Below are positions 1 through 59,424 of a DNA stretch of 59,424 bases, piece after piece. A program made the position numbers and the translations under genes. How positions within the stretch are numbered: the stretch's first letter is position 1; every line of letters begins with the position of its first letter. The notes beneath the pieces are model-generated. The model had not been told where the DNA came from, searched no databases, and saw only the letters and a program-made list of their open reading frames with translations. Source of the stretch: a virus (taxonomy: Duplodnaviria; Caudoviricetes). The DNA lies in the IMG/VR virus record IMGVR_UViG_3300048772_000090, positions 1 to 59,424 of that record, one strand, 5' to 3'.

Positions 1-135
1 ACGATTGGATTCGGGATAATGCGCTAAAATGTAGAGTTTCCTAAGAATTTTCACGCCAAAAACGGTTTTAGTGTAAATTGTCGGTAATAAAGTGTCAGAG
101 ATGGAATATAAATTCGCAATTCCTATACTTTATAC

Positions 136-165
136 TTGACACCGCGAAACCAATAGGGATAATAT
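136..165 (+). promoter_or_regulatory. sigma70-like early promoter (TTGACA-18-TAATAT)
   Basis: Perfect -35 upstream of a GGAGG RBS and ATG at 183; same 18-nt architecture at 1364-1393 and 3347-3376. Confidence 0.55.
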
Positions 166-182
166 TAGAGATGGGAGGGAAT

Positions 183-374
183 ATGAAAGATTGGGATGCC
201 TCAGAAGTCGTCCGACTCCGCAAGGAATTAGCCAAGATGCGGCGCAGGAATACCATCGCACAGAAGGCTTATTTTGATGCGGGTACGCCGGAACTTTTTA
301 GAAAAGCGATGGAAACTTACCACGCCGTACAGGTGCTATCCGGGCAGATTCTTTCACTCACACAGCCATCCTAG
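183..374 (+). CDS. hypothetical protein (start at ATG 183)
   Basis: GGAGG RBS before ATG 183; in frame with ORF 78..374. Confidence 0.65.
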   Translation: MKDWDASEVVRLRKELAKMRRRNTIAQKAYFDAGTPELFRKAMETYHAVQVLSGQILSLTQPS

Positions 375-404
375 CCGCTCACCGGCTGGAAGGGGAACAA
401 AGCA

Positions 405-881
405 ATGAGTAAACTCTTAGAGCAAGCGATAGAGAGCGACCGTAAATGTTTTGGCGTCCTGACCGACGCCGAACGGAAACAGGCAACAAGCTGGACTCCT
501 GTAGTCCACAAAACACGTTTCACAGAGTTGGGATTCTGCCACCTATTCGACTTCTGGCAATGCGTAGACCTCACCGGGGATAGACCGGCGCAGGTAGGCT
601 ACCAGTACGCAACCAAGGCCGAACTCCTGGCCAACCTCGAAGCGTATGCAACCGAGTACGGATGCGAGAACGCGAGTCCTAAGCCGCGACAGGATGAGAA
701 CTATGCACGCCTCCTGCGCGTGGCAAAGGAAATTGCAAACAATCCAGCTATTGATCTAGTGGATTCGGAGCTTCGCATTCGTCTGTACTATGCAATTGCG
801 CAGCTAGACCCGGCAGGATTAAAGACCTATCCTGCTACCGTCAACGGTAAACACGTTATGGTAACTATACCGGAGGATTGA
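405..881 (+). CDS. hypothetical phage protein
   Basis: 158-aa ORF with AGGGG RBS, in an operon-like run. Confidence 0.7.
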   Translation: MSKLLEQAIESDRKCFGVLTDAERKQATSWTPVVHKTRFTELGFCHLFDFWQCVDLTGDRPAQVGYQYATKAELLANLEAYATEYGCENASPKPRQDENYARLLRVAKEIANNPAIDLVDSELRIRLYYAIAQLDPAGLKTYPATVNGKHVMVTIPED

Positions 882-1049
882 AATGACTCATCCACATCCT
901 GATAAGCAGCATGTGATTGATTCAGTAAGACGTTACATCCTTTCCGCAGGTCGGAAGTTTACAGGGCGAAGATACGGAACGGCGCGGGCACTCATCCACT
1001 ACCGAGACTTGCTTGCTACTTACGTCACCGCCAAGAGAGAGGTTTAGGG

Positions 1050-1352
1050 ATGATTCGCGCTGTCTCCTACCAGTACCCCGTAAGCACACCGCCGTATATT
1101 CCTGACCCGGAAGTTTATCAGGAATGGATGGATGTTGCGCCCGCACACGTCCTGCACGCTCTGGCTTTTCTTAAGCATGGAGGCCGTCTAGTCTCTGTCA
1201 TGCCGTCGAGTGTGACATTCCGTACCGATACCCTAAACAGGATGGTACGAGCCGCTGTAGAGGCTGGCGGGAGCATCGAAGCATTACCTGAGAATTCTTT
1301 TACTGAGTCGGGAACCAACGTCAACACTGTAATCGTAACTTTGCAAGCCTGA
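1050..1352 (+). pseudogene. C-terminal fragment of a class I SAM-dependent (N6-adenine-type) DNA methyltransferase
   Basis: HVLHALAFLKHGGRLVSVMPSSVTF...LPENSFTESGTNVNTVIV resembles the part after the NPPF motif; SAM-binding and NPPF motifs are absent. Confidence 0.6.
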
Positions 1353-1363
1353 TACTTTTACTC

Positions 1364-1393
1364 TTGACACCTTACCGCCAGTTGTGAAATAGT
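1364..1393 (+). promoter_or_regulatory. sigma70-like promoter (TTGACA-18-TGnAATAGT)
   Basis: Intergenic, upstream of the GGAGG RBS of ORF 1424. Confidence 0.5.
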
Positions 1394-1423
1394 TGTTTTG
1401 TATTCGACCGGGAGGAAACACCG

Positions 1424-2476
1424 ATGCAAGCTAATCAGGAATACGATCTGAGCAAGCCGCTGGCAACCGCTATCAAAGCTAAGGCTCCGTTTGTAGGGAT
1501 TCCCATGCCGGGATATGCGCCGCTCACCCTATGCCGTGCGAAACTCGCAGCGGCATTGAGGGGAGTCAAGCCGTTGGATATTCGGGTGGAAGTCAACGGG
1601 GATACGCGCTGGCTGATAGTCGAGGGAGTGGCAAGCGAAGGACGTGTCAGAACGTGTATGAAGATGATTGCGACTCCTGCCGCGTACTGGAAAACGTATC
1701 AGGGCAAGGAAGCGCTGGCGAAGTGGAAGGAATCGGCCGCACCCAAAGCCAAAGCCGCAAGGGTTCCAAAGCCTAAGAACTTGGATCGTGCTGTAACGAT
1801 GATAAAGCGTCTACAGCGGGAACTTGACGGCATGGGACGCGAGTACACGCTGCGGAATCCTTGCCTGTTAGGGACGCGGAAAGACCCTGAGTACGATCCT
1901 GAGTGGGGTGAGCGCGAGAGTGAGCGTAGGGCGAGGGAAGTGGCAGACTGGCAGGACTACCGGGCCACACGACGCATGAGAACTGAGGTTGGGGCGTTAG
2001 CTCGCCGGAAACGGAATGCGACTAGCCGTGACCTATACAACGCTATGCGTGAGCGCGGATGGGATTTTACCGGATATTCGGAAGTCCGCCAACCAATGAA
2101 AGAGAAATACGCAGGGAGCTACTATTTCTACCTGAAAGAACTATGGCGATTTGTTCGCGGGACAGGATCGCAGTCGTTTATCGAGGTACGGAAGTACCGG
2201 GCGCATCGCGTAAGTGAATCACCTATCCCAACGGAAGACGACCAGTACCCGGTTTGGGGGCCAACACGTTATCAGGTGAAGTTGGATGACATGCGAGCAC
2301 GGCAGAGCCTACAGGCGCAGATTGAAGCGATAGGGGCTGAGGTTCCTGCTGCGCTGATACAGGCCAAGGTGCAACGTCTGGAATCGAAGATGAAGAAACG
2401 CTACTGGCTGAGTGATGCGGAACGAATAGAACTGCAAACCGAACGGCAACAGTTAGAGGCTCAGTTAGCAGCGTAG
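1424..2476 (+). CDS. hypothetical protein
   Basis: 350-aa ORF with GGAGG RBS; no motif recognised. Confidence 0.8.
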   Translation: MQANQEYDLSKPLATAIKAKAPFVGIPMPGYAPLTLCRAKLAAALRGVKPLDIRVEVNGDTRWLIVEGVASEGRVRTCMKMIATPAAYWKTYQGKEALAKWKESAAPKAKAARVPKPKNLDRAVTMIKRLQRELDGMGREYTLRNPCLLGTRKDPEYDPEWGERESERRAREVADWQDYRATRRMRTEVGALARRKRNATSRDLYNAMRERGWDFTGYSEVRQPMKEKYAGSYYFYLKELWRFVRGTGSQSFIEVRKYRAHRVSESPIPTEDDQYPVWGPTRYQVKLDDMRARQSLQAQIEAIGAEVPAALIQAKVQRLESKMKKRYWLSDAERIELQTERQQLEAQLAA

Positions 2477-2972
2477 AGCATACCCCTTCCCTCGGCATTT
2501 AGTACCGTTGGGGAGTCGGACGTAGCAATAAAGTAGTAGACTCTTGATCGAAGAGAGGCGCATTTATGAACCCGTTAGGGATGCCATTAGACGCGGACGT
2601 AGGGGTAGTGACGTATCAATTAACGTCCCGGAGCCGCGATTATGCGCTTGCATTCTTTCATCTGGTGCCTATGTCCAGTAGTCCTTATTACTTAGCAGCC
2701 CGTTGTTTAGTTGGGATCAAAGTGTGCTGCGAACTCACCCTAACCGCTTTCACGGTTACTGTACTCTATTGCCTAAGCAAGATCAGTTTGACATATTCTT
2801 GCGGACATATCAAGATAAATATGCGGGGATGCTCAGAGTCTCTACTGCCTAAGCACCAGCCGATGCTCGCGCAACCCGGCATCTCCCGCATATTTTGCGA
2901 AGCCCCCAAGACCAGTACAGCGGTGTTGGGGGCTTTCAATATCTATAAAATAGTTTTAGGGAGGATAATTGT

Positions 2973-3338
2973 ATGGCAATGTTCCTGAGCGATTGCGGGG
3001 AATACATCCTGATAACCAAGAGTGGGCACGGCTCATCTTACAGTGACGTGTACCTGCGGGATGGCTCTCGCCATTGGGTCCACGATGAGCGCGTGAAGAC
3101 GTGGAAGGATGCGAAGGTTCCACGCAAGGCGTTGCCATTCTGTATCGGTGGTTATTCCTGTACGAAGAACGGCGAGAAGAAGGGAACCTTCACGGTAACC
3201 CTATTAGATTGCAACACTGAGAAAGAGATCGTACCGTGGACTGGCAACACTGTTATCCAGTCGCTTGACGTAAAGTTCCGACGCAAGATTCCATCGAATC
3301 ACTACGCCGCATGGAAGAAAAGATTAGGCATTATGTAA
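2973..3338 (+). CDS. hypothetical protein
   Basis: 121-aa ORF with GGAGG RBS. Confidence 0.7.
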   Translation: MAMFLSDCGEYILITKSGHGSSYSDVYLRDGSRHWVHDERVKTWKDAKVPRKALPFCIGGYSCTKNGEKKGTFTVTLLDCNTEKEIVPWTGNTVIQSLDVKFRRKIPSNHYAAWKKRLGIM

Positions 3339-3346
3339 TTATTATC

Positions 3347-3376
3347 TTGACACTCCGTATCCGAGTATGCAATAGT
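3347..3376 (+). promoter_or_regulatory. sigma70-like promoter (TTGACA-18-TGnAATAGT)
   Basis: Same architecture as 1364-1393. Confidence 0.5.
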
Positions 3377-3615
3377 AGTCGTGGGAGAAATAAGATGAGA
3401 CAGTTTGGAATGTTTGGCGAAGGCGAAGATTACTGCAAGCATGACAATGTACGCGGTTATTGTTCTGAGTGCAGAGCCGAAAAGGAACGGGAAGAGAAGC
3501 AGAAAGCGCATGAATCTTCCGTTGCCAAACAGCGACTCAGATTGAAGGTTCTAGATCGTAGCAATATCGTATCAGGTAAGTAAACGCCATAAAACTTATT
3601 TCCGGGAGGAAGAAA

Positions 3616-4572
3616 ATGGCAACACTCGCAATCAACCCTACTGAGACAGCGGTAACTCCGCTCCCTTACGATCTTCTCAATGTTCCTGACGGATACTGGG
3701 ATCGCGCAACCAACCCTGACCGGCTCCGCGACCTGAAGACTGGTGCGCGGGATATGTTCGCAATTCCCCCATCCATGATCTGCGTGGAAGAGGGGCACAA
3801 CCCCCGTAATTATTCTCTCCCTGAGAATCGCGCTCACTTGGACGAACTCAAGCGTTCCATCGCACAGATCGGTGTCCAGATTCCCCTGCTGGTACGTTTT
3901 GACGTTCCTAGCCCCGGCGAGAAAAAGACAGCGATACTTTTGGATGGAGAATGTCGCTTGCGTGCCGTGCTGGAACTCATCGCGGAAGGAATGGAAATCC
4001 GCTCCGTCCCCGTCATCCAAGTAGAGGGCAAGTCTGAGACCGAGAGGCTCCTGCTCGCCATTACCGCGAACACTGGTAAACCACTCTCCAAATGGGAGTT
4101 GGGCGATGCGTTCCGCCGTCTGCTCCGCTTTGGCTGGTCTGAGTCCGACGTGAGCAAGAAGACGGGATACAATGCTCGCTTTGTCGCTGAGGCGGTGGAG
4201 TTGGCCGATGCGCCGGAGGAGATCAAGCATCTCCTGTCCGAGCAGGCCGTAACGCCCTCCCTTGCCCTTGCCACGCTCCGTACCAACGGCTCAGAAGCTA
4301 CCTCCATCCTGAAAGCGCGGGTAGAAGCTGCCAAGAGTAGCGGACAGAAGACAGCCAAGCGGGACAAGGCTCCTACTACTCCTGCCCCGAAAGAGGCAAA
4401 GGCGAAGACAGAGAACGTCTCGAATCTCGTCCTCTACGCCGCTGAGGAGCTTGCCAAGGCCGTGGATGTCTGGATTGAAGACGCGACAGTGGACATGGAG
4501 ATCAAGCTGATTGCGGCGCACAAGGCTTACCGCAAGTTGATTCCTGCTCCGAAACGGGCAAAGGCGGCATAG
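3616..4572 (+). CDS. ParB/Srx N-terminal domain protein with HTH
   Basis: NPR...LDELKRSIAQIGVQIPLLV...LLDGECRLRA ParB-like motifs, then HTH-like GWSESDVSKKTGY; GGAGG RBS. Confidence 0.8.
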   Translation: MATLAINPTETAVTPLPYDLLNVPDGYWDRATNPDRLRDLKTGARDMFAIPPSMICVEEGHNPRNYSLPENRAHLDELKRSIAQIGVQIPLLVRFDVPSPGEKKTAILLDGECRLRAVLELIAEGMEIRSVPVIQVEGKSETERLLLAITANTGKPLSKWELGDAFRRLLRFGWSESDVSKKTGYNARFVAEAVELADAPEEIKHLLSEQAVTPSLALATLRTNGSEATSILKARVEAAKSSGQKTAKRDKAPTTPAPKEAKAKTENVSNLVLYAAEELAKAVDVWIEDATVDMEIKLIAAHKAYRKLIPAPKRAKAA

Positions 4573-5163
4573 CGTGACAGCCACTACCTGCCCACGATGC
4601 GACGGGACACGGATTGAGATAGTCCGTGTCCCGGATATGAAGTCTCATGTAGGGTTTCGCCAGTTCGCGGTACGCTGTGACCACAAGCCGGTTACTCCTA
4701 TCCGAGATGGAAAACTTGCCGCAACAGGAAAGGACTCCTAAAATGACCGAATTGAAGCAACGCGCCCTAGCCGTAGCGTTACGCGAGCATCAAGAGGAGG
4801 CGCGTAAGGAATACAACTCAGATAAAGCAAAGTTGTGGAGCGATATTGCCAAATTGGAAGAGCGGCAAAAGAAGGACGCCGGACTTGAGCGGCTGCTGTG
4901 CGCCGTGCTGTTCGAAGAGGGGGAGCCAAATTGAGCAATAGTCTAGCAGTATTGGAACTGGTAGCAGCGGCAGAACTGGCCGCGCTGGAGATGCCTAAGA
5001 CTCTCATTTCGAGAATGCGCCTCATCAGAGCCGCCGCAGCGGTCAAGGCGGAAGAGTCGCAGACGCATAGTTTTGCGCCATCCGATTGGGGAGCGACCGG
5101 AGAACATTGCCGCGTATGCTCTGAGCCATGTAATGCACCAATCCACCAGAAAGGAGTCAAATC

Positions 5164-5460
5164 GTGAAGAACGAATGGACTGCGGACGAATTGCTGCGAG
5201 CGAATGAACAGGTACTCGCCGCAACCGAAACGAAGCTCGCTAAATTGAAGAGGCGGCATACGGACGCGGTATACGAAGCAACTGAGGATGTTGCCATCGA
5301 GCTTGCCTGCCAGCGGAATCGCGCTCTCGCCGCGTTGGAAGAACTGGTTGCACTTGTCCGAGGGGAATGTCCAAGTCTTCTTAATGAGGACAGTGGCGGA
5401 GACGCGAAGCTTTCTATGGAGATCGACGCGGCCATCGCCGCCTGCAAGGAGGGAAAATGA
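5164..5460 (+). CDS. hypothetical protein, paralog of 20641..20928
   Basis: Shared ELACQRNR and DAAIAAC blocks. Confidence 0.65.
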   Translation: MKNEWTADELLRANEQVLAATETKLAKLKRRHTDAVYEATEDVAIELACQRNRALAALEELVALVRGECPSLLNEDSGGDAKLSMEIDAAIAACKEGK

Positions 5461-5864
5461 CCCTCGACCCCGCCATTCACGCAGTTTGCATTCATGGCCT
5501 CAGAATTGTGCTGGAATGCTACGGTCTGTTCTGCCTGAGTATCGTCACGCTGGGTCTGCTGTTAGCAGGGAGATACATTCTGCCTGCAATGTGGCAGATG
5601 ATTTGGAGGCGCAAATGATCCGCATAATACTGATTGCATGGGCCGTGCTGTCCATCCCCACCGCATTCGGGCTGTATCAATTATGCCGCGTCAGTGGGCA
5701 AAGCAGCACCAGTGAACCTGAAGAGAAACGAGGCAAGCGATGATCCACTTTATCACCACGTTCGCCCACGACAACCCGGCAGGATTCATGTTCTGCTCTC
5801 TCTTGATCGTCCTGTTCGTCGTTATGCTTGTCTGTGAATGCCGCATAGAGGGAAGGATGCCGAA

Positions 5865-6134
5865 ATGAGTAAATCTAAGGGAGAGGTACAGAAGTTTATC
5901 GACGTTCTGAAAGAGGCTGGCTACGAGCCTGAGAGCTACAGTGGACGCAATATGTATGGCAAGTGCTGCGTCTCTGTTAACAACGCTATATCGTCATGGG
6001 AGATCGCTCGCGCTCTCTGGCTCAACAATTTCGACTCAGACGACTTAGACATTCCTGAGCCGCGACAGGATCAGTTGGGACTTGGGATCGTCCTGTACTG
6101 GCCGTCTTACGAATGGCCGAAGGAAGAGGAGTAG
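5865..6134 (+). CDS. hypothetical phage protein
   Basis: YSGRNMYGKCC...DQLGLGIVLYWP; start MSKSK after AAGGA. Confidence 0.65.
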   Translation: MSKSKGEVQKFIDVLKEAGYEPESYSGRNMYGKCCVSVNNAISSWEIARALWLNNFDSDDLDIPEPRQDQLGLGIVLYWPSYEWPKEEE

Positions 6135-6575
6135 CTATGGAGCGCATCGTCTTCACGCATGGCATGGCGGCACGGGAGACCGATAGGTCAGGTAGCTGGA
6201 GCGAGATCGACTGTGAGCCTGTCCCGCTTATCCTTGGAGAGTTGACGTTGAGTATGGGACTCGCCGCCGACCAGATCGCATGGGACACACAACGCTTTAT
6301 GAGGTACATCAAATGGAGACATGTATGAGCAATCTTTCGCTGTCCTTGTCTATTGGAGGAGTCGTATTCCTCGCGCTTATGTCCTACTTGTTCCGCAGCA
6401 AGCCGCAACATATGATGCTTGGAGAGTGGCGGGAGCGGATGAAGAAGTTGGACACTGAGAAGCCGCTAAAGTCTAGGATCGAAGGCAAGCCGGGAGTATC
6501 AAGTTCAGTAAAGGTTCGGAAAGAGAAGAAGGTTGTTGCTATTCGGAAGACAGTTAACCAGTAAGGGAGAAGACA

Positions 6576-6959
6576 ATGAAAACCAATAAAGCAAAGCACG
6601 ATGGAATGATTCGTGGGTTCTACCACCTCGCAGAAGCATGGTACGCGGACGCCAACCTTACCAACCGATACGATGGTCTGATTGACGAAGTAACGATCGG
6701 TTTCTACGGTCCTGACGGAGATCAGGGAACATCGGGAGAATTCGCCGTAAAATGGAAGCTCTTGGGCGGTAAGCTGACTCCACAACTCTGCGTCTATGAC
6801 GAAGCCTGGGATGCCCTGACTCACTTCTCAGACCTATTGGCGGAGATGGCAAAGCTCGACAAAATTAGTCCTTCTCCGGCAGAATTCTGCGAACTCCTCA
6901 AGCGGCTAGGGATTAAAGACCTCACTCCCAGGGACTCCTCTGTGAAGGAGAAGAAGTGA
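6576..6959 (+). CDS. hypothetical protein
   Basis: 127-aa ORF with GGGAG RBS. Confidence 0.7.
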   Translation: MKTNKAKHDGMIRGFYHLAEAWYADANLTNRYDGLIDEVTIGFYGPDGDQGTSGEFAVKWKLLGGKLTPQLCVYDEAWDALTHFSDLLAEMAKLDKISPSPAEFCELLKRLGIKDLTPRDSSVKEKK

Positions 6960-7259
6960 GCATTTTCCGATTCATCTTAGGGTTCCTCGCCATCTTTGCC
7001 CTAGCCTTGCTGTTGGGATGGGCAGAGAGTAGAGTCAAGCATCCTGCCGCTCAGACCTATCTTTTCCTTAGCGCAATCGCTGTATTGCTTATTATGGGGT
7101 GGTGCTTTTGACTCCCTTCTTCAGATTCTTCGTCGGGTTCTTTATTGCCATTTGCCTAGCTGTCCTTATCGGCTGGACTAGGGTATATCCTGCCCGCCAC
7201 CCTGTTCTACTCTGGACAGGAGTAATTGTTGTCCTAATTCTCGTGAGGTTATATTTCTG

Positions 7260-7574
7260 ATGCCAGTCAAGCAAATTACTAAAACAGTCTTCGAATGTAC
7301 CTGCTGCTATCCTGAATGCCCGCACCACACTAAGCCGTGGTTCGCAGACGCTATTCCTGAACGCTGTGCAGGATGTAAGCGAAGGACTTGGAATAGACCT
7401 GCTCGCATATCATCAAGAGAGCCGCTTACTTTCAACGGAGAGACGCTCTCGATAGCTCAGTGGTCACGAAAGTTAGGGCTGGCGAAGACTACAATCCCGT
7501 GGAGGATCAAACAGGGATGGCCGATGGAGCAGGTTTTGACCAATGAGGACTGGAGATTCAAGGAAGAGAGCTAA
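7260..7574 (+). CDS. zinc-ribbon protein with C-terminal HTH-like DNA-binding segment
   Basis: CTCC/CAGC pairs; FNGETLSIAQWSRKLGLAKTTIPWRIKQGW resembles C-termini of phage HNH-associated proteins. Confidence 0.6.
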   Translation: MPVKQITKTVFECTCCYPECPHHTKPWFADAIPERCAGCKRRTWNRPARISSREPLTFNGETLSIAQWSRKLGLAKTTIPWRIKQGWPMEQVLTNEDWRFKEES

Positions 7575-7576
7575 CC

Positions 7577-7948
7577 ATGAGCTATTTCGAGGATCAATAT
7601 GATGAATGGATGTCGAACGATTGCCAAGGCAACCTAGAGGACTACGGCGATGGGTTGTCCTATGTAGAGGAGAAGAAGCCTTACACTCCTCCGCCCAATA
7701 AAGTTCGTACCTCAGCTTACGGTCGCAGCCGGTCGTTACTGGCTATGTCTAAATTGGAAGAGTTCGCGGAGTGGGCAGTCAAAGATGGGTTTACACGCGA
7801 ACCCACTAAGGGAGAATACGAAGTCCTGCGGCTCCGCTGGCCGAAGATGCAGCCATTCATCTACTTCAGGAGGACAGGAGCGCAACATGCTACTAGCCAA
7901 GCCGAAGGGACACAACTCGTAGCACGTTGGCTGAAGGGAACGGGATGA
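7577..7948 (+). CDS. hypothetical protein
   Basis: 123-aa ORF coupled to its neighbours. Confidence 0.65.
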   Translation: MSYFEDQYDEWMSNDCQGNLEDYGDGLSYVEEKKPYTPPPNKVRTSAYGRSRSLLAMSKLEEFAEWAVKDGFTREPTKGEYEVLRLRWPKMQPFIYFRRTGAQHATSQAEGTQLVARWLKGTG

Positions 7949-8161
7949 TTAAGAACGTAACTATTCCTGCTCGCCTAGCTCATTGCGAAGTGTGCCAGTA
8001 CGAGTGGATCACGATTCTCGAACCGCCTAGACTACCGTCAACGTGCCAGAACCGGGAGTGCCGGTCGCGGGAGTGGAACGGCAAGAAGGAACGAAAGATG
8101 CCAGAAGCAAAGCCGGTAGTTATCCTGCCGAAGCCAAAAAAAGTACGCAAGGGAGAAGACT

Positions 8162-8638
8162 ATGACTTCTAAAGAAATCCGTGAGATGGATATTCTCGAC
8201 AGTAGGAATGGAAGCGCTCCATGCCTAGAGCTACAGGTTATTCTATTTCGCGAGATAGCAGCGCAACTCGCGGAGTTAAATGAGGGGATCAGGCTCCTAG
8301 CTCCTGAGCCTTTGTGTCGGCGATGTGACGGCCAGGGGTGGATATGTATCCACTGCGACAAAAGTCTAACCAAGTGCGAGTGTCCTGAAGACGGAAGCCA
8401 AAATCCTGCCTTATGCGATAGATGTGGAGTGGGCACTGTTAATCCAGAGCCGCAGGAACCGGAATACTCCGACGAAGATATAGTGAAAGAAAATAATCGT
8501 CACGCAGATGCTATGGCACAGCCTGTTAGCGATCCTGATAAGTTCACCCGCTGTGATATATGCGAAAAGGAAGTTCCACGTCCTTCCGGTTGCTCTGTTG
8601 GTGAACCCATAATATGTGACTACTGTATCCCGTTCTAG
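8162..8638 (+). CDS. Cys-rich zinc-finger protein
   Basis: Multiple CxxC pairs. Confidence 0.6.
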   Translation: MTSKEIREMDILDSRNGSAPCLELQVILFREIAAQLAELNEGIRLLAPEPLCRRCDGQGWICIHCDKSLTKCECPEDGSQNPALCDRCGVGTVNPEPQEPEYSDEDIVKENNRHADAMAQPVSDPDKFTRCDICEKEVPRPSGCSVGEPIICDYCIPF

Positions 8639-8864
8639 TGGAGAGAAAAGTGTCTAGGAAATACACGCGATTGGAGCAACGGCGTTACAGAGAAAAGCGC
8701 AGGGAACAAGCTGCTCATGTAGCTGAGAGGCTGATGGGAAGGAAGAAAGTAACTTTTCCACTAGATAACGATGATGTGGTTTCACCTTTACTATATCAAC
8801 CACAATCATGGAATATGTATGGTAAAAACCCACGGAGTAGTATTTATATGGGAGGAATTTTGAC

Positions 8865-9560
8865 ATGACTGAAGCAGTGAGTTACCTCAGAGTATCGAGT
8901 GAAGGACAAATATCTGGGGATGGATTTCCGCGCCAACGGGAGAAGATTCAGTCCTATGCCACTCAGAACGCCATCTCGATCCTAGAGGAGTTCCGTGACG
9001 AAGGCGTAACAGGGAAGATGGAACTTGAAGGGCGAGAGGGGCTTTCCAAGTGCCTAGAATACGTTCGGGTGCATGAGATAAAGATTGTGTTAATCGAAGA
9101 CTCGACGAGACTTGCGAGAGATATGATCGTGTCTGAGGTTGTGATCCGAGAGTTCCAGAAAATTGGGGTTCACGTTATCTCTGCCTCTGGAGGAGTAGAC
9201 CTCACAGAAGGCGACGACTCTAATCCTACCGCGAAATTGATTCGTCAGATACTAGCAGCGGTAAGCGAGTTTGATAGGTGCTGTATTAATATCAAGCTGC
9301 GCGTGGCTAGGGAGAGAAAGCGTGCAGCTACCGGAAAATGCGAAGGAAGAATTAGGTATGGAGAAAAGCCAGGTGAAGACACCGTGCTCCACCAGATGCG
9401 CTCACTAAAGGCGGCAGGACTCTCTTGCGACAGGATTGCAGACGCTCTCAACGCCAATGGAGTTCCTGCCCGTGGTACTAAAAAGAAGACGGGGCCGTGG
9501 CTTGGATGCACTATTGCTAGAATCCTGAAGCGGGAGGCGACATCATGCGAGACTACATAG
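8865..9560 (+). CDS. serine recombinase (resolvase/invertase family)
   Basis: YLRVSS catalytic motif, DEGVTG, TRLARD, C-terminal recombinase-type IADALNANGVP. Confidence 0.9.
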   Translation: MTEAVSYLRVSSEGQISGDGFPRQREKIQSYATQNAISILEEFRDEGVTGKMELEGREGLSKCLEYVRVHEIKIVLIEDSTRLARDMIVSEVVIREFQKIGVHVISASGGVDLTEGDDSNPTAKLIRQILAAVSEFDRCCINIKLRVARERKRAATGKCEGRIRYGEKPGEDTVLHQMRSLKAAGLSCDRIADALNANGVPARGTKKKTGPWLGCTIARILKREATSCETT

Positions 9561-9689
9561 AGCAGTCCGACGTGGATGTTGCCACGCTGAAATCAAAATC
9601 TAAGGATTTTGTTGAGGACAACATCGCAAACCCGACCACCATGGATTACTTGATAATCGAGAGTGCGATGTTGATAGGGGCACTAACAG

Positions 9690-10265
9690 CTACTGCACAA
9701 CTGGAGCGTCCTGAGACGCCGCAGGATCGGGAATAGAGAACAGAGGAGCCTTCTTCTTCTCCTGTAAAACTCTCGCAAATTCTGCGAGATCGCGTTTCCA
9801 TATACCATTTCTCTGAACAATCTCATAAAACTCGGCTACGTCGTGAGATCGTAACCGGAACAGATAGCGACCTCGCTCATCCACCTCATGCTCCCCAGTC
9901 TCATCGTTGTATGTCGGGGCGGCATGTGTCATCTCATGGTCGATCAGAGCTATCCGCTGCTCTTTTGTGACCGTTGGTTCATCGTAGAACTCGCGGTTAA
10001 GAACAATGATAAAGTCGTAGTCGGCGTACTCACGGTACAGGTCTGAAACCTTTACGCACTTGCCAAGGACAATGTGACCGTCCTTGTCGGCCTTGGTTCT
10101 CAGCCGCCACGCCATTGCGATCCGTGCTTGCTTTGTGGAACCATGGTGCATATCCCGGACTTCCTTCAGCAGTTTGTACGGCTCAGGAATCTTCCCGTGT
10201 GCGTCCTGCTCAGGGATGAGGAGGAAATTGACCTTTTTCCCGGTTTTGATTTTCTTGGATGGCAT
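9690..10265 (-). CDS. putative phage metallopeptidase
   Basis: LIDHEMTH zincin motif and downstream HDVAEF. Confidence 0.75.
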   Translation of the reverse strand: MPSKKIKTGKKVNFLLIPEQDAHGKIPEPYKLLKEVRDMHHGSTKQARIAMAWRLRTKADKDGHIVLGKCVKVSDLYREYADYDFIIVLNREFYDEPTVTKEQRIALIDHEMTHAAPTYNDETGEHEVDERGRYLFRLRSHDVAEFYEIVQRNGIWKRDLAEFARVLQEKKKAPLFSIPDPAASQDAPVVQ

Positions 10266-10276
10266 GTGTTCTCCCG

Positions 10277-10705
10277 TTATGAAGTGGTTGCGGCGATGAA
10301 GAGCCTACGTTTGAAGATAGCGCGTTGTGCAGGTTCTGGCAAGAGATTTATCTCGTCTACGAATATGGGGCAACTAGGACTCACAACGTAAATACCCTTC
10401 ATCGTAACGACCACTGGAGTCATTACATCCTCTCCCTCTAGCTCTTGCCCTAAAAGACGTTTGGCCACAACTTCAACGTGGCTTATCCCGTTGTACAATC
10501 TCCAATGCAGTTTGATGATACGCTTCTGATCCTCTTCCTTGGCGATGATGACGGCGAAACGACCGTTTGGATACCGCTCTTCAGCATACTTCAACAACTC
10601 AGTCGTCTTCCCAGAGCGGGGAGGAGCCGTAACCACGATCCTGCCGCGACTCCGTAAGAGTCGAGCGATGTCTTCGGCGGTTTCGGCTGTTTCGTAGTAG
10701 ACCAT
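10277..10705 (-). CDS. small P-loop NTPase-like protein (tandem paralog A)
   Basis: Start MVYYETAETAEDIARLLRS at 10705; APPRSGKT Walker A-like and IFVDE Walker B-like. Confidence 0.65.
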   Translation of the reverse strand: MVYYETAETAEDIARLLRSRGRIVVTAPPRSGKTTELLKYAEERYPNGRFAVIIAKEEDQKRIIKLHWRLYNGISHVEVVAKRLLGQELEGEDVMTPVVVTMKGIYVVSPSCPIFVDEINLLPEPAQRAIFKRRLFIAATTS

Positions 10706-11199
10706 TAGGACGTGACGGCGGCAATAAGCCTTCCAGAGTCTAGTATATCCCTCTGTGCGTCCTCTGGGATGAGATTCCATTCGTCCACAAATACTGGCTT
10801 GCCTTGCCCCCGCAGGAGATGCAGGTTGTTCGGGGTCAACATGAGAGGAGCAGTGACTCCTTCCGCGCTTACAGGCTTTCCTAGTAGCCTTGCAGCCACA
10901 ACATCTGATGGTCCGATCTTGTTGAACAGGAGCCAATGTTGGCGAATGATGCCACTCTGTATTTCATGGTTCAAACACACTACCGCGAACTGCCCGTTCT
11001 GATATTTCTCCTCCGCAAATTTCAGGAGTTCTCTCGTCTTTCCGCTCTTCCTTGGGGCTGTAATACAAATAGGCTCAGGAGCAATCGCCTTTATGGTCAC
11101 TTTCTCTTCGTCGTCCCATCCTGCATCCCTGCGGCTCTCTTGGCTTGAACGCAAGAGTCTCGCAATATCCTCTGCCGTAGATGCGGTTGCATAGATCAT
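10705..11199 (-). CDS. small P-loop NTPase-like protein (tandem paralog B)
   Basis: MIYATASTAEDIARLLRS; APRKSGKT; VFVDE. Confidence 0.65.
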   Translation of the reverse strand: MIYATASTAEDIARLLRSSQESRRDAGWDDEEKVTIKAIAPEPICITAPRKSGKTRELLKFAEEKYQNGQFAVVCLNHEIQSGIIRQHWLLFNKIGPSDVVAARLLGKPVSAEGVTAPLMLTPNNLHLLRGQGKPVFVDEWNLIPEDAQRDILDSGRLIAAVTS

Positions 11200-11564
11200 A
11201 GTCCTTCAACAATGACTTCCGTCCTTGGATTATTCCTGTCCCGTTGCTTGGTCATGTGCAACTCAATTACATGGGCATCGGTGCTGTGTTTCCCATTCTT
11301 GTCCAGCAGGACTCCATTGGTCGCCAATAAATCTAGGGTCTGTTTTGCATATCCGTCGATGTCCCCCTTCTTCTTCGCGCCTTGGTAGATATGAATAGTC
11401 ACAGAATACTCCTTCGCGCTCACGGCAAGTCCCCGACAAGCAATCGCACCGATCTGCTCGAAGGATATTGCCTCTGGTGTTTTGTAGTGTCGTCCTGCGC
11501 GTGTGTGGCGCACGTAATGATTAACTCCCATCGGCTCCATCGGAATAACAATCTTGATCGTCAT
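11196..11564 (-). CDS. RusA-like Holliday junction resolvase
   Basis: GVNHY N-terminus, GDIDGYAKQTLDLL...DAHV, C-terminal PRTEVIV. Confidence 0.75.
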   Translation of the reverse strand: MTIKIVIPMEPMGVNHYVRHTRAGRHYKTPEAISFEQIGAIACRGLAVSAKEYSVTIHIYQGAKKKGDIDGYAKQTLDLLATNGVLLDKNGKHSTDAHVIELHMTKQRDRNNPRTEVIVEGL

Positions 11565-12247
11565 TCTGGCCTCGCAAACTCCCCGTGATATTTCAATGCT
11601 GCTGGTCTCCATAACTCTTCATACGCCTCTTTTGCTGTTGCGCGAGTTCCAAGATATATCGTTTTTCCATTAACAGTAATCTCCGCCTGCCACCTCTCAG
11701 TTACACTCCGTTTATTTCTAGTAACGCCCGTATACCCACTGGTATTATTGCGAAACTTGCGGCGATTCCACATCTGTTCGAAACCATTTGCGAGTCTTAG
11801 ATTTGGCTCTCCATTTATAAACTCCCGATTATCTAAAGTATTATGGAAGGCGTGATCTACTGTTATTGGGTCTTCAGGGGTAAGTTCCAACACATCTCTA
11901 TGGAGAGAAATCAAACTTTGCTTAGACTTTTTACTTAAATCTTTTACCGTTCTGACGGCATAGAAACTTTGTGTTCCATCGCTCCATAGGGAGAAATATT
12001 TGAATTGAGACAATCTATCGTAATGTTTTGAATCTACGATAGCGTATTGTCCACGAGTCAAAGGTATATACTTTATCGTCGGGTCATCAGGTTGCTCTAT
12101 CTTCGGTCTTTTTGACTCTATCCTGCAACCAGAGCACTGCTTCGATGTTCTCCTCTTCGTCCCATTGCACGTAGGGCAGCAGTCGTGATTTTTGGGAGGT
12201 TTAGGACGATCCTCGAATGGTATCAGGTATGATATGTCTGGGGTCAT
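11561..12247 (-). CDS. HNH endonuclease with AP2 domain
   Basis: IPLTRGQYAIVD, VDHAFHNTLDNR, NNTSGYTGV...WQAEITVNGKTIYLG...HGEFAR. Confidence 0.85.
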   Translation of the reverse strand: MTPDISYLIPFEDRPKPPKNHDCCPTCNGTKRRTSKQCSGCRIESKRPKIEQPDDPTIKYIPLTRGQYAIVDSKHYDRLSQFKYFSLWSDGTQSFYAVRTVKDLSKKSKQSLISLHRDVLELTPEDPITVDHAFHNTLDNREFINGEPNLRLANGFEQMWNRRKFRNNTSGYTGVTRNKRSVTERWQAEITVNGKTIYLGTRATAKEAYEELWRPAALKYHGEFARPE

Positions 12248-12311
12248 AGTCGCTCTCCTTTAGCGATTAGGCTTGTCCGGGCGTTACAAGCGTCCTGACC
12301 CCACTATTCTA

Positions 12312-14210
12312 TCACAGTCTCGTAATAACGCCTTCCTCTATTTTGAAAAACGCGGAGTCGGGAAGGGATGGAACAGCCGTCGAAGTATCAGCAACCAATA
12401 AAATTATTTGATCCAAAATCCCATCCTTAACCATCTGGTAAAGGTGCTTATAAAGAGCAGGTCTTAGATCGGGCAGAAGTGTGTCAACTCGATCAATGAC
12501 GACGAAACCTATCCCCGCCGTCCTACTTACCGCACACTGAAACGCGGCGTAAAACATTAGCTCCTCGGCACCGGAAAGTTCAATCAGCGGAGTAGATGTT
12601 CCACGGTAGTCCGTAATCTCGAATTTGAACGGTTCGATAGACAGAGAGCAGGAGTAATTCCAAGAGGCCAGTACCTCGTTGCATTTAATTTCAAAGCCCC
12701 CGATATGCTCAGCAATCAGTTTTGCCTTTACTCCGTCTTTGTCGAAATACTTAACCAATTTATCCAATTTGGCAGCTTTGGCTTCCAGCTTAGCGAATTG
12801 CTCTTTCTTCGTTGCAATATCCTTCTCCCGCTCCTCAGCGGCAATCACGGGCTGAATCTGCTGAAGGATCGTCTCAATCTTACTGTCCGTCTCGGCTATC
12901 GTATTGTCGAAAGTAGAGGAGTCGAATAGTCCTCCCACATCCTTATCAGCCTCATCCTTTGCTAACTTCAGTTCCTTTTCCTGCTCCTCAATCTTTGCAG
13001 CAAACTCAGTCTTCTCCGCTAGTGCAGTATTGTGCTTCTCCAGCTTAGCAGCCGCTCCGTCTACATCTCCCAATGCTCCGAGAGACTGAGTTACCTTTAC
13101 GTACTCATTCGCAAGTCTATTTCGTTCGGAAACACTACTCGACATCAGTTGCGTCAACTTTGAATCGTCAATCTCCTGTTCGCATGTAGGACAAGTAGAG
13201 CCAAGACCGGAAATAGTGTTGATCCTGCTCGACTCTTTCTTAGCCGCTTCCTGTTCGCCAAGTAGTCTCTGTTGCTCGGCCAACAGCCGATCACGCTCCG
13301 CCTTATGACTAGCCACTTCCTGCACCGCGCTCGGATCAGGAAGAATGTTCGCTTCAAGTGTGCGAAGAGATTCCTTGTTCGCCTTGAGTACAGCCTCCAG
13401 CGTCTCAATCTTAGCCTTCGCCCTTGCCTGCTTCAATGCTCCTTCGTTCGATTTCTTAGAGGCCGCGTCTCGCTCCATAGATTGCTTCTGGCGGGCTTCC
13501 TTGAGGGATGATAGCTGAGTTTTCAGTGATTCGGAGTTCACGCCTTTGGGAGCCGGTAGAGCGTCAGGGACGATAAACTCCTTCACCTTCCTGTTCACGT
13601 CGGTACGCTCTGCAAATAGTTTCTTGTACGACAATTCTATGGCGAGGAATGGCTCCCCATCGAACTTGACGATTCCCTCGCCAAGAATGCTATCCACGTC
13701 TGCAATTGTGTCTTTGGGAAAGTCGTAGTGCGCTGGCAGAACTAGCTGTGCCAGAAGATTCTTTTGCGCCTTCTCATCGCCAGAATAGATCATGCTCATA
13801 AATTGGCGAGTGTTGATCGCTATTCCGAGAGCAGTCTTTTTATCGTCAAGGAGACGATCAAACTTTATCGCATTCCATGATGGGTCTGCGATGTCTTGGG
13901 ATGATGTAGTTCGCCCAGAGCTATTTACATTGAGAGTGCAAGTCCTGCGGATAGTCCTGTTTGCCCCCTGTAGATCGGCCTCGATAGTAGCCTTCGTTTC
14001 GCCACGCTTGATTTTTTTCTCGTACCCCGCTCCGCGAGCGTCTAGCCCCCATGTCGTCGGGGTAATTGTGAGCGACAGTGCCTCTGCCACTGAGGTTTTC
14101 CCATTCCTGTTAGCTCCCCGGACACAAATGAACTTGGACTCTATACCTAAGTCTAGTGTTGTGTCACTAATATTCCTAAAGTTCTTGATTTTGAGTCTGT
14201 TCAACCTCAT
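12312..14210 (-). CDS. SbcC/Rad50-like SMC ATPase
   Basis: IKNFRN, GANRNGKT Walker A, coiled coil with CPTC zinc hook, LSGAE signature, VVIDRVD. Confidence 0.85.
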   Translation of the reverse strand: MRLNRLKIKNFRNISDTTLDLGIESKFICVRGANRNGKTSVAEALSLTITPTTWGLDARGAGYEKKIKRGETKATIEADLQGANRTIRRTCTLNVNSSGRTTSSQDIADPSWNAIKFDRLLDDKKTALGIAINTRQFMSMIYSGDEKAQKNLLAQLVLPAHYDFPKDTIADVDSILGEGIVKFDGEPFLAIELSYKKLFAERTDVNRKVKEFIVPDALPAPKGVNSESLKTQLSSLKEARQKQSMERDAASKKSNEGALKQARAKAKIETLEAVLKANKESLRTLEANILPDPSAVQEVASHKAERDRLLAEQQRLLGEQEAAKKESSRINTISGLGSTCPTCEQEIDDSKLTQLMSSSVSERNRLANEYVKVTQSLGALGDVDGAAAKLEKHNTALAEKTEFAAKIEEQEKELKLAKDEADKDVGGLFDSSTFDNTIAETDSKIETILQQIQPVIAAEEREKDIATKKEQFAKLEAKAAKLDKLVKYFDKDGVKAKLIAEHIGGFEIKCNEVLASWNYSCSLSIEPFKFEITDYRGTSTPLIELSGAEELMFYAAFQCAVSRTAGIGFVVIDRVDTLLPDLRPALYKHLYQMVKDGILDQIILLVADTSTAVPSLPDSAFFKIEEGVITRL

Positions 14211-14785
14211 GCTATTTCCTCCGCTTTCTCTTCCAACTCAATCTTGTATTGCTCAGGAATAATCACTGCTACTTTCCCGGAAGTCCACGAGAGCGGCCCA
14301 GCAGCCTTGACTACCTCATTGAAAACACCCATTGCCTCGTAGATCGAATCGGGTAGCTCTCCGTCTTCATACAGTTCGTCACAGAAGTAATCATCATCCA
14401 GAAATCTACCATACACAGGCACCGCGAACACCAGTTGCAAGTCCTGCGGCTGCATCTGCATCTCTTCGCAATAGTCCATCAACTCGGAGTCGGAGAAGAA
14501 GAATTTATCATCGTCCCACTCCACAAGGTACTCAACTCCATCCCAAACCTTTGTTTCCAGTGTCTTGTATTTCTCCCAACGATCCTTAGCAAAGCATTTT
14601 TCGCACTTTACACGCGAACGCTCCACGACCTCGCCACAGTCGCATAGCTGATGGGTCGATCCAGAGTACCGCGCTGTGCGCTCATCGTCGCCAAACCAGC
14701 GGCCATCGGCTGACACCCATCCTGTAACCGTCTTGATTGACGCGGCTTCGTCCGACTCCCGCATGATGATCTTCTGCTCTTTCAT
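14207..14785 (-). CDS. conserved-looking phage hypothetical protein
   Basis: 192-aa ORF with GGAGG RBS and a CDC/CEKC pair. Confidence 0.75.
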   Translation of the reverse strand: MKEQKIIMRESDEAASIKTVTGWVSADGRWFGDDERTARYSGSTHQLCDCGEVVERSRVKCEKCFAKDRWEKYKTLETKVWDGVEYLVEWDDDKFFFSDSELMDYCEEMQMQPQDLQLVFAVPVYGRFLDDDYFCDELYEDGELPDSIYEAMGVFNEVVKAAGPLSWTSGKVAVIIPEQYKIELEEKAEEIA

Positions 14786-14798
14786 AACTACTCCTCCC

Positions 14799-15755
14799 CT
14801 AAAACATTCTGTCGATTATTTCGACTAGATAAGCAGCATTAACCTTCTCAGGGTCTTTCTCTTTCAACTTCTCGATCAACTGAAGGAAGTAAGCAGTGTC
14901 CACGCCGGTAAGTTGATCCTCAAGTACACTTATATCAGTGAGGTCAAGCTCGGAAATCTGCATCGCCATTTTCAGAATTTGACCAGCGTTTATCCTCCAT
15001 CCCCGAGCAATAAATTTACGAAGACGAACAACAGAACAGATTGGATACTTACTTCCAACATAGCGCAGTTCCTTAGCAAGAATCGACTCCATCGCTTCCG
15101 GTTTCAGGACAAGTTTCTCATCCCAACTCGTCCAGTAGGATGTGCAGTGGATGTAGTCGTAGTTGGCGTGAATATCATCTGGATCACCTTGAAAGCGGAG
15201 AACGATCTGCACTTTGTCGCTCAGAGTAATTGCATTGCTTGTAAGGAAGACTGGGCGATACGTTGGCTTACCATCTGTTGAGGTTTGAAGAGCAATCTGC
15301 TCCGTCTCTTCATGTGCATCCATGATTTGATCTTGCTGATCCATCACAGCGGAAACATACTCTTCTCCAACCTGCTCAGGACGTGATTCGAAATACTGGT
15401 ATGGTTTCACCGTTCCTTCTTCGCTGGCTATACCTGCGGACTTTGCCACAATCTTGACGCGCTTGGTCGCGGCGTCAGCGTCCACAAGCAGTGGAACAGG
15501 AACGCCACTCTTGACGCGAGGGGTAAACCGACCCACATAATACTCGGCTACAGCAACGGCGGTTTCGTAGTCGCGCAGGTAAACATCGAAATCGTTTACT
15601 GGCTCCCCTTGGAGCATAGAAGCGATGCATCCTCCAGTGACCACAACAGACTTCGCAACCTTAGAGCGTAAACTCTCATCCTCGATTGTCTCAACCCACT
15701 GATTCATCTTGCGACTGATAACAGATTTGATCGACTTCGCTTTCATTCCCGGCAT
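14799..15755 (-). CDS. nucleotidyltransferase-like protein (Pol beta / CCA-PAP head-like)
   Basis: VTGGCIASML...NDFDVY motif A-like and later NYDYIHC. Confidence 0.6.
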   Translation of the reverse strand: MPGMKAKSIKSVISRKMNQWVETIEDESLRSKVAKSVVVTGGCIASMLQGEPVNDFDVYLRDYETAVAVAEYYVGRFTPRVKSGVPVPLLVDADAATKRVKIVAKSAGIASEEGTVKPYQYFESRPEQVGEEYVSAVMDQQDQIMDAHEETEQIALQTSTDGKPTYRPVFLTSNAITLSDKVQIVLRFQGDPDDIHANYDYIHCTSYWTSWDEKLVLKPEAMESILAKELRYVGSKYPICSVVRLRKFIARGWRINAGQILKMAMQISELDLTDISVLEDQLTGVDTAYFLQLIEKLKEKDPEKVNAAYLVEIIDRMF

Positions 15756-15767
15756 AGTCCTTCTCCC

Positions 15768-17069
15768 TTAGAACTCTTCTTCCTCATCCTCATCTGTAAC
15801 CTCGTCTGGCAGCGTTTCCAGCGGTCTACTAACAGCAAGTTTTACCTTAGTCACCTTTTCAACGACATCATCACATGCAAGATCGAGCACCGCACGACGC
15901 TTTGTTTTCAGGTAACTCTTGATAGACGTAGATGAAATCTGTATCTTACCCAACCAAGCGGAATCCTCCGGTGCTGCATAGGCATAGTCGGACAGGAGAT
16001 CGACCACCGGCATTACAAGCCTATTCCCATCCGTCTCCACCCCATCTGCCGTTGCTTTGAATAGCGGGTACACTTCAGACTCGCTAGGAACCGGCCCATA
16101 AGTATACGCTTTCCCGTTGAAGTCGGTTAGACGAATATCCCTGCCCGTCTCCTGAACATGTTCCTTCATCGCCTTGTTATTTGCCTTACTGAACTGGATG
16201 TAGAATAGATTGAAATTCAACCGCTGCTCAGGAGTTAGCTGCATCGCTGGATTCCAAGCGGCTATTGGGCAGGTAGCATTCGCAAGCATAGGGCAATATA
16301 TACAGTGCCCGCCAGCCACAGCTTGCATTTCTTTGCCCGCGTCATAGTCCACATGAATAGAAATCTGACGTTCACGATTGGATTTTATAGCATCAATCAG
16401 CATAGGTAAGTCCTGCCGCGTGTAGGTCACGGAACGTGTTAAATTCTTATATCGGACAAAAGTAAGAGTGAAGGTTACGGTCTGCACCCAAGGAAAGTGA
16501 GCCAACACGAAGACAGTGTAGGTCTTCGCTTGCAATGTTGTCTCCGGCTCAAAAGGTCTTGGATGACTTTTGTAATCATTAATGGCTGCACGTAACTCCT
16601 CGCGGAATCCATACAGCGCGTCGAGAACTCCAGAGTAGTGCGCTGGCTTTCCTGAGTCGGTACAGATACCGTCAAGTGCTTCTACCACGTCGGTAGGTTG
16701 GAAGTTCTCATCCAGAGACATAGGAAGTTCGGTTGAAATTAAGTGTTGCCAATCACAGCTGAAAGATTCTCTCATTCCAGACAAAATCTTTGTGGCAACC
16801 GGCCCTGCACCTTTCGACAGATTATCGAAGGCTTGCAAGTCCATCGGAACTTTCTTCAGTGCGCAATAGGCTGTAATCGCAGCGGCTGTGCGGTGGACTT
16901 CGTTTCCTCGTGCCGACTCCATTCCCCCCGGCATCTTGTTGCCTTTGATGATAGACTCGATATAGAAAACCGGGCATGAAGTCGTAAATTCCGTGCTTTG
17001 ATGCCAGGGGGGAATAGGAGATGCAGTTATCTGGACTAACTCAGTTGGCTTGGCTTTCTTTGTGGTCAC
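15768..17069 (-). CDS. PD-(D/E)XK (RecB/Cas4-like) exonuclease
   Basis: RGNEVH, GVLDAL, INDYKS, QAKTY, CIYCP...CP; GTG start at 17069 after GAGGAG. Confidence 0.75.
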   Translation of the reverse strand: MTTKKAKPTELVQITASPIPPWHQSTEFTTSCPVFYIESIIKGNKMPGGMESARGNEVHRTAAAITAYCALKKVPMDLQAFDNLSKGAGPVATKILSGMRESFSCDWQHLISTELPMSLDENFQPTDVVEALDGICTDSGKPAHYSGVLDALYGFREELRAAINDYKSHPRPFEPETTLQAKTYTVFVLAHFPWVQTVTFTLTFVRYKNLTRSVTYTRQDLPMLIDAIKSNRERQISIHVDYDAGKEMQAVAGGHCIYCPMLANATCPIAAWNPAMQLTPEQRLNFNLFYIQFSKANNKAMKEHVQETGRDIRLTDFNGKAYTYGPVPSESEVYPLFKATADGVETDGNRLVMPVVDLLSDYAYAAPEDSAWLGKIQISSTSIKSYLKTKRRAVLDLACDDVVEKVTKVKLAVSRPLETLPDEVTDEDEEEEF

Positions 17070-17318
17070 GCGATCTCCTCTTTGTTGCATATCTTGCAGT
17101 GGCGTTGCTGCTTTGAAACCTCGATTGCGAGGGATTTCATCTTTTGAGGATAAAGTGTTCCATACCACGGCTCCCACTTTCCCCAGTCGTGGAGCCAGTG
17201 ATGCTTTTTGAGCCAAGTGGTGAGCCAAGTAATCATCGTTTTCCTCCACAGCACGTCTTACATGGGCATAAGCCCAGCAGGACTCTGATTTTCCTGCGAA
17301 TGGACAATATCTCTCGCG

Positions 17319-17636
17319 TCACGCTGGTACTCCTGTCGGTTGCGCTTCCTGTTGCGGTGCAGGTGGCTCTTTCATAAAAGGCTCGACTAACTCAAGTTGT
17401 AGGATGATGCTCTGAAGTTGCTGCTTGAGGCGTTCGACCTCGGCAAGACGGTTGGCGTTACGGTGAAGCTGGCTGATTCCCTCGACGACATTGAAAGTCG
17501 TGCCGATGTAGGGTTGCTGCTCCCATCGCTCATAGTAGCTGCTCCACTGGTAGAGAACTTTCCCTGCCAGCATGTTTACTTCCTGTGTGGATGCTTCGAT
17601 GATGACGTTATCCCGTCCGTGTCCAATGATCTTCAT
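17319..17636 (-). CDS. hypothetical protein
   Basis: GGAGG RBS, overlaps the upstream stop codon. Confidence 0.65.
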   Translation of the reverse strand: MKIIGHGRDNVIIEASTQEVNMLAGKVLYQWSSYYERWEQQPYIGTTFNVVEGISQLHRNANRLAEVERLKQQLQSIILQLELVEPFMKEPPAPQQEAQPTGVPA

Positions 17637-18016
17637 TTCTTTCCTCCCGTTAGTCTTTTTGCAACCTTGTCAGCCGTAGGATCGGGTTTCGCTTCATTCC
17701 AGAACGTACTCCCGTAAACTACTTTTCCGTTCTCAGAGTGAAATACAAGTTCGTCCCCACCGTCACAGACACGCACTTCAAGTTTATTCCCGATAGCCGC
17801 TTCTGCTAGTTCCTTCGCCTTTGCGAATGAGATTTCCTCATCTGGATACTTGGATTTACCCTCCCGAAACCACATCCCACCAGAATGAAAATGATCCTTT
17901 CCAAAGATATACAAACGCCACGGCCCTTTACCTGTCTCGGCGTACTGAAACTCTGTGATTTCGTGAACCACAGCGTCAGGAAATTTCTCGATGAGGTCTT
18001 GCATGTTCATTTTCAT
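17633..18016 (-). CDS. hypothetical protein
   Basis: GGAGG RBS, coupled. Confidence 0.65.
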   Translation of the reverse strand: MKMNMQDLIEKFPDAVVHEITEFQYAETGKGPWRLYIFGKDHFHSGGMWFREGKSKYPDEEISFAKAKELAEAAIGNKLEVRVCDGGDELVFHSENGKVVYGSTFWNEAKPDPTADKVAKRLTGGKK

Positions 18017-18169
18017 CCTCCCGGAACCGATTCATTGAAGCGATGGAATCAGGCAGTGGCAGTCCCTTCTTACGGAAGAACGCCACCGCCGTATCCATAG
18101 CTTCGTCGTAACTTAGTCCACGCTCTTTACGGAGCGTCCTAACCGCGTCTAGGAAGTTCATTGCTCTCC

Positions 18170-19402
18170 TCAGATGAGGTCAAAAGCCGATCCAGCCACC
18201 TGTGTAGCAGCGGCTCCCTCGTCCTGCGATGTATCTTCCTCATCCGCCCCGGTTGGGTCAATGTCGGCAGGAAGATTTCCAGTCAGCACAGCCTCAGCGG
18301 TAGGCGGAACGGATGCTTGCTGTACTACTTCCTGAACAACCTTCTTCGGACGACCACGACCACGCTTCACTCCCACAACAGGAGTAGAAGCCGCAGGAAT
18401 GGTTGTAGTCTGAGCAGGAGTAGGATCGTCCTGTTTCGCTACCTTCTCCGCCGCAGGAGTCGCTGTAGTAGCCTGTGTCGGAGTAGCTACTCGCTGTCCT
18501 TGAGTCTGTGGACGAAGTTGAGCAGTCAGGTACTCCAGAAGTTCTTTTGTCCTGCCCGCGTAGGAGTCCTTCAGCATCCGCTGCTGTGTAGCGTTCTTCC
18601 CCAACTGAGTTAGCAGCGCGTCAATTTCCTTGTCCAACGGAGAACCGAAGACTTGCTCAATCGTCTTGTCTCCACGCTTGATTTCCTGACAAAGCACTTT
18701 CAGTGTAACCAAGTGCTCAATCTCCAAATCCTTCACGCTTGGACATTCGACGGCATTCAGAGCCTGCAACTCAGTGACTCCCAGCTTATTCAGGTACTCC
18801 ATGCAATCAGCTACTCGCTGAGCGTGGCTTACAGCTTTTCCTACCGCCGTCAATTGCGCGGCTTCATAGGCTGGCGACCAGAGAGCTTGCGGTACTCCAC
18901 CCTTCAACACCGCATTCCTGCGGGCGATGGACATAGCAGCGTTCGAGGTCGTAACAATCATGTCGGCGTTGTAGCGGTTTCCGTTCTTGTCTGTTATCCG
19001 GCGAGGAACCTCAATCGAGTTCCGCAGGTTGCATTCGTAGTCGATGAATACTCCTTGTGCCGTCACTGTATCAGTCGCATCCCCTACCACACGAGAGGCT
19101 ACAGCGCAGTTCTTCCAGCACGGAGCCACAATCTCGGCAAAGCGAATGCTGGCACCGATGATCTGTTTTCCTGCTCGCGGAAGGCTGTAGAACATACTCA
19201 GGGCGACAGGCTGAGAATGGTTCGCGTAGGCCATGAGTTTGTCGTCAAAGTCCTTCAGCTTCCTACGGTTAGACGGCAGGTTTGCGGTAGAAACCATTGC
19301 AGCGTGTTCGCTCTGGTTAAGGATCGCTAGAGCGTTAGGAGTGATTTCAGATTGCTCACTACGGAAGTCTTCGGACTCAGGGGCTAGAATTTCTGCTTGC
19401 AT
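18170..19402 (-). CDS. hypothetical protein, possible recombination/ssDNA-annealing protein
   Basis: 410 aa with conserved-looking YSLPRAGKQIIGASIRFAE and an acidic tail; lies near the exonuclease; function inferred from context only. Confidence 0.5.
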   Translation of the reverse strand: MQAEILAPESEDFRSEQSEITPNALAILNQSEHAAMVSTANLPSNRRKLKDFDDKLMAYANHSQPVALSMFYSLPRAGKQIIGASIRFAEIVAPCWKNCAVASRVVGDATDTVTAQGVFIDYECNLRNSIEVPRRITDKNGNRYNADMIVTTSNAAMSIARRNAVLKGGVPQALWSPAYEAAQLTAVGKAVSHAQRVADCMEYLNKLGVTELQALNAVECPSVKDLEIEHLVTLKVLCQEIKRGDKTIEQVFGSPLDKEIDALLTQLGKNATQQRMLKDSYAGRTKELLEYLTAQLRPQTQGQRVATPTQATTATPAAEKVAKQDDPTPAQTTTIPAASTPVVGVKRGRGRPKKVVQEVVQQASVPPTAEAVLTGNLPADIDPTGADEEDTSQDEGAAATQVAGSAFDLI

Positions 19403-19878
19403 ATTGGCTCTTTTCTCCTGCGCGGGGCAGGGACTCGGTTACTTGGTTGGCTTGCGAAACTTCGGTTTGGTTTTAGCTTGGGTTATGATCTGCGGCTCCT
19501 GTGTGTTCGCCAGATGCTCAATTGCTTTAGCAAGAGCGAGTGTAGCCTTCACGTTTGACTCTTGGAAGATGAGCGATTTCTCTGCCATGTCAATGGTTCT
19601 CTGTGCGAGTTTCAGTTGTTGGTCAATCTGATTGTCGAGTTGATCGTCTGACATGCTCACTGTTCTACCTCCACATCCAGCGTTAGTCCAAGTTTCTTGG
19701 TTTCGGCAATAATTGCGTCCACAGCGTCTTCCATCTTTTCCAGAACGATGTCGCCGATCTTCATTTCCTGATCGCCGGTTATGGCTTTGTTGGACTTGAC
19801 TGTGATGGAACTCTTATCAATCAACATTTAATACTCCTTTTCTTCTGCTTGGCGCAGATGTTCCACGTGCCACAATAA

Positions 19879-20139
19879 CTACTTACACTTCGCTAAAGCT
19901 GACTTCGCCTGAGCGATTGTTCCCTCTACGTCGCATACTGTCCTTAGATGAAAATGTGACTCAAATCGACTGAGCGTTCGTTCCAGCGCATCTCGCATGG
20001 CGTTCCGTTCGCAGGAAAGGTCGGTAGCAGCCTCCAGCACTTCATCCCCAACCAGCTCGAAGTCGCCAAAATCTTGGCAGCGTTCGAGTAGATTTTGGTA
20101 TGCGATTTTGCGTTCCTGTTCCGTCCAGTTGGTCGTCAT
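19879..20139 (-). CDS. hypothetical protein, distant paralog of 5164 and 20641
   Basis: WTEQER...DLSCERN pattern. Confidence 0.55.
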   Translation of the reverse strand: MTTNWTEQERKIAYQNLLERCQDFGDFELVGDEVLEAATDLSCERNAMRDALERTLSRFESHFHLRTVCDVEGTIAQAKSALAKCK

Positions 20140-20257
20140 TGCTTTGCCTTCTCCCTCTTCCTCATCGCTTCCAACTGCTCCGCAATGCTAGGAAGTTCTG
20201 ATCCACGGCGGATTCTCCACAGTGAAGGTTGTTTGACCAGTTTGCGCAGTTCCCTTT

Positions 20258-20644
20258 TCATACTTCCTCCCACATGTGCGGATGGTTCGGATTGAAAGGG
20301 CGCACGATGATCTTCTCAACGGTGGTTCCCTTGAAACAGTCGGCAATCCGTCGCGATCCATCCGTGTTCCAAGAGTGGACAATCACAATGCGAGGGATAA
20401 AACCTTTTTCTATTGCCCATCGCGCACAGTCAGTTCCGGTCGGTGGTCGGTCAGGATTCATGTAGCCGCCGTCGCTGCCATAGTGCTCTTCTGAAAGGTC
20501 GTGATCGAAGCTAATACAATCTGGGGTTCCGTAGCGAATCAGCCACTCAACAAACTCTCTAGACGTGCGGACATACTCCACATCCTCCCCTCGCCTTAGC
20601 ATGGGAACCCGGCTCGGCATGTCGTCCAGAAACAAAATCTTCAC
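20258..20644 (-). CDS. cyclic-phosphate-processing receiver-like domain protein
   Basis: LFLDD, ISFDHDL, GTDCARW, VHSWN motifs. Confidence 0.75.
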   Translation of the reverse strand: MKILFLDDMPSRVPMLRRGEDVEYVRTSREFVEWLIRYGTPDCISFDHDLSEEHYGSDGGYMNPDRPPTGTDCARWAIEKGFIPRIVIVHSWNTDGSRRIADCFKGTTVEKIIVRPFNPNHPHMWEEV

Positions 20645-20928
20645 AGTTTCCCCTCGCAGGCGGCGATGGCCGCATCTACCTGTTCTGCCACTTCTGCAAT
20701 CTTCTGTGCTGCCGGAGATGCCCCTTGGTCAATAAACTCACACTCCCACAACCTCTTGTGATAACTCAGTACATAAACTTGTGCTTCCTTCAACGCCACG
20801 AGCAGCCGGTTCCGCTGGCAGGCAAGCTCAACTTCGAGTAGCGTAACAGGACGCTTGCCTCCCGTTTGGCACCCCCAGGCATACGACTCTGCGGCACTAC
20901 GTTCCTCTGGAGTCCATTTCTCGCTCAT
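20641..20928 (-). CDS. hypothetical protein, paralog of 5164..5460
   Basis: ELACQRNR and DAAIAAC; GGGAG RBS. Confidence 0.65.
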   Translation of the reverse strand: MSEKWTPEERSAAESYAWGCQTGGKRPVTLLEVELACQRNRLLVALKEAQVYVLSYHKRLWECEFIDQGASPAAQKIAEVAEQVDAAIAACEGKL

Positions 20929-20949
20929 TGAGTTCCTCCCGATTCACCA

Positions 20950-20978
20950 ACAATATTCCTGCGCAATGAATTTGTCAA
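20950..20978 (-). promoter_or_regulatory. sigma70-like promoter (TTGACA-17-TATTGT) heading the leftward recombination operon
   Basis: Located in the AT-rich divergent intergenic region. Confidence 0.6.
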
Positions 20979-21321
20979 TGGAAAATCGCTATTTATTTTA
21001 TGTCAAACAGATTCAACAAGATACAATTTCAACGTCCTGCGCCGCTTAGGACAACGCGGCAGGACTCTTCAGTATTGAAAAGCGCAGAGCATCAATCGAA
21101 TCATAACTTTAGGCTTGACAGACTCCGTGCTGAGGTGCATCCTTGCTGAGTCTGGAAGTCATGATCCAGATGCCCCGCCAGCGAAAAGTTCCGGGGGTCA
21201 TCTACGGATGGCCCCCGCGAGACTTTCCTAGCTAGGCTAATTCGCTGGCATTCTTTCCCCACACAAGGATTCCCTTTAGTGAGTGCAGGATTAGTGTGTC
21301 CAAAAAGGAATAACCGTCACA

Positions 21322-22335
21322 ATGCCGGGAATGAGTACAGGATTTCTTCAATTACGGCGTGGCCTTTTTGAGCACGTAAAAGACGGACGTGTGTCTTTTT
21401 TTGAAGCGAGTTTATATGTGGCAATTTTGAGCGATGCAAATCCAAGTACGGGAGTTTGTTACGGCTCCGCTGGATTATTCGCTGCGCTATACAGCCTATC
21501 CAGCAGGACATGCCGAGACGCGCTCGAAAAACTAGAAGAAAAAGGGTATCTAAGGCGGTTTCCAACACGCGGGAAACATGGTTCCTACCCTATTTTAGTA
21601 AACAAGTTTCGCTGCTCTGATGGTGCCATGAAGGGTAAATATGTAAACTGCTCAAAATCAACAGATTGGAATAAAGTTGTATATGATTTATGCGATGATG
21701 GTGTCAATGAGGGTGCCGTTGCTAGTGTCAATGAGGGTGTCAATGACAGTGCCGCAAGAGTAGATACTAGAGATAAGAAACAAGATAAAAAACAACTACC
21801 TTTGCTCGATGACGAGCATCGAGCGGTGATAGTGGAGCAGGAGATGAAAATTTACGAAGCATACCCTCGAAAGGTTGCACCTGACAAGGCAATCAAAGCA
21901 ATCCAAAAATCCGTAGAGCGGTTGGTAGAAGGTAATTCTCGTCATCCCCCGATGGATGAAATATCAGCAAGGAGATTTTTATGGAAGAAATCTGCTGAAT
22001 ATGCGGCTTCTCCTGCCGGACAAAAATCTATCAGCACTGAAGATTTTCGGCCTCATCCTTCGACATGGTTCAATCAGGGACATTATTTCGACGATTTTAG
22101 TGAATGGCAAAAACCAAATGGACAAAATGGAGCAACAAATGGAAAACAAACTGGACGCATCGAAAAAAATCTCGAATCTGGAGCGCAAGCAATCCGAGAT
22201 GTTATTGAGCCAAGAGCAAATTATTCAAGTCAAGATAATCGAGAAACTTACGGAGACGATGTGTTTTCGAGCGGCGGAGGGGAGCAAAAACTATTTCCGA
22301 ATAATGTCGGCGCGACTATCGAGGGAGAAATTTGA
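21322..22335 (+). CDS. phage replication initiator (N-terminal wHTH)
   Basis: HTH-like RTCRDALEKLEEKGYL, C-terminal YEAYPRKV and HPSTWFNQ; internal iterons; upstream of DnaB. Confidence 0.75.
   Translation: MPGMSTGFLQLRRGLFEHVKDGRVSFFEASLYVAILSDANPSTGVCYGSAGLFAALYSLSSRTCRDALEKLEEKGYLRRFPTRGKHGSYPILVNKFRCSDGAMKGKYVNCSKSTDWNKVVYDLCDDGVNEGAVASVNEGVNDSAARVDTRDKKQDKKQLPLLDDEHRAVIVEQEMKIYEAYPRKVAPDKAIKAIQKSVERLVEGNSRHPPMDEISARRFLWKKSAEYAASPAGQKSISTEDFRPHPSTWFNQGHYFDDFSEWQKPNGQNGATNGKQTGRIEKNLESGAQAIRDVIEPRANYSSQDNRETYGDDVFSSGGGEQKLFPNNVGATIEGEI
21701..21800 (+). repeat. iteron-like repeats GTGTCAATGA(G/C) x3 plus A-rich tract; putative origin
   Basis: GTGTCAATGA starts at 21701, 21725 and 21737, followed by AGATAAGAAACAAGATAAAAAAC. 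Confidence 0.6.
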
Positions 22336-22517
22336 GTATGTCATGCAGGCATTGACCACCCTTGGGGAAAGAGAGCGAGGAGAGGGAGAAACGGCGTTGA
22401 TTGATCTGGCCTCGATCCTGCGAGAAATTAGACTTCTGACGCCGAAGCCTAAAACAGCATACGAACAGGAAGTTGAAGAAATTCAAGCAGAGCAGCGCAA
22501 AGCAAGGGAGCAAGCAA

Positions 22518-23933
22518 GTGGGAATTGAGGATTATTCCATACCGAGTTCTCTTCCTGAGCCGCCAGAGGATAATCCTGCCCCTCGTGGGGATGGTAGGGC
22601 GTCTCTGGCTCAACTAAGCGTACCAGAGGGTCTACCGTCGTCGATTCACACAGAGATCGCCGTCCTTGGCGCTATGATGTTGGAGCGGGAAGCTATGCAG
22701 GAGGCTTTCACGCACCTTGAGGCGGAGGATTTTAGCCTAGACAGCCACCAGCGCGTCTTCAAGGCAATTCTGGCCGTTACAGATGGCTATAATCTTGGCG
22801 AGTCTGAGGAACTTTTTCTCCTCGTTCGTACAGAACTCGAACGTCGCAAGGAATTGGATGCTATTGGCGGACCAGCCTACCTCGCCTACCTTACCGAAGG
22901 CATTCCGCGCCACTTCAATATCGAATCTTACGTCCAGATCGTCAAGGACAAAAGTTTACTCCGCCAGTTGATGGGAGTTTTTCACGACGGAGGCATTCGC
23001 GCAGGAGACCAGAGCGAAGATGGAATCAATATTGCGACTGAGGTAATGTCTCAAGTAGCTGAGATTGTCGAAAACAATCAGATAAAAACTGAAGTCTTCG
23101 ACTCTCCTACAATGGCGATGGATGCGGCCCAACGACTGCTGGATAATCCAAAACAAGACCTTGCTATTCCTACCGGCTTCAAGCCTTTGGATGATTTTAC
23201 CAATGGAGGGATAAGACTTGGGGAACTGTGGGTTGTAGGAGCCTCGCCGTCTAGGGGTAAAACCACTCTTGCGCGTCAGATCGTAAAGCATGTTGTCCGG
23301 CAAGGAATCCCAGCCTACGTCCATTCAGGAGAGATGACAAAGGAATCTTGGTACGATGTTACGGCTTGTCTGTTGGTTGGAATGCCGTCGTGGAAGATTC
23401 GTGAGCCGTGGTTATTGAATTTGTCAGAAAAAGAGGCACTGCGGGTAGGACTGAAAGAACTTTCTGGACTTCCATTCCATATTTCGGACGCGGGAGGAAT
23501 CAACATTGACAAGCTGATTTGGAACGCCTCTCGTGCTCTACGTCAACATCAAATTCAGTTGCTTGTGGTAGATTATGCGCAGATCATCAACGCCAACGGC
23601 AAGGACGAAAGGCAGAAGGTCACACAAGTTGCTACTAAACTTAGAGTCTTTGCGAAGGATAACAATGTTGCTACAATCCTCCTTTCGCAAAGCCCTAGAC
23701 CGGAAGGAAGAAGCATCAACTCTCGACCTAATATGTTTTCCTTGAAGGAATCGGGGACTCTTGAAGAGGCTGCACACTGCGTTATTCTCCCGTTCCGTCC
23801 TGTTGATCCCGACACTAATTCTTTTACGGGAGAGGATGAGTTAGTGATTGGCAAATCCCGCTGGGGGCCTATAGGAAGTATTCCTTGCCGTCTAGATGGG
23901 AAGTATCTAAAGTTTGAAGAAAGAGTGGTATAA
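22518..23933 (+). CDS. dnaB: replicative DNA helicase, DnaB family
   Basis: EIAVLGAMM N-domain, IPTGFKPLD, GASPSRGKT, VVDYAQ, LLSQ, LKESGTLEEAA, KSRWGP. Confidence 0.92.
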   Translation: MGIEDYSIPSSLPEPPEDNPAPRGDGRASLAQLSVPEGLPSSIHTEIAVLGAMMLEREAMQEAFTHLEAEDFSLDSHQRVFKAILAVTDGYNLGESEELFLLVRTELERRKELDAIGGPAYLAYLTEGIPRHFNIESYVQIVKDKSLLRQLMGVFHDGGIRAGDQSEDGINIATEVMSQVAEIVENNQIKTEVFDSPTMAMDAAQRLLDNPKQDLAIPTGFKPLDDFTNGGIRLGELWVVGASPSRGKTTLARQIVKHVVRQGIPAYVHSGEMTKESWYDVTACLLVGMPSWKIREPWLLNLSEKEALRVGLKELSGLPFHISDAGGINIDKLIWNASRALRQHQIQLLVVDYAQIINANGKDERQKVTQVATKLRVFAKDNNVATILLSQSPRPEGRSINSRPNMFSLKESGTLEEAAHCVILPFRPVDPDTNSFTGEDELVIGKSRWGPIGSIPCRLDGKYLKFEERVV

Positions 23934-23934
23934 G

Positions 23935-24690
23935 ATGGGAAAAGAGACAAATATCGCGTGGACTTCACATACATACAATCCGGTCTGGGGATGCACAGAA
24001 GTGTCAATTGGATGCGATTTCTGTTATGCGCGTGTCCTTGATGCACGATGGGGTGAATCACATTGGGGTAAAGGTGTTCCACGTCGGGAGTTCGGCGATA
24101 AACATTGGGCCGAGCCTTTGAAGTGGGATAAGGACGCTGCGCGTGAAGGCGTTAAATCTAAAGTATTTTGCGCGTCAATGGCAGACGTTATGGATGACGA
24201 ATGGCCGGAAGGGACGAGAGAACGTCTTTGGGAGTTGATTGACAACACTCCTAACCTCATCTGGCAGCTACTTACAAAGCGTCCACACCGCTACCACCGC
24301 TATCTTCCTGCCGCGTTCAAGCATCGCAACGTGTGGCTAGGTACCTCTGCTGAGAACCAGCACTACTACGACATTCGCTGGCCTATTCTAGCGGACATGA
24401 GGATCGCAACAGGACTCACTACGTTCATAAGCTATGAGCCTGCACTTGGGCCTCTGACGCTAAGTAAGCACGCTCATCTCCTGGACGTTGGAGTACCGGA
24501 ATGGCTGATATGTGGTGGTGAGTCGGGAGCCAAGCGTAGGCCAATGAGCATCGAGTGGGCTGAGAACTTAAAGAAGGAATGTGAAGAGAATGGTGTTAGC
24601 TTCTATATGAAACAGATGTCGGCAAGGACTCCAGAAGAAGGTGCGGCGTTGATTCCAGCCAAGTTGCTGCTGAGGCAATTTCCAAAATGA
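23935..24690 (+). CDS. phage Gp37/Gp68 (DUF5131) family protein
   Basis: TNIAWT..TYNPVWGCTEVSIGCDFCYA, FCASMAD, LLTKRP, SYEPALG, GGESG, YMKQ. Confidence 0.88.
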   Translation: MGKETNIAWTSHTYNPVWGCTEVSIGCDFCYARVLDARWGESHWGKGVPRREFGDKHWAEPLKWDKDAAREGVKSKVFCASMADVMDDEWPEGTRERLWELIDNTPNLIWQLLTKRPHRYHRYLPAAFKHRNVWLGTSAENQHYYDIRWPILADMRIATGLTTFISYEPALGPLTLSKHAHLLDVGVPEWLICGGESGAKRRPMSIEWAENLKKECEENGVSFYMKQMSARTPEEGAALIPAKLLLRQFPK

Positions 24691-24738
24691 TTAAACGAAG
24701 GGGAATTACATACATGAGTCCCTTAGAGAGGACGCCGA

Positions 24739-25233
24739 ATGAAAATCTTCGATGACGAAGCGCGCCGAGCCTATGACGAGTGGGGCGCGAACTGTGGCCC
24801 CGGCGCTCTGGCTGCGATTGCGGGCCTAACCTTGGAGAAAGTGCGGCCCTTGATGGGTGACTTTGAGGCAAAAGGCTATACAAACCCAACGCTGATGTAC
24901 GAGTGCATGGCCCGAGCGGGGCTCAAATGGAAAGCTCTGAAAGATAGGACCACATGGCCGAAGTATGGGCTGGTTAGAGTCCAGTGGGAGGGTCCATGGA
25001 CGAAAGAAGGCGTGCCGATGCGGGTCAGATATCGGCACACGCATTGGGTTGGAGCTGCGACAGAAGACGATGGTTTAGTCCGCATCTTCGATATCAACGC
25101 GGCGTCGGTTGGAGGCTGGATTCAGATCGCAGAATGGAAAAACAGTCTTGTTCCTTGGATTATTGAGCACTGCGTTCCCAAGGCAGACGGAAGATGGCAC
25201 CTAACGCATGTGCTGGAAGTGGAAAGGGACTAA
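24739..25233 (+). CDS. hypothetical protein, possible papain-like fold
   Basis: NCGPGALA...HWV...IFD could be a Cys-His-Asp triad. Confidence 0.5.
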   Translation: MKIFDDEARRAYDEWGANCGPGALAAIAGLTLEKVRPLMGDFEAKGYTNPTLMYECMARAGLKWKALKDRTTWPKYGLVRVQWEGPWTKEGVPMRVRYRHTHWVGAATEDDGLVRIFDINAASVGGWIQIAEWKNSLVPWIIEHCVPKADGRWHLTHVLEVERD

Positions 25234-25556
25234 TGTATATAAATCCCAAACGAAGCCCCATTCGTAAAGTGCGTTCCAAGCCGCGTCATGGACGCCTCAA
25301 AGGTGACGATATGGAAGAACTCCGTCAGGCTGTCTATGCCCGAGACGTGGGACACTGCCAGCGTTGTGGGATCATCACCATATTCGGAGCGCCAGAGGAG
25401 TGGGATAACAGCTTTCACCTCGCGCACCGTAAGGGTAAGCGTATGTGGGGTGACAGCCTCGAAACAACGGAGGTCAACTGCGGGAAATGCCATCGCCAAT
25501 TCCACGCCTACGGCCCAAGTATGGAGAAGCCTTGTCCGCCGAAATCTGTTGACTAG
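25233..25556 (+). CDS. small HNH-like protein
   Basis: RDVGHCQRCG...HLAH...NCGKCH. Confidence 0.6.
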   Translation: MYINPKRSPIRKVRSKPRHGRLKGDDMEELRQAVYARDVGHCQRCGIITIFGAPEEWDNSFHLAHRKGKRMWGDSLETTEVNCGKCHRQFHAYGPSMEKPCPPKSVD

Positions 25557-25603
25557 GCGCAGAGTTAGGTGTACCGTTTTCCTAGCCGCGAAAGGAAAAA
25601 CCG

Positions 25604-26065
25604 ATGGAACCAAATCAGAATCCGCCAAGCGAACGAGCATGGAGCATAGCAGAGCAAGAGGAATTCTTCGCCTCTCAGGATGCAATTACTGGGGCAATAA
25701 TCAGTAATGCTCCGTTTCGTGAAAATTGGTTCCTGTATCCGGCAGGAATCCACGTCACATACATCACTCCTCCAGCGCAGGGCTGGCCTATTGCGATGCA
25801 CTGTCCAATTTGCAGGGATACTACTTTCATCCTGTCGCCGTGGGCTATAAAGCCGATAAATGGGGATTACTTTAAGATGAAGGACACATGCTCCGCTGAC
25901 GGAATATGCGACCAGCACAACATGAGAATGGCGGTGAACGGGATGAATCCGCACATATACGAAAGGATACTGTGCGGCCCATACGACGCCGTAATTGAGC
26001 AGGAGATGAGCATTGAAGAGGCCAAGAGACGGTTTCCCAATACTCCTGTTCCCGGAGAGAAGTAG
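25604..26065 (+). CDS. hypothetical protein
   Basis: AAGGA RBS, 153 aa. Confidence 0.6.
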   Translation: MEPNQNPPSERAWSIAEQEEFFASQDAITGAIISNAPFRENWFLYPAGIHVTYITPPAQGWPIAMHCPICRDTTFILSPWAIKPINGDYFKMKDTCSADGICDQHNMRMAVNGMNPHIYERILCGPYDAVIEQEMSIEEAKRRFPNTPVPGEK

Positions 26066-26497
26066 ATGCCTCTATACCCGCCAAGAACAGCATTGACCGC
26101 CGAGAGAAATTACGATGTCCTTACCGACTTCCTGAAGCGCGTTTCATATAAGCCGGGATGGAATATATCTATAAGACAAGAGCAGAATAACTACGGGTTT
26201 GTCGTAGAAGTGGTTTACGAAGGCTACGAATCGGAAAACGCGCCTTTTACTCCTCTCGCCGCAGAGGATATACGGGTAACAGTGAGTAGAGCTAGGTTAA
26301 TAGGTAAGAAGTTCCGCCAGTCAGAGAGACTTTACTTCCGTAGGGACTTCGACATGTATACCTTGGAGAATATGACGCCTGAAAATCTTATCAAATACGT
26401 CATTGGCGACACGATCAAACAGGCGGAGATGTTCGAGTTTGATAGATGGTTCAAAGTGGATGGAGACAAGGTTTTCGATAGCGGGGCAGGAAAATGA
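26066..26497 (+). CDS. hypothetical protein
   Basis: Coupled ORF; YKPGW motif. Confidence 0.65.
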   Translation: MPLYPPRTALTAERNYDVLTDFLKRVSYKPGWNISIRQEQNNYGFVVEVVYEGYESENAPFTPLAAEDIRVTVSRARLIGKKFRQSERLYFRRDFDMYTLENMTPENLIKYVIGDTIKQAEMFEFDRWFKVDGDKVFDSGAGK

Positions 26498-26844
26498 TAT
26501 ATAACAAACTCTATGTCGTCTTCGATGTATTCGGTAATCCTTACGCCGTTTCCCCAGTGCGAGAGGATTTTTCCTACCATGATCCTGATCGCACCAAGGA
26601 ATATGTGAGAGAGGAAGTAGCGAAGTCGCTCGCCAACGGCAAAGTTGACCTTATGATTAAGGTAAATGAATTGAAACAGGAGCTAGCAGAGGATGAAGCC
26701 CTAAGAGATCGCCTCAGTGACCTCCTAAACGACATAGCAAACGCTCTACATGGTGGGCCAAAGGAAAACGGGCTATGGTCGTTCCACGATCTTCCTGAGT
26801 TGGCTACCAAAGCGATGGAGCGAATCGCTGAGTTGGAGGCATGA
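26494..26844 (+). CDS. hypothetical protein
   Basis: Coupled ORF; SFHDLPELA motif. Confidence 0.65.
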   Translation: MIYNKLYVVFDVFGNPYAVSPVREDFSYHDPDRTKEYVREEVAKSLANGKVDLMIKVNELKQELAEDEALRDRLSDLLNDIANALHGGPKENGLWSFHDLPELATKAMERIAELEA

Positions 26845-27278
26845 TGAAAGCACTATCGTTGTGGCAGCCATGGGCTGAGATGATCTTTCGGACGGATGAT
26901 GACGGCGTTGCGCTCAAGCCGGATGAGACGCGATCTTGGCCTACGCGCGTTCGAGGACGCATCGCTATTCACGCGGCAAAGAAGCCGCTGCGTAGCATCT
27001 TGCGCGAGTTCCCCCAACTCAAGATGTCTCTCATGCTCTGCGGGGTGCGTGAACACGAATTAGCATTTGGTGCGATCATCGGCACGGTTGAGATTGTCCA
27101 CTGCTTGCCCACGGCTTTAGTAAGACGCGCTGATTGGCAACTGTGCTGGGGTGACTACACCCTAGGACGGTGGGCGTTTGAATTGCTGTCCCCTATCCGA
27201 TTTGAAACGCCAATCCCCTACATCGGACGACAAGGGTTCTTCAACGTCCCTGACGATTTAGTGGCGAGGGAGCGATGA
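26841..27278 (+). CDS. ASCH domain protein
   Basis: KALSLWQPWAEMI, ETRSW, RGRIAIHA, GAIIGTV, GRQGFF. Confidence 0.88.
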   Translation: MMKALSLWQPWAEMIFRTDDDGVALKPDETRSWPTRVRGRIAIHAAKKPLRSILREFPQLKMSLMLCGVREHELAFGAIIGTVEIVHCLPTALVRRADWQLCWGDYTLGRWAFELLSPIRFETPIPYIGRQGFFNVPDDLVARER

Positions 27279-27934
27279 GCAGCCTTTGGCGTGTAGTCTG
27301 GAACCTCCGTGGGACAAATGGGCCTCGTCAGACTACCGAGTACGCACAGGAGAAAAACGCAATGGACTGGGCAAATGGGATGCTCAAAGGTGGGGCGAAC
27401 GGAATCTTCGTAACCGAACTAATCATAGGTAAGAGCGTCCACGTTGACAACAAAGACGCTACTCCTGCGGCTCTCCCATCCCAAGACTAAAAAATAAAAC
27501 TTGACATTTTCCAAATTTCGCGCATCATATAGTTATATGGTGGCACTGAGAATCCAACTCGGAGCGAAAGTACAGCGCAGGAACTACAACGGCATGGATA
27601 CTCCGGGGTCGGTCGTTCGCTTGAACTCTATGGAAGCTCTTGTTTTCTGGCCAGATGATGGGTTCTACGAGATCGTTCCTATCGCGGGGCTGGAATCATA
27701 CGATGCTATGCGCGAACTTGTAGCCGCCTAAAACCCCATTAAAAGCCAAAGCGGAACAGTACGACCGGGAGGAAGTTAACTGTTCCGCTTTAACGCGGCT
27801 GCGCGGAATAAGGGAGGAAAATCGACGCGCTAGGACTAATCTACCAAGATTCTCCACTTACGTCAAGCATCCTGTTCCGAGCAAGAAGAAGGGAGCCGGT
27901 TTTATCCGGCCCCATGTAGATAAACATGTAAGTA

Positions 27935-29326
27935 TTACTGCTGTGCTTCGTGCTGCTGGATAAAGTCGAGTGTTGCTTCTGAAAAACCATCCACATGTAG
28001 CCACTCACCATAGCCGATGCCATTACGGTCTGCACCGACGTTGATGAGGTAGTTATTCTTACCGAACGGCTTTGCGCTCGATGGCTTATTCACCAAGTCG
28101 CAGTCCTGCTCGTCCGTAAAGACCACGATACGGTCGGCGTCTGATTCCTTCTCCCGCAGCACGTCAATCACTTGCTTGAGGAAGATTCCGCCGCCGCCAA
28201 TTGTGTGACACGTCTTCTCATATGAGAGCAGGTCGCGGAGTCCGAATCCCCTGCGCGGAGGAATCAGCATCGTAGCGTGCTTGCGAGCGCAGTCGTCTCC
28301 AGCGGTTGCGTAGATTACTACGTCTTCGCAGACCTCACGAAGCAGCATTGCCAAAGCCGCAGCCGCACTCAGCCTATCCAGTTCGGACTTGCCAGAGATT
28401 TGACCGTGCATCGACCCAGAGCAATCCACAACTAGCACGGTCTTACCTGCCAGTTTAGGTTGACCCTCAAGGCAACGGAACATCGCTTGCTCCAACTCAG
28501 GCTCCAACTTTGGCGCATACTTCGCCGCCGTAATGAACCGGAAAGGAAGAACGCGCTCCGTCCTCATATTCGTCAAAGCCCCGCGAATAACCGACTGATC
28601 CACCTTCGCTTCCTGCATATTCCGCAGGTTGCGAAGCAACGCCAGAGCACCAAGCTGATTCTCTTCGATGAGACGAGTAAACGTCGCCTTCTTATCCTTA
28701 CCAGCCGACAGATTCGACTCCCAAGTGTCAGGAGCCGTCAACTTGTTCTCGGCCAGTTCCTTCCAGAGTGCCGTCTGCTCATCGTTCTGAGGCTTTGCAT
28801 GGACGAGGAAGAGCACGTCGCGCATGGCTACTTGGCCATCCCGGTTCGCGTACTTGCTCAAGGAATATCTGTCGAACTTCTGGAATGCCGCCGCTAGACC
28901 CTTCTTCATCTGAGCCGTCAAGGGCTGCTTTCCGTCCTTCCAGTGCATCGCAATAAGCTCGGCCATCTCGTCAGGACGCTGCACACAGGAAGCGATTGCA
29001 CCTGATACGACAGCGCGAGCCTCTTCCGTCTTGGCGCGGATCAGTGCAACGATAAGCCAGAGCGGGGCATGGCGCAGCTTGAACTTCGTCCGCGCCTCAT
29101 ACGCGATGTTACCGACGATCCCCGCACCATCCTTCAACTTCAGGACAGCAGCAACTTCATCGTGGATGCGCTTGGCAATCTCGACACCCTCTTCGTAGAA
29201 AGTGCCCTCAAAGAGCATCGTCGCCATCACAGAGCGGCGAAGCTGTTGAACAGCGTTAATGCGAACGGCTACCGCACCCTCATGGGTGTGGATAGGCGGA
29301 GTCTTTACGGCGACGTTGGTACGCAT
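27935..29326 (-). CDS. Ro60/Rsr-like TROVE domain protein with vWA domain
   Basis: THEGAVA, FEGTFYE, TWES, ALLRNLRNM, LPFRF, vWA MIDAS VVDCSGSM and VFTDEQ. Confidence 0.92.
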   Translation of the reverse strand: MRTNVAVKTPPIHTHEGAVAVRINAVQQLRRSVMATMLFEGTFYEEGVEIAKRIHDEVAAVLKLKDGAGIVGNIAYEARTKFKLRHAPLWLIVALIRAKTEEARAVVSGAIASCVQRPDEMAELIAMHWKDGKQPLTAQMKKGLAAAFQKFDRYSLSKYANRDGQVAMRDVLFLVHAKPQNDEQTALWKELAENKLTAPDTWESNLSAGKDKKATFTRLIEENQLGALALLRNLRNMQEAKVDQSVIRGALTNMRTERVLPFRFITAAKYAPKLEPELEQAMFRCLEGQPKLAGKTVLVVDCSGSMHGQISGKSELDRLSAAAALAMLLREVCEDVVIYATAGDDCARKHATMLIPPRRGFGLRDLLSYEKTCHTIGGGGIFLKQVIDVLREKESDADRIVVFTDEQDCDLVNKPSSAKPFGKNNYLINVGADRNGIGYGEWLHVDGFSEATLDFIQQHEAQQ

Positions 29327-29346
29327 GGTTTACTCTCCCTTTTGCT

Positions 29347-29380
29347 GCAAGATAAAGGGCTACCCCGGAGGATAGCCCTT
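29347..29380 (-). terminator. hairpin plus weak U-tract between the Y RNAs and the TROVE gene
   Basis: AAGGGCTA-loop-TAGCCCTT followed by TATCTT on the minus strand. Confidence 0.5.
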
Positions 29381-29388
29381 AGTATTGA

Positions 29389-29526
29389 TCGGTCGGAACA
29401 TACGCCTACGGTAATTTTACGTGCTCTACCACTGAGCTACGCTTCGCGGTGACCCGAAAAGCGGAAGGATTCGAACCTTCGTCCTCGTCCTTAGCATGGA
29501 AGTAACCGTAAACTTCACCAGACCGA
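29389..29526 (-). ncRNA. YrlA-like Y RNA 1 (tRNA-mimic domain)
   Basis: Terminal stem TCGGTC/GACCGA; T-arm GAAGG-TTCGAAT-CCTTC precedes D-arm TAGCTCAGTGGTAGAGC (permuted order typical of YrlA); next to the Ro60 gene. Confidence 0.85.
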
Positions 29527-29534
29527 ACATCTAA

Positions 29535-29666
29535 GAGCCGAGAACATTCGTAACAATCTCCCTTGCGGGAATCTTGCCTTACCAATTAGGCGAGTAGTTA
29601 GATTTCTCTAACCCCATTGGAATTGAACCAATAATAGAGATGTAATTGTTACTACCACTACGGCTC
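29535..29666 (-). ncRNA. YrlA-like Y RNA 2
   Basis: Terminal stem GAGCCG/CGGCTC; T-arm TTGG-TTCAATT-CCAA then D-arm GCCTAATTGGTAAGGC; shares TAC.TC and TGTTC motifs with RNA 1. Confidence 0.75.
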
Positions 29667-29683
29667 GTACTTATAAAACTTTT

Positions 29684-29763
29684 GTCGAAGGAACAAGCGA
29701 ACTCGGAAGGTGCCCGAAGGCTTTTCTGTTCAAGAGAAGTATCCGAACTCTTCACCATTCGAC
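29684..29763 (-). ncRNA. short Y-RNA-like RNA lacking the tRNA domain
   Basis: GTCGAA/TTCGAC stem with the same TGGTGAAG, TACTTC and TGTTCC motifs as RNA 1. Confidence 0.65.
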
Positions 29764-29784
29764 AAAACTTGTACTTCTAAACTT

Positions 29785-29910
29785 CGCGAAGCAGACGGGA
29801 GTCGAAACCCGTAGGAGTCATTAAAAGTGGCCCCTGTCACCATCCAAGAGAGACTTTCGAAAGTCCGTCTCGTCAACCTGCAATCTGGGTATCAGCCAGA
29901 AGGCTTCGCG
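29785..29910 (-). ncRNA. unknown tRNA-like structured RNA
   Basis: 8-bp terminal stem CGCGAAGC/GCTTCGCG, 3' T-arm-like ACGGG-TTTCGACT-CCCGT, three internal hairpins. Confidence 0.5.
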
Positions 29911-29952
29911 CTATTCCCCGCCGTCGCGGGAAACTCAAACTCAACATTCACA

Positions 29953-29981
29953 ACTCTAAGCGCAGTTCTAAAACTTGTCAA
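29953..29981 (-). promoter_or_regulatory. sigma70-like promoter of the Y RNA-Ro60 unit (TTGACA-17-TAGAGT)
   Basis: Perfect -35 with 17-nt spacer. Confidence 0.65.
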
Positions 29982-30015
29982 GCAAAATCTGCGCTTTATT
30001 TCCACAAATCTAAAA

Positions 30016-30090
30016 TGGAGCGGGAGAAGGGAATTGAACCCTCTGCGCCTTGCTTGGAAGGCAAGCACTCTACCGATGAGCTACTCCCGC
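30016..30090 (-). tRNA. tRNA-Gly(TCC)
   Basis: Cloverleaf; CTTGC-CTTCCAA-GCAAG; CCA. Confidence 0.92.
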
Positions 30091-30351
30091 CTATTTCTTC
30101 ACAACGTCCTTCCAGAACTCCACAACACTCTCAATCCCTGTATCGTCCATCAACTCGAAATCTACTTCCCCGATGGACTCTATCGAAAGGTCGCAGCATG
30201 TATCCACTTTGGCCTCCAGAGCCTTGCAGCGCATCACCTCTAGCTTCTCTTGGCACTGCATGACGGCGGATACCATATCGTCGGCACGGAAGACCATATC
30301 CGGGACAGGAGTACACTCACAACCTGATAACGTAGCAATGTAAACTGGCAT
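30091..30351 (-). CDS. hypothetical protein within tRNA operon 1
   Basis: GGGAGG RBS, start MPVYIATL, 86 aa. Confidence 0.6.
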   Translation of the reverse strand: MPVYIATLSGCECTPVPDMVFRADDMVSAVMQCQEKLEVMRCKALEAKVDTCCDLSIESIGEVDFELMDDTGIESVVEFWKDVVKK

Positions 30352-30387
30352 GTTTGAATCCTCCCGAACAATAGTAACACTGAAACA

Positions 30388-30465
30388 TGGTAGCGGATAC
30401 TGGACTTGAACCAGTCGCCTCAGCCTTATCAAGACTGCGCTCTTCTCAGGATGAGCTAATCCGCC
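30388..30465 (-). tRNA. tRNA-Ile(GAT)
   Basis: CAGTC-TTGATAA-GGCTG; CCA. Confidence 0.9.
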
Positions 30466-30477
30466 ACGTGAAATGGA

Positions 30478-30553
30478 TGGTACCCAGTAGAGGAGTCGAA
30501 CCTCTCTAGCCAGTTTGTAGGACTGGAGCCTGAAACCGATAGGCTAACCGGGC
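30478..30553 (-). tRNA. tRNA-Val(TAC), C33
   Basis: CCAGT-CCTACAA-ACTGG; CCA. Confidence 0.8.
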
Positions 30554-30558
30554 GAATA

Positions 30559-30634
30559 TGGCGCGAACGGGGAGATTCGAACTCCTGTCTCACTGATCGA
30601 CAATCAGTTGCTTTGGCCACTAAGCTACGTTCGC
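30559..30634 (-). tRNA. tRNA-Asp(GTC)
   Basis: ACTGA-TTGTCGA-TCAGT; G73; CCA. Confidence 0.88.
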
Positions 30635-30706
30635 AAAACTGTTAGGCCGTTCAGTCGCATCCAGAAGGGATATTCATTGATCCCTGCGCTTACTAGACCC
30701 GTAAAA

Positions 30707-30783
30707 TGGTGGGCGATGGCAGATTCGAACTGCCGACTGAAATTTAGGAAATTTCTGTGATTATCCAATTTCACCAAACGCCC
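30707..30783 (-). tRNA. tRNA-Arg(CCT)
   Basis: GAAAT-TTCCTAA-ATTTC; CCA. Confidence 0.88.
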
Positions 30784-30792
30784 AAAACTTGA

Positions 30793-30868
30793 TGGTCGAA
30801 CCGCTGGGATTCAGACCCAGAACTGTGTCTTCGGAGGGCACTGTGATATTCAGTTTCACCACGGCTCG
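30793..30868 (-). tRNA. tRNA-Arg(CCG)
   Basis: GTGCC-CTCCGAA-GACAC; atypical T-loop TCTGAAT; CCA. Confidence 0.8.
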
Positions 30869-30871
30869 AAA

Positions 30872-30945
30872 TGGTGCCGCAAAGGATACTCGAAATCCTG
30901 TTGGATGCGTGAGAAGCATCTATCCTACCCTTGAATGATTGCGGC
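30872..30945 (-). tRNA. tRNA-Glu(CTC)
   Basis: GATGC-TTCTCAC-GCATC; CCA. Confidence 0.85.
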
Positions 30946-30946
30946 A

Positions 30947-31024
30947 TGGTCCGAAGGACGAGACTCTAACTCGCTAGGAACGGCTTGAAGGGCCGCTTGC
31001 TCGATACACTTTGCATTCCTTCGG
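30947..31024 (-). tRNA. tRNA-Glu(TTC), C33, atypical D/T loops
   Basis: GCGGC-CCTTCAA-GCCGT; acceptor CCGAAGG/CCTTCGG; CCA. Confidence 0.65.
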
Positions 31025-31032
31025 ATAAAAGA

Positions 31033-31107
31033 TGGAGCATCCACCCCGAATCGAACGGGGATCACAACCTTAGAAGGGAAGTCTCTATCCGCTTGAGCTA
31101 TGGACGC
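31033..31107 (-). tRNA. tRNA-Arg(TCT)
   Basis: Loop CTTCTAA with a weak anticodon stem; CCA. Confidence 0.75.
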
Positions 31108-31108
31108 A

Positions 31109-31187
31109 TGGTCCCCGTGGCATGGATTTGAACCTGCGGCCTCTACCTTAAAGGGGTAGCACTCTAACCGGACTGAGTTACACGGGG
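31109..31187 (-). tRNA. tRNA-Lys(TTT), C33
   Basis: CTACC-CCTTTAA-GGTAG; CCA. Confidence 0.8.
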
Positions 31188-31193
31188 ATAAAC

Positions 31194-31268
31194 TGGTGGC
31201 AGCGCTGGGACTTTAACCCAGATCGAACTCCTTAAGAGGGAGGCATGTTGAATTAACACCACGCTGCC
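31194..31268 (-). tRNA. tRNA-Lys(CTT)
   Basis: CCTCC-CTCTTAA-GGAGT; T-loop TTAAAGT; CCA. Confidence 0.8.
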
Positions 31269-31270
31269 AT

Positions 31271-31364
31271 TGGTACCGGAAGAGGGAATCGAACCCGTCT
31301 AGCATCGGTTATCGACCGACTATATGAGGAGTATAAGGCCCCGCTGTGTCCTACACTTTCCGGC
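31271..31364 (-). tRNA. atypical tRNA-like RNA, probably Ile(TAT), with a long extra arm
   Basis: Acceptor GCCGGAA/TTCCGGT-ACCA and TTCGATT T-loop; tiny D-arm; loop CTTATAC; extra arm GTCGG-TCGATAA-CCGAT. Confidence 0.5.
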
Positions 31365-31367
31365 GAA

Positions 31368-31461
31368 TCTTAGGTGGTCGCTATAGCCTCCCCGCCTCAG
31401 TTTTGGGGCGATGTTGCTATTACAGAGCAGTCCTATCCCGTCGAATAGGAAGCGCCCAAGA
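31368..31461 (-). ncRNA. unknown structured RNA between tRNAs
   Basis: Terminal stem TCTTGGGCG/CACCTAAGA with internal hairpins. Confidence 0.4.
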
Positions 31462-31539
31462 TGGTGCCAGTGGACAGGATTGAACTGTCGGCCTCGTCGT
31501 TATGGGTGACGCGCTCTAAGCCTACTGAGCTACACTGGC
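31462..31539 (-). tRNA. tRNA-Met/Ile2(CAT), C33
   Basis: CGTCA-CCCATAA-CGACG; CCA. Confidence 0.82.
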
Positions 31540-31540
31540 A

Positions 31541-31615
31541 TGGCAGGGGAGGACGGAACCGAACCGTCAATTTCGGTTTTGGAGACCGAGAGTTTTCCTG
31601 TTAGCCTACTCCCCT
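31541..31615 (-). tRNA. tRNA-Trp(CCA)
   Basis: TCGGT-CTCCAAA-ACCGA; A1-U72, G73; CCA. Confidence 0.88.
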
Positions 31616-31625
31616 AAAAATTCAT

Positions 31626-31642
31626 TTCAATTGTCAACGAGC
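31626..31642 (-). promoter_or_regulatory. boxA-like antitermination element, operon 1
   Basis: GCTCGTTGACAATTGAA directly after the attenuator; no -10 at promoter spacing. Confidence 0.5.
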
Positions 31643-31699
31643 AAAAGTAAACCCCAGCCTGAGCCGGGGTCTGATAAAGCGGTGTTGCCGACAGACCCC
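31643..31699 (-). terminator. attenuator 1: antiterminator GGGGTCTG/CAGACCCC versus terminator ACCCCGGC-TCAG-GCTGGGGT-TTACTTTT
   Basis: Two mutually exclusive stems sharing ACCCC, starting right after the leader stop codon. Confidence 0.8.
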
Positions 31700-31771
31700 T
31701 CAAACGCGCATATCCCACCCGTCCCGCTTAATGCGGACTATGGTTTCGACGTTTTTGGTTGATCTGGTCAT
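31700..31771 (-). CDS. leader peptide 1 MTRSTKNVETIVRIKRDGWDMRV
   Basis: AGGA RBS; 23 codons plus TGA abutting the antiterminator; codons match downstream tRNAs. Confidence 0.75.
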   Translation of the reverse strand: MTRSTKNVETIVRIKRDGWDMRV

Positions 31772-31841
31772 CGTTTAATCCTAAATTGTGCTCTCATTAC
31801 CCACCGAGCAGGTGCATCCATGCTTTTACTGCACTTGAGAA

Positions 31842-31871
31842 ACTATATCACACGTCAAACTGAAAGCGCAA
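31842..31871 (-). promoter_or_regulatory. promoter of tRNA operon 1 (TTGCGC-18-TGnTATAGT)
   Basis: Extended -10; same 18-nt spacing as the early promoters. Confidence 0.55.
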
Positions 31872-31882
31872 GGAATATTTTA

Positions 31883-31961
31883 TGGTGCGCCCGGAGGGAC
31901 TTGAACCCCCTGCCTTTTGGTTCGTAGCCAAACGCTCTGAATCCAGATGAGCTACGGGCGC
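31883..31961 (-). tRNA. tRNA-Arg(ACG)
   Basis: TTTGG-CTACGAA-CCAAA; CCA. Confidence 0.92.
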
Positions 31962-31971
31962 AAACTTTTAT

Positions 31972-32061
31972 GAGGCGGCTTCATGCTACCCGGTCTAGCC
32001 GGACACGTGACCCGCTCTGACTGGCCCGGAGTTTCCTCCGCGTCTAGGCAGCGACCGCCTC
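31972..32061 (-). ncRNA. unknown multibranch structured RNA
   Basis: Terminal stem GAGGCGG/CCGCCTC; internal CGGAG-GAAA-CTCCG and CCGG-CTAGA-CCGG. Confidence 0.45.
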
Positions 32062-32077
32062 TGTAGTCACTCAAGCA

Positions 32078-32186
32078 TGGTCGGGTTTGCGAGTCTGCCA
32101 GTCTCGCACTAGAGCGCCCCATGCGCCCCGTGCTTTGATCCGTCCGTCCCGAAGGCTCTGGATCAGGCCGTTTACACTAGCACCCG
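32078..32186 (-). tRNA. atypical tRNA-Pro(TGG)-like RNA with a hairpin inserted in the D-loop
   Basis: C1-G72/A73 Pro-type end CCCGACCA; GGGCG-CATGGGG-CGCTC; TGATCC...GGATCA insert; 9-nt T-loop. Confidence 0.5.
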
Positions 32187-32194
32187 GTAAATGA

Positions 32195-32271
32195 TGGTCG
32201 GAGAGGTGAGATTCGAACTCACGTCATCTCGCTCCCAGGGCGAGTGCCTGAAGCCTCTAGGCTACTCTCCG
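32195..32271 (-). tRNA. tRNA-Pro(TGG), C33
   Basis: CTCGC-CCTGGGA-GCGAG; C1-G72; CCA. Confidence 0.88.
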
Positions 32272-32276
32272 ACTAT

Positions 32277-32352
32277 TGGTGCCAACTCAGCGAATCGAAC
32301 GCTGTTCCATTCCTCTTCAGGGAATTGTAATCACCAGACCTACGCAGTTGGC
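32277..32352 (-). tRNA. tRNA-Phe(GAA)
   Basis: ATTCC-CTGAAGA-GGAAT; CCA. Confidence 0.82.
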
Positions 32353-32360
32353 AAATCATT

Positions 32361-32435
32361 TGGTGGAGACGGAGGGAATCAAACCCTCAACTTCGGAGTG
32401 CAAAACCGATGTGTTCTCATTAGCACCACGTCCCC
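32361..32435 (-). tRNA. tRNA-Ala(TGC)
   Basis: G3:U70; loop TTTGCAC; CCA. Confidence 0.88.
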
Positions 32436-32439
32436 AAAC

Positions 32440-32607
32440 TTATTTACCGAAAATCTTTTCCATCAATTCCTTCATCCACGGATACTCTTCCGGCTTGCAG
32501 AGGATCATAGGGTACTCATACTTATACGGACCTAGAGTCTCCGCATACGCTTTCTGAAGCATCTCTAGTGTGACCTGACCCGTATTCTCCTTCGCGTCGT
32601 AGTACAT
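32440..32607 (-). CDS. 55-aa hypothetical protein (MYYDAKENTG...KIFGK)
   Basis: AGGAGG RBS; fills the gap between tRNA-His and tRNA-Ala; below the ORF-track cutoff. Confidence 0.6.
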   Translation of the reverse strand: MYYDAKENTGQVTLEMLQKAYAETLGPYKYEYPMILCKPEEYPWMKELMEKIFGK

Positions 32608-32627
32608 TGCTTCCTCCTAACAAACTT

Positions 32628-32703
32628 TGGGGCGGGATGTGGTACTCGAAACCACGTAGACTGATGCCACAGATCAGCGCCTTACCTCTCGGCCAATCCC
32701 ACC
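32628..32703 (-). tRNA. tRNA-His(GTG)
   Basis: G-1:C73; CTGAT-CTGTGGC-ATCAG; CCA. Confidence 0.88.
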
Positions 32704-32710
32704 ACATCTT

Positions 32711-32792
32711 TGGAGCACGGAGAGGGATTCGAACCCCCGGTGTTGGATGCCTGCTTACAAAACAGGTGCAGTCGCCGCTGTGCCATCCGTGC
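32711..32792 (-). tRNA. tRNA-Thr(TGT), enlarged variable loop
   Basis: CCTGT-TTTGTAA-GCAGG; CCA. Confidence 0.85.
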
Positions 32793-32902
32793 AAATCTTA
32801 ACCGGAATCTCTCTTCCGCAGTCACGCCACTAGACTCGCTGCTCGGACTTTCCGAGTGTGCTATACCCCGGACGGGGTTACGTCGGGCAGGTGTCGCCCA
32901 TT

Positions 32903-32978
32903 TGGAGCCGTCTGCGAGAATTGAACTCGCTGCCTCCGAATTACCAATCCGGTGCTCTTCCATACGAGCTACGACGGC
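32903..32978 (-). tRNA. tRNA-Thr(GGT)
   Basis: CCGGA-TTGGTAA-TTCGG; CCA. Confidence 0.88.
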
Positions 32979-33521
32979 CTATCCTACGGTTGCGTACTTC
33001 GTGTCTCCAGCGTTGTCAAAGTACAGATAAGGACGCCACTTTTCATCCTCAGCGCCCATCGACTTCAAGATGAAACGTGATGTATGTATCGAGGCCGCAC
33101 GAGGCTTGTGGATCAACTTCATCCCCGCTTCCTCTGGTGTCCTGTCCGCCTTACGACGATTGTCCTCGACACAGCAGGCTACAAGGTTACTCCATGTGTC
33201 CTTTCCTCCTTGCGCCCGAGGTACAATGTGATCCAGCGTCAACTTAGACGGATGGAAAACAATGCCACAGTACATGCAAGTGTTCCGATCCCGCAAGAAG
33301 ATGTTCTTCCTGCTCAAAATCTGGACGCGAACAGGAATGTACCGAAACTCCTTCAAGCGAATTACCGAAGGGAACATGATTCCGGGATAAATCTCTTGTC
33401 CTGTGTGCTCTTGAATAACAGCCCGATCCTTGCAAACCAATGTGAGAGCACGTCGGCAGGAACGAATGCTGATCGGCTCAAATGAGCTATTTAAAACTAG
33501 CGTTGCTTTGTTCATGTTCAT
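32979..33521 (-). CDS. HNH endonuclease
   Basis: TLVLNSSFEP, RDRNTCMYCG, LTLDHIVPRAQGG, WSNLVACC, KADRTPEEAGM. Confidence 0.9.
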   Translation of the reverse strand: MNMNKATLVLNSSFEPISIRSCRRALTLVCKDRAVIQEHTGQEIYPGIMFPSVIRLKEFRYIPVRVQILSRKNIFLRDRNTCMYCGIVFHPSKLTLDHIVPRAQGGKDTWSNLVACCVEDNRRKADRTPEEAGMKLIHKPRAASIHTSRFILKSMGAEDEKWRPYLYFDNAGDTKYATVG

Positions 33522-33565
33522 AACGCACTCTCCTTTCTGTTTACTTTACCACTAACTGCGCATCC

Positions 33566-33639
33566 AGCCTACGTTATTTGGGTGACGGATTAAATGTCCG
33601 CCTGTACGTCCCGTCGCATCTCGCGGTACAGCGTAGGCT
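33566..33639 (-). ncRNA. unknown structured RNA
   Basis: Terminal stem AGCCTACG/CGTAGGCT enclosing two hairpins. Confidence 0.4.
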
Positions 33640-33647
33640 AGAAACTT

Positions 33648-33724
33648 TGGAGCAGGCGTCCCGAGTCGAACGGGAATCGTCTTTCTTACGAGGAAAGTGC
33701 ATAAGCCACTTCTGCCACGCCTGC
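33648..33724 (-). tRNA. tRNA-Thr(CGT)
   Basis: CTTTC-CTCGTAA-GAAAG; CCA. Confidence 0.88.
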
Positions 33725-33736
33725 GTAAATCTAAGA

Positions 33737-33811
33737 TGGAGCGGGGTATCGGGATTGAACCGATGATCTTCGGTCTGGCAGACCAATGCTTTGCCACTCA
33801 GCTAACCCCGC
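33737..33811 (-). tRNA. tRNA-Gly(GCC)
   Basis: TTGGT-CTGCCAG-ACCGA; U73; CCA. Confidence 0.9.
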
Positions 33812-33816
33812 AAAAA

Positions 33817-33890
33817 TGGTTCGGTCGCTCCGAGTCGGACGGAGATAGAGAGTGTCAAAGGCTCTCGAATTGCCATTATTCGACGACCGA
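33817..33890 (-). tRNA. tRNA-Gln(TTG)
   Basis: Loop CTTTGAC; U1-A72; CCA. Confidence 0.8.
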
Positions 33891-33896
33891 TCAAAC

Positions 33897-33971
33897 TGGT
33901 TCCGGGTGGAGGATTCTGACCCCCATCTTTAGGTTCAGAGCCTAAAATCCTCACATTTGGACGAACCCGGA
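33897..33971 (-). tRNA. tRNA-Gln(CTG)
   Basis: TTAGG-CTCTGAA-CCTAA; U1-A72; CCA. Confidence 0.82.
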
Positions 33972-33982
33972 TCAATCCTTGC

Positions 33983-34000
33983 TATTCAGTTGTCAAACTC
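33983..34000 (-). promoter_or_regulatory. boxA-like antitermination element, operon 2
   Basis: GAGTTTGACAACTGAATA resembles rrn-spacer TTTGAAAACTGAATA; no -10 at promoter spacing. Confidence 0.5.
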
Positions 34001-34120
34001 CCGATCCCACTAGGGGCGGTGAAACGAAACTTTGCGACGGTGGCTATAACCTGCCCGCTGCCACCGCCGAAGTCCACGTCTGTAGTTAGCGGCCTACCTA
34101 CTCCGGGTCGTATCAAACTT

Positions 34121-34197
34121 TGGCTCATCAGGTCGGCCTCGGACCGACATCCCCGAAATTAACAGTTTCGTGCTCTGCCTACTTGAGCTACCGATGA
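34121..34197 (-). tRNA. tRNA-Asn(GTT)
   Basis: CGAAA-CTGTTAA-TTTCG; G73; CCA. Confidence 0.85.
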
Positions 34198-34207
34198 ACA
34201 TTACTGC

Positions 34208-34296
34208 AAAACTTTGGGGTCACCAGATTTTCTCCGGTGACCCCATCTACTGCTCGCTGTTTTATAAATGTCAGTCGAGAGAAGGACGGCCACCGG
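34208..34296 (-). terminator. attenuator 2: antiterminator CCGGTGGCC/GGTCACCGG versus hairpin GGGGTCACCGGA-GAAAA-TCTGGTGACCCC-AAAGTTTT
   Basis: Mutually exclusive stems; the U-tract is imperfect. Confidence 0.7.
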
Positions 34297-34369
34297 GCGC
34301 ATGATTACCGCGCGGCTGTGCTTGCGTTGCCGCTGGGGTAAAGGTTCGCGTTGTGGCTGCGTTCTTCAT
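34271..34369 (-). CDS. leader peptide 2 MKNAATTRTFTPAATQAQPRGNHAPGGRPSLD
   Basis: ATG a few nt after the predicted TSS; codons 3-29 all encode amino acids of the downstream tRNA set. Confidence 0.8.
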   Translation of the reverse strand: MKNAATTRTFTPAATQAQPRGNHAPGGRPSLD

Positions 34370-34381
34370 GTCTCTTTTGTC

Positions 34382-34410
34382 AATGTACCCGCGTTGAGAT
34401 TATTTGTCAA
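34382..34410 (-). promoter_or_regulatory. promoter of tRNA operon 2 (TTGACA-17-TACATT)
   Basis: Near-consensus sigma70. Confidence 0.75.
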
Positions 34411-34417
34411 CTGCTAT

Positions 34418-35078
34418 TTACCAGATTCCGCGAACATAGTCCTTGTAACGCCAACTCTTGCCAGTAATGTGGTCGTTTACGTCCCCGTCCTTCACGCGGA
34501 TGGTACGGCGTTTGTCGCCACGCTGTCCACTTCCAACCTGCTTCTTCCTATCGGCTGAAATGCTCCCGTGCCTATGTTCCTTATCGGCAGCGAACAGTCT
34601 TGCGGTCAGGATCGCTAGAGCAATATCCTTGTTCCGCTTCTGTGATCGCTCGTCTTCGCAGCGAACCGTTAGGCCCGTAGGAATATGCTTGAGGATGACG
34701 CAGGTTTCGAGTTTGTTGGCGTTCTGTCCGCCCTTGCCTCCTGAACGGGTAGTGGAGTATTCCAGATCGTTAGGGGATACAGAAAATTCGTATGGCTGTG
34801 GTTCTGGGAAGGTAGCGACCGTAACCGTAGAGGTTTGGACTCGTCCACTACGCTCTGTAGGCGGGATTCTCTGCCATCTGTGGCCGCCTGACTCGTTAGC
34901 AAATATCTTCTCAACTCCCTTTCCGGTAACTCGGAAAACAACAATTCCCGGTCTTTCCTCAGTCAATTCGAGGTCAAAGCCCCCTCCGCTCCGCAAGTTT
35001 TGTGTAGATGCGGAATTGGTCGATCACAAGTAATTTAGCATCCATTCCTCCCTCAGCAGCCCTAATCTCAATTATCAT
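34418..35078 (-). CDS. short class-I peptide chain release factor (lacks domain 1), expressed through a +1 frameshift; join(35078..34977, 34975..34418), about 219 aa
   Basis: AGGAG RBS; MIIEIRAAEGG (RF domain 2 start) in frame 0; ESGGHRWQRIPPTE...RVQTS, GGKGGQNANK, RSQKRN and RGDKRRT in frame +1; junction CGGAGG-GGG-CTT-TGA-C. Confidence 0.88.
34973..34988 (-). promoter_or_regulatory. prfB-type programmed +1 frameshift signal
   Basis: Internal SD GGAGG, 3-nt spacer, CTT TGA C; same layout as the RF2 signal AGGGGG-TAT-CTT-TGA-C. Confidence 0.88.
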
Positions 35079-35228
35079 TTCATTTCTCCTATTCGCGTCA
35101 GGATAAAACCCGAATGGCCCCATTTCTGAGGCCACTCGCGGCTCGTGCAAGGACATTATGTACGCAGGCACAATTAGGAGCGGTACGCTCCCTGGTTGAT
35201 GCGGCCTTTCGACCGCGAGATAAGCATA

Positions 35229-35579
35229 CTATTCACATGGGGTTAGGTCAAGGTAATAGTTCTTACCCGGAACAAACGTGTCGCAGACATCGGGATTATC
35301 AACAAGGAACGTCATGGTTCCGCTTGGCGTTGCGGCAGCGAAACTAACATCCTCTGGATTACTTGTGTCGTACTGCGCGGCTAACCGCACGTTCTGAGCA
35401 AACTTTCCAGTAGAGATGTACTTGACTTTCTTACCATTATCCGTGTACTCAGTTCCAACCAGAGCAGCATAGTCCTCCGGCGTTACTGAGTCCTCGAAAA
35501 CTCGCTTTGAAACGGCGTTGTCAGTCAGCTCTACGCTAACCACACGGAACTTGCAGCGGGTACGAATCGCTTCTGGCAT
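35229..35579 (-). CDS. hypothetical protein
   Basis: AGGAG RBS; RCKFRV...FAAATPSG...PGKNYYLDLTP. Confidence 0.75.
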   Translation of the reverse strand: MPEAIRTRCKFRVVSVELTDNAVSKRVFEDSVTPEDYAALVGTEYTDNGKKVKYISTGKFAQNVRLAAQYDTSNPEDVSFAAATPSGTMTFLVDNPDVCDTFVPGKNYYLDLTPCE

Positions 35580-35675
35580 AAACTCTCCTAAATTTGGTTG
35601 GGAAGCACCGCTATGCTTGCGGCATCACTGAGCCACGCCAAGGTTATCCTGCGGCTCACATGGACAGCATAACAT

Positions 35676-35714
35676 AAAACAGCAATGGCTCCCACTTAAG
35701 TTGAGAGCCACTGC
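35676..35714 (-). terminator. intrinsic terminator closing the ncRNA cluster
   Basis: GCAGTGGCTCTCA-ACTTAAG-TGGGAGCCATTGC-TGTTTT. Confidence 0.7.
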
Positions 35715-35742
35715 CGGTCGTGCCTTCTATTTATAGGAAATC

Positions 35743-36789
35743 TTTGCAGCGGGTCGGATTCCTATACCGGCATGGCGGTCTGCACTAGGTGATGCCTCTT
35801 TCGAGGGCTTATGCTGGCTCTCGCTGCCGCGTGGGTTTCTCACCCATCCGCCGAACTGCTAATCCCTTCCGGGACTCGGACGACCTAGCCAAGTTAGCGG
35901 GTTCCTCCCCGCCGCCACTGCAAACTTTGCCCGTTCGTATTGAACGGAGCCGAAGTCACCAACAATCGAGTGCTGGACTCCTACTCCGATCTCTGCGCCA
36001 CCCCATCTTGGGTACTCGCGTCAGGATTGCAGATCGTTTCGCTTGGAATTCTTTGCAGCGTTCTGCTCTCTCGTTACTCCTCGCGGCGTCTAGAAGCTAC
36101 CGATTCTGGAAGACCGAACACCTCAAAAGAGTGGAGTCTTGGGGTCTAAAGGAGTGTCCTACCACTCTTCCGCTGCAAACCTTTGAGGCGCGGCTCCGAT
36201 TCTGGCTAACCAGTCACCGTTTTATCCTTTGCGGGAGAGACCTGTCAGTTCCGCCTCAAACTTTTCCCGTCCCAAACCGATAAGAGAAGGTGGCCCCTCG
36301 GACGGCCACTAACCGCCCATTCTCTCCGGCTCGACTTAGCAGACCGATAAGGCGTTCTGAACAGCCTCCGGCCCGCGACAGGAAACTTTATAATCCCCTA
36401 AAATGTGGGGCCGTTCGGCCTTGCAGATACTAGGCTTCGACCGATCTTACAGCTTATTATGGACGATCAATCGGCTTGGCGTCCAGCTATTACCTCTCCA
36501 CCGTTCTCTTCCTACTAGGCCCCTTCGTCGGGGGTATTCTAAAATCCAGCGGCGTTGCGTCATTGTCGCTGCGAAAGTATGCCTACGTTCGCGTTCTCGG
36601 ATGGCCCCGGATTTCTCCGTCTGACGCTATCCCTGATGTTTGCTTGCCGCTGAAACTCAAACTATGCTCGTCTTTCCGAGCCGCCAAGGGACGTTACCGT
36701 TACCCTACGCGTCTTTCCGTGTCTCGTCACTCCCGTTACTGAGGACGTTTTGAATGGCCGTCTATGAACGTGAGTCGAAGTCTCCCAGC
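35743..36789 (-). ncRNA. tandem cluster of at least six unknown structured RNAs
   Basis: No RBS-supported ORF; consecutive units closed by 7-11-bp terminal stems, several separated by the AAAGTTT-type spacer also seen after tRNA CCA ends. Confidence 0.6.
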
Positions 36790-36797
36790 CAGATCAA

Positions 36798-36867
36798 TGG
36801 TTGCGCAGGGAAGAGTTGAACTTCCGTCCTTGGCCTTATGAGAGCTAGGCATACCGCTATCCGCGCA
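36798..36867 (-). tRNA. 70-nt tRNA(CAT)-like RNA with a reduced D-arm
   Basis: Acceptor TGCGCGG/CTGCGCA-ACCA, loop CTCATAA, T-arm GGAAG-TTCAACT-CTTCC. Confidence 0.55.
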
Positions 36868-36878
36868 GGACAAATATC

Positions 36879-37460
36879 TCATCCTGCGCCAACGATGTCA
36901 AGTGGTATTTTATAGAATATGGTGCGTTGAGCAGGAGTCGAACCTGCGGTGTTTGCTCGTAGAGTCACAGATTTACAGTCTGCTGCCTTCGCCACTGGGC
37001 CACCAACGCATAACTTTTCATATTTCTTTGGAGAACGACGTTTTTGCCGACACTCCCTGCAATCTGTTTCAAGTCCTCTACGCTTTGACCTATCCTTCGT
37101 AAAATCTCCAACTGGAAGCCAATCCTGATGCCCATAACACCATGCCATTCCGGGAGGATCAATGCGTCTCAAATGGGCGTTGGCGTCCATTGCTCGGAGA
37201 TCACGTTTGGTTTTCTCTAAATGGCAACCGTGACAACGTGCTTTGCATTTCTCCAATTCTTCCAATCTTTTAGCATCACCCCAACTCCATACAGTGTGGC
37301 TCACTTTTGTCGAAGGATCAACATGATCTAGTTCAAGATTGTCCCAAGTCCCGCAATCCACACATGGACCGTTCTCTGCAAACCACTTTCTCCTACGTTC
37401 TTTGACGACTCGCTCATACCACGCCTTTTGTGCTGCCTTCCACTTCACCATATCTCTCAT
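36879..37460 (-). CDS. HNH endonuclease; the reading frame runs through tRNA-Tyr
   Basis: CVDCG..NLELDHVDP...CHGCH plus a second CYGH/CREC zinc finger. Confidence 0.8.
   Translation of the reverse strand: MRDMVKWKAAQKAWYERVVKERRRKWFAENGPCVDCGTWDNLELDHVDPSTKVSHTVWSWGDAKRLEELEKCKARCHGCHLEKTKRDLRAMDANAHLRRIDPPGMAWCYGHQDWLPVGDFTKDRSKRRGLETDCRECRQKRRSPKKYEKLCVGGPVAKAADCKSVTLRANTAGSTPAQRTIFYKIPLDIVGAG
36920..37009 (-). tRNA. tRNA-Tyr(GTA)
   Basis: GCAGA-CTGTAAA-TCTGT; long variable region; CCA. Confidence 0.9.
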
Positions 37461-37466
37461 GGCGGA

Positions 37467-37495
37467 AGTATACAGCTATAACGGCGGAAATACAA
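37467..37495 (-). promoter_or_regulatory. promoter for a leaderless HNH transcript (TTGTAT-17-TATACT, ATG 6 nt downstream)
   Basis: Spacing places +1 on the A of the ATG at 37460. Confidence 0.55.
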
Positions 37496-37511
37496 CAACT
37501 AAACACATTAA

Positions 37512-37604
37512 TGGAGGAAGAAGCGAGATTTGAACTCGCGGTGCCGGTCACCCGGACACTCCCGTTTTCAAAACGGGCGCTTTAGACCACTCAGCCATCC
37601 TTCC
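37512..37604 (-). tRNA. tRNA-Ser(TGA)
   Basis: CCCGT-TTTGAAA-ACGGG; long variable arm; CCA. Confidence 0.9.
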
Positions 37605-37608
37605 AAAC

Positions 37609-37694
37609 TGGCGGTAGGGAAGCGATTTAAACGCTTAATACCTTTCGGTATGCTCGGTTTCGAATCGAGGTGTCCCATCAATGACAGCCCTACC
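37609..37694 (-). tRNA. tRNA-Ser(CGA)
   Basis: Loop TTCGAAA; long variable arm; atypical D/T loops; CCA. Confidence 0.75.
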
Positions 37695-37698
37695 AAAC

Positions 37699-37788
37699 TG
37701 GCAGTGAGGATGGGATTCCAACCCACGATACCCTTACAGGTATTCTTGCTTTCCAAGCAAGCGCCTTCGAGCACTCGGCCACCTCACT
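37699..37788 (-). tRNA. tRNA-Ser(GGA)
   Basis: CTTGC-TTGGAAA-GCAAG; long variable arm; CCA. Confidence 0.85.
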
Positions 37789-37793
37789 GTAAA

Positions 37794-37884
37794 TGGCGAT
37801 GAGACTGAGATTCGAACTCAGGACACCCTTTTGAGGTGCTTCGTCTTAGCAGGACGATGCCTTAAGCCACTCGGCCATCTCACC
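37794..37884 (-). tRNA. tRNA-Ser(GCT)
   Basis: TCGTC-CTGCTAA-GACGA; long variable arm; CCA. Confidence 0.92.
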
Positions 37885-37893
37885 GTAAAACTT

Positions 37894-37970
37894 TGGTGCG
37901 CGACCGGGAAATCGAATCCCGAAACACCTCTGTTTGAAAAAGGCGGCTTTGCCTATTTGCCTAGTCGCGC
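37894..37970 (-). tRNA. tRNA-Leu(CAA), short variable loop
   Basis: CCTTT-TTCAAAC-AGAGG; A73; CCA. Confidence 0.82.
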
Positions 37971-37979
37971 ATAACCTTT

Positions 37980-38056
37980 TGGTGCCAGTGGGGGAAATCG
38001 AATCCCCAAACATATCGCCCTAAACGATACCGCTTTGCCTATTTGCGTACACTGGC
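37980..38056 (-). tRNA. tRNA-Leu(TAG), short variable loop
   Basis: TATCG-TTTAGGG-CGATA; CCA. Confidence 0.82.
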
Positions 38057-38064
38057 ATAAAACT

Positions 38065-38143
38065 TGGTGCCGGGAGCGGAAATCGAATCCGCACTGTCAC
38101 AGCCTTCTTAGGACTGCCGCTTTGCCATTTTGCGTACCCCGGC
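38065..38143 (-). tRNA. tRNA-Leu(AAG), A34, short variable loop
   Basis: CAGTC-CTAAGAA-GGCTG; CCA. Confidence 0.8.
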
Positions 38144-38149
38144 TAAACT

Positions 38150-38227
38150 TGGTGCGCTAGGGCGAATTCGAATCGCCAAACTCTTCCGTCTGAGGAAAGA
38201 AGGTATACCAATTCCCATCACTAGCGC
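38150..38227 (-). tRNA. tRNA-Leu(CAG), short variable loop
   Basis: CTTTC-CTCAGAC-GGAAG; CCA. Confidence 0.82.
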
Positions 38228-38230
38228 ATT

Positions 38231-38245
38231 TAATTGTCAAAGAAC
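38231..38245 (-). promoter_or_regulatory. boxA-like antitermination element, operon 3
   Basis: GTTCTTTGACAATTA, close to boxA GCTCTTTAACAA. Confidence 0.6.
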
Positions 38246-38322
38246 TGGAGAGCGGTGTCAGATTTCAACTGACGATTAGCAGTTTTGCAGACTGCTGCGT
38301 TTGAGCACTTCGCCAACCGCTC
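38246..38322 (-). tRNA. tRNA-Cys(GCA)
   Basis: GCAGT-CTGCAAA-ACTGC; U73; CCA. Confidence 0.88.
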
Positions 38323-38323
38323 A

Positions 38324-38403
38324 TGGTGTGGGCATCGGGATTCGAACCCGAAGAATAGACAATTTTTAGGACTGTCCGGCTATACCTGTTCGCCTATACC
38401 CAC
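38324..38403 (-). tRNA. tRNA-Leu(TAA), C33, short variable region
   Basis: ACAGT-CCTAAAA-ATTGT; CCA. Confidence 0.78.
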
Positions 38404-38503
38404 AAACGAAAACCCCTCCGTTTTGAGTGGAGGGGTTCGTCACAACCTTGGGAGGATTACACCTTATATCCCTCTCCAACGCGCAAGCGAACCCCCGCTC
38501 AAA
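38404..38503 (-). terminator. attenuator 3: antiterminator TTTGAG-CG-GGGGTTCG/CGAACCCC-TCCA-CTCAAA versus terminator AACCCCTCC-loop-GGAGGGGTT-TTCGTTT
   Basis: Mutually exclusive stems; the terminator ends directly at the 5' end of tRNA-Leu. Confidence 0.82.
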
Positions 38504-38547
38504 CTGAGCGATGACAGGCAATACGAGTTGGATAAGAGGTTCTTCAT
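38464..38547 (-). CDS. leader peptide 3 MKNLLSNSYCLSSLSLSGGSLARWRGI
   Basis: 13 of codons 4-17 are Leu/Ser/Tyr/Cys, the amino acids of the downstream tRNAs. Confidence 0.82.
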   Translation of the reverse strand: MKNLLSNSYCLSSLSLSGGSLARWRGI

Positions 38548-38563
38548 ATCAGATCGCAAAGTT

Positions 38564-38592
38564 AGATTACATTCCTGCCGAGCGGTTGTCAA
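38564..38592 (-). promoter_or_regulatory. promoter of tRNA operon 3 (TTGACA-17-TAATCT)
   Basis: Near-consensus sigma70. Confidence 0.72.
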
Positions 38593-38599
38593 GCGGTTT

Positions 38600-39016
38600 T
38601 TACGGAGTTGGCGTTCCGAAAGTGCTTGCGATCTCTGTCGGCACCTCAACGGCAGCAACCACTGTCACTGTGTCCGTGCCGCTCAGACCATACACTGAGT
38701 CTCCGTAGGTGTCCGTTACGGTTCCCGGTGCTACTGCTGTCCATGTTGCTGTGCCGTCGCCATTATCAACGACGCTTGCGATGGTTGGATCGCTGCTTAC
38801 TACGGTGATGTCTGCGCCAACAACAGGAACGTTTCCTGCGGCGTTCGACTCTGTTACCGTCTCGATGACGGTCTGGCCTACCGTAAGGGTGATTGGCATG
38901 GTAACTCCTTCAAAATGACTGTGGATTTGGGTGGGACGGTGGGAACGAAGGATTTCAAGCACTTCTTTTAGTTCGTGCCTGATTTCCTCCAAAAGATGGA
39001 TTTCATGGTGAGTCAT
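38600..39016 (-). CDS. Ig-like (Big-2-like) domain protein; an internal start at MPITLTVG is possible
   Basis: Thr/Val-rich, VSSDPTIASV...TAVAPGTVT. Confidence 0.6.
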   Translation of the reverse strand: MTHHEIHLLEEIRHELKEVLEILRSHRPTQIHSHFEGVTMPITLTVGQTVIETVTESNAAGNVPVVGADITVVSSDPTIASVVDNGDGTATWTAVAPGTVTDTYGDSVYGLSGTDTVTVVAAVEVPTEIASTFGTPTP

Positions 39017-39253
39017 AGGCGTATCATACTCCTGTTCCGGTGGATTTTTCGGTTAATTTCTGCTGTTTTTCCCATGGCCACTGGCCAAAATCGACCACAA
39101 AGAACGGAGGCCTATCGTGGAAGTATGGTGACGGTTTGTCGGGATGCTCAATTGCGAAATAGCCGGTTGCTACCTCAACCCGATCCCCAACCTTGTGCAG
39201 CCAAGAACCGTTAGGGTACTCGGCGGAAGGACGCATAAAAGTATCTTTAATCT

Positions 39254-39490
39254 CTACCAAGGCATCCATTTTCTCTCCTCTCCGAAGAATTTCTCTATTC
39301 CTAGATACTCCCTGTACTCTTGGATCGAAGAATGACCGCGCTGATTATTACATTTTTTGCAGGCATCTACGAACTTGTCTCCACCGAAAAACTTAGGGAT
39401 GAAATGATCTACTGTCCGCTGTCTTGGATGGTCGCGTTTGGTAAGCAAGAGCTTACAGCCGCAGAACCAGCACTGATTCCATTGAGCCAT
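39254..39490 (-). CDS. small HNH endonuclease
   Basis: CWFCG...TVDHFIPK..GG...ACKKCNNQRG. Confidence 0.8.
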   Translation of the reverse strand: MAQWNQCWFCGCKLLLTKRDHPRQRTVDHFIPKFFGGDKFVDACKKCNNQRGHSSIQEYREYLGIEKFFGEERKWMPW

Positions 39491-40208
39491 ATATCCTCCT
39501 TTCTCCTCGTCTCAGGCCACCACTTGTCATTAAACCCTTCCATAATTTCCTCTCCTCTATCGAGTCCAAGATGTCTTGCATTCCTGACCGCTCGCCTGAT
39601 TTCGGAAGGATCGCACTGGTGGATACTAAACTCGTACAAATCTTCCGCTTGCCGTATTCGGTTGTGAACGAGATATACGGTTTCACATGCCACGCAACGA
39701 TACCCGAAGAAGAAGCATTGAACATCCCCGTCCGCCATCTTTACCTGCGTCATCAAAAGCCCGTGGATGAGTGCAGGAGACTGATACATCAAAAGTTCCA
39801 TTTGGGTTGGGGCTACGACCTGCGACGTATCAACAATATTAGTTCCTACGCCTACAGCCCCTCCAAGCACGTTGGCGTAGCGGTTGTTGAAGACTTGTAT
39901 GGTCGGCGGCAGGAATTCAGGTATTTTTCTCACGCGATAACCTCAAAAATCCAGTATTGCTCGTCCTCGCTTGGAGTGACACAAAATCTATGATGGTAGC
40001 CCCTCCCAGGAAAAGGACACATCTTAAAACGGAAGTTCGGGGTGCAGACGACATACCACGGCCCTGTTCCGAGTCTCCCGCAAATGGTAAAAGAATCATG
40101 CGCTTCCTTGAGAATTCCCCTCGCGTAATCCGCCCATGTCAAAGATTGGCCGAGCAACCGTCGAGCAACCGTTATGTCTGGAGAAACGAGCATAGCGCAA
40201 CTTTAGCA

Positions 40209-40237
40209 TTGACAAGGCGCAGTTTGCAAGTTATATT
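40209..40237 (+). promoter_or_regulatory. sigma70-like promoter (TTGACA-17-TATATT)
   Basis: Upstream of the 40262-42466 operon. Confidence 0.7.
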
Positions 40238-40261
40238 TTATCTGTATCCGGGAGAGGGAAA

Positions 40262-40525
40262 ATGAAACTTTTTGAGGCATACGCACAAGCAGTCCTTGAG
40301 GACTGGGACCCAAAAGAGCGAACAGAAATTTCGGATAGCACTGAATTAAAGACTCTTATCGTCGAAGAGATTATGGAGGCGATGAAAGAAATACGCAAGC
40401 ACAAAGGGAAAAAGAGAACTGCCGTCGATCTCATCAACCCCATCTTCAAATGCGTTGCGTTCTGGTTCATTATTGGAATCCGCGTTGGCAAGATTCTGCG
40501 AGATGAGGAGTTGGCTACCAAATGA
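40262..40525 (+). CDS. hypothetical protein
   Basis: GAGGG RBS; coupled to the glycosyltransferase. Confidence 0.65.
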   Translation: MKLFEAYAQAVLEDWDPKERTEISDSTELKTLIVEEIMEAMKEIRKHKGKKRTAVDLINPIFKCVAFWFIIGIRVGKILRDEELATK

Positions 40526-41730
40526 CCACGCCACTGCTGCTGGTAGGGGATGCGCCGACCGCTGGAACTGGTCTGGGAAAAATCCTGTCCGATGTAGCCT
40601 CAAGAGTTGCCACCAACTTGAGTGATGTATATGATTTGGCGACAGTTGGATACGGAGGAATCGCTTCTCGTCACCTTCCTTACCGGCACTATACTGCCGA
40701 AGGAATGAATGGATGGATTCTTCCTACCCTGCCTGAGATTTGGGAAGACTGGGCAGGGAAAGAGCGCGGTGTGGTAATGTTCCTTAGCGATCCTGCCCGT
40801 TTGGGATGGTTCTCCCGTCCTGAGATGAGCGAGGAACTTGCTAAGTATCCTGATCTAAAGAAGTTCCTCACGAAACCTCCATTCAAAAAGTGGATTTATG
40901 CGCCACTCGACGCTTCTGGGCCAAATGATAAACTTACCTTTCCTCTCGCGCAGAACCTGCTTGGATTCGACAGGATTCTAGCCTACGGAAAATGGGGCGA
41001 GGACGTGATTCGCCGGACTTTGGGGGATCAGGAATCAGAGAAGCGTGGTCTGACCTCGCTTCCACACGGAATCAACATAGATATTTTCCATCCTAGCGAC
41101 CGAAGGTCAGCGAGAGCCTTTTTCTTTTCTCTTACAGGAGCTACCACGCTGCGGGGAGAGAAGAAACCAATCGAGAGTGACGAAATTCTGATAGGATGCG
41201 TTTGCACCAATCAGAGCCGGAAGGACGTTCCTTTACTCATTAAAACCGTTGCTATACTGTCCCGACAAAGGAAGGTTCGCCTATGGCTGCACACTGATAC
41301 ACTTGAAAGGAGTTGGTCTATCCCAGCACTGCTTATAGATTATGGATTGTTGGATCGTACCGTTATTTCTTTGGGACATCTTCCTGATAACGCTTTGGCT
41401 AGAAGTTATACTGCATGTGACATCACTATAGCTCCGGGGGCTGAAGGTTGGGGACTGCCTCTGGCCGAATCCTTGGCGTGTGGATGCCCTGTTATTCACG
41501 GTTCCTACGGTGGAGGTGCAGATGTAGTCCCAAAATCAATGCAAGTAAATCCTGTCGCTTTTCGGTATGAAAGCATTTGGTCGTGCGAACGCCCCGTATA
41601 CAGAGCGGAAGATTGGGAGTTAAAGGCTAATGAGTGGATTAGCAAGAGAGCGATTCTTGACTCTAAGTATGACTGGAAATTGAATTGGATTGGATGGGAG
41701 AAGTGGTTTCGGGAAGGATTGTATGAATAA
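40522..41730 (+). CDS. glycosyltransferase, GT-B/GT4-like
   Basis: LPHGINIDIFHP, NQSRKD, EGWGLPLAESLACGCPVI. Confidence 0.88.
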   Translation: MTTPLLLVGDAPTAGTGLGKILSDVASRVATNLSDVYDLATVGYGGIASRHLPYRHYTAEGMNGWILPTLPEIWEDWAGKERGVVMFLSDPARLGWFSRPEMSEELAKYPDLKKFLTKPPFKKWIYAPLDASGPNDKLTFPLAQNLLGFDRILAYGKWGEDVIRRTLGDQESEKRGLTSLPHGINIDIFHPSDRRSARAFFFSLTGATTLRGEKKPIESDEILIGCVCTNQSRKDVPLLIKTVAILSRQRKVRLWLHTDTLERSWSIPALLIDYGLLDRTVISLGHLPDNALARSYTACDITIAPGAEGWGLPLAESLACGCPVIHGSYGGGADVVPKSMQVNPVAFRYESIWSCERPVYRAEDWELKANEWISKRAILDSKYDWKLNWIGWEKWFREGLYE

Positions 41731-42466
41731 CGCTGTACTTATGATTTGCTATGACCGAACAAAAGAGCAGCATGATCTAGCTGTTGATGCTCTCAACTCC
41801 GCTCTTGCGCAGGATATTCCCGTAGATGTTTATGTCTTTGATAACGGGTCAACCTACCCCAAAACAAGGGAATGGCTGAACGATGTGGCTAATCGTAACC
41901 AGAATGTATTAGTAACGCGAGAGGAAACAAACGTATCTCCTGTCGCTGTTGATAACTATATGATGGATAGACTGTTTACAGAACTAAACTATCCATATAT
42001 TCTCGGGATTCCTGACGACATAGTGCTCCCGCCCAATGCCTACCGAAAGTTGCTAGGGTTCCCCCAAGGCATTGTCGCAGCGCACATGGATAGTCCTAAT
42101 CCACCTCCAATCATGGATGAAGTAACGCGACTCCACGGAGATGTCCATTTAGCTGTTCCTATGGTAAGGAAGTCGGCCTATGACGCCCTGATAACTAAGG
42201 ACGGGTATTATATGGATGAAGGATACTTCAATTACTGCTCAGATTGCGATCTGAAGCTGCGAATAATTGATGCTGGAATCACTACCGCCCAGACAGACTT
42301 GAGATGTTGGCACTACGGGGGAGCTAGCCATAGGCTGGCTCCGGCAGGTCAGCGTGAGCCGGATCATGCCGGTGAGGATCGGGCATACTTTATACGCAAA
42401 TGGAATTTTTCTATAGGATCGCCAGAATGGGATAGTCGGATAGCAAAGATCAACGAGGATAGGTAA
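41723..42466 (+). CDS. glycosyltransferase, GT-A/GT2-like
   Basis: VFDNGS, PDDIV (DxD-like), MDEGYFNYCSDCDL, WHYGGAS. Confidence 0.85.
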   Translation: MNNAVLMICYDRTKEQHDLAVDALNSALAQDIPVDVYVFDNGSTYPKTREWLNDVANRNQNVLVTREETNVSPVAVDNYMMDRLFTELNYPYILGIPDDIVLPPNAYRKLLGFPQGIVAAHMDSPNPPPIMDEVTRLHGDVHLAVPMVRKSAYDALITKDGYYMDEGYFNYCSDCDLKLRIIDAGITTAQTDLRCWHYGGASHRLAPAGQREPDHAGEDRAYFIRKWNFSIGSPEWDSRIAKINEDR

Positions 42467-42657
42467 ATGGCCGAGATGATTAAAGGACGTAAACTAACGC
42501 TGCGCGAGATTCTTGACGAAATCGCTGAGGACGAAGAGTTTAGCGACGAGGAAAGAGAACTGGCGCGAGATAAATCTAAGCAGTTAGATACAGAATCGCG
42601 CATCCATGAAGTAAAGTGAAGGAAGTTCTATGATATACTGCGCCTGAGAGGATAATT

Positions 42658-43353
42658 ATGCCGAAAAAAGATAAATTAAGCAAAGAAGAGCGCAGTCAGA
42701 TCGCCAAAGACCGCTGGGCGAAGATTAAGGCAACGAAGAAAGTGAAGGTTGAAGTCAATGCCACACCAATCAGTGATATTCCTAGTGCTAGTCCTAGTGT
42801 GGCTGCACCTACACCTGAAGCGGAAACGCCGCGAGCGGAACAGGAAGAAGTAGCCAAAGTTCCAGAACCTATTCCTGCCCCGCCTCCGCCTCCTCCAGTA
42901 GTGGTTCCTTCCCCACAGCTTACTCCTGTGGCCCCCAAGAGGCCGAAGCGGTACACAGGCCCCAAAGAGTTCTCCGTAGCCCTCAAAGCGGCTGAGAACC
43001 GCTTGGCAAAGGCAATCAACGAACGGGCAGAGGCAATGGGTAAGCTGGCAGGACTCAATGCTGAGATTCCTAGCCTCCTACAAATCATTCAAGCCCTAAA
43101 AGGATCAAACAATCTTCCTCCTGCTCAGTATGACTTTTCAGGATCAGTTCCTAACGCACAAGCGTTTCAGGCTCCTATCGACCCTCAAGCGGCTCTCATG
43201 GCAGCTATGGCGGCTCCGCCAGTTTCAAGGGCGCAGGGTAATGCTGTACAGTTCGGTCCTGACGTTGTGGGGTCACTTGAGGGGCCAGACGACGACGATC
43301 CTGATAGGTTTATTACTGGGCCACAGGCTGGGCCAGGGTGGATAGGCGGATAG
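42658..43353 (+). CDS. Pro-rich hypothetical protein
   Basis: GAGG RBS; basic N-terminus, poly-Pro, coiled coil. Confidence 0.7.
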   Translation: MPKKDKLSKEERSQIAKDRWAKIKATKKVKVEVNATPISDIPSASPSVAAPTPEAETPRAEQEEVAKVPEPIPAPPPPPPVVVPSPQLTPVAPKRPKRYTGPKEFSVALKAAENRLAKAINERAEAMGKLAGLNAEIPSLLQIIQALKGSNNLPPAQYDFSGSVPNAQAFQAPIDPQAALMAAMAAPPVSRAQGNAVQFGPDVVGSLEGPDDDDPDRFITGPQAGPGWIGG

Positions 43354-43521
43354 CCATGCGTCAGTCATGTGAGAAGTGCGGTAGAGGCTATAACGACGAA
43401 TTCTGCTCGACCTGTTGCCCACATAAAGGAATTGGCTACTGTGCCATTTGCGATTGCATAATGTGCGTCTGCACGAAGCAAACTTCTGGAGATTGGGAGC
43501 GTAGCTCTGGCAATAGAGAAT

Positions 43522-44451
43522 CTACTTCACCTGCTCCACAGGGATAAACCCTGAACGTCCGTTGGGCGATTCCCCCCTATTGCAACACCCACGGTAGATA
43601 CAGGGAATAGGCCACGAGCAGGTACTAAATTGCTGTGGAGGGGCTGTTTTTAGAGAATAAATCTCCTCTAGCCTCCTTGCCGCTGTGTCCACAATCATCT
43701 GCCTAGCTCTTGGTTCTGGAACCTGAATATCTACGTTAAATAGACTGTCCTGAAGAACTCCGTCATCCAACATTGCCTGTAGCCAAGTTTCGGATTCGAT
43801 CTCGTCTCTATCTTCCCTGAAAATCGTATTCCACGATTCCTTGAAATTGGTTCCTACATTATTTCTTTTCCTGAACCGCAATTTTTTATTCGCGGGATGT
43901 AAAACGCCTTTGCTCCAATATCCATGCCTTTTCCCGTCTCGCCTTGCTCCTAGCACGCAAACCACTTGCTGCATCGGGAGTCCATAGGCGCAGACTTCTC
44001 CTAGCGAATACCAGCTACGCGCCTCGGAATAGTGCCTATCGTCAGACCAGTTGGTGACTAGGCAAACCCGGCGCAGTTTTGTCCCCGAAGGATCGAGATA
44101 TGCACTTGATTTCCATATCGTCCCGTTGTCCAATGGAATTTCTTTAGCAGTTTCCCACGGCTTATCGTTGGGTTTTCTGAGGGCGGTTACGATCAAATCA
44201 CAAATGTGAGCGATGTGAATTACCTCATCGTAAACATTTAGGCTGTCCGTTCTCAATCCCGGTTCCGCTCCTAGCGCGATAGCCTCTTCTCCAGCATATT
44301 CCCCGTAGTTCTTCTCAGACGTGCAGAGTCCAGCGTTGATGCACTTCTGCATAAACTGGTGCTCGTCAGGTTTTCCTTTTTCCCAATCGCGGCTCCAGAA
44401 TCCATCACGATTGCAATGCTCATAGGCGGAAAGGATAAAAGGGCTGTTCAT
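43522..44451 (-). CDS. hypothetical protein, possibly Cas4/PD-(D/E)XK-like
   Basis: N-terminal EHC and C-terminal CSWPIPCIYRGCC suggest an Fe-S staple; catalytic motif not evident. Confidence 0.45.
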   Translation of the reverse strand: MNSPFILSAYEHCNRDGFWSRDWEKGKPDEHQFMQKCINAGLCTSEKNYGEYAGEEAIALGAEPGLRTDSLNVYDEVIHIAHICDLIVTALRKPNDKPWETAKEIPLDNGTIWKSSAYLDPSGTKLRRVCLVTNWSDDRHYSEARSWYSLGEVCAYGLPMQQVVCVLGARRDGKRHGYWSKGVLHPANKKLRFRKRNNVGTNFKESWNTIFREDRDEIESETWLQAMLDDGVLQDSLFNVDIQVPEPRARQMIVDTAARRLEEIYSLKTAPPQQFSTCSWPIPCIYRGCCNRGESPNGRSGFIPVEQVK

Positions 44452-47400
44452 TATGGGATCATCTTCGTTGGGTTGCGCCTGTTGGCTTCGGCAATTAAAT
44501 CCTTAATGTTGCTCACCTTCCGCTGAGGGTTCAACCCCGCTGCCAATACCTTCAACTCAGACAACGGCAGGATTCTCTTCGTAACCACTGGTGTAACACC
44601 CATAGTTGTCTGTAGAGGCACAGAAACTTGTGCTGTAGTTTGATGGGGAAGGATAGTGTGAACCTTTATCACAGGCACCACAGGTATTTGTATGGGAGCG
44701 GCGGCTAACTGCGTACCGCCTTTGATCGGAATAACAGTAGTAGGGGTAGTTCCCGTGCTACCCCCTACTGGCTCTGGGATTCCCGCACCTCCTATTGAAT
44801 CAGTATTTGACTCCAAACTTGATTCTTGTCCTGCCGCGCTAGGAGTAATCCGATCCTCTAGGATTCCTGACTCGGACTCTCCTTTTCCTCCGGCCCCCAC
44901 TCCTTCTGAGCCTGCTCCCGAATCGCCCTGATCCCCTTCAACGCCTCCTCCTTCGGGAGTCCCGCTAGGGCTAGGAACTTCTTTCTCCTGTCCGCCACCT
45001 TCTTCATATCCAGGGAATTCAAGTTGAACAAGGTCTCTGCTTCTCCTATTGCTTTCATGTCTTTCTGCCGCCTCTCTTAGTGCATCTACATACTTCTTCC
45101 CTGTTGGGTCTATCGTGTTGAGTTTTTCTCCGTGATGTGAAGTTTGGGCTTTAAGACTCTCCCACATCAACTCATCAACCTCATCTTCAGTGAAAAGACC
45201 AAGCCTATTGAACTTCCCAGATAGACCAAACGCTTCCGATTCCGCAGCCAGCAACGCTCTATCGTTCCCGTAATGTTTCAGTGCGTACCATGCTTTTTGC
45301 GCTATCATCCTTTTCGCTAAATCATCAGTTACAGATTTAGGAAACAGTGTCAACGGATCGCCATCTCCAGACACAACCCGTTGACCAGCATGAACCATAG
45401 CCTCATGCTTTTCCAGTTCTTTTTGTTCTTCTGGTCTGCGATTAGGGTCAACAGTAAGTATCGGAACTCCAGCATCCCCATTATCGTTTGCTGCCTGCAA
45501 AATATGGGAAGCTATCTCAATGGCTTTATTCTGTTCCTTTCCAGATAATCCAAGAGAATGACTAATCAACTTCTGTACTAGAACATAGGCATTCTGGGAG
45601 TCTAAATTCCTTCCGTTGCTTTCAATTTTTACGCCCGATAATTTATTTACAAGTTCGTAGTCGTCTTTGGTTAGGTCAACAATTCCTATTGACCCCGTAT
45701 CCACCATACTGCGGTATCCAGTCTCGGTAGGAATCTTGGTTTGTTCGTAATCCGACTTCTCCCTGTTCCGCAATATGTTCGGATCGTTGGGGTCGAAGGA
45801 ACCTGAATTACCGATTGCAGATTTGATCTGAGTAGGATCGAAGGCAATGTAGCTTTCTCCTTCCCCCTCGTACTCGTTTGGGTAAGTAATTCCATCATAT
45901 CCTTTCGACTTCAGGTATTCGCGTATCAATTTGAACCGCTGCGCCCGTTCGTTCGCGCTACCTGTGTGAGCAGAATTCTTGTCAGACTCATCCATCCGAC
46001 TCAATAATTCTTTGGACTCTGGCTCTGAAATAACCTTGTCCTTTACCAGTTGCCCCAGAAGGCTTAACCGTCCAAAATATCCCGGATCAGCACTAAGGCG
46101 AATAGGATTATTGATACGGATGTATGCAGGAATAATGTTTTCACCAAGGCGTGGCTTCCCGACCGAACTATCAAGTCGCTTGCTGGCCTGTTCCGCCGTG
46201 CCAAAATGTGAACCTAACTCTCCTCCGGTAAATTCATCGAACTCCTTATCTGTACCGTGATAAAGAACCATCGGTTCTCCATCTTTGTCCACGACTTTAC
46301 TTTCGCCGAAGAATTTCTTGAACTCAGGAGTTTTCGTTTGTTCCCTATTAAATAGGATATTGGAATTCTTAGGATCAAACGTGCCCTTATTACCGATGGC
46401 AGACTTAATCTGAGCAGGTTCGAACGCTACCCATGTGTCAGTGTTTTTTGCATCCCCTTGTGAATCATCGGTAATAATAGCTCCGTCATAACCCATTTCC
46501 TTAGCGGCCCTGACAAACTCTTTTCCATCCTCGTCGTCAAACAGTTCCCAAGTGTGCTGCGTCCCATTCGTTATCCATCGTGGGTTTACGCCATGCGCTT
46601 TGAAGTCGTCTAAAGTGTCCTCATCGAGCGTAGATTTTCCACTCCGCAGGTCGAGCGGAGATTTAATATTTAGATAGACAGGGATAGTCTTCCCGCCCGT
46701 CTTTGGCTTAGAATTTGGCGACTCAGGATCAATCACAAATTCATTGGCAAACTCAGGAGACTCGGCTAGGAATATGCCGTGCCTATTTGTCTCGTATGAT
46801 CCAAGCACATTTGAATTGAATGAACCTCTCCCTACCTCAAACTGATTGAAGTCTCCAGAAGTGGAGTGGTACAAGACTTTTGGCGTACCATCTTTATTTA
46901 CTGCCATCGAAACAGGAGGCTTACCCTCCTCACGTTTAGAACTAAATGCGTTAGGGTCTTCCCAATCTCCAAACCAGTTCTTAAATTCAGGCTTCTTGGT
47001 CTGCTCACGGTTGAACAGCGGGTCTACTTTCTTTTGTAGTCCACCATCAGTCCTTCTATCGGTACTGGAGGCTCCGCCATCCGGTTTCGCTTCTGAGCTA
47101 GTTCCTTCAAGGCTTCCTTTCCCCCCGCCTTGTACGCCGCCCATACCTCCTCTATCTGCTTCATTTCCCGATCCATTTCCTTTTGCATTGTAGTAATCCT
47201 CCTTGACGTGACGTGCTGGTGTAGTAATGTGCTTTAGCTGATCTAATGCGTCCTTGCCGTGAGTCTTTTCAACTAACTCAAAGTATTGGAACAGATAATT
47301 AGCCCATTCGTCTTCACTTAATCCTAGCGCCTTCGGGTTGTCGGCAATCATTTTCGCCGCAGATTCCAGTACGCGATATTTGTTGGCTATCTCCGAACCG

Positions 47401-50400
47401 TCATCATCCTTGTAATCGTTTTTCTTTAAGTAATAGCTCATCGCGGCAGGGATAGCAGCATTCAGTTTCTTGAACTCTATTTCAGGGAGATGCTTCCCTG
47501 CTTCCACTTCAAATCGCTTTTGCCATGTATGCCCTAACTCCTCGCGCAGAGTAGCTAACGCTTCGCTAAGGCTCTGTCCTTTTTCGGGAACCATCGCTAT
47601 CGTTACGCTACCTTTATCGTCTAGTCCTTGCGTGATTAGTTTCTTTATCTCCCTCGAATGAGGAGATTTATATTCATCCAAGTTTTTGAATACCTTGCTA
47701 AGGCTTAGATTGTCGAGTGAAGCCCCATTTATTGAAAAGTTAGGGCTGTAGGATGAGCCAAACGCTTCATGTAGGTCATCCGACCCCTTCCGCGTCAAGT
47801 AAACCACCTTCGTCTTATCGGGAAGCTGGCGCACCTCTCCTATACTCTTGTTCTTTAGGTAGCCAAGTCTCCTCTCCAGTGCCTTGATGTGATCTTCGTT
47901 ATATCCGTAATCTCTATTCCAATCTTCTTTATCTTCGTTCCACGCCGCTCTCTTTTCTGGAGTGCTAAGGTCTGGGTTTGTGGGAAGTGGGTTCCTGTGA
48001 ATAATGTCCTTTGTCGCATCCAACTGTCCCTGCACATCGTCTATTTCTTCCTGATCTGCGTCAGGACTCTTGTAAACCCGGTTGAATAGCTCATCATTCC
48101 CACGCTCATGCCAGTAAGATGGTGAAGCGTACTTCGCAGCCGCTTCTCCTACTCGCTGCCATTTTTCCAGTCCCAATAGGACTATATCAGCACCACCAGA
48201 GATGCTCTTTGGTGCCCTATTATTCGCAGGGGTAAACTCAACAGTGAAATCCATGCCGGGGAAGGATGCAATCGTCTTTCTTACGCGACTCAGTACATCG
48301 TTATCTATCTTCCCAATCTCAATATTCATCCCACCGTAGGCAGGACGAATCCTTACTCCTCCTGCGGCGAACAGGTCAGCGTAGTCCTTGTATCCGTTAT
48401 CCTCCATTAGTTCGTAGTGACCTTCGCCAACCTTTACCTTCCCATCTCCGGTAATGATTGCGGCACTATTTGGCGTTCCCATTACGGCTTTAGGATCAAG
48501 ACCCTCTAGTTCCTTGTAGGGCTTCTCCTTATTGAAGAGGGTATCGTCGGGGGAAATAGTTCCTTTTCCGCTAGGAGATACGCCTTCCGCTGGTAGTTGT
48601 GGAGACTTATACTCCTGCGCTAGCCTATTCCTGTTCCCGAACGTGTTGATTGCATCCGTGAGCATCCGTGCTCCAGATGTTTGGGTTCGTACAGTGTCCA
48701 TTGGCACTACAGGAACAGGACGACGCGGAACTCCAGCCTTGCGATCCTCTAGTATTTTTTCACTCGTGGCCACACGATCTTGTAGTTCCTTGCGGTAGGC
48801 ATCCGTGAGAGACGGACCTGTAGCCTCCTGTGTCATCTTTCCGTCAACCATCTCAAGGCCCATAAATCTACCAGCCGTGAGCATCTTATTCGCTTGTTCC
48901 ATGTCTCTTTTTAGCTCAAAATCACTCTTATCGTAGATGTGATCCTTCGCCATGAAGACTTCATTTACATAGTTGTGGGCAGGAGAATCAAGCACGTCTG
49001 CCGCTACCGATGCTGGCATTACGTGACGCGCTCCGTAGGTGTCCTTAAGCACTAAGGGAAAGTCTCCATCCTTCGCGACTAGGCCACGAATATCGTCTCC
49101 TGTACGAAGACTACCGCCATTCCTAGCTACATCCGACCATGTTCCATAGATCGGTCTCTTTGGCTCTGGAGGAGCAAGTTCTACAGCCTTCGTGGTGACG
49201 GCAGGGCGCGGCTCAAGAGGAGACTCAAAGAAGATTTTACGAATTGACGGCGGAGCGGACGAGGACATTGGATTTGCTATTTCGTCTGCAAAATGATCCG
49301 CAATACGCTCTTCCAACCCCCCAGTATGTTCGGCGTGGATGTATGTTGCACCTGTAACGTATCTATCAATAATTGCACGGTTCTCAGGCGTCAAGCGACG
49401 GTAAATATCGTGGGCTACTTCATGCGCCAACGTATGAGTTGGATTAGATGCAGCCGCGTTTACGGCTATCTTACCTGTCTTCGGATCAATGTTCCCTTGT
49501 TCTGACAAATCAAACTTGTACGGCTCTTCAATCGAGAATCCACTGATTCCTGTCCGCTTGAACTGCTCATGCAGCAAAGGATTCATGGACGCATCGCGCC
49601 ATGCGGACTCCATCTCTTTCGGCGGAGGAAACAGTACATCCACGTTCACGGAAGGGACTTCTACTCCATCTTCCTGCAAAGGGATCGTTAGAGACGACTT
49701 GAATTTATCGGCATCGTCCTTTACTTTTTCGCGGTTGAAGGCTGGCTCTCCTGATCCCTGATTAGCTTCAGCAGCCCCTCCTTGCCGCCCTGCTGCCACG
49801 CTTGGAAGTGCGCCGCCATCCGTTCCGTTTGCGTCAACTCCTTCGGGCGGAATAGGAATTCGTGCAGCTTGCGGAGTATTCCCATCTACTTCTTCCGCTC
49901 CTGATCCAGCTTGGCTTCCTGCTCCGTTATGAACTTGCTCAGCCCCTCCCGCCCCCCGTCCAGAAAGGCTTTGAAGTGGGCTACCATCAGGTCTGTTGTT
50001 GGCCAATCCTGCATTGGTTCCGCTGGTTCCTTGTTTTCCTGTGTTTTCGGCATATACTTTCTCCTTTACGTCCCTTGCGCCATCGACAAGATGAGTAAAT
50101 ACATCCAGTGCTTGTGCGCCGTGTTCCGCAGCAATCTCAGTGAAATAATCCGTTAGGAATTTTGCCTTCTCTTCTGGCGTAACTCCAAAGTCTGTAGACT
50201 TTCTTCCCATTAATTTGGCCGCTGCTTCTGTCACCATTTGGGGAGAGTTAAATTCATCGTAATCATTATTCAGCAAGTGATCGTACATTCCTTGCGGAAT
50301 ATTTCTCCTTAAGTGGCTAAAGACTCCGGGCTTCAGAACGTCATCAAAAGTTCCATTTGCCGACAGTTGGCGTTGGTGAGTATGAATGAGTTCCTCACGC

Positions 50401-51899
50401 ATAACATTTACGGCGTGCTGAACTCCCCTTCCAGTTTTGGAAGCGACAGCCGCACCACCAATACTTGTCTTCCTATGAGCCTCCGCCAACAGTTGTTGCA
50501 CTTCTGGATGAGCAGCGGCAAGCGTTGGATCGTTAGCGAAGGTATGGAGAAGATCAGTCGAAAGATTGAATCCGTGAGTTGACGCATGGTTCTCTTTGGG
50601 ATACATCGTGTTCATCAAAGACTTCCAAGCATCAGGACTCAACCAAACAGACGGAGCCTGTCCCTTTGCTTGTCGTACCTCTCCTGCCGTGTTGCGATGC
50701 AGGACATTCGTCCTGTCGCGGCTAGGAGCAACAACTACAGGCGTAAAAGGATGATCTGTAATCGTCCTACCACCCATTACGTCTCCAGCCCCTTCAGTCA
50801 GCCCTTGCCTTGCACTCTCTGCGAACGATGGAGCCTTCCCTCCAGCCAGATGTTTTGCTGCCATTCCAGCCATTGCCCCATCAATGAGGGCTGAGGTAGC
50901 CAAAGCCGCTGCCTTCTCGTGATCGCCCGCTTGGTACGCTTTCCACGCCTCTGGAGTATCATGGATCACACCCTGAGCCATCTGAACGCCAAAGAATAGG
51001 CTCACAAACTTCGACTCTGGGATCAAAGCCATAACAGCAAGTTGATCCACTCTACTCAAATCGGACAGTTTATCCCTAGTCGCTCTCTGGACAGCCCCCG
51101 CAATTCCGGGTTGCGTCTGCACCCAGTTACGCTGCAATAACTCTTTCTGTTGAGTAGACAGCTTTGTTGGGTCAAAGTTACCTTTGGATGCCGCACTACT
51201 CAATGTGGCAACCTGATTCTTCTCCTCTGTGGTCAAAGGTTTGTCCTGTGGAAGTAGGCGAGGGAGATTTTTGGCCCATCTAGCAGATTGCTCCCTCTGT
51301 TTTTCGCCCTCGGCCTTCACCCCAGACAGGACATAAGCCTCTGCGGTGTCTGACTGTACTCCGGGAAGGAGCATATCAAGTAAACTCTTTGTGTGCATCG
51401 GTACAGCCTGAGCATTCAAGTCAGGATGAGCGGATGGTTGCCCAATGTTTGGAGCAACGTAAGTGATATGTGATCCTGCCCGCTGTGCCTTTATCTCTTC
51501 TCCGATAGTCTTAGGCTTCGGTGCATTCGGGACTGAGGCAAGGGTACTCTGCGCTCCTGCGGCTTGGTTGGCAGGATTGTACGTCGGCTTGATAAGCGGT
51601 GAAAGTCTTGCGGCAGGAGCACTAAAGGCGTCCGCTCCTTCGGATACAGGGGCATCGGCTACTCGCTGTTTCTCCTTCGCCAAGAACTGGTCTAGTAGAG
51701 GAGATTTGGTTAATAGGTAGCCCTTCGGGGTGACTACTGGAGTTCTCTTCGCAGCCTCTAATTTCAGGTCTTTAACCGTCTTCTTGGGCGCGGAAGGACT
51801 CTTCTTAGACGACAATAAGCTATAGCCAGCAGGAAGTTTCACCTCTGGCCCAGCAGTAATTGGTTCGCCGTCGTCATCGAGATATTGCTTTGGAGCCAT
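44451..51899 (-). CDS. large polyvalent (probably virion-injected) protein with two ART-like domains and zincin-like repeats
   Basis: Two T.EFK.(W/F)FG...LYH(S/G)T...GYDG...AF.P.QIKSAIGN.G.FDP units, HEVAH motif, repeated REEL.HT units. Confidence 0.8.
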   Translation of the reverse strand: MAPKQYLDDDGEPITAGPEVKLPAGYSLLSSKKSPSAPKKTVKDLKLEAAKRTPVVTPKGYLLTKSPLLDQFLAKEKQRVADAPVSEGADAFSAPAARLSPLIKPTYNPANQAAGAQSTLASVPNAPKPKTIGEEIKAQRAGSHITYVAPNIGQPSAHPDLNAQAVPMHTKSLLDMLLPGVQSDTAEAYVLSGVKAEGEKQREQSARWAKNLPRLLPQDKPLTTEEKNQVATLSSAASKGNFDPTKLSTQQKELLQRNWVQTQPGIAGAVQRATRDKLSDLSRVDQLAVMALIPESKFVSLFFGVQMAQGVIHDTPEAWKAYQAGDHEKAAALATSALIDGAMAGMAAKHLAGGKAPSFAESARQGLTEGAGDVMGGRTITDHPFTPVVVAPSRDRTNVLHRNTAGEVRQAKGQAPSVWLSPDAWKSLMNTMYPKENHASTHGFNLSTDLLHTFANDPTLAAAHPEVQQLLAEAHRKTSIGGAAVASKTGRGVQHAVNVMREELIHTHQRQLSANGTFDDVLKPGVFSHLRRNIPQGMYDHLLNNDYDEFNSPQMVTEAAAKLMGRKSTDFGVTPEEKAKFLTDYFTEIAAEHGAQALDVFTHLVDGARDVKEKVYAENTGKQGTSGTNAGLANNRPDGSPLQSLSGRGAGGAEQVHNGAGSQAGSGAEEVDGNTPQAARIPIPPEGVDANGTDGGALPSVAAGRQGGAAEANQGSGEPAFNREKVKDDADKFKSSLTIPLQEDGVEVPSVNVDVLFPPPKEMESAWRDASMNPLLHEQFKRTGISGFSIEEPYKFDLSEQGNIDPKTGKIAVNAAASNPTHTLAHEVAHDIYRRLTPENRAIIDRYVTGATYIHAEHTGGLEERIADHFADEIANPMSSSAPPSIRKIFFESPLEPRPAVTTKAVELAPPEPKRPIYGTWSDVARNGGSLRTGDDIRGLVAKDGDFPLVLKDTYGARHVMPASVAADVLDSPAHNYVNEVFMAKDHIYDKSDFELKRDMEQANKMLTAGRFMGLEMVDGKMTQEATGPSLTDAYRKELQDRVATSEKILEDRKAGVPRRPVPVVPMDTVRTQTSGARMLTDAINTFGNRNRLAQEYKSPQLPAEGVSPSGKGTISPDDTLFNKEKPYKELEGLDPKAVMGTPNSAAIITGDGKVKVGEGHYELMEDNGYKDYADLFAAGGVRIRPAYGGMNIEIGKIDNDVLSRVRKTIASFPGMDFTVEFTPANNRAPKSISGGADIVLLGLEKWQRVGEAAAKYASPSYWHERGNDELFNRVYKSPDADQEEIDDVQGQLDATKDIIHRNPLPTNPDLSTPEKRAAWNEDKEDWNRDYGYNEDHIKALERRLGYLKNKSIGEVRQLPDKTKVVYLTRKGSDDLHEAFGSSYSPNFSINGASLDNLSLSKVFKNLDEYKSPHSREIKKLITQGLDDKGSVTIAMVPEKGQSLSEALATLREELGHTWQKRFEVEAGKHLPEIEFKKLNAAIPAAMSYYLKKNDYKDDDGSEIANKYRVLESAAKMIADNPKALGLSEDEWANYLFQYFELVEKTHGKDALDQLKHITTPARHVKEDYYNAKGNGSGNEADRGGMGGVQGGGKGSLEGTSSEAKPDGGASSTDRRTDGGLQKKVDPLFNREQTKKPEFKNWFGDWEDPNAFSSKREEGKPPVSMAVNKDGTPKVLYHSTSGDFNQFEVGRGSFNSNVLGSYETNRHGIFLAESPEFANEFVIDPESPNSKPKTGGKTIPVYLNIKSPLDLRSGKSTLDEDTLDDFKAHGVNPRWITNGTQHTWELFDDEDGKEFVRAAKEMGYDGAIITDDSQGDAKNTDTWVAFEPAQIKSAIGNKGTFDPKNSNILFNREQTKTPEFKKFFGESKVVDKDGEPMVLYHGTDKEFDEFTGGELGSHFGTAEQASKRLDSSVGKPRLGENIIPAYIRINNPIRLSADPGYFGRLSLLGQLVKDKVISEPESKELLSRMDESDKNSAHTGSANERAQRFKLIREYLKSKGYDGITYPNEYEGEGESYIAFDPTQIKSAIGNSGSFDPNDPNILRNREKSDYEQTKIPTETGYRSMVDTGSIGIVDLTKDDYELVNKLSGVKIESNGRNLDSQNAYVLVQKLISHSLGLSGKEQNKAIEIASHILQAANDNGDAGVPILTVDPNRRPEEQKELEKHEAMVHAGQRVVSGDGDPLTLFPKSVTDDLAKRMIAQKAWYALKHYGNDRALLAAESEAFGLSGKFNRLGLFTEDEVDELMWESLKAQTSHHGEKLNTIDPTGKKYVDALREAAERHESNRRSRDLVQLEFPGYEEGGGQEKEVPSPSGTPEGGGVEGDQGDSGAGSEGVGAGGKGESESGILEDRITPSAAGQESSLESNTDSIGGAGIPEPVGGSTGTTPTTVIPIKGGTQLAAAPIQIPVVPVIKVHTILPHQTTAQVSVPLQTTMGVTPVVTKRILPLSELKVLAAGLNPQRKVSNIKDLIAEANRRNPTKMIP

Positions 51900-52673
51900 C
51901 TATTGTGCCGCCCAGCCATGTCCGTCCCAAATCCCTATCTTATCATTCGGGAAACGCTTTTTTTCGCCTATCTTGTGGGGTACGGAAGAATTCCTTTGAG
52001 CCGCTTCCTGCTTCAACTGCTGGACGGTCTTCGGAGGAGCCGTAGCACCCCCAATCAGTTTATCGGGTAGCAGCGGCATCCCAGCTACGCTTACAGGCGG
52101 CATAGGCGCGGCAGGAGTCAAGTCCTGTTGCGTCATCTGTGCCATGTTCGCGCCCTTGGGTGGAATCTTAGCCAACTGTCCGATGAGGGGGTGGTAGGCC
52201 GCTGTGACCCTCGCTAGAGCCGCAGGATCGCCTCTACGAATAGCATCCTGCGTGGCTTTCTGATAGTCCTCCACCATCCTAGCCTGTTGCTCTGCGCTAA
52301 AGTTGGCAATGGTCTTGTGAGCGCGTTGAGCGGCCATCAGACCCTCTACCCCGCCATAGTCGAAGTCCTTTTGGCTGGTTGCCTGTTGCTGACCCTGTAT
52401 CGCAGACGTGAAGGCTGGATTGCGGCTCAACTGGAAGATGTGAGTAGATTCATGCGTCTGCGTCGGCTGAGTGAACGCCGCAGGATTCCTGACCTGAATT
52501 GTCGTTGGGTTGGCAGGATCAACATCTGCATCTACCGTTCCTCCTCCGATATTCATTGGAGGCGCACTGGTAATCTTCGTCTTGGCGTTGGAAGGCTTGA
52601 GGAAGTCAGGAAGGTTGACTACTGAATATCCCGGTGGCGGAATCGGCTTCGGAGATAGGGAGTCCTTTGGCAT
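51900..52673 (-). CDS. probable virion protein with a zincin motif
   Basis: HESTHIFQ...EQQA. Confidence 0.6.
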   Translation of the reverse strand: MPKDSLSPKPIPPPGYSVVNLPDFLKPSNAKTKITSAPPMNIGGGTVDADVDPANPTTIQVRNPAAFTQPTQTHESTHIFQLSRNPAFTSAIQGQQQATSQKDFDYGGVEGLMAAQRAHKTIANFSAEQQARMVEDYQKATQDAIRRGDPAALARVTAAYHPLIGQLAKIPPKGANMAQMTQQDLTPAAPMPPVSVAGMPLLPDKLIGGATAPPKTVQQLKQEAAQRNSSVPHKIGEKKRFPNDKIGIWDGHGWAAQ

Positions 52674-52682
52674 GAGAGTAGT

Positions 52683-53285
52683 TTACGCTGCACGGTTATG
52701 GTACTCAACTACCAATTCCTGTAACTTGAGGAACGACTCTCTCGCCATGCGCTCGATTTCCGCATCACTTGTTCCTAGAGAAAATCTTTTATAGATAGGA
52801 ACTGTCTGACCAGGGTTTACTTCCATCGCCCAATCGAGGGGAACTGACGACGCAAATAACCTGGCCTCGTTCGTATACTTATTGCGCACCCCTTGACGGT
52901 ATATCCCCATATAGCTAATATCGGAAAGATCAACATCCTCCTCAACTTTCCCATCTTCAAATTGCCAAGGGTGAATTCCAGCTACCTGTCCTATTATTTT
53001 ACAATCTCCATGCTGATAACTGCCTTTAATGGAGCCATCTTTTGCGGTAAAAACGGGAACTTGCTGAGGAATTTCCTTCGTTACCCTGTAAAAAATTCCA
53101 GTAGGTATATTGTCCCGCATCCGCTGGAGTGCCAAACGCTGCTCAGGGGTCGCTTCGTTCCATTCGGCGTCAATGTCTCCCTGCTCAATAATCCATTTAG
53201 GCGAACCTTCTGCTAAAATCTTCGGCGCAACTACCACCACTGCCGCTACGAGTCCTGCCGTTTTGCTGAAATCGCGTCTGTTCAT
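52683..53285 (-). CDS. hypothetical protein with a twin-arginine (Tat)-like signal
   Basis: MNRRDFSKTAGLVAAVVVVAP. Confidence 0.65.
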   Translation of the reverse strand: MNRRDFSKTAGLVAAVVVVAPKILAEGSPKWIIEQGDIDAEWNEATPEQRLALQRMRDNIPTGIFYRVTKEIPQQVPVFTAKDGSIKGSYQHGDCKIIGQVAGIHPWQFEDGKVEEDVDLSDISYMGIYRQGVRNKYTNEARLFASSVPLDWAMEVNPGQTVPIYKRFSLGTSDAEIERMARESFLKLQELVVEYHNRAA

Positions 53286-53554
53286 TTTGTCACCACTTCC
53301 TTCGCCTTTACTTTCGGAGATATGCTGTTGGTAAGCCCCACTTGCATAATTATATTTTCTTTCGGAATAACAATGGTTCTTCTCGCGTTCCCGTTTTCGA
53401 GAAGTTCCCCTGCAAGTACCAACTTCTTCGCATCTTCTTGAAGCACAAATCCAACACTTTCCATGATGGCAACATCAAAATCAGCATCTATCGTCTGCTG
53501 ATCGCGTAATACGCAACTGTCGCGCCACTTGACACGTTTTATCTTTATCTCCAT
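53282..53554 (-). CDS. hypothetical phage protein
   Basis: GGGAGGGAG RBS; VKWRDS...SVGF...IPKENI. Confidence 0.7.
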   Translation of the reverse strand: MEIKIKRVKWRDSCVLRDQQTIDADFDVAIMESVGFVLQEDAKKLVLAGELLENGNARRTIVIPKENIIMQVGLTNSISPKVKAKEVVTK

Positions 53555-53575
53555 ACTCCCTCCCTATGGGGATAA

Positions 53576-53604
53576 AGCATACTCCAGAGGCGCAGGAAAG
53601 TCAA
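53576..53604 (-). promoter_or_regulatory. sigma70-like promoter (TTGACT-17-TATGCT) of a two-gene insert
   Basis: Intergenic between 53611 and 53554. Confidence 0.6.
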
Positions 53605-53610
53605 GGGGAT

Positions 53611-55539
53611 TTACGCCACCTGTTGTCCGGTCTGTGCGTCGTACCACTGCTTTCCGTCTGCCGATGCAATGCGGTGTCCGGTCTTCGGATTCACAGCCAA
53701 ATGATTGTACGCGACTTGTCCTTGCCCCGCAGGGGCCATCCGTTTGGCCTTCTCCATAAGCTCTTTTGGAGTGGAAGTGGGAGCAACGGAAGACTGCGGC
53801 CCATCTGAATCATATGATTTAGCAGGAGGTTTACGGGTTGGGCGAGTAGAAAGTATACCGCTATCTCTGTAGCCAATCAAAGCGCGTATAGGAAGCGAAA
53901 GGATATTGTCTCCCCAGACCTCGCTCCCCCCTGGAGATGAGGCTATTTTTCGTGCTTTCGATTCCAGAGTATGACCAAATGCTCGTGCTACCTTAGTATT
54001 TGCTTGGCTCTCAACATCATTCGCACCGAGTTTCATCGGTAATCTGTGAAGTCCTACTCCTACCCCAGATGGCGTTGCGTAACCGCCGATATTCATTCCT
54101 TTCGTGGCACCTTGACGCGATTCTGTGTATATTTTTTCCATGTTATCAAGCAGTTGGTTTTCCAGACTTATCAGGGCACCACGCTTACCTTGTAATTCAG
54201 CAGTAGTCCCTAAAGGCTGACCGGATAGCCTATCCATTTCAGGATAAGTAACTTTACGTATGTAGTCCGCTATAGATTTATCCACCTCAAACAGTGGGTG
54301 GGTACTCAAGAACAACCGTTTTCCGTCAGGAGTTAGTGAATAATAATCATTAAGTTCGTTACCAATACGGATACGCTCTTTAGCCAACTGCCCATAAGTC
54401 CACGGCTTCTGCTGAAAGGTTAACGCTCTATCTTTTACCATCTGTAGGTACTTTTTCGCAGCAGTTACGCTTGGGTCTCTACCTGTCAGTGATGCTCTGT
54501 GGACTATACCCTCATCTTTTGTTGCAAAATTATTTATCAAATCAGCCAATGGAGTAGGGTTGGGAGCCACATCTTTTAATGGAACAATTGCTTTTCCTTG
54601 CCGCACAGGAAGGTTCATCTTCTCGTCAACTTGTGTACCTATGTCTTTTTTCAAATCATTTATATTGTCATATAAATCTCTAACCGTGACAGCAGGCTTA
54701 CCCGCTTTCTCCGTTTCCATAACGTCGTTGATGACTTTTTCTAGTGTTCCTCCTGATTTATACGCCGATTTTCCTGTTCCAACCGTCGCTTCTTTTGCGA
54801 TAGGATCGCCATAATCAAACATCCCTGCGGAATAAAGATTATTGATAGACCTACCCAGTGTAGGGCGAATGGCTTTCCCAATCCCCATCCCTATTCCTTG
54901 AGCTATAGCCTGGTCTATTCCTGCATGGATGATTCTTCTTCTTCTTTCGGCCCAAGTGTTTCTCCACGGCTCGTTATACTTATCTACTCCCTCAACATGC
55001 TCAAGACCCTGACGTACCGCTTCAGCCCCCGCTCCTGCAATGGAAGCACCAGAAACCTCTCCAGCGTATCCGCCAAATTCTGGTCCTATTGGCCCACTTT
55101 CGGGGGCAACATATTCCCCTACTGCTGCTCCAGCAATTCTTCCTACATGGGCACCAAAAGGCCCAGCTATATTCGAGAGGTTTTCTTGCCCCCAATTCAA
55201 CAAACCAAGAGCCTTCTGCTTCATCCACTGCTTTGACTCAGGAGTTAGTTGGGGAATGCTCATCACTGTTCCATTACCAGTGCTTCTAGCCTCAAATCCT
55301 GTCCACTCAGGGGCTTTCCCTATACTAGTTGCATGACCTACTGATACCCCTAATTTATTCAGTTTATCGTCTAATTCTTCTGGACTCATTCCATATATGG
55401 CAGCTTTTTTCTGATCCGGGGTCAGAGAATACCACTTCCTCTTTTCATCAATATTTTGGTCGAGAGGCTGCGCGTCAGACAGCTTTGCCCTACCGCTTTG
55501 TGGTATAGGCTGTGCGTCACTGAGTTTCGCTGTAGGCAT
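53611..55539 (-). CDS. probable internal virion / DNA ejection protein
   Basis: 642 aa with a Gly/Ala-rich glycine-zipper-like segment; gene position. Confidence 0.55.
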   Translation of the reverse strand: MPTAKLSDAQPIPQSGRAKLSDAQPLDQNIDEKRKWYSLTPDQKKAAIYGMSPEELDDKLNKLGVSVGHATSIGKAPEWTGFEARSTGNGTVMSIPQLTPESKQWMKQKALGLLNWGQENLSNIAGPFGAHVGRIAGAAVGEYVAPESGPIGPEFGGYAGEVSGASIAGAGAEAVRQGLEHVEGVDKYNEPWRNTWAERRRRIIHAGIDQAIAQGIGMGIGKAIRPTLGRSINNLYSAGMFDYGDPIAKEATVGTGKSAYKSGGTLEKVINDVMETEKAGKPAVTVRDLYDNINDLKKDIGTQVDEKMNLPVRQGKAIVPLKDVAPNPTPLADLINNFATKDEGIVHRASLTGRDPSVTAAKKYLQMVKDRALTFQQKPWTYGQLAKERIRIGNELNDYYSLTPDGKRLFLSTHPLFEVDKSIADYIRKVTYPEMDRLSGQPLGTTAELQGKRGALISLENQLLDNMEKIYTESRQGATKGMNIGGYATPSGVGVGLHRLPMKLGANDVESQANTKVARAFGHTLESKARKIASSPGGSEVWGDNILSLPIRALIGYRDSGILSTRPTRKPPAKSYDSDGPQSSVAPTSTPKELMEKAKRMAPAGQGQVAYNHLAVNPKTGHRIASADGKQWYDAQTGQQVA

Positions 55540-57770
55540 TAGTAGTCAAACGTCCCGTCTGGGTAGATATTCTTGATTGTTACTATCTTTCCGCCGAGCA
55601 TCACCTGATCCCCCGCTTTATGTTGTGCTGGTGGGGGAGGAGGAGCATTCAAAAGTGCCGCCTGCTTCTTTAGAACATCGACAGAATTAGACTGAGCTTG
55701 ATCGGCTTGTCCATATAGCCAATTAACGTGAGCCTTATTGATTCCGGGAACTTGATCTAATGCTACCGCCATCGTCCGCAGCATATTAGCGGTACGATTG
55801 CGAAAGTCCTCTGGACTGGAAATATTCATAATAGGGGATTCCTGATAGAGTGGTTGCATCGCACCCATAGCAGACGATCCTCCCTGAATCTTACGCAGGT
55901 TAGGAATAGTTCCCTTCAGTTCAGCTAGGCGGTCTAGAAACTCTACCGCTTGAGGGCCACCTTCGTTCTGCACTTTATTACGAGCAGCAACAATCTGCTC
56001 CGTAGTAACCTTCTGCGCAGCGGTAGCCAATCCTAAAGCTAATGTTATAGTATTCCAAAATCCTGGGTCTTTACTTCCTTCTGGAGTCTGAAGCATAGGA
56101 GCAGCCATAGCCCAGTTAGTGGCTTTCAATAGATCGGGATTATTTAGAATCGTGCTATATTCCCATAAAGGCTTTGCTCCACGCCCTACTACCTGTTGCT
56201 CAACAGTCGCAACTGGAGCAGTAAGGTTGGAGATAGCACGCTCATCTGCTCCCTTCATTGGTGGAAGTTTAGGATCGCGCATTGGAGGAATGTCGGAACT
56301 TCTAGTTTGCTTCGGAGAGGCAGGTTGAGAGGTTGGCTGTGCCGCCCCACCTGACCGTGGAGCAACAGGATGTGTACCCGGCTGATTGGGAATAGCCTGA
56401 CGGACTGCCGCAGGACGAGAAACGCCGCCTCCGCCTGTCATTGGCGATGTTACGCTTGACGTTACAACTGGGCCACCCGGCCCTGGAGTAACAGAAGTCC
56501 TAGACGTTGGTACGCGCACCTGACCAACATTCTGGGGGTTAGCGACTGGTCCTCCTACAGCGGGTTCAAACTTGCGCAGGTTATCACCAGTTTCGTAACG
56601 CCCCTTGTCATTGGCTATCGACCAGTAGCTCTTACCTCCACCTTCAAATACGGGAACGAGAATCGAACCATCGGGAAGAGAGGATAGATCAATAGGATTT
56701 CCATCCTGTCCGCTGTATACCGTTCCTTGCGTCTGTAGATTCCGGGCTAGATCAAGATTGACAGCAGCATTGTAGCCTAGAACTGGACGACCACCTGCGC
56801 TTTTTTCTGTAGGCTTCCAATTTTCAGGCGGAGTAGACGAGTATGTGTTGTCTGGCATCTTATACTTGCCAGTTTTACTGTCGTAAGATAGAGGATAAGG
56901 CTGTCCATTAAGTGTTCCTTCCTTTACCGACCAATTCCCTATCTGTTCATTCCCAGGAATAAGACTGCTTGCATAAGCGGATACATCCTTAGCCTCATCC
57001 TCTTCAGTTGCTTTGGGGTTGAGCATTTTATAGAGTGTTTTGTAATTCTTGATCTTCCCTTGGATCGCTGCAAGGCTACCAGCGTTAGCAGCATTAGCGT
57101 TCACTGTGGCCGTTTGTTCTGGCGACAATCCTGCCCCAGCCTCAAGAGTTTTAGCCTCCTGTTGTGCCTTCTGCATCGCTTTATCTTTTAGTTCTTGAAC
57201 TCGTCCTGCCGCCCACGGCATCTTCGTAACCTTTGGAAGAGGGACAGCAGGAAGAGTGATAGGAGCACCTGCCATCCCCGGAATCGTCGTCGCCGCCACT
57301 CCCGGAACTGTTGTTGTTACACCTCCCCCTTGGGACGGAAGCCCCGGAGTCGTTTGCTGATAAGCGGGCATCTCCGGCGTAGTGATCGGCGCAGGAGCAA
57401 AAGCAGGAAGCGTTACCGCTGGAGACTGTGTTGGAGTAGGGGTAGGCTGCTTGATTCCATGTATGCGTTCACGAAGGTAATGCCAGTCGGCTTGCAAGCG
57501 GCCAGGTGCTTTGATGGGATCGTAAAGTTGACCTAGATTGTATTCATTTTGGGTGGATAAATCCGATACTTTTTTGTACTGGTCAGCATATTCGGGGATT
57601 ACTTCCCCTTTATCGTTTTTATAAGACGACAATTGAACTTGATATGCCTTGCCAGCGGCTATGTATTTGTCACGCTGGTCTGCGTGTTGTTCGTCGGTAA
57701 GCGCATCCTTGCGAGCAATGCGACGTGCCGCAAGTTCCTTCCCAAACGCATATCCTTCGTCAAAGCCCAT
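55539..57770 (-). CDS. probable internal virion / DNA ejection protein
   Basis: 743 aa, Pro/Thr/Ala-rich, AGGAG RBS; gene position. Confidence 0.55.
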   Translation of the reverse strand: MGFDEGYAFGKELAARRIARKDALTDEQHADQRDKYIAAGKAYQVQLSSYKNDKGEVIPEYADQYKKVSDLSTQNEYNLGQLYDPIKAPGRLQADWHYLRERIHGIKQPTPTPTQSPAVTLPAFAPAPITTPEMPAYQQTTPGLPSQGGGVTTTVPGVAATTIPGMAGAPITLPAVPLPKVTKMPWAAGRVQELKDKAMQKAQQEAKTLEAGAGLSPEQTATVNANAANAGSLAAIQGKIKNYKTLYKMLNPKATEEDEAKDVSAYASSLIPGNEQIGNWSVKEGTLNGQPYPLSYDSKTGKYKMPDNTYSSTPPENWKPTEKSAGGRPVLGYNAAVNLDLARNLQTQGTVYSGQDGNPIDLSSLPDGSILVPVFEGGGKSYWSIANDKGRYETGDNLRKFEPAVGGPVANPQNVGQVRVPTSRTSVTPGPGGPVVTSSVTSPMTGGGGVSRPAAVRQAIPNQPGTHPVAPRSGGAAQPTSQPASPKQTRSSDIPPMRDPKLPPMKGADERAISNLTAPVATVEQQVVGRGAKPLWEYSTILNNPDLLKATNWAMAAPMLQTPEGSKDPGFWNTITLALGLATAAQKVTTEQIVAARNKVQNEGGPQAVEFLDRLAELKGTIPNLRKIQGGSSAMGAMQPLYQESPIMNISSPEDFRNRTANMLRTMAVALDQVPGINKAHVNWLYGQADQAQSNSVDVLKKQAALLNAPPPPPAQHKAGDQVMLGGKIVTIKNIYPDGTFDY

Positions 57771-57778
57771 TGAATCTC

Positions 57779-58372
57779 CTATTGGCTCCCGCCCATAAAC
57801 GAATTTAGTGCGCTCTGTCCACCCTTCGAGAAGCTACCGCCAGCCTGACCAAGAGTGCTCAATCCTCCAGTAGCAAACGCTTCAGCAGCACCCACTCCAG
57901 TCGATATACTATTTCCGAGAATGGAATTCTGCCAGTTCTTCATCTGGTCTTGAGACATCTGTTCCTGTTGCTGATAGGCCTTCAAGGATGTTCCTAACAG
58001 GCTTTGCCCCGAACTCATAAGGTTGCTTGCCGCCGATCCAGTAAGGCTAGAAATCGAGTTGTCGATGTTTCCTCGCGTCGTGTCCATGTTCTTCTGGTTT
58101 GACGCATTCGTTCCGCCTGATCGGTTCCCAAACTGAGATGTTGTATTGAGTTGCTGCTGCCCCTGATCCTGCATGGTCTTAATTTGGGGCGCGAGGACCT
58201 TCGCCTGATCTTTAGAGTTTCCACTCAGCAGGGAATTGAAGAAGTTGCTGGAATTTGTGATGTTGCCTTGGCCTATTGCAGAGGAGAAATTACCGATGTT
58301 CCCCGTGCTCGCCATGTCTCCAGAGAGCGTAGAATTTGAGCCACCAAACAAGGATGAGGCAAAGCCTGACAT
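57779..58372 (-). CDS. probable DNA ejection (pilot-like) protein
   Basis: Ser/Gly/Asn/Gln-rich, 197 aa, AGGAG RBS. Confidence 0.55.
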   Translation of the reverse strand: MSGFASSLFGGSNSTLSGDMASTGNIGNFSSAIGQGNITNSSNFFNSLLSGNSKDQAKVLAPQIKTMQDQGQQQLNTTSQFGNRSGGTNASNQKNMDTTRGNIDNSISSLTGSAASNLMSSGQSLLGTSLKAYQQQEQMSQDQMKNWQNSILGNSISTGVGAAEAFATGGLSTLGQAGGSFSKGGQSALNSFMGGSQ

Positions 58373-58451
58373 AAATTCTCCTGTGCGACTCTCCCGGAAG
58401 CGCAGGTTATCTGTTCTAGATTACTCCGTCAGTAGCCTAAAAGCAAGATGT

Positions 58452-59270
58452 TTATACGCTAAAAAAAGGTATCTTGCATATCACTCCGTTGATACTCATT
58501 TCAAGGTATCCGAGCGGGGCAACTGGAAGCGCAGTAGCCGCCCCAGCCGTAGCGGAGGTTGCCGTAATCGCCGCCGTAAGCACTGCCGGAGTTGATTCTG
58601 TCACTGTCCCAGTAAACGTAGGGGATGCGATAGGTGCGAGAAGTGCAAGCGCAGCCGATAGTCCAGAAACATCCCCTATCGCTGGCTGACTGAGGCTGAA
58701 CGCCCCGGTGCTGCTATTATACGAACTGATCCACTGACTGGTAACGGATGGCGTATTAACGGGAACAATAGGTGACGATCCTGCCCACCAAGAAACCCCG
58801 TCAAAGGCCACGACAGCGGAACAGTTCTGGAGCAGGGTTATTGAAGATAACCCATTTATGGTACCCGTCACTGGGGTCAAGGTAACAATCCCGGCTCCAA
58901 GATTAACTATCCAGCAGAACCAAGGCGGAGTTTGAGTGCTAAGGCTTACCGCGATAGGAGATGCGTCCGAAAGCACCACTACCGAGCCATAGTCTCCTTG
59001 CGTCGTTGCATAAGTAGTTACTCCACTCTGATCGTCAACTGCTCCAACCGATGCCGGAGTTGTCGGACTTGCCCCTCCCCCCGTGGTTACGCTCTCCTGA
59101 ACCGTTGTGTTATTGGTAGTGGGGCCGCTAGTCTTCCCTGCCAATAGCGACATTGCCTGCGTATGGTTATTCAATTTCTGGTAGATGAGTGTGAGGTGCT
59201 GTTGAAGCCACGCGGGGGCTTCTGGACTGATTTTGGGAGCGAAGGTTAGGATTGGCGCTGGTTTACTCAT
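58452..59270 (-). CDS. probable tail/structural protein
   Basis: Thr/Ser-rich; APIASPTFTG motif typical of fibre proteins. Confidence 0.55.
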   Translation of the reverse strand: MSKPAPILTFAPKISPEAPAWLQQHLTLIYQKLNNHTQAMSLLAGKTSGPTTNNTTVQESVTTGGGASPTTPASVGAVDDQSGVTTYATTQGDYGSVVVLSDASPIAVSLSTQTPPWFCWIVNLGAGIVTLTPVTGTINGLSSITLLQNCSAVVAFDGVSWWAGSSPIVPVNTPSVTSQWISSYNSSTGAFSLSQPAIGDVSGLSAALALLAPIASPTFTGTVTESTPAVLTAAITATSATAGAATALPVAPLGYLEMSINGVICKIPFFSV

Positions 59271-59424
59271 ACCTGCGCCCCTGGCGACGACAACCCGCCG
59301 AATGGTTTCTCCACCCTAAAACTCCCGTTATCTACCCCCCAAGATCGGACTATGACCTCCAACTCTGGAAGCCAAAGTGAGAAGGGAGCCGAAGAGGTAG
59401 CAGAGAAACCAATCAATCGCCATT

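What the first reader, a model, noticed from the sequence alone, without database searches (positions are those of the whole stretch)
30016..38592. Three phage tRNA operons, each gated by a codon-matched leader-peptide attenuator
Seen: 38 tRNA genes are split into three minus-strand units with the same head: promoter, 23-32-codon ORF, overlapping antiterminator/terminator hairpins, then tRNAs with one boxA-like site. Each leader is built from codons read by its own downstream tRNAs, and the three codon sets are nearly disjoint. The match reaches isoacceptor level. Gly(GCC) and Arg(ACG) sit behind the leader using GGT/GGC and CGA/CGC/CGT. Gly(TCC), Arg(TCT) and Arg(CCG) sit behind the leader using GGG, AGA and CGG. 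Established: trp/his/pheST-type attenuation couples ribosome stalling on a leader to read-through, and host anticodon nucleases (PrrC, RloC, VapC) deplete tRNAs during infection. Inference: the leaders poll almost the whole genetic code and switch on only the tRNA block that is missing. I know of no description of this for tRNA arrays, but I could not search the literature.
Basis: partly seen in the sequence, partly recalled or inferred. Interest (0 to 1): 0.97.

Follow-up and report, generated by a model that had tools for sequence, protein, structure and literature searches.

The report
Codon-matched leader attenuators before phage tRNAs
A fragment of a very large phage genome carries three blocks of tRNA genes, each preceded by a tiny gene built mostly from the codons those tRNAs read and by a stop-transcription hairpin, which looks like a self-adjusting switch for tRNA supply that I could not find described anywhere.

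Summary
The core observation is real. The window is an IMG/VR huge-phage contig. It has 34 tRNA genes (not 38) in three minus-strand blocks. Each block is headed by a short ATG ORF (27, 32 and 23 codons) and a GC-rich hairpin with a T-run just before the first tRNA. Each ORF is enriched, in frame only, in codons read by its own block: 15/26, 24/31 and 10/22, against backgrounds of 0.20, 0.32 and 0.33. Leaders 1 and 2 rank first of 279 small ORFs in the window.

Related huge-phage contigs keep such leaders as ORFs. Their composition follows the tRNA content: Leu/Tyr, Pro/Met/Phe, Val/Ala/Gly/Asp/Glu/Cys and Gln/His/Arg/Asn/Lys blocks each have a matching leader. The terminator 5' arm can pair with the 3' part of each leader, and the own codons lie upstream of that part. 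This is the geometry of trp/his-type attenuation.

Not supported: the boxA sites, a clear third promoter, and strong isoacceptor-level matching. The anticodon-nuclease rationale is untested and no transcript ends could be measured. Seven full-text searches found no description of leader-peptide attenuation of tRNA genes.

Verdict: probable ribosome-mediated attenuators of tRNA operons, a new variant of a known mechanism.

The parts
38564..38592 (-). Promoter-like site P1: TTGACA, 17 nt, TAATCT
   Evidence: Read. The -35 is perfect; the -10 matches 3 of 6, so one search's scan does not list it. Related heads carry TTGACA plus TATTAT/TATTCT/TATTCA at the same place.
38464..38547 (-). Leader ORF 1, 27 codons plus stop: MKNLLSNSYCLSSLSLSGGSLARWRGI
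   Evidence: 15 of 26 codons are read by block 1 tRNAs against a background of 0.20 (P = 3e-5). Rank 1 of 279 small ORFs. Identical in L038. No Shine-Dalgarno-like motif upstream.
38487..38497 (-). Antiterminator strand of head 1 (CGGGGGUUCGC, the Gly-Gly codons), complementary to the terminator's 5' arm
   Evidence: duplex -17.0 kcal/mol against shuffled mean -9.9; 1.3% of 300 shuffles are as good; terminator probability is 0.00-0.17 with the ribosome at codons 2-14 and 0.60-0.74 from codon 15 to the stop.
38404..38438 (-). Terminator T1: GAACCCCUCC, 9-nt loop, GGAGGGGUU, then UUCGUUU; it ends at the 5' end of tRNA-Leu(TAA)
   Evidence: -16.7 kcal/mol.
36920..38403 (-). tRNA block 1: Leu(TAA), Cys, Leu(CAG, AAG, TAG, CAA), Ser(GCT, GGA, TGA), an inserted ORF (36879-37460), Tyr
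34382..34410 (-). Promoter-like site P2: TTGACA, 17 nt, TACATT
   Evidence: 10 of 12. The promoter and the sequence up to the ATG are identical in relatives L035-L038, while the leader differs.
34271..34369 (-). Leader ORF 2, 32 codons plus stop: MKNAATTRTFTPAATQAQPRGNHAPGGRPSLD
   Evidence: 24 of 31 codons are read by block 2 tRNAs against 0.32 (P = 3e-7). Rank 1 of 279. The variant in L035-L038 keeps the frame through +3 and -9 indels.
34279..34297 (-). Antiterminator strand of head 2 (CCCGGUGGCCGUCCUUCUC)
   Evidence: duplex -22.2 against -14.9; 0 of 300 shuffles are as good; the 5' arm is paired at 0.77 with an early ribosome and 0.49 at the stop.
34206..34245 (-). Terminator T2: 13-bp stem UGGGGUCACCGGA / UCUGGUGACCCCA, then AAGUUUUGC
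   Evidence: -25 kcal/mol. The T-run is short and offset, so one search does not list it. The stem is kept in L035-L038 through changes on both arms.
31883..34197 (-). tRNA block 2: Asn, Gln x2, Gly(GCC), Thr(CGT), HNH ORF (32979-33521), Thr(GGT, TGT), His, Ala, Phe, Pro, Arg(ACG)
31842..31871 (-). Weak candidate promoter P3: TTGCGC, 18 nt, TATAGT
   Evidence: Read. Not listed. Both hexamers and their spacing are conserved in L130 (TTGCGC, 18 nt, TAGAGT) while the DNA after them diverges.
31700..31771 (-). Leader ORF 3, 23 codons plus stop: MTRSTKNVETIVRIKRDGWDMRV, with AGGA 9 nt upstream of the ATG
   Evidence: 10 of 22 codons under strict wobble (P = 0.14) and 13 of 22 under extended wobble (P = 0.04). 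17 of 22 at amino-acid level against 0.47 (P = 0.004). The L130 homologue scores 17 of 30 strict (P = 0.006).
31691..31700 (-). Antiterminator strand of head 3 (AGGGGUCUGU), abutting the stop codon
   Evidence: -16.7 against -10.8; 1% of shuffles are as good; it pairs with CAGACCCC, which overlaps the terminator's 5' arm.
31639..31672 (-). Terminator T3: AGACCCCGGC UCAG GCUGGGGUUU, then ACUUUUGCUC
   Evidence: 10 pairs, 6 GC. Both arms are changed in L130 (ACCCUCUC / GAGAGGGU).
30016..31615 (-). tRNA block 3: Trp, Met(CAT), Lys x2, Arg(TCT), Glu(CTC), Arg(CCG, CCT), Asp, Val, Ile, an ORF (30091-30432), Gly(TCC)

Best explanation
Each of the three tRNA blocks is a transcription unit whose expression depends on reading through an intrinsic terminator. 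The terminator sits between a promoter-proximal leader ORF and the first tRNA.

The leader is a ribosome-mediated attenuator of the trp/his/ilv type. Its first two thirds are built mainly from codons read by the block's own tRNAs. Its 3' part (the G-rich 'Gly-Gly' codons, or in head 3 the bases right after the stop) is complementary to the terminator's 5' arm.

If decoding of the own codons is slow because charged cognate tRNA is scarce, the ribosome lags. The 3' part of the leader then pairs with the terminator's 5' arm (antiterminator), and RNA polymerase runs on into the tRNA genes. If those codons are read quickly, the ribosome covers or unwinds the 3' part and reaches the stop. The terminator then forms and transcription ends.

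The likely physiological result is block-by-block negative feedback that matches phage tRNA supply to the cell's decoding capacity.

Shown: the anatomy, the codon enrichment, the alternative pairings, and their conservation and co-variation in relatives. Inferred: that the ORFs are translated, that the hairpins terminate, and the direction of the switch.
For: (1) Anatomy. Promoter-like site, short ATG ORF, hairpin plus T-run and first tRNA lie within about 190 nt in all three heads. No promoter-like site lies between terminator and tRNA, so any transcript must pass the hairpin.

(2) Codon match. 15/26, 24/31 and 10/22 own-block codons against backgrounds of 0.20, 0.32 and 0.33. At amino-acid level, 15/26, 27/31 and 17/22 with P = 2.6e-5, 4e-6 and 3.8e-3. 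Ranks are 1, 1 and 15 of 279 small ORFs. The match is absent in the other two frames. The cognate leader-to-block assignment totals 49, against 30 for the next best of 6 permutations.

(3) Conservation and co-variation. In 16 of 16 hand-listed heads from the window and related contigs, the own-block fraction exceeds background. Blocks of other composition have other leaders: Tyr/Leu blocks follow MNNITLSPSLSLLAYYLSL.. and similar; Pro/Met/Phe blocks follow MTKMRPMPMFPPSPM.. and similar; Val/Ala/Gly/Asp/Glu/Cys blocks follow ..VVACAGTVAAEAAAV..; a Gln/His/Arg/Asn/Lys block follows ..KSSRKHQRRNNR... The cognate assignment is the best of 24 permutations in G003 and of 6 in G002. The leader 2 variant in L035-L038 keeps its frame through +3 and -9 indels and keeps its composition, while the promoter is unchanged. 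The leader 3 homologue in L130 is also enriched (17/30, P = 0.006).

(4) Switch geometry. In 14 of 14 heads the leader holds a segment complementary to the terminator's 5' arm that beats at least 93% of 300 shuffles; 12 of 14 beat at least 97.7%. L130 does likewise. Own-amino-acid codons make up 169 of 280 codons upstream of that segment but only 18 of 111 from it to the stop (Fisher 6e-16, heads not independent). With a ribosome footprint masked, the 5' arm is paired (0.7-0.99) for early A-site positions and freed (0.1-0.5) for late ones in most heads. Full equilibrium switching is seen for window head 1, L002_a, L004_a and L002_b.

(5) Compensatory change. T2 changes from GGGGUCACCGG/CUGGUGACCCC to GAGGCCCUACCGG/CUGGUGGGGCCUC. 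T3 changes from ACCCCGGC/GCUGGGGU to ACCCUCUC/GAGAGGGU, with the antiterminator changed in step.

(6) An RNA-library contig spans P1, leader 1, T1, tRNA-Leu and tRNA-Cys (38224-38665, 3 differences). This is compatible with read-through, but DNA carry-over is not excluded.
Against: There is no experimental evidence of translation, termination or read-through; contigs cannot show RNA ends.

Leader 1 has no Shine-Dalgarno-like motif and leader 2 only GAGA, whereas the phage's long ORFs mostly carry AGGA or GGAG (19 and 15 of 41).

Only T3 passes the tool's strict terminator rule. T2 has a short, offset T-run.

Equilibrium folding shows no switch for head 2 (terminator probability 0.98 at every ribosome position), so a kinetic argument is needed there.

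Leader 3 is weak at codon level (P = 0.14 strict). It uses CGC twice (read by block 2's Arg-ACG), and GAA and ATA, which no phage tRNA reads under strict wobble.

Tyr/Leu-type leaders of relatives keep 2-4 Ser codons although no Ser tRNA is in their block. Pro/Met/Phe-type leaders keep conserved Arg, Thr and Cys codons without such tRNAs, and their hairpins lack a canonical U-run.

In the complete genome G003, two tRNA clusters (Ser x4 + Leu; Ile/Thr/Gln) follow protein-coding DNA with no leader. More distant relatives (RF identity of about 56% or less) showed no obvious leaders by eye.

Related heads are not independent samples, and the first heads in relatives were picked by eye before the composition-blind scan.
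Confidence: 0.72

Rival explanations
1. The architecture is the same, but the physiological signal is amino-acid supply or aminoacylation in the infected cell (a starvation sensor), not tRNA abundance. The tRNA blocks would then be raised when the matching amino acids are scarce.
For: Ribosome-mediated attenuators respond to charged tRNA, which depends on both the amino acid and the tRNA (established for trp/his; abstract start of PMC1183508 seen in the listing). Nothing in the sequence separates the two inputs.
Against: Making more tRNA does not relieve amino-acid starvation, so the output would not answer the signal. The match between sensor codons and the tRNA genes under control fits feedback on tRNA supply better.
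Confidence: 0.1
2. The short ORFs and hairpins are independent small genes or transcript ends (for instance terminators of the upstream genes). The tRNAs would be made from phage-specific promoters or by constitutive leak-through. The composition match would then be chance or a by-product of GC-rich structure.
For: Huge phages often use their own RNA polymerases with unknown promoters (recalled). P1 and P3 are weak by the sigma-70 rule and T1 and T2 fail the strict terminator rule. 7 of 32 rows of the structure-only scan show no match to the tRNAs.
Against: The match is frame-specific and ranks 1, 1 and 15 of 279. It recurs with different amino-acid sets in relatives. The own codons lie upstream of the pairing segment. 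Promoter-like sites lie upstream of the hairpins, not downstream.
Confidence: 0.06
3. Translation-independent RNA switch: the codon-rich leader RNA binds the block's tRNAs directly (a T-box-like idea with many specifier triplets) and so changes the terminator/antiterminator choice.
For: The leader is complementary, triplet by triplet, to the anticodons of the downstream tRNAs by construction.
Against: No T-box or other riboswitch family matched 29000-40000 at E up to 1. ATG, stop and frame are kept through indels of 3 and 9 nt. The enrichment exists in one frame only. Isolated triplet pairing is too weak without a T-box scaffold (established knowledge).
Confidence: 0.04
4. Opposite polarity: efficient translation of the leader keeps the ribosome close behind the polymerase and suppresses the hairpin, so plentiful tRNA gives more tRNA (positive feedback or simple coupling).
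For: A terminator placed a few bases after a translated gene is repressed by the ribosome (PMC4824070, abstract start seen in the listing).
Against: The terminator's 5' arms begin 25-29 nt after the stop codons in the window, beyond a terminating ribosome's reach. Masking the late leader frees the 5' arm for the terminator rather than blocking it. Positive feedback on tRNA synthesis has no obvious use.
Confidence: 0.04

Closest known systems
Leader-peptide (ribosome-mediated) transcription attenuators of amino-acid operons: trp, his, leu, thr, pheA, and the multivalent ilvGMEDA/ilvBN and thr leaders of enterobacteria (recalled; general principle in the abstract start of PMC1183508, listing)
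   Same: A promoter-proximal short ORF with regulatory codons, an intrinsic terminator before the regulated genes, and an antiterminator that shares a strand with the terminator and is controlled by ribosome position. The Pro/Met/Phe-type heads even show the 1:2 / 2:3 / 3:4 design. Leaders with mixed amino acids recall the ilv and thr leaders.
   Different: The regulated genes are tRNAs, not biosynthetic enzymes. The leaders carry up to 9 different own amino acids spread over 15-23 codons rather than a run of one to three. Synonymous codons are varied. One genome carries several such heads that divide the code between them. The setting is a phage.
pheST (phenylalanyl-tRNA synthetase) attenuator of E. 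coli (recalled)
   Same: Leader-peptide attenuation controlling a component of the translation apparatus that serves the codons in the leader.
   Different: It controls a synthetase for one amino acid. Here the tRNAs themselves are controlled, for many amino acids.
T-box riboswitches (Rfam RF00230)
   Same: They couple the state of a specific tRNA to terminator/antiterminator choice upstream of translation-related genes.
   Different: T-boxes bind uncharged tRNA directly, without translation, through Stem I and the T-box sequence. No such family matched here, and the elements here are ORFs.
Phage tRNA arrays (T4, T5, mycobacteriophages, vibriophages, huge phages; recalled)
   Same: Large clusters of tRNA genes interspersed with homing-endonuclease ORFs. 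The nearest GenBank relatives of the neighbouring release-factor-like gene are uncultured huge phages of 485-735 kb.
   Different: I found no report of leader ORFs or attenuators in front of such arrays.

Membership tests
Ribosome-mediated (leader-peptide) transcription attenuator | Short ORF with start and stop codon between promoter and regulated genes | tested here: met
   ORFs of 27, 32 and 23 codons lie downstream of promoter-like sites. They are kept as ORFs in relatives L035-L038 and L130.
Ribosome-mediated (leader-peptide) transcription attenuator | Regulatory codons in the leader are cognate to what the operon supplies | tested here: met
   Own-block codons 15/26, 24/31 and 10/22 against 0.20, 0.32 and 0.33. 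Ranks 1, 1 and 15 of 279. Leader 3 is significant only at amino-acid level (P = 0.004) and in its L130 homologue.
Ribosome-mediated (leader-peptide) transcription attenuator | Intrinsic terminator between leader and regulated genes | tested here: inconclusive
   Strong hairpins (-16 to -25 kcal/mol) followed by T-runs are present in all three heads. Only T3 passes the tool's strict rule. Termination itself was not measured.
Ribosome-mediated (leader-peptide) transcription attenuator | Antiterminator that excludes the terminator and is exposed or hidden according to ribosome position | tested here: met
   The leader's 3' segment is complementary to the terminator's 5' arm in 14 of 14 heads and in L130. 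Footprint masking changes pairing of the 5' arm as expected. Head 2 shows the change only in the pre-terminator transcript (0.77 to 0.49), not at equilibrium.
Ribosome-mediated (leader-peptide) transcription attenuator | Read-through rises when the cognate charged tRNA is limiting; it depends on leader translation | not testable with these tools
   This needs reporters, Term-seq or Ribo-seq. RNA-library contigs cover the heads but cannot show ends or levels.
T-box riboswitch | Stem I specifier loop and conserved T-box sequence recognised by the Rfam model | tested here: not met
   No T-box match in 29000-40000 on either strand at E up to 1.
rrn-type boxA (Nus factor) antitermination site | Match to the boxA consensus more often than chance and at a fixed place in each unit | tested here: not met
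   14 matches with up to 3 mismatches against 16.7 expected (the consensus was recalled from memory). One match (31631-31643) overlaps a GTTGACAA motif that is conserved in L130. Its meaning is unknown.

The most novel reading that the evidence does not exclude
A clade of huge soil and peat phages runs a distributed, codon-resolved feedback network. The tRNA complement is divided into blocks. Each block has its own leader that samples the codons it serves and is transcribed only when ribosomes slow on those codons. The phage would thus tune tRNA supply to demand and would automatically refill exactly the tRNAs that the host lacks, shuts off or cleaves, for instance with anticodon nucleases. 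This would be the first case of tRNA genes controlled by translational attenuation, and a natural sensor of decoding speed for most of the genetic code.
Probability: 0.3. Interest if true: 0.95.

Novelty: new variant of a known kind. Interest (0 to 1): 0.87.

Why it matters
How phages regulate their tRNA arrays is essentially unknown. tRNA genes in general are thought to be controlled at promoters and by processing, not by sensing their own function.

A leader ORF that reports how fast its block's codons are decoded would be a direct homeostat for tRNA supply. It would explain why these phages sort tRNAs into blocks by amino acid. It would link tRNA carriage to host tRNA depletion and defence. 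It would also offer compact, modular natural sensors of codon-specific decoding speed for synthetic biology.

The idea is directly testable with short reporter constructs in cell-free systems, without culturing the phage.

Tried and rejected
GenBank phages. Megablast and blastn of the array found only isolated tRNA matches. A tblastn search with the release-factor-like protein found uncultured huge phages. The two best (LR745208, LR745206) have no tRNA within 20 kb of the gene, so they gave no heads.

Ro60-like protein as bait in IMG/VR. It returned 13 loci, none with a head-3-type leader. An exact 25-nt pattern from T3 found nothing in IMG/VR.

MAFFT alignment of five Tyr/Leu-type heads. It put the hairpin arms out of register, so I did not use the count of structure pairs on it. 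I compared stems directly and with duplex energies instead. The cognate versus non-cognate duplex matrix was not discriminating, because GC-rich arms cross-pair.

Isoacceptor-level test. It was nearly uninformative because blocks cover almost all codons of their amino acids. TTA occurs only in the one Leu-type leader whose block has Leu(TAA), but 21 Leu codons without TTA in four relatives is not significant (my estimate, not computed).

Long mixed leaders in L018 and L026 (40 codons before arrays of 27 and 45 tRNAs). These cannot be tested, because their blocks cover nearly all amino acids.

Composition-blind scan. Of 32 rows, 22 belong to the leader families described, several being the same head on overlapping contigs. 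3 are ambiguous (L018, L026, L110). 7 show no match (L014, L028 in an alternative frame, L054, L078 twice, L083, L104). It missed L005_b.

RNA libraries. Parts of the stretch without contig cover, and small word shares, say nothing.

Supplementary files of papers were not consulted. For all papers I saw only search listings and the starts of abstracts.

Full report
WHAT THE WINDOW IS. The window is one whole IMG/VR virus record of 59,424 bases, with a CheckV completeness estimate of 63%. It encodes phage-type replication and nuclease proteins: a DnaB-like helicase, an SbcC-like protein and an exonuclease. It has no close relative among 50,697 GenBank phage records at DNA level. The release-factor-like gene inside the tRNA region has its nearest GenBank relatives in uncultured phages of 485-735 kb. 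It has many relatives in IMG/VR and metagenome contigs of up to 455 kb. RNA and DNA runs that hold parts of the stretch are labelled peat or wetland metagenomes.

CHECK OF THE OBSERVATION. ARAGORN finds 34 tRNA genes, all on the minus strand between 30016 and 38403. Rfam adds only a sub-threshold match at 36802-36866.

The genes fall into three blocks:
- Block 1, 38403-36920: Leu x5, Cys, Ser x3, Tyr.
- Block 2, 34197-31883: Asn, Gln x2, Gly-GCC, Thr x3, His, Ala, Phe, Pro, Arg-ACG.
- Block 3, 31615-30016: Trp, Met, Lys x2, Arg-TCT/CCG/CCT, Glu-CTC, Asp, Val, Ile, Gly-TCC.

In front of each block lies an ATG ORF:
- Leader 1, 38547-38464: MKNLLSNSYCLSSLSLSGGSLARWRGI.
- Leader 2, 34369-34271: MKNAATTRTFTPAATQAQPRGNHAPGGRPSLD.
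- Leader 3, 31771-31700: MTRSTKNVETIVRIKRDGWDMRV.

Each is followed by a GC-rich hairpin and a T-run ending 0-23 nt before the first tRNA. By the tool's strict rules only T3 and promoter P2 are listed. T1 has a 9-nt loop. T2 has a short T-run 3 nt after the stem. P1 has a perfect -35 but 3 of 6 in the -10. Head 3 has only a weak TTGCGC-18-TATAGT candidate.

A boxA-like consensus (recalled) is not more frequent than chance, with 14 matches against 16.7 expected.

IS THE CODON MATCH MORE THAN CHANCE? With strict wobble, the phage tRNAs read 53 of 61 sense codons and the three blocks read disjoint sets. The leader-by-block matrix is 15/5/5, 2/24/2 and 1/6/10.

Against the codon usage of the window's long ORFs, the own-block fractions are 0.58 vs 0.20 (P = 3e-5), 0.77 vs 0.32 (P = 3e-7) and 0.45 vs 0.33 (P = 0.14; 0.59 vs 0.38, P = 0.04 with extended wobble). 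At amino-acid level they are 15/26, 27/31 and 17/22 (P = 2.6e-5, 4e-6, 3.8e-3).

Among all 279 ATG ORFs of 20-35 codons in the window, leaders 1 and 2 rank first for their block. Leader 3 ranks 15th under strict wobble and 2nd under extended wobble. The other two frames of the same DNA give 5-6/26, 13-14/31 and 5-6/22, so the signal lies in the codons, not in base composition. The cognate assignment totals 49 matched codons, against 30 for the next best of the six permutations. Together the leaders use 48 distinct sense codons and all 20 amino acids.

Isoacceptor-level precision is only suggestive. Leader 2 uses only CGA/CGC/CGT and GGT/GGC. Leader 3 uses AGA, CGG and GGG but also CGC twice (Fisher P = 0.06). 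Overall, 178 of 191 own-amino-acid codons are readable by the anticodons present, against 171.8 expected.

The release-factor-like protein served as bait and returned 26 IMG/VR loci and 80 metagenome loci. Extra stretches of three records were fetched, and one further locus, L130, came from a small ORF of block 3.

Near-identical relatives:
- L038 carries the same leader 1.
- L035-L038 carry a leader 2 variant, MKTHSATTRTFTPAAQPQGNRASGGHLPLD. It differs by many substitutions and by indels of +3 and -9 nt, yet keeps frame, stop and composition. The promoter and the sequence up to the ATG are identical, and the terminator stem is changed on both arms.
- L130 has the layout of blocks 2 and 3 and a leader 3 homologue, MRQTFKHESISIRTGKRVDGWDMRVCEGWDD. 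17 of its 30 codons are read by its own block (P = 0.006). It has a terminator changed on both arms, an antiterminator changed in step, and conserved TTGCGC-18-TA(T/G)AGT and AGGATT motifs.

More distant relatives sort their tRNAs differently, and their leaders differ accordingly:
- Tyr/Leu blocks follow MNNITLSPSLSLLAYYLSLPRGGVFNG, MTNLTLSLTLYSLLSGLHGGVFIG, MNRVFLASLRLYSYLSGG.. and MNRAYLATLLYSPLSG...
- Pro/Met/Phe blocks follow MTKMRPMPMFPPSPMGRGVAGL, MNTMRPFSGFRPYTPPS.., MNFTRPMPTFRPCMPTMRGVAGL and others.
- Val/Ala/Gly/Asp/Glu/Cys blocks follow 43-46-codon leaders rich in exactly these residues.
- A Gln/His/Arg/Asn/Lys block follows MTFMTAKSSRKHQRRNNRW...

All 16 hand-listed heads exceed background. 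The cognate assignment is the best of 24 permutations in G003 and of 6 in G002.

Caveats on the relatives:
- The first heads in relatives were noticed by eye.
- The later composition-blind scan (ORF + hairpin + T-run + tRNA) returned 32 rows. 22 belong to these families, 3 are ambiguous and 7 show no match.
- In the complete 455-kb genome, two tRNA clusters have no leader.
- Relatives below about 56% bait identity showed none by eye.
- Tyr/Leu-type leaders keep Ser codons without Ser tRNAs in the block.
- Pro/Met/Phe-type leaders keep Arg, Thr and Cys codons without such tRNAs. There, CGACC repeats pair with GGUCG in the leader's tail.

HOW IT MOST LIKELY WORKS. In 14 of 14 heads examined, and in L130, the leader contains a segment complementary to the terminator's 5' arm that is better than at least 93% of 300 shuffles. 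The segment is usually the G-rich 'Gly-Gly' codons in the last third of the ORF. In window head 3 it is the bases abutting the stop.

Own-amino-acid codons make up 169 of 280 codons upstream of this segment but 18 of 111 from it to the stop. In the window the upstream figures are 12/15, 22/23 and 17/22.

I folded the transcript up to the terminator loop with a 28-nt ribosome footprint masked. The 5' arm is paired (about 0.7-0.99) when the A-site is in the first two thirds of the leader. It is freed (about 0.1-0.5) when the ribosome sits on the last third or at the stop. With the full hairpin present, an equilibrium switch appears for window head 1 (0.00-0.17, then 0.60-0.74), L002_a, L004_a and L002_b. 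It does not appear for head 2, whose 13-bp terminator wins at equilibrium, so a kinetic choice must be assumed there.

The terminator 5' arms start 25-29 nt after the stop codons, out of reach of a terminating ribosome. The Pro/Met/Phe-type heads show a full 1:2, 2:3, 3:4 arrangement.

This is the logic of trp/his-type attenuation. Slow decoding of the own codons leaves the antiterminator strand free and lets polymerase enter the tRNA genes. Fast decoding leads to termination. The natural reading is negative feedback on tRNA supply, block by block.

Translation of the leaders, termination at the hairpins and the polarity of the switch are all inferred. Leader 3 has AGGA 9 nt before the ATG, leader 2 only GAGA, and leader 1 nothing comparable, whereas the phage's long ORFs mostly carry AGGA or GGAG.

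EXPRESSION DATA. Fifteen RNA-labelled runs hold small shares of the stretch. In the four laid, contigs with 0-3 differences cover parts of the region. One spans P1, leader 1, T1, tRNA-Leu(TAA) and tRNA-Cys (38224-38665). Contigs cannot show RNA ends, strand or level, and DNA carry-over is possible. This only shows that the sequence occurs in RNA libraries.

COMPARISON WITH WHAT IS KNOWN. The anatomy meets the defining features of leader-peptide attenuators that can be tested in silico. The functional feature cannot be tested here.

It is not a T-box, since there is no Rfam match at E up to 1. It is not supported as a boxA system.

It differs from known attenuators in four ways: the regulated genes are tRNAs; the leaders mix up to nine amino acids with varied synonymous codons; several heads divide the code within one genome; and the setting is a huge phage. 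The closest in spirit are the pheST attenuator and the multivalent ilv/thr leaders (recalled).

Seven full-text searches found no description of leader-peptide or attenuator control of tRNA genes or phage tRNA arrays. They used terms on leader peptide, attenuation, tRNA operon/array/genes, phage-encoded or viral tRNA, and huge phages. I saw only listings and abstract starts. Subscription journals and supplements were not searched.

VERDICT. The best explanation is a family of ribosome-mediated attenuators that gate tRNA blocks according to decoding of their own codons (confidence about 0.7). The anticodon-nuclease rationale remains speculation. I rate it a new variant of a known kind of mechanism, of high interest, and cheaply testable in cell-free systems.

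Noticed in passing
window 27935-29326 (-) and 29402-29512 (-): A Ro60-like TROVE protein (PF05731, 50.6 bits; phrog_850) lies directly downstream of a Y-RNA-like (YrlA, RF02553) match. That match scores 33.9 bits, below the gathering score of 69 (E = 2.5e-4). Both sit just after the last tRNA of the array, so this may be a phage Ro/Y-RNA module.
   Followed up: partly
window 34418-34996 (-): A short release-factor-like protein (192 aa, RF-1 domain with GGQ plus the end of a PCRF domain) is embedded in the tRNA arrays here and in over 100 related huge-phage contigs. In relatives it sits inside the Pro/Met/Phe block.
   Followed up: partly
window 35600-36880 (-): An ORF-poor stretch. Bases 35700-36000 are 96-99% identical to relative L036, more than the flanking coding DNA (89-95%). 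It ends in a 15-bp hairpin plus T-run at 35716-35680, folds with z = -2.5, has no Rfam match, and is covered by RNA-library contigs. It is a candidate unknown non-coding RNA.
   Followed up: partly
window 32979-33521 (-) and 36879-37460 (-): An HNH endonuclease ORF (PF01844) and a second Cys/His-rich ORF without a Pfam match interrupt tRNA blocks 2 and 1. The second overlaps the 5' part of tRNA-Tyr.
   Followed up: no
window 31631-31643 (-); L130 about 2865-2880: A GTTGACAA / ATTGACAA motif between terminator T3 and tRNA-Trp is conserved in L130 although the flanks diverge. Similar CTTTGACAA motifs lie at 38234-38246 and 33013-33025. It is too close to the tRNA to be a usual -35 element, and its meaning is unknown.
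   Followed up: partly
L004 7907-8006, L005 8936-9033, L087 3538-3641: Pro/Met/Phe-type heads have a fifth element. The terminator-like hairpin's 3' arm (GUCGGGGC) can also pair with GCCCCGAC just before tRNA-Pro. L005 shows a compensatory change (GACGGGG / CCCCGUC). These hairpins lack a canonical U-run.
   Followed up: partly
L030 (G003:16500-27500), L019, L026, L027, L065/L066: Related huge phages carry tRNAs with stop-codon-reading anticodons (CTA, some TCA). This suggests suppressor tRNAs or stop-codon reassignment in part of this group.
   Followed up: no
window 31462-31539 (-): The tRNA called Met(CAT) in block 3 could be an Ile2 (lysidine) tRNA. That would make the ATA codon of leader 3 an own codon. 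I did not examine this.
   Followed up: no

What the first reader, a model, noticed from the sequence alone, without database searches (positions are those of the whole stretch)
31643..31871. Leader 1 and attenuator for the Trp/Met/Ile/Lys/Arg/Glu/Asp/Val/Gly operon
Seen: ATG ACC AGA TCA ACC AAA AAC GTC GAA ACC ATA GTC CGC ATT AAG CGG GAC GGG TGG GAT ATG CGC GTT TGA. 18 of 23 residues, including all of the last 13, belong to the operon's nine amino acids, and all nine are present, including rare AGA, CGG and ATA. The antiterminator strand GGGGTCTG starts immediately after the TGA, so a ribosome reaching the stop codon would occlude it and let the terminator form. The match is looser than in the other two leaders (three ACC, TCA, AAC and two CGC unmatched; no GAG or AGG). 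Two further hairpins (GTGCA/TGCAC, TGCTC/GAGCA) in the 5' UTR are unexplained.
Basis: partly seen in the sequence, partly recalled or inferred. Interest (0 to 1): 0.82.

Follow-up and report, generated by a model that had tools for sequence, protein, structure and literature searches.

The report
Leader-peptide attenuator gating phage tRNAs
A 23-codon mini-gene and a switchable stop signal sit in front of twelve tRNA genes of a peat-soil phage and probably let the virus transcribe those tRNAs only when the ribosome runs short of them, a control known for amino-acid genes but not for tRNA genes.

Summary

Alone, Leader 1 is moderately convincing.
- For: 17/22 residues are in the operon's amino-acid set (p=0.003). 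Eight consecutive codons (ATT AAG CGG GAC GGG TGG GAT ATG) are each read by a downstream tRNA (p=0.004). 10/12 downstream tRNAs are sampled (p=0.01).
- Against: total codon match is 11/22 (p=0.16). The antiterminator helix gives p=0.09 against shuffles.

Context lifts it. Two sister leaders in the same array match their own tRNA sets at p<=3e-5. Together the three operons cover all 20 amino acids. Related huge-phage contigs carry leaders whose peptides change with the tRNAs downstream. In a scan of 385 small ORFs, 8 reached a perfect 8-codon window, against 0, 1 and 1 in swapped-tRNA controls. One 456-kb phage has a likely orthologous Trp-first switch.

Modelling puts the antiterminator at P=0.99 until the ribosome's A site reaches codon 22, then at about 0.

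The two 5'UTR hairpins are at chance level. No RNA data cover the element and no close orthologue was found. Seven literature searches found no precedent. Confidence about 0.68.

The parts
31842..31871 (-). Possible weak internal promoter of extended -10 type: TTGCGC (31871-31866), 18-nt spacer, TG (31850-31849), TATAGT (31847-31842)
   Evidence: Read from the sequence. It is NOT listed by the promoter scan, because the -35 matches only 3 of 6. Inferred and weak. Transcripts from the Leader 2 promoter (34410..34382) may also run into this element, since no terminator was seen in between.
31772..31841 (-). 5' untranslated region with two 5-bp hairpins (GTGCA/TGCAC, TGCTC/GAGCA) and a 17-codon upstream ORF whose TGA overlaps the leader ATG (ATGA)
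   Evidence: Hairpin count and folding energy are at chance level. The uORF 31821..31768 was seen. No function is assigned.
31779..31782 (-). Shine-Dalgarno AGGA, 7 nt before the ATG
   Evidence: Sequence. The motif and spacing are similar to the TAGGAG/GGAGG sites before the neighbouring real ORFs.
31700..31771 (-). Leader ORF, 23 codons plus TGA: MTRSTKNVETIVRIKRDGWDMRV
   Evidence: Amino-acid match 17/22 (p=0.0034). 10 of 12 downstream tRNAs are touched (p=0.0095).
31709..31732 (-). Sensor core, codons 14-21: ATT AAG CGG GAC GGG TGG GAT ATG. Each is read by a downstream tRNA (Ile-gat, Lys-ctt, Arg-ccg, Asp-gtc, Gly-tcc, Trp-cca, Asp-gtc, Met-cat)
   Evidence: a run of 8 has p=0.0037, and p=0.0013 when at least 7 distinct tRNAs are also required. 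It is the only one of 355 ATG ORFs of 15-40 codons in the window with such a run. It is one of 8 perfect windows among 385 ORFs.
31692..31699 (-). Antiterminator 5' strand GGGGTCTG, starting at the base after the stop codon
31666..31673 (-). Shared strand CAGACCCC: it pairs either with the antiterminator 5' strand or with the terminator 3' arm
   Evidence: Three-way compensatory change against the G002 element.
31642..31672 (-). Intrinsic terminator: AGACCCCGGC-TCAG-GCTGGGGTTT, then ACTTTTG
   Evidence: 10 pairs, 6 G-C. Hairpin -16.1 kcal/mol.
30016..31615 (-). Regulated unit: tRNA-Trp, Met(cat), a 193-nt tRNA-like spacer, Lys-ctt, Lys-ttt, Arg-tct, Glu-ctc, Arg-ccg, Arg-cct, Asp, Val-tac, Ile-gat, an 86-aa ORF, Gly-tcc
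   Evidence: No promoter-like site lies between the terminator and tRNA-Trp.

Best explanation
Leader 1 is a ribosome-mediated (leader-peptide) transcription attenuator. It gates the distal third of a phage tRNA array, from tRNA-Trp to tRNA-Gly-tcc.

How it would work: RNA polymerase transcribes a 23-codon ORF carrying an SD. The polymerase comes from a weak internal promoter and/or from the upstream Leader 2 unit.

- tRNAs plentiful: the ribosome runs to codons 22-24 and its footprint covers GGGGUCUG, which begins right after the TGA. The complementary strand CAGACCCC is then free to join the terminator hairpin, and transcription stops about 25 nt before tRNA-Trp.
- A needed tRNA scarce: the ribosome lags, above all on the eight-codon core ATT AAG CGG GAC GGG TGG GAT ATG, which samples Ile, Lys, Arg, Asp, Gly, Trp and Met tRNAs encoded downstream. 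GGGGUCUG:CAGACCCC forms first, the terminator is blocked, and the tRNA genes are transcribed.

The product (tRNA) thus feeds back on its own synthesis.

Shown: the anatomy, the statistics, the in-silico dependence on ribosome position, and the family context.

Inferred: that the ORF is translated, that the terminator works, that the choice is kinetic, and that the signal is tRNA supply (for example after host anticodon-nuclease attack, or a codon-usage mismatch) rather than amino-acid supply.
For: 1. Anatomy. SD, ORF, stop, antiterminator strand, overlapping terminator and tRNA-Trp are present in that order.

2. Match to the downstream tRNAs.
- 17/22 residues are in the amino-acid set (p=0.0034).
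- 10/12 tRNAs are touched (p=0.0095).
- There is a run of 8 decodable codons (p=0.0037).
- It is the only one of 355 small ATG ORFs in the window with such a run.
- Leader 1 against the other two operons gives p=0.90 and p=0.99.

3. Ribosome-position model. Antiterminator P is 0.99-1.00 up to codon 20, 0.87 at codon 21, 0.08 at codon 22, and 0.00 at codon 23 and the stop.

4. Sister leaders in the same array.
- Leader 2 (34369-34271, MKNAATTRTFTPAATQAQPRGNHAPGGRPSLD): 25/31 codons, p<1e-5, 12/12 tRNAs.
- Leader 3 (38547-38464, MKNLLSNSYCLSSLSLSGGSLARWRGI): 15/26 codons, p=3e-5, 10/10 tRNAs.
- The three operons together cover all 20 amino acids.

5. Relatives. Leaders whose peptides track the tRNAs downstream:
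- MTKMRPMPMFPPSPM... before Pro, Pro and, further on, Met tRNAs
- ...GAVGAVAAVCEAEGIVAAGAAD... before Val/Gly/Ala/Cys/Asp/Glu
- ...RKHQRRNNRW... before Trp/Gln/His/Arg/Asn/Lys
- MNTRRNPQPQPGVI before Pro Pro Gln Pro

6. Systematic scan. 8 of 385 ORFs have a perfect 8-codon window: 3 in the window and 5 in other contigs. The three swapped-tRNA controls gave 0, 1 and 1 of 385.

7. Likely orthologue in the 456-kb contig G002.
- It is also followed first by tRNA-Trp.
- It shares GGGTCTG...AGACCC and the post-terminator spacer TTTTG.TC.TTGA.AATT...TAGGGG.GTA. That spacer pattern occurs only in G002 and its near-identical twin among the IMG/VR viral contigs.
- One position changed in concert in all three strands. 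In the window it reads G31699/C31666/G31655. In G002 it reads C/G/C (read).

8. Antiterminator placement. In 10 of the 12 relatives' leaders, and in sister Leader 3, the strand complementary to the terminator's 5' arm lies inside the 3' end of the ORF. In G4_PQ, as in Leader 1, it starts just after the stop. The 12th (G2_PMF) gave no convincing antiterminator (p=0.73). For 8 of the 12 relatives' leaders, shuffle p<=0.03.
Against: - Strict codon match over the whole ORF is only 11/22 (p=0.157). ACC x3, TCA, AAC, GTC x2, GAA, ATA and CGC x2 are not read by the operon's tRNAs under the wobble rules I used. Glu-ctc and Arg-cct are not sampled.
- The antiterminator helix alone is not significant (p=0.094).
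- At equilibrium, on the full transcript, the terminator wins in every ribosome position (P>=0.86-0.87). The switch therefore has to be kinetic. Three bases of the terminator's 5' arm (GGC) lie outside the antiterminator and could seed strand displacement.
- There is no recognisable anti-antiterminator, so the element would read through when untranslated.
- Unlike the other leaders it has no consensus -35 and it has a long 5'UTR.
- The whole 267-nt spacer folds no better than shuffles (z=-0.41).
- No close orthologue was found, and the one distant orthologue rests on a short alignment.
- Two of six G002 leaders (Tyr/Leu, Pro/Met/Phe) match their operons only weakly.
Confidence: 0.68

Rival explanations
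1. It is a plain intrinsic terminator or processing spacer between two tRNA sub-operons. The 23-codon ORF and the extra GGGGTCTG complement are fortuitous, and any read-through is constitutive leak.
For: - Total codon match is 11/22 (p=0.157).
- Antiterminator shuffle p=0.094.
- The terminator is favoured at equilibrium in all modelled states.
- The spacer's fold is at shuffle level.
- There is no consensus promoter.
- Other gaps of the array hold non-tRNA sequence too.
Against: - SD at the right distance, an 8-codon run (p=0.0037) and 10/12 tRNAs touched (p=0.0095).
- It is the only such ORF among 355 in the window.
- The antiterminator strand starts exactly at the base after the stop.
- Two sister elements in the same array are highly significant, and there are five independent perfect-window leaders in other contigs.
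Confidence: 0.15
2. It is a conditional terminator that does not read translation. The GGGGUCUG/CAGACCCC/terminator alternative would be set by an RNA-binding protein, by a tRNA binding the leader directly (T-box-like), or by processing of the polycistronic tRNA precursor.
For: - Alternative pairings exist.
- The element lies inside a long tRNA precursor that RNase P and other nucleases must cut.
- The motif AAAGTTT is enriched beside the tRNAs (18 matches against 9.45 expected, 12 of them in the array).
- A Ro60-like protein and a YrlA-like RNA are encoded 2 kb away.
Against: - No T-box or other Rfam family matches 31616-31882, even at E<=5.
- This reading does not explain the SD, the ORF, or why leader peptides in relatives change with the tRNA content.
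Confidence: 0.09
3. The ORF encodes a functional 23-residue peptide with its own terminator. The resemblance to the tRNA set is incidental.
For: There is an SD and an ATG. Other small ORFs with strong SDs sit inside the array (55 aa at 32440-32607, 86 aa at 30091-30351).
Against: - The peptide sequence is not conserved in the likely orthologue (G002), while the RNA switch is.
- Leaders in relatives share composition rules, not sequence.
- A terminator placed between a gene and the tRNAs that follow, with no promoter after it, would silence twelve tRNA genes.
Confidence: 0.05

Closest known systems
Leader-peptide attenuators of enterobacterial amino-acid operons (trpL, hisL, leuL, thrL, ilvL, pheL); recalled textbook knowledge, with Rfam families for His, Leu, Thr and Trp leaders
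   Same: - A short translated ORF rich in the relevant codons.
- An intrinsic terminator before the structural genes.
- An antiterminator that shares a strand with the terminator.
- The ribosome's position decides between the two.
- ilvL and thrL are already multivalent, sensing several amino acids.
   Different: - The regulated genes are tRNA genes, not biosynthetic enzymes, so the product sensed is the tRNA itself.
- The sensor samples seven or eight different tRNA species once each, instead of repeating one codon.
- The antiterminator strand starts right after the stop codon, and no 1:2 anti-antiterminator is evident.
- No sequence or structure match to any Rfam leader family.
pheST (pheM leader) attenuation of phenylalanyl-tRNA synthetase in E. 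coli (recalled)
   Same: Leader-peptide attenuation applied to a gene of the translation apparatus. It responds to the availability of charged tRNA.
   Different: A single amino acid is sensed. The target is a synthetase, not tRNA genes. It is cellular, not viral.
T-box riboswitches (Rfam RF00230, recalled accession)
   Same: Transcription attenuation that answers to tRNA status through antiterminator/terminator competition.
   Different: A T-box binds uncharged tRNA directly through a specifier codon and the T-box sequence, without translation. No T-box match here, and an SD-ORF is present instead.
Leaders 2 and 3 of the same array, and leaders in huge-phage contigs G001-G004 and L037
   Same: - The promoter/ORF/antiterminator/terminator/tRNA order.
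- The second codon starts with A in all 15 leaders collected.
- A core run of codons is read by the downstream tRNAs.
   Different: - Leader 1 has a real SD and a 5'UTR of about 65-110 nt, instead of a consensus TTGACA promoter a few bases before the ATG.
- Its antiterminator strand lies after the stop (as in the Pro/Gln leader of L005), not inside the ORF.
- Its whole-ORF codon match is the weakest of the three in the window.

Membership tests
Ribosome-mediated (leader-peptide) transcription attenuator | Short ORF with start codon and ribosome-binding site upstream of the regulated genes, on the same strand | tested here: met
   ATG ORF 31771..31700, with AGGA 7 nt upstream
Ribosome-mediated (leader-peptide) transcription attenuator | Leader codons enriched for those tied to the regulated product | tested here: met
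   Amino-acid level 17/22 (p=0.0034). Run of 8 decodable codons (p=0.0037). 10/12 tRNAs touched (p=0.0095). However, total decodable codons are 11/22 (p=0.157).
Ribosome-mediated (leader-peptide) transcription attenuator | Intrinsic terminator between leader and structural genes, with no promoter after it | tested here: met
   Hairpin 31672..31649 plus a T-rich tail. No promoter-like site before tRNA-Trp.
Ribosome-mediated (leader-peptide) transcription attenuator | Antiterminator helix mutually exclusive with the terminator | tested here: met
   GGGGUCUG:CAGACCCC (-16.7 kcal/mol) shares 7 nt with the terminator's 5' arm. Significance against shuffles is weak (p=0.094).
Ribosome-mediated (leader-peptide) transcription attenuator | A ribosome at the end of the leader destroys the antiterminator, while a ribosome stalled on the sensor codons leaves it intact | tested here: met
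   In silico only. Antiterminator P is 0.99-1.00 for the A site at codons 2-20, 0.08 at codon 22, and 0.00 at codon 23 and the stop. At equilibrium the terminator always wins, so kinetics must decide.
Ribosome-mediated (leader-peptide) transcription attenuator | Conservation of the switch, and co-variation of leader codons with the regulated genes, in relatives | tested here: inconclusive
   There is one distant likely orthologue (G002, plus a near-identical copy, L062) with a three-way compensatory change and a different, operon-matched peptide. No close orthologue was found.
Ribosome-mediated (leader-peptide) transcription attenuator | Read-through responds to translation of the leader and to tRNA supply | not testable with these tools
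   Needs reporter assays or 3'-end mapping
Curated Rfam leader and T-box families | Match to a covariance model (His/Leu/Thr/Trp leaders, T-box) | tested here: not met
   No match within 31616-31882 at gathering score or at E<=5

The most novel reading that the evidence does not exclude
This phage, and a clade of uncultured huge phages, run a complete modular tRNA-supply homeostat. Every tRNA sub-operon is gated by its own leader peptide, which samples the isoacceptors encoded behind it. There are three leaders here and six in a 456-kb relative, and in each phage they cover all 20 amino acids. The virus would thereby sense which host tRNAs are missing, through codon-usage mismatch or cleavage by anticodon-nuclease defences, and replace only those. 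Leader 1 would be the internal gate for Trp/Met/Lys/Arg/Glu/Asp/Val/Ile/Gly.
Probability: 0.45. Interest if true: 0.9.

Novelty: new variant of a known kind. Interest (0 to 1): 0.78.

Why it matters
Phage tRNA arrays are usually treated as passive supplements for codon usage, or as spare parts against tRNA-cleaving defences. How their expression is controlled is largely unknown.

A leader-peptide attenuator in front of tRNA genes would be product feedback at the level of individual tRNA species. That is a new use of a classical mechanism.
- It would give a direct, testable read-out of which tRNAs a phage "expects" to lack.
- It would offer compact multi-tRNA sensors for synthetic biology.
- It would help explain why tRNAs in huge phages are grouped by amino acid.

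Seven full-text searches found no description of leader-peptide attenuation of tRNA operons. Subscription-only literature and supplementary files were not searched.

Tried and rejected
- **Close orthologues of Leader 1: none found.**
  - The Ro60 anchor in viral contigs gave 13 loci. Only L001 (97%) is close, and it stops at window position 30268.
  - The 55-aa ORF anchor gave 0 relatives.
  - The tRNA-Trp 20-mer gave 0 hits in viral contigs.
  - The single metagenome scan, with a tRNA-Trp 19-mer, returned 9 contigs. None has a tRNA or any other similarity, so all are chance hits and the scan was wasted.
  - My first switch pattern was mis-specified by one base and could not have matched even G002. 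The corrected pattern found only G002, its near-identical copy L062, and one coding chance hit.
  - The same pattern gave 0 hits in genome contigs.
  - The Ro60 anchor in genome contigs gave 4 Acidobacteriota MAG contigs (51-56% identity) without tRNA arrays.
- **GenBank phages.** No near match was found. Distant matches cover only the flanking tRNAs: 0 of 45 records cover 80% of the query.
- **Sequencing runs.** 14 DNA runs from peat or permafrost hold at least half of the array's sampled words, and one of them may be the sample the window was assembled from. Laying 3 RNA runs and 1 DNA run gave no usable RNA cover and no variants over 31616-31882, so there is no expression evidence either way.
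- **Equilibrium folding with ribosome masks.** This shows no switch for Leaders 1 and 2. Only Leader 3 shows one, at codons 7-11. I take it as a limit of the model, not as support.
- **The 5'UTR hairpins.** Rejected as signal.
- **"Rare codons".** Rejected.
- **The search of earlier findings.** It was closed.
- **More distant array-bearing contigs (L023-L044).** Most show no obvious ATG leader. L037 and perhaps L035 are exceptions. In L027 a consensus promoter abuts tRNA-Trp directly, so the device is not universal.

Full report
**Setting**

The window is a whole 59.4-kb virus record with 50% G+C. It carries 34 tRNA genes, all on the minus strand, between 30016 and 38403. Rfam at gathering score finds only tRNAs (24 matches).

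Genes in and around the array:
- a Ro60/TROVE-like gene (27935-29326)
- two HNH endonucleases
- a truncated release-factor gene

No GenBank phage is close. The megablast search found nothing. Protein relatives of the release factor are uncultured huge phages at 48% identity or less. DNA of this phage is held by 14 peat or permafrost runs at half or more of the sampled words, one of which may be the window's own source sample.

**The observation**

- AGGA at 31782-31779
- a 23-codon ATG ORF at 31771-31700 (MTRSTKNVETIVRIKRDGWDMRV, stop TGA)
- GGGGTCTG at 31699-31692
- its perfect complement CAGACCCC at 31673-31666
- a terminator-like hairpin at 31672-31649 with a T-rich tail

The residue counts are right: 18 of 23 in the set, all nine amino acids present, the last 13 all in the set. 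The two 5-bp hairpins in the 5'UTR are real but no more than chance gives (2 against a mean of 1.39, P=0.38). The codons called rare are not rare in this phage.

**How strong is Leader 1 alone?**

I built wobble rules for the 12 downstream tRNAs and drew random ORFs from the codon usage of 15 long ORFs of the window.

| Measure | Value | p |
|---|---|---|
| Residues in the amino-acid set | 17/22 | 0.0034 |
| Distinct tRNAs touched | 10/12 | 0.0095 |
| Longest run of decodable codons | 8 (codons 14-21) | 0.0037 |
| Same run, with at least 7 tRNA species | 8 | 0.0013 |
| Total decodable codons | 11/22 | 0.157 |

- The run is ATT AAG CGG GAC GGG TGG GAT ATG.
- Among 355 ATG ORFs of 15-40 codons on both strands of the window, one has such a run.
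- The antiterminator duplex (-16.7 kcal/mol) is reached by 9.4% of dinucleotide shuffles of the upstream 67 nt. What is notable is less its strength than that it starts at the base after the stop.
- The whole spacer folds no better than shuffles (z=-0.41).

Taken alone, Leader 1 is suggestive but not compelling.

**Context inside the window**

Two more elements of the same build exist.

Leader 2 (34369-34271):
- It follows a TTGACA/TACATT promoter.
- It encodes MKNAATTRTFTPAATQAQPRGNHAPGGRPSLD.
- It precedes Asn, Gln x2, Gly-gcc, Thr x3, His, Ala, Phe, Pro and Arg-acg.
- 25 of 31 codons are decodable by these tRNAs (p<1e-5) and 12/12 tRNAs are touched.
- All three Arg codons are of the ACG type and all three Gly codons of the GCC type.

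Leader 3 (38547-38464):
- It encodes MKNLLSNSYCLSSLSLSGGSLARWRGI.
- It precedes Leu x5, Cys, Ser x3 and Tyr.
- 15/26 codons are decodable (p=3e-5) and 10/10 tRNAs are touched.

All six off-diagonal leader/operon comparisons give p>0.89. The three operons together cover all 20 amino acids. This raises the prior for Leader 1 considerably, because it is the only candidate gate for the remaining nine amino acids.

**Relatives**

The release-factor anchor brought 26 viral contigs, many with tRNA arrays on the same strand. I also fetched the other tRNA clusters of three of these records. Small ORFs in front of tRNA clusters there follow the same rule.

| Leader peptide | Downstream tRNAs | Contig |
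|---|---|---|
| MTNLTLSLTLYSLLSG... and two homologues | Tyr/Leu | G001-G003 |
| MTKMRPMPMFPPSPM... and two homologues | Pro/Met/Phe | G001-G003 |
| ...GAVGAVAAVCEAEGIVAAGAAD... | Val/Gly/Ala/Cys/Asp/Glu | G002 |
| ...TSQTRTTTSTQRITTATT... | Ile/Thr/Gln | G002 |
| ...ALSSSSSSSRSGSGG... | four Ser tRNAs | G002 |
| ...RKHQRRNNRW... | Trp/Gln/His/Arg/Asn/Lys | G002 |
| MNTRRNPQPQPGVI | Pro Pro Gln Pro | L005 |

A uniform scan took ATG ORFs of 10-60 codons ending 20-500 nt before a tRNA, and scored them against the tRNAs in the next 3 kb.
- 8 of 385 ORFs have a perfect 8-codon window: the three window leaders and five in other contigs (L045, L048, L049, L050, L037).
- The three controls, with tRNA sets swapped between loci, gave 0, 1 and 1 of 385.
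- In the complete 456-kb record G002, six leaders cover all 20 amino acids.
- Four of those six show clear diagonal dominance in a 6x6 matrix. Two (Tyr/Leu, Pro/Met/Phe) are weak.
- Leader 1's profile, 11/22 with a perfect core of 8, is like G002's Trp leader (11/30, core 8) and Ser leader (11/24, core 8). A non-matching N-terminus followed by a sensor core is therefore the usual build.
- The device is not universal. In L027 a promoter abuts tRNA-Trp directly.

**A likely orthologue**

G002's ...RKHQRRNNRW... leader is also followed first by tRNA-Trp. Rfam finds that tRNA although ARAGORN missed it.
- It shares with Leader 1 the strands GGGTCTG and AGACCC, and a spacer TTTTG.TC.TTGA.AATT...TAGGGG.GTA. 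A pattern of that spacer matches only G002 and its near-identical copy L062 in the viral collection. That pattern was derived from both sequences, so it measures rarity, not independence.
- At the base after AGACCC, the window has C31666, paired with G31699 in the antiterminator and with G31655 in the terminator. G002 has G, paired with C in both helices (read). One such three-way change keeps both alternative helices.
- The peptide differs and fits each phage's own operon.
- This is one comparison over a short alignment. I weigh it as supportive, not decisive.

**Mechanism**

The transcript was cut before the terminator's 3' arm, and a 28-nt ribosome mask was applied.

| Ribosome A site | P(antiterminator) |
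|---|---|
| No ribosome, or codons 2-20 | 0.99-1.00 |
| Codon 21 | 0.87 |
| Codon 22 | 0.08 |
| Codon 23 and stop | 0.00 |

- On the full transcript the terminator is favoured in every state. The decision must therefore be kinetic, as in classical attenuators.
- Three bases of the terminator arm lie outside the antiterminator and might seed displacement.
- There is no evident anti-antiterminator, so an untranslated leader should read through.
- I infer tRNA supply rather than amino-acid supply as the signal, because more tRNA does not help amino-acid starvation. This is not shown.
- No consensus promoter precedes Leader 1. The site TTGCGC-18-TGnTATAGT is weak and was not called by the scan. 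Leader 1 may therefore chiefly gate transcripts that arrive from Leader 2's unit, which would also explain why it alone has a true SD.

**Known relatives and novelty**

It works like the multivalent leader-peptide attenuators (ilvL and thrL, recalled). It is not a member of any curated Rfam leader or T-box family. Seven full-text searches returned nothing on leader-peptide attenuation of tRNA operons, in phages or otherwise. From these I saw only listings and abstracts, and supplements are closed. I rate it a new variant of a known kind.

**Limits**

No RNA evidence covers the element.

Noticed in passing
window 34271-34420 (minus): Leader 2. It has a TTGACA/TACATT promoter, the ORF MKNAATTRTFTPAATQAQPRGNHAPGGRPSLD, and a hairpin GGGGTCACC...GGTGACCCC before tRNA-Asn. 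25/31 codons are decodable by the next 12 tRNAs (p<1e-5).
   Followed up: partly
window 38404-38600 (minus): Leader 3. It has a TTGACA promoter, the ORF MKNLLSNSYCLSSLSLSGGSLARWRGI, and a terminator CCCCTCC...GGAGGGG before the Leu/Cys/Ser/Tyr tRNAs. 15/26 codons are decodable (p=3e-5). It is the only leader that shows an equilibrium switch window (codons 7-11). An RNA-library contig spans 38224-38665.
   Followed up: partly
window 29327-30015 (minus): A YrlA-like (Y RNA-like) match at 29402-29512 (33.9 bits, E=2e-4, below the gathering score) lies directly upstream of a Ro60/TROVE-like gene (27935-29326). Several further T-arm-like modules (GGTTCGA.TCC) lie in the same spacer.
   Followed up: no
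window 34418-35078 (minus): A release-factor gene without the N-terminal domain. Its best NCBIfam match is prfA (178 bits, below cut-off). It is split by an AGGGGG CTT TGA C site like the prfB +1 frameshift site.
   Followed up: partly
window 31269-31461 (minus): A 193-nt gap inside the regulated operon ends in a T-loop-like GGTTCGATTCC and ...TCCGGTACCA. ARAGORN and Rfam do not call it a tRNA. It may be a tRNA-like or Y-RNA-like RNA.
   Followed up: no
window 35720-36880 (minus): A stretch of about 1.1 kb without a convincing ORF, with a weak tRNA hit at 36802-36866. RNA-library contigs from three runs lie on about 36420-36824. Its function is unknown.
   Followed up: no
window 29676-37894 (minus): The motif AAAGTTT occurs 18 times in the window against 9.45 expected. 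12 of these are on the minus strand inside the array, often abutting tRNA ends. It may be a processing signal.
   Followed up: partly
window 31768-31821 (minus): A 17-codon upstream ORF (MDAPARWVMRAQFRIKR) whose TGA overlaps the Leader 1 ATG (ATGA). It has no SD, and its best 8-codon window is 5/8.
   Followed up: no
L047 (G002:25000-27300): The 456-kb relative carries two tRNAs with anticodon CTA (amber-reading) and one with a four-base anticodon call. This hints at stop-codon recoding in that phage.
   Followed up: no
L064-L067: The closest cellular-genome relatives of the Ro60-like protein (51-56% identity) lie on contigs of Acidobacteriota MAGs (Candidatus Angelobacter, Sulfotelmatobacter). 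This is a weak hint at the host phylum, or at mis-binned phage DNA.
   Followed up: no

Follow-up and report, generated by a model that had tools for sequence, protein, structure and literature searches.

Operons for amino-acid biosynthesis can be controlled by ribosome-mediated transcription attenuators, such as thrL, ilvL of ilvGMEDA, trpL, hisL, pheL and leuL, in which a promoter-proximal short ORF is rich in the relevant codons. In these leaders, four RNA segments form 1:2, 2:3 (antiterminator) and 3:4 (terminator) pairings, and a stalled ribosome gives read-through; among them, thrL and ilvL mix several amino acids. The pheST attenuator of E. coli, with the pheM leader, appears to be a similar element placed before a gene of the translation apparatus, and responds to charged tRNA-Phe. 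T-box riboswitches also measure tRNA status and decide between terminator and antiterminator in a leader; however, a T-box binds uncharged tRNA directly, needs no translation, and has a specifier loop and a T-box motif. In addition, large phages, such as T4, T5, mycobacteriophages and the metagenomic huge phages, can carry many tRNA genes in clusters next to other translation genes.

Here we analyzed a window of 59,424 nt, the whole of IMG/VR virus record IMGVR_UViG_3300048772_000090 (estimated 63% complete), which carries 34 tRNA genes, all on the minus strand between 30016 and 38403. The array sits among translation-related genes, including a 192-aa RF-1/PCRF-domain protein (34996..34418), two HNH endonucleases and a Ro60/TROVE protein. 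The nearest GenBank records to the RF-like gene are uncultured phages of 485-735 kb, at no more than 48% identity, and no cultured relative was seen; moreover, a DNA similarity search with 33500-36000 gave no match among GenBank phages. In front of 12 of these tRNA genes we found a short ORF, termed leader 2, and a hairpin, which together resemble a leader-peptide attenuator.

A leader ORF written in the codons of the downstream tRNAs

Leader 2 consists of 32 codons plus TGA, of which codons 3-29 use only Asn, Ala, Thr, Arg, Phe, Pro, Gln, Gly and His, exactly the amino acids of the tRNAs that follow. It lies 12 nt behind the -10 of a sigma-70-like promoter with 10 of 12 consensus matches, so that the 5' UTR is inferred to be only about 5-7 nt, and tRNA-Asn begins 73 nt after the stop. 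However, the promoter scan as a whole found 11 sites against 8.4 +/- 3.2 in shuffles, thus a promoter hit alone proves little. The sequence-only reading had described this run of 27 codons, and we confirmed it. By contrast, its count of 13 tRNAs with two tRNA-Pro was not reproduced, as both ARAGORN and Infernal found 12 tRNAs between this leader and the next, with one Pro(tgg). The 233-nt gap 31962-32194 gave no tRNA hit and folds no better than shuffles (z -0.85); the amino-acid set is unaffected.

Features of leader 2 and of its two sister leaders in the window
Feature	Position (strand)	Sequence	Description
Promoter of leader 2	34382..34410 (-)	TTGACA-17-TACATT	-35 at 34410..34405, 17-nt spacer, -10 at 34387..34382
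Leader 2 ORF	34271..34369 (-)	MKNAATTRTFTPAATQAQPRGNHAPGGRPSLD, then stop	32 codons plus TGA; codons 3-29 at 34363..34283
Region 1	34353..34367 (-)	GAAGAACGCAGCCAC	ORF nt 3-17; predicted to pair with region 2
Region 2	34279..34297 (-)	core CCGGTGGCC at 34296..34288	ORF nt 73-91; predicted antiterminator strand; ends 5 nt before the stop codon
Region 3	34233..34245 (-)	UGGGGUCACCGGA	5' arm of the hairpin; starts 26 nt after the stop codon
Loop	34232..34228 (-)	GAAAA	Loop of the hairpin
Region 4	34215..34227 (-)	UCUGGUGACCCCA	3' arm of the hairpin; 13-bp stem
Trailer	34205..34214 (-)	AAGUUUUGCA	UUUU starts 3 nt after the stem
tRNA unit	31883..34197 (-)		12 tRNA genes: Asn gtt, Gln ctg, Gln ttg, Gly gcc, Thr cgt, Thr ggt, Thr tgt, His gtg, Ala tgc, Phe gaa, Pro tgg, Arg acg; interrupted by an HNH endonuclease gene (33521..32979) and a 55-aa ORF (32607..32440)
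Sister leader 3	38404..38547 (-)	MKNLLSNSYCLSSLSLSGGSLARWRGI, then stop	ORF 38547..38464 behind TTGACA-17-TAATCT; terminator CCCCTCC-9-GGAGGGG plus TTTTCGTTT at 38435..38404; downstream Leu x5, Cys, Ser x3, Tyr
Sister leader 1	31649..31821 (-)	1a: MDAPARWVMRAQFRIKR, then stop; 1b: MTRSTKNVETIVRIKRDGWDMRV, then stop	Two ORFs, 31821..31768 (1a) and 31771..31700 (1b), overlapping in ATGA; antiterminator GGGGTCTG / CAGACCCC; terminator at 31672..31649; downstream Trp, Met, Lys x2, Arg x3, Glu, Asp, Val, Ile, Gly

The run of 27 codons is the longest in the window in any of six frames, whereas the next longest is 16, with the set covering 0.47 of all six-frame codons. As the stretch is T-poor, we shuffled the letters of the 31-codon body, and a run of 27 or more arose in 0 of 200,000 mononucleotide, 6 of 200,000 codon-position and 0 of 50,000 dinucleotide shuffles. 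At least 27 of 31 codons fell in the set in 173, 3326 and 80 of those shuffles, respectively.

Further analysis at the codon level revealed that 24 of 31 codons of leader 2 are readable by the operon's own anticodons under strict wobble, compared to 2 for each of the other two operons in the window. The exact codons for all three Thr anticodons (ACA, ACG and ACC) and both Gln anticodons (CAA and CAG) are present. All three Arg codons are CGA/CGC/CGT and all three Gly codons are GGT/GGC, which fit anticodons ACG and GCC of this operon, and not the Arg and Gly tRNAs of the next operon. Both other tRNA operons in the window have matching leaders with canonical terminators. Leader 3, which also starts ATG AAG AAC, scores 15 of 26 with its own operon against 5 and 5, and leader 1b scores 10 of 22 under strict wobble and 17 of 22 at the amino-acid level.

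Predicted RNA structure of leader 2

The hairpin downstream of leader 2 has a dG of -28.1 kcal/mol for 34250..34205 (z -7.8), and 0 of 200 shuffles are as stable. As the sequence-only reading had noted, the ORF's 3' part (CCGGTGGCC) pairs with GGTCACCGG of the hairpin's 5' arm. In the transcript from the ATG to the end of the 5' arm, the MFE pairs CCGGUGGCC (ORF nt 74-82) with GGUCACCGG, and 11 of 11 arm nucleotides are paired to the ORF. The duplex energy of region 2 with the 5' arm is -21.0, against a mean of -14.7 for 500 dinucleotide shuffles of the ORF, of which 5 reach it. In the MFE of the whole leader (34376..34205), region 1 is predicted to pair with GUGGCCGUCCUUC and the hairpin forms. 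These predicted alternative pairings correspond to the classical 1:2 / 2:3 / 3:4 layout of an attenuator.

Notably, the hairpin is followed by AAGTTTTGCA, in which AAG intervenes between the stem and the U-tract, and the hairpin was not listed in our first terminator scan. The caveat of the sequence-only reading, that AAAGTTTT is not a clean U-tract, is correct. The motif CAAAGTTT occurs 9 times in the window against 2.25 expected, with 0 of 100 shuffles reaching 9, and four of the seven copies in the tRNA region directly follow a tRNA CCA end. The trailer is therefore the phage's usual tRNA 3' trailer, and it resembles what is probably the RNase E preference, RN/WUU.

A close variant is found in metagenome contigs L050-L053, whose RF-like protein is 95-98% identical. 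They carry the same promoter letter for letter, and their leader reads MKTHSATTRTFTPAAQPQGNRASGGHLPLD before the stop, with 23 of 29 codons in the set. It differs from the window by substitutions and two indels of +3 and -9 nt, both of which keep the frame and the same stop, although two in-frame indels are only modest evidence for translation, roughly 1 in 9 by chance. The region 2 core is kept, and the hairpin is rebuilt through compensatory changes with different letters on both arms (GAGGCCCUACCGG / CUGGUGGGGCCUC, dG -26.9), whereas CAAAGTTTTGCAG is unchanged. A 1:2 pairing similar to that of leader 2 appears possible in the variant.

Leaders of tRNA clusters in related huge phages

Using the RF-like protein, we fetched 26 viral loci and further tRNA clusters of three of those records. 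The flanks of the RF-linked arrays in the records G001, G003, G004 and G005 held almost no tRNAs, and the other clusters were located with the Rfam tRNA model. The region around the RF-like gene of LR745208.1 has no tRNAs. A DNA search with 33640-34420 in five relatives' records gave only short chance-level hits. Short ORFs before tRNA clusters repeat the pattern. They include MNNITLSPSLSLLAYYLS..., MTNLTLSLTLYSLLSG... and MNRVFLASLRLYSYLSG... before Tyr/Leu clusters, MTKMRPMPMFPPSPM..., MNTMRPFSGFRPYTPP... and MTLMRPTPTFRPCTP... before Pro/Met/Phe clusters, ...VVACAGTVAAEAAAVNEGD... and ...GAVGAVAAVCEAEGIVAAGAAD... before Val/Ala/Asp/Cys/Gly/Glu clusters, ...KSSRKHQRRNNR... before Gln/His/Arg/Asn/Lys, and ...KITTGTTTTTKTGKGKPM... 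before Met/Thr/Lys/Gly/Asn.

All 13 leaders compared, including those of the window, have a short ORF followed by a hairpin, and the 10 leaders in relatives have textbook hairpin-plus-U-tract terminators. The stop-to-hairpin spacing is 23-28 nt in 10 of 13, and most have a TTGACA promoter, although a promoter-plus-ATG pattern search hit only 2 of 130 loci, because it was too strict. The ORF's 3' part is complementary to the terminator's 5' arm beyond shuffles in 10 of 13 at <=10/500, and in 12 of 13 at <=39/500; the exception is leader 1b, whose antiterminator lies after the stop. RNAalifold on the four Leu/Ser/Tyr leaders recovered only the terminator core with little covariation, because the alignment is poor. 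A simple terminator scan of the more distant RF-linked loci found only L020. Moreover, some clusters in relatives (loci L046 and L048 in G004, and L133) have no leader.

To test whether leader composition follows tRNA content, we took one leader per type, 7 of the 13, leaving out the Pro/Met/Phe leaders of loci L002 and L005, the three Tyr/Leu leaders of relatives and that of locus L045; leader 1a was also not used. The true leader-to-set pairing is the single best of 5040 permutations, each set's own leader has the highest in-set fraction (7 of 7), and every leader contains every amino acid of its set. As the relatives' leaders were first picked by eye from ORF lists, this test carries selection bias, but two less biased scans point the same way. 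The best ORF in 131 upstream regions was compared with 117 antisense controls (L001 and L007 dropped as duplicates), which gave counts of 4 against 1 at p<1e-3 and 2 against 0 at p<1e-4. In addition, a structure-first scan for a terminator upstream of a tRNA plus an ORF ending <=36 nt before it (L001 and L028-L037 dropped) returned 18 unique ORFs without using composition, which include the leaders among the 13 that it could detect and about five probable false positives.

A second lineage is represented by G006, the record of L020, which is 482,156 nt, 100% complete and AT-rich, with promoters that look like the TAnnTTTG type, possibly Bacteroidota-like, and 62 tRNA hits. Six of the 7 clusters inspected have a matching leader followed by a canonical terminator, one of which is the Met/Thr/Lys/Gly/Asn leader described above, lying in L020. 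The others are MTTTLTYTNRFTADCADEQLL... (with ADCADE) before Asp, Cys, Glu and Ala; MKTTLSLSLSLSLSLSGW... (with LSLSLSLSLS) before Leu(tag, taa, caa) and Ser(gga, tga, gct), written only with TTG, TTA, CTA and TCA, TCG, TCC, AGT; MRFNNNNQQQYQQNNY... (with NNNNQQQYQQNNY) before Asn x3, Gln x3 and Tyr; ...IIPQFQFVVPF... before Pro, Phe and Val; and MKNRNHIHKHQIWHR... before Trp, His x2, Ile and Arg x3. The seventh cluster (L133), Cys plus a CTA-anticodon tRNA, abuts a protein gene and has no leader.

Proposed mechanism and alternative explanations

We propose that leader 2 is the sensor of a ribosome-mediated transcription attenuator that controls the 12-tRNA operon of an uncultured huge phage; the sequence-only reading had proposed a leader-peptide attenuator in front of a tRNA operon. 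This is the best-supported reading and we consider it likely, although translation of the ORF, termination at the hairpin and the direction of regulation are all inferred. A ribosome that moves quickly to the end of the ORF would cover region 2, leaving region 3 free to pair with region 4, so that the 13-bp hairpin forms and RNA polymerase stops at, or is strongly slowed by, the hairpin and its AAGUUUU trailer. By contrast, a ribosome stalled earlier, on a codon whose charged tRNA is scarce, would cover region 1 and leave region 2 free to pair with region 3, so that the hairpin cannot form and the operon is transcribed. As the leader is written with the codons that the operon's own tRNAs read, the products would shut the switch off again, which would give a supply-on-demand loop, with one loop per tRNA operon. 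On read-through transcripts, the AAGUUU trailer probably also marks the cut that frees tRNA-Asn.

Several features of leader 2 fit this model less well. The U-tract is not adjacent to the stem, and the trailer is the phage's generic tRNA 3' trailer, so the hairpin could be a processing or stability element. The Shine-Dalgarno is weak (AGAGA) and the 5' UTR is very short. The single His codon (23) and the Gly codons (21, 26 and 27) lie next to or inside region 2, where a stall should mask the antiterminator rather than free it, by our estimate of the ribosome footprint. The amino acids are scattered, with 1-6 codons each, rather than in tandem runs. The HNH gene and the 55-aa ORF within the operon mean that internal starts cannot be excluded, and a charged-tRNA shortage caused by amino-acid starvation cannot be told apart from loss of the tRNA itself. 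Fifteen metatranscriptome runs contain at most 0.15 of the words of the 9.4-kb stretch, and in the four that we compared with the window, all of them contigs, none covers 34010-34323. One 490-nt contig lies on 34328-34424 and then departs from the window at the places where the L050-L053 variant differs, and one 446-nt contig spans leader 3, its terminator and tRNA-Leu/Cys (38224-38665, 3 differences). As contigs cannot show ends or levels and may include DNA, we draw no conclusion from them.

It is possible, but rather unlikely, that the leader ORF senses translation as proposed while the stop signal at leader 2 is not an intrinsic terminator. Either Rho or another factor might act on the untranslated stretch after ribosome release, or the hairpin with its trailer might be only an RNase (RNase E-type) entry or protection site that sets transcript stability. 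The displaced U-tract, the frequent occurrence of CAAAGTTT after tRNA CCA ends, and the conservation of the trailer in the variant while the stem changed favor this view. However, the sister leaders and the leaders in relatives have textbook terminators at the same spacing from the stop, the hairpin of leader 2 is very stable, and UUUU still lies within the 7-9 nt where release occurs. Moreover, the antiterminator/terminator competition would be pointless for a mere cleavage site.

Two further explanations seem improbable. The region might simply be the 5' leader of a constitutive tRNA precursor removed by RNase P/E, with a codon match that is a by-product of composition or chance. Indeed, the C/A/G-rich and T-poor letters alone raise the expected in-set count to 20-23 of 31, and no expression data cover this stretch. 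Against this stand the rarity of the run in shuffles, the matching leaders at three of three operons in the window, the agreement of composition with tRNA content across seven leader types and in a distant AT-rich phage, and the in-frame indels of the variant. Alternatively, the short ORFs might encode micropeptides with a function of their own, or serve as translational primers that load ribosomes onto or stabilize the tRNA precursor, without controlling transcription. The ORFs are conserved as ORFs, and some bacterial leader peptides act in trans (PMC7298713; 10.1101/864512); however, the peptide sequences are not conserved between phages, only their composition relative to the neighboring tRNAs is, and the 3' third of each ORF is dictated by pairing with the terminator arm.

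More broadly, huge phages might run a bank of codon-resolved feedback loops, in which each tRNA cluster carries a composite leader peptide that polls the very codons its tRNAs read. The cluster would be transcribed only when ribosomes stall on one of them, for instance when the host pool does not fit phage codon usage or is being destroyed by host shut-off or anticodon nucleases. We regard this as somewhat more likely than not. It would be the first case of tRNA genes governed by leader-peptide attenuation, and a natural, modular sensor of individual tRNA supply, present in at least two very different phage lineages. Such an attenuator would show that these phages measure decoding capacity and top it up on demand, and the leaders offer compact natural parts for sensing single tRNA species.

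Comparison with known systems

No T-box was hit at the gathering threshold over the whole window, nor at E<=1 over 29300-38700, and no other cis-regulatory Rfam family is found here. Like other tRNA arrays of large phages, the array lies next to translation genes, but we found no description of leader ORFs or attenuators in front of such arrays, nor of leader-peptide or attenuator control of tRNA genes in phages or cells, in full-text searches that did not cover subscription journals and supplements. Compared to the pheST attenuator, which controls a synthetase for one amino acid in a cell and has no tRNA gene under it, leader 2 precedes tRNA genes. Leader 2 shares with thrL, ilvL and the other attenuators of amino-acid operons the promoter-proximal ORF rich in the relevant codons and, by prediction, the four-segment layout; however, the genes it would control are tRNA genes rather than genes for amino-acid biosynthesis, transport or aminoacyl-tRNA synthetases, so the product, the tRNA itself, would close the loop. 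In addition, up to nine amino acids are polled in one leader, mostly as single scattered codons, unlike the tandem runs of hisL or pheL, and the element sits in phage genomes, with several parallel copies per genome, one per tRNA group. Altogether, the mechanism class is textbook, whereas its use on tRNA genes, with composite leaders and several parallel switches per phage genome, appears to be new.

Genes and RNA elements neighboring the tRNA array

Directly downstream of the tRNA array lies a Ro60/TROVE plus vWA protein (Pfam TROVE, 2.3e-13), beside which is a weak YrlA (Y RNA-like) hit of 33.9 bits against a gathering score of 69 (E 2e-4). Together with a TTGACA-17-TAGAGT promoter, this arrangement looks like a phage Ro/Y-RNA module. 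Immediately upstream of the leader 2 promoter sits a short (192-aa) release-factor-like protein, with an RF-1 domain (1.5e-27) and the C-terminal part of PCRF, which is conserved next to tRNA clusters in 26 viral and 80 metagenome loci. In addition, an HNH endonuclease gene lies inside the tRNA array. A second, cysteine/histidine-rich ORF has no Pfam hit, and its last ~45 codons run across tRNA-Tyr.

A stretch of about 1.2 kb without a convincing gene is bounded by a TTGACA-17-GATATT promoter and a strong terminator. It holds a sub-threshold tRNA-like hit (26.2 bits) and repeated CAAAGTTTGCAG-like motifs. Notably, RNA-library contigs of two studies join 36537/8 to 36656/8, skipping about 118 nt, which could be an intron or a strain indel.

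The tRNA genes encode CCA and are followed by AAGTTT. The sequence CAAAGTTT occurs 9 times against 2.25 expected, and is probably a shared 3'-processing signal. Leader 1 is preceded by a second short ORF (MDAPARWVMRAQFRIKR, followed by a stop codon) that overlaps it in ATGA. This ORF also carries CGG, AGA and AGG, the exact codons of the three Arg tRNAs downstream; the two ORFs may be translationally coupled tandem leaders.

Coordinates of the features in the window and in two huge-phage records
Feature	Record or locus	Position	Strand
Ro60/TROVE plus vWA protein	window	27935-29326	-
YrlA-like hit (weak)	window	29402-29512	-
TTGACA-17-TAGAGT promoter	window	29981..29953	
ORF preceding leader 1	window	31768-31821	-
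HNH endonuclease gene	window	32979-33521	-
Release-factor-like protein	window	34418-34996	-
Stretch without a convincing gene	window	35680-36901	-
Strong terminator	window	35716..35680	
tRNA-like hit (sub-threshold)	window	36802-36866	
TTGACA-17-GATATT promoter	window	36901..36873	
Cysteine/histidine-rich ORF	window	36879-37460	-
tRNA-Tyr	window	37009..36920	
Motif 3' of tRNA genes (examples)	window	32629-32622, 33649-33642, 34122-34115, 37895-37888	-
tRNA, anticodon CTA ('Pyl')	L046 (G004)	1949-2149	-
tRNA, anticodon CTA ('Pyl')	L133 (G006)	879-952	
Basic ORF	L134 (G006)	357-592	
Repeated box	L131, L132, L135, L136 (G006)	about 200-350 nt upstream of the first tRNA	

Features of tRNA clusters in other huge phages

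ARAGORN calls tRNAs with the anticodon CTA in two huge-phage records, G004 and the AT-rich phage G006. These are possible amber suppressors and hint at stop-codon recoding. In G006, a highly basic ORF of about 80 aa lies between the terminator of the Asn/Gln/Tyr leader and the first tRNA-Asn, and would therefore be co-regulated with the tRNAs. Moreover, at four loci of this phage, a repeated ttcctatatttg box precedes each leader region.

Follow-up and report, generated by a model that had tools for sequence, protein, structure and literature searches.

The window analysed here, the whole 59,424-base stretch of DNA, is a virus contig (59 kb) with an estimated completeness of 63%. It carries phage-type replication genes (a DnaB-like helicase, a replication initiator, a ParB-like protein and an SbcC-like protein) and an array of 34 tRNA genes, 24 of which also reach the Rfam gathering score. 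HNH endonucleases lie inside this array, and a Ro60/TROVE protein is found among the neighbouring genes. The window uses the standard code: in a crude set of 79 ORFs, the stops are TGA in 31, TAA in 26 and TAG in 22, and there is no suppressor tRNA among the window tRNAs. A phage tRNA-Leu with anticodon AAG (38065-38143) would read CUU.

Embedded in the tRNA array is a gene for a short release factor that is split across two reading frames. The gene-caller annotation at the locus consists of a 192-aa downstream ORF only. Upstream of it, a 34-codon frame (frame 0) on the minus strand ends as ...GCG GAG CGG AGG GGG CTT TGA C. When CTTT is read as one step, a +1 shift, the two frames yield an unbroken 219-aa protein (P0001) that ends at TAA 34420-34418, and in alignments with relatives the joined frames run on without a gap. 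The features of the locus are the following.

30016..38403, minus strand throughout: array of 34 tRNA genes in which the short factor is embedded (ARAGORN)
34370..35086, minus strand: segment swapped for 61 other bases in related strains (contig joints)
34418..34975, minus strand: +1 frame of 185 codons (DLELTEERPG...RGIW) followed by TAA; the rest of domain 2/4 and domain 3
34724..34732, minus strand: GGQ catalytic motif, residues 116-118 (read from P0001; Pfam RF-1)
34856..34864, minus strand: PPT tripeptide, residues 72-74, which corresponds to PxT of RF1 in the loop that recognises stop codons
34973..34979, minus strand: shift site CTT TGA C, with the Leu codon CTT at 34979-34977, the stop at 34976-34974 and C at 34973
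34982-34980, minus strand: 3-nt spacer GGG between GGAGG and the slippery codon
34983..34987, minus strand: internal Shine-Dalgarno-like GGAGG, formed by the Arg-Arg codons CGG AGG (pattern count)
34974..35078, minus strand: frame 0, with ATG at 35078-35076, 34 sense codons (MIIEIRAAEGG...AERRGL) and the stop TGA at 34976-34974, here called the gate
35086..35090, minus strand: Shine-Dalgarno-like AGGAG, 7 nt before the ATG (sequence read directly)
35111..35138, minus strand: terminator-like hairpin (12 pairs, T-rich tail) immediately 5' of the ribosome-binding site (consensus scan)

A promoter-like site lies just after the stop of the gene (34410-34382), as a consensus match only.

The end of frame 0 is a complete prfB-type site consisting of GGAGG, three nucleotides, CTT, a 0-frame stop and then C (34987-34973). 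The pattern GGAGGNNNCTTTGAC, with 12 specified bases, occurs once in the 59,424-base window against an expected 0.03, and is present in 3 of 100 shuffled windows. CTTTGAC by itself occurs at 16 sites in the window, and GGAGG precedes it at three-base spacing at the release-factor site only. This site is flanked by 84 open codons in the CTT frame and 185 in the +1 frame, both with release-factor homology. The other 15 sites were considered as split genes and rejected, none having GGAGG with a three-base spacer; at four other sites with a long +1 frame, that frame is an ordinary long ORF with few open codons upstream, and the CTTTGAC at 57759-57765 coincides with the normal start of a 743-aa ORF.

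Other routes to the downstream product were also set aside. Internal initiation at TTG 34996 would lose the first strand and helix of the protein, and there is protein-level selection in frame 0. Transcriptional slippage might be suspected from the run of five G residues in the window, but relatives read GGGGT, GGTCT and other sequences in its place. The conserved element is CTT plus the stop, which fits ribosomal rather than polymerase slippage.

A gene whose two halves lie in different frames, and of which callers annotate the downstream 192-aa ORF alone, could also be a pseudogene or an assembly error; the initial annotation had named in-frame homologues without a slippery site, as signs of a sequencing error or pseudogene, among what might undo its reading. 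Contigs from two other peat-metagenome studies span the shift site (X2 record 10, 34878-35090; X4 record 18, 34856-35121) with 0 differences and 0 indels. Because two independent DNA assemblies are identical at the site, the split frame is not an error. The shift is moreover conserved in 135 of 165 sources, the site is kept across hundreds of loci, and both halves are conserved at the protein level, so that decay or misassembly is hardly credible as an explanation.

The same contig collections indicate that the gene is variably present. Joints that connect 34369 to 35087 through 61 different bases occur in an X2 contig at a depth of 41.3 and in an X4 contig at a depth of 29.9, from which it follows that related strains lack exactly this gene. 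RNA-library contigs X18 and X19 match parts of 34394-34903 (X18 also 35062-35200), with the shift site outside the matched parts; their source is a relative about 96% identical, and the RNA library could contain DNA. When the gene region was compared at the nucleotide level with 50,697 phage records, no match was obtained.

By sequence comparison, the predicted product is a member of the class-I release factor superfamily, of RF1 type, that consists of domains 2, 3 and 4 only. Pfam PCRF matches residues 2-87 with 73.6 bits (gathering 24) over model positions 103-194 of 194, and Pfam RF-1 matches residues 97-203 with 95.9 bits (gathering 35) over the full domain. The NCBIfam models rank RF1 (208 bits) above RF2 (125), PrfH (80) and ArfB (33), all under their curated cut-offs. 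Scores for the two RF1 models are 206.8 bits against 423.25 (TIGR00019) and 207.8 against 400 (NF001859). The RF2 model (TIGR00020) gives 125.3 bits against 370, and the loop has PPT, not SPF. The ArfB model (NF006718) matches residues 98-130 alone, with 33.3 bits against 100, in a protein that has the PCRF domain. Closest among solved structures is Thermotoga maritima RF1 (E 1e-50), with other RF1s, RF2 (about 1e-26) and PrfH (6e-14) behind it.

The alignment to the RF1 model spans positions 107-317 of 347 and sets residue 2 on position 107; domain 1 is therefore absent. Alignment to T. maritima RF1 begins at residue 89 of the latter. The missing parts are the N-terminal ~100 residues, which form domain 1, and the C-terminal helix, the last ~30 residues of RF1; domain 2 carries two short deletions relative to T. 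maritima RF1. A 116-aa upstream ORF (35229-35579) has no Pfam match. Domain 1 is the part of RF1 and RF2 that contacts RF3 and the L11 stalk. It is described as dispensable for release in vitro in PMC1586002, which cites Mora et al. 2003.

The stop-codon recognition loop is that of RF1. The PPT loop, HRWQRIPPTERSGRVQTST, aligns to T. maritima RF1 HRVQRVPVTESGGRIHTST, and its spacing is also preserved (QRIPPTERSGRVQTST against QRVPVTESGGRIHTST in T. maritima), with PPT falling on PVT and no gaps. All elements on which the initial annotation had been built, namely the split gene, the prfB-like cassette, the PxT loop, GGQ and the loss of domain 1, are found in the sequence.

A structure model was built on a natural in-frame relative, 77% identical, and not on the protein of the window. 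With a pLDDT of 86, it places a strand at residues 2-9 and a helix at residues 11-32, and so frame 0 would encode the first strand and helix of domain 2. In the model the shift point coincides with the end of this first domain-2 helix, at about RF1 model position 140, which agrees with the earlier proposal that the shift is not at the prfB position. The modelled relative resembles ribosome-bound RF1 most closely (TM 0.84), followed by RF2 (0.73-0.81) and PrfH (0.63).

Absence of domain 1 is a property shared with PrfH (as described in PMC1586002), and it suggests another role, that of a PrfH-like rescue factor acting on damaged or stalled ribosomes and not on ordinary stops. Such a role would suit the RNA-related neighbours, the tRNA array and the Ro60/TROVE protein, and the six family members that have lost the PxT loop. 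However, the RF1 decoding loop is kept in most members, the PrfH model (TIGR03072) is not reached (80.3 bits against a cut-off of 166.65), and the fold is further from PrfH than from RF1 (TM 0.63 against 0.84). Minicystis, furthermore, has a separate PrfH-like gene besides the short factor, and RtcB has no match in the 59-kb record, itself an estimated 63% complete. A rescue function of this kind is very improbable.

Relatives were retrieved with alignment queries, single-protein queries giving 2 loci each. The 165 sources compared include the window itself; of the others, 85 are phage or viral-contig loci and 79 come from assemblies of bacterial genomes. Frames were paired by regular expressions and then by wider patterns and by eye, and some contigs recur between collections. 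A +1 shift at the same codon, 27 codons after an AEGG motif, is present in 135 of the 165, and 26 are in frame. Four have no call: L115 and L116 are at contig ends, and in L138 and L156 the pattern was not matched. The shift is also present in 7 of 8 further viral loci and in 45 of 80 metagenome loci, these being the best 80 of more than 314 relatives. In-frame members have neither GGAGG nor CTT-T at the homologous point.

The frameshifted relatives amount to 129 distinct sequences. Conservation of CTTTGAC in homologues, put forward as a check in the initial annotation, extends to the slippery codon CTT and to the next base T, each found in 129 of 129, and to a stop that varies in identity. 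GGAGG with a 3-nt spacer is found in 80 of the 129, and of the two Arg codons before the shift, CGG is present in 99 and AGG in 86. Directly 3' of the gate, 102 sequences have C, 24 have G, 2 have A and 1 has T. Conservation at the protein level includes GGQ, present in all 146 family members scored, and 41 invariant columns in a 24-sequence alignment, seven of which (E4, E9, G10, G11, K15, L17 and Y25) lie within the 34 residues of frame 0. Protein databases carry a trace of the cassette as well: among the best 120 database proteins, 59 are +1-frame gene calls that open with GGVFS, GGVFE or GGVFD, starts that correspond, as judged from the proteins, to a +1-frame reading of the cassette.

These data bear on the suggestion that the frameshift is constitutive and has no regulatory role, being a tolerated one-base insertion in a shifty RRGF-E/D context (CGG AGG GGN TTT GAR). 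Basal relatives read GGT TTT GAG, into which one inserted C gives GGT CTT TGA G, and the identity of the stop looks nearly unconstrained. Yet a one-base deletion would restore the frame, and CTT plus a stop has been kept in 129 of 129 sequences, in phages and bacteria whose identity goes as low as about 45%. High-GC Myxococcota are among the 86 of 129 that retain AGG, a rare Arg codon. T is avoided as the base that follows the stop (1 of 129), and elsewhere in the family the cassette recurs at a second position, with stop-codon gates at still others. A shift that is simply tolerated is distinctly unlikely on this evidence.

A tree of 152 distinct members was built with FastTree only, with RF1 and RF2 of three Myxococcota genomes and one PrfH as outgroups. 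In it the family forms one clade (support 99) from which RF2 is split off (support 100); by this sequence comparison it groups on the RF1 side, as a distinct clade. The phylogeny against RF1, RF2 and PrfH that the initial annotation had proposed is settled in part: the family stands in its own clade, apart from RF2, but at the base RF1, PrfH (on a long branch) and the family are not ordered.

The family is found in phages and bacteria. IMG/VR holds 384 relatives, and among the best 80, which were examined, many lie on contigs of 100-480 kb; at least one tRNA is within 2 kb in 45 of these 80, and at least three in 33. A scan of bacterial genomes gave 130 relatives, of which 79 loci were examined. 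These come mostly from Myxococcota MAGs, and also from the complete chromosome of Minicystis rosea and from contigs of 6-7 Mb; since MAG contigs supply most of the bacterial loci, some of these could be phage sequence binned wrongly. A tRNA is nearby in only 8 of the 79, and the neighbours scanned are varied and cellular (a sigma factor, a TetR regulator, a dehydrogenase and others). The description of the gene as a phage release factor proved too narrow, for the frameshift is present in 71 of the 79 bacterial-assembly loci, including a complete 16-Mb chromosome. Each of three genomes searched has 5-6 genes with an RF-1 domain, among them RF1 and RF2, and the Minicystis genome has a PrfH-like gene and an ArfB-sized gene besides the short factor.

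The stop in the cassette is its most variable part. Among the 129 distinct frameshifted relatives the gate is TGA in 91, TAG in 35 and TAA in 3, and the distribution of the TAG label over the tree takes no fewer than 24 changes, of which well-supported branches force 11 or more. Near-identical proteins can differ in their gates, as do L124 (TGA) and L137 (TAG), with branch lengths of 0.033 and 0.006. In the closest database relatives of the window, VFS, the image of TAG, is seen 29 times, more than VFE and VFD, the images of TGA, with 19 together; at the level of proteins, this suggests that TAG gates are commoner than TGA gates near the window. Gate type has no association with the tripeptide or with the His/Gln position of the loop: PPT is found in 52 of 88 TGA-gated and 22 of 33 TAG-gated members, and PPN in 26 of 88 and 7 of 33. 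The idea that the gate is specifically about UGA is not supported by this variability. The third residue of the tripeptide also varies across the 146 members scored (T in 94, N in 37, S in 5, G in 3 and H in 1, with a shortened loop in 6), so specificity for UAA and UAG is something that we infer.

Gates occur at other places in the family as well. A basal clade that is in frame at codon 34, lacks domain 1 and has a more RF1-like C-terminus instead carries a cassette of the type GGAGG-N3-CTT-stop in a leader of 6 to 8 codons, as in L020 (ATG ACT AGG GGG TGT CTT TGA C) and L077 (...AGG AGG TCT CTT TGA C). This leader form is present in 11 of the best 80 metagenome loci, with TGA in 7, TAG in 3 and TAA in 1. 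A further 13 of these 80 loci, and 15 of the 165 sources, instead have in-frame stops (TGA or TAG). These are mostly TGA, at or beside the frameshift codon; some in-frame TGA codons, aligned by eye, come directly after Gly where RF1 has Gly-Trp, and a low-GC clade has two conserved in-frame TGA positions. The genetic code was checked in two 20-kb regions from each of five phage records with in-frame stops, 4.6-kb flanks being uninformative because they are tRNA-filled or of high GC. Read with the standard code, the regions from these five records have a coding density of 0.79-0.96, which codes 4 and 15 do not really improve, and TGA closes many of the long ORFs; the stops are therefore specific to the gene and do not reflect recoding of the whole genome.

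One way to account for gates of several kinds is self-regulation: a relaxed or omnipotent factor would read its own gate stop, UGA included, and prfB-like feedback would operate in every member. The gate does shift between TGA, TAG and TAA without a change in the decoding loop, it differs between the near-identical L124 and L137, and 46 of 146 members have Asn, Ser, Gly or His in place of the PxT Thr, a residue that to our knowledge is universal in RF1. Against this, the loop has the length and spacing of RF1, with the Gln (QR-PxT), Thr (PPT) and Thr (xTS) kept in the window protein, and we know of no natural RF1-type factor that reads UGA. Self-recognition is also not needed to explain the rarity of TAA (3 of 129), which is expected if efficient termination is disfavoured. 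Self-regulation throughout the family is unlikely.

The reading that we favour, and consider fairly probable, is that a short RF1-type factor is expressed via a prfB-like programmed +1 frameshift, with an output that rises as termination capacity falls. The prfB-like anatomy of the cassette makes the same mechanism the natural reading. A ribosome would arrive with CUU in the P site and the stop codon in the A site, while the Shine-Dalgarno-like GGAGG three bases upstream would pair with 16S rRNA. When termination is slow, peptidyl-tRNA-Leu would re-pair from CUU to UUU and translation would continue in the +1 frame; when it is fast, the 34-residue fragment alone would be released. The lower the termination capacity of the cell, the more factor would be made. 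For the UGA gate of the window, the input would be the activity of host RF2, and the output, by homology, a factor that reads UAA and UAG. The product would add termination capacity independent of RF3, and the short factor may be part of a phage translation-support module together with the 34 tRNAs.

What the gate senses is a separate question from how it works. Recurrence of different gates, together with avoidance of T after the stop, suggests that dependence on failed termination has been selected. That UGA and UAG replace each other freely in close relatives weakens the specific reading as an RF2 sensor, and the gate may report something more general than RF2, or nothing. As the gate in the window is UGA and the loop is of RF1 type, the circuit there would not be autoregulatory in the prfB sense. 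We read the gate as a termination-sensing control on an auxiliary release factor, in which the UGA-specific logic is not general.

A broader proposal, which is conceivable and which we hold as doubtful, is that the family is a third class-I lineage that acts as a sensor-effector of termination capacity, with interchangeable gates, independence from RF3 and possibly relaxed or omnipotent stop reading. If so, phages and Myxococcota could keep terminating when RF1 and RF2 are depleted, trapped or attacked, and the prfB cassette at non-homologous sites would represent convergent evolution of one regulatory device.

The family would extend a device so far described only for RF2 to RF1-type factors, and on a large scale, its loci in phages and Myxococcota numbering in the hundreds. 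It offers a natural experiment on why release-factor genes attract this device and on whether one factor or termination generally is sensed, as well as on the role of a release factor without domain 1. There is a consequence for annotation too, since gene callers split or truncate such genes, and +1-frame fragments make up 59 of the 120 best database proteins.

Several known systems invite comparison. Large phages are reported to encode RF1 and RF2 (PMC7162821), and RF1 is reported from TGA-recoded phages (bioRxiv 10.1101/2021.08.26.457843 and PMC10746230). The word "frameshift" is absent from the main texts of PMC7162821 and bioRxiv 10.1101/2021.08.26.457843. The best phage-database matches of the short factor are likewise huge-phage records. 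Unlike recoded phages, the window phage follows the standard code and uses all three stops. A giant-virus release-factor gene with readthrough and frameshifting is mentioned in one sentence of a review (PMC5009743); it too would be a virus-encoded class-I release-factor gene that needs recoding, and it belongs to a eukaryotic virus. The same review gives an RF1 counterpart of the frameshift as unknown. No published description of the gates of short factors was found in the literature searched; the supplementary tables of the phage papers may list such genes.

PrfH resembles the short factor as a class-I paralogue without domain 1 and with a sporadic distribution. PMC1586002 and PMC6514570 describe PrfH as linked to RtcB and as altered in its recognition loop, whereas the short factor keeps the RF1 loop, has no RtcB in the window and gives much weaker PrfH matches in HMM and fold comparisons. 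A reviewer comment within PMC1586002 describes the RF1 family as without the frameshift, and PMC6514570 mentions neither phages nor frameshifts.

Canonical RF1 is closer. It is the best-scoring family and supplies the best solved structures, and the PxT loop, GGQ and the fold of domains 2, 3 and 4 are common to both. The short factor differs in that its scores are about half of the RF1 cut-offs, in that it forms a separate clade and in that it occurs besides RF1 in bacterial genomes.

Autoregulatory recoding has its textbook example in the RF2 frameshift. There, prfB senses RF2 through SD-CTT-TGA-C (PMC3711429 and PMC12421855). The short factor has the same cassette architecture and slippery codon, in a class-I release-factor gene where slow termination would allow the shift, and differs from the prfB product in its RF1-type PxT in place of SPF and its lack of domain 1. 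A 2025 survey of more than 12,000 genomes (PMC12421855) reports the programmed frameshift for prfB and not for prfA, together with 34 prfA "pseudogenes" that have no conserved motif. TAG, the RF1-specific stop, is the gate in 35 of 129 short factors, compared with 0 of the 8,164 prfB motifs in that survey. In two Myxococcota genomes that also encode a short factor, prfB has its own cassette in domain 1, at codon 23 in Minicystis and codon 30 in a Kofleriaceae MAG, and the prfB sites of the two genomes read AGGGGG CAT CTT TGA C and CGGAGG TTG CTT TGA C. The site in the short factor is thus a second, non-homologous one within the same genome.

The release-factor gene carries a proposed gate in which GGAGG, a 3-nt spacer and the slippery codon CTT precede a stop codon. 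The CTTTGAC heptamer occurs 16 times in the whole window, compared with 8.65 +/- 2.83 expected, and none of 100 shuffles reaches this count. Of these 16 sites, a single one, in the release-factor gene, shows the spaced GGAGG and connects the two halves of one gene.

Within the family of short release factors, the cassette is found at a second site. In the basal clade, GGAGG-N3-CTT-stop lies in a leader of 6 to 8 codons, 9 codons upstream of the conserved N-terminal AEGG motif, and the stop codon may be TGA, TAG or TAA. The leader cassette is a second site of the same device within one protein family, and is present at the following loci:

L020, 1970-1995, leader cassette
L077, 1965-1995, leader cassette
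L200-L207, L213 and L221, leader cassette

Other relatives (L017, L024, L026, L214-L222 and L257-L263) carry an in-frame TGA, or in one case TAG, at the frameshift codon or adjacent to it. In some relatives with an in-frame TGA, this codon directly follows a Gly codon at the position of the Gly-Trp pair of RF1. Three phage records were checked for their genetic code (L017, L024 and L026), and they look standard-code. The recognition loop also varies, as six family members (L001, L017, L037, L046, L054 and L080) have a shortened loop that lacks PxT but retain GGQ. Stop-codon recognition may be changed or lost in these members.

Contigs from two independent peat metagenome runs join position 34369 to 35087 via 61 other bases, indicating that related strains lack exactly the release-factor gene. 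The missing segment extends from the ribosome-binding site of the gene to ~50 nt beyond its stop codon. The surrounding tRNA array and its border include the following features:

27935-29326, minus strand, TROVE-domain protein of 463 aa, adjoining the array
32979-33521, minus strand, HNH endonuclease gene within the array, same strand as the tRNAs
36879-37460, minus strand, HNH endonuclease gene within the array, same strand as the tRNAs
38065-38143, minus strand, tRNA-Leu with anticodon AAG

The phage tRNA-Leu(AAG) would decode the gate's slippery codon, CUU, and after the shift would sit on UUU with a first-position G-U pair. The 463-aa protein has a TROVE domain and weak matches to a Ro60-type vWA domain, and resembles Ro60-like proteins of RNA quality control. 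Within 27000-40000 of the window, the Rfam gathering score is reached by no family of Y-RNA type.

The Minicystis rosea chromosome has a further RF-1-domain gene:

L176, about 15,128,000-15,129,400, PrfH-like gene

This gene exists alongside RF1, RF2, the short frameshifted factor and an ArfB-sized gene, giving five RF-1-domain genes in one bacterium.
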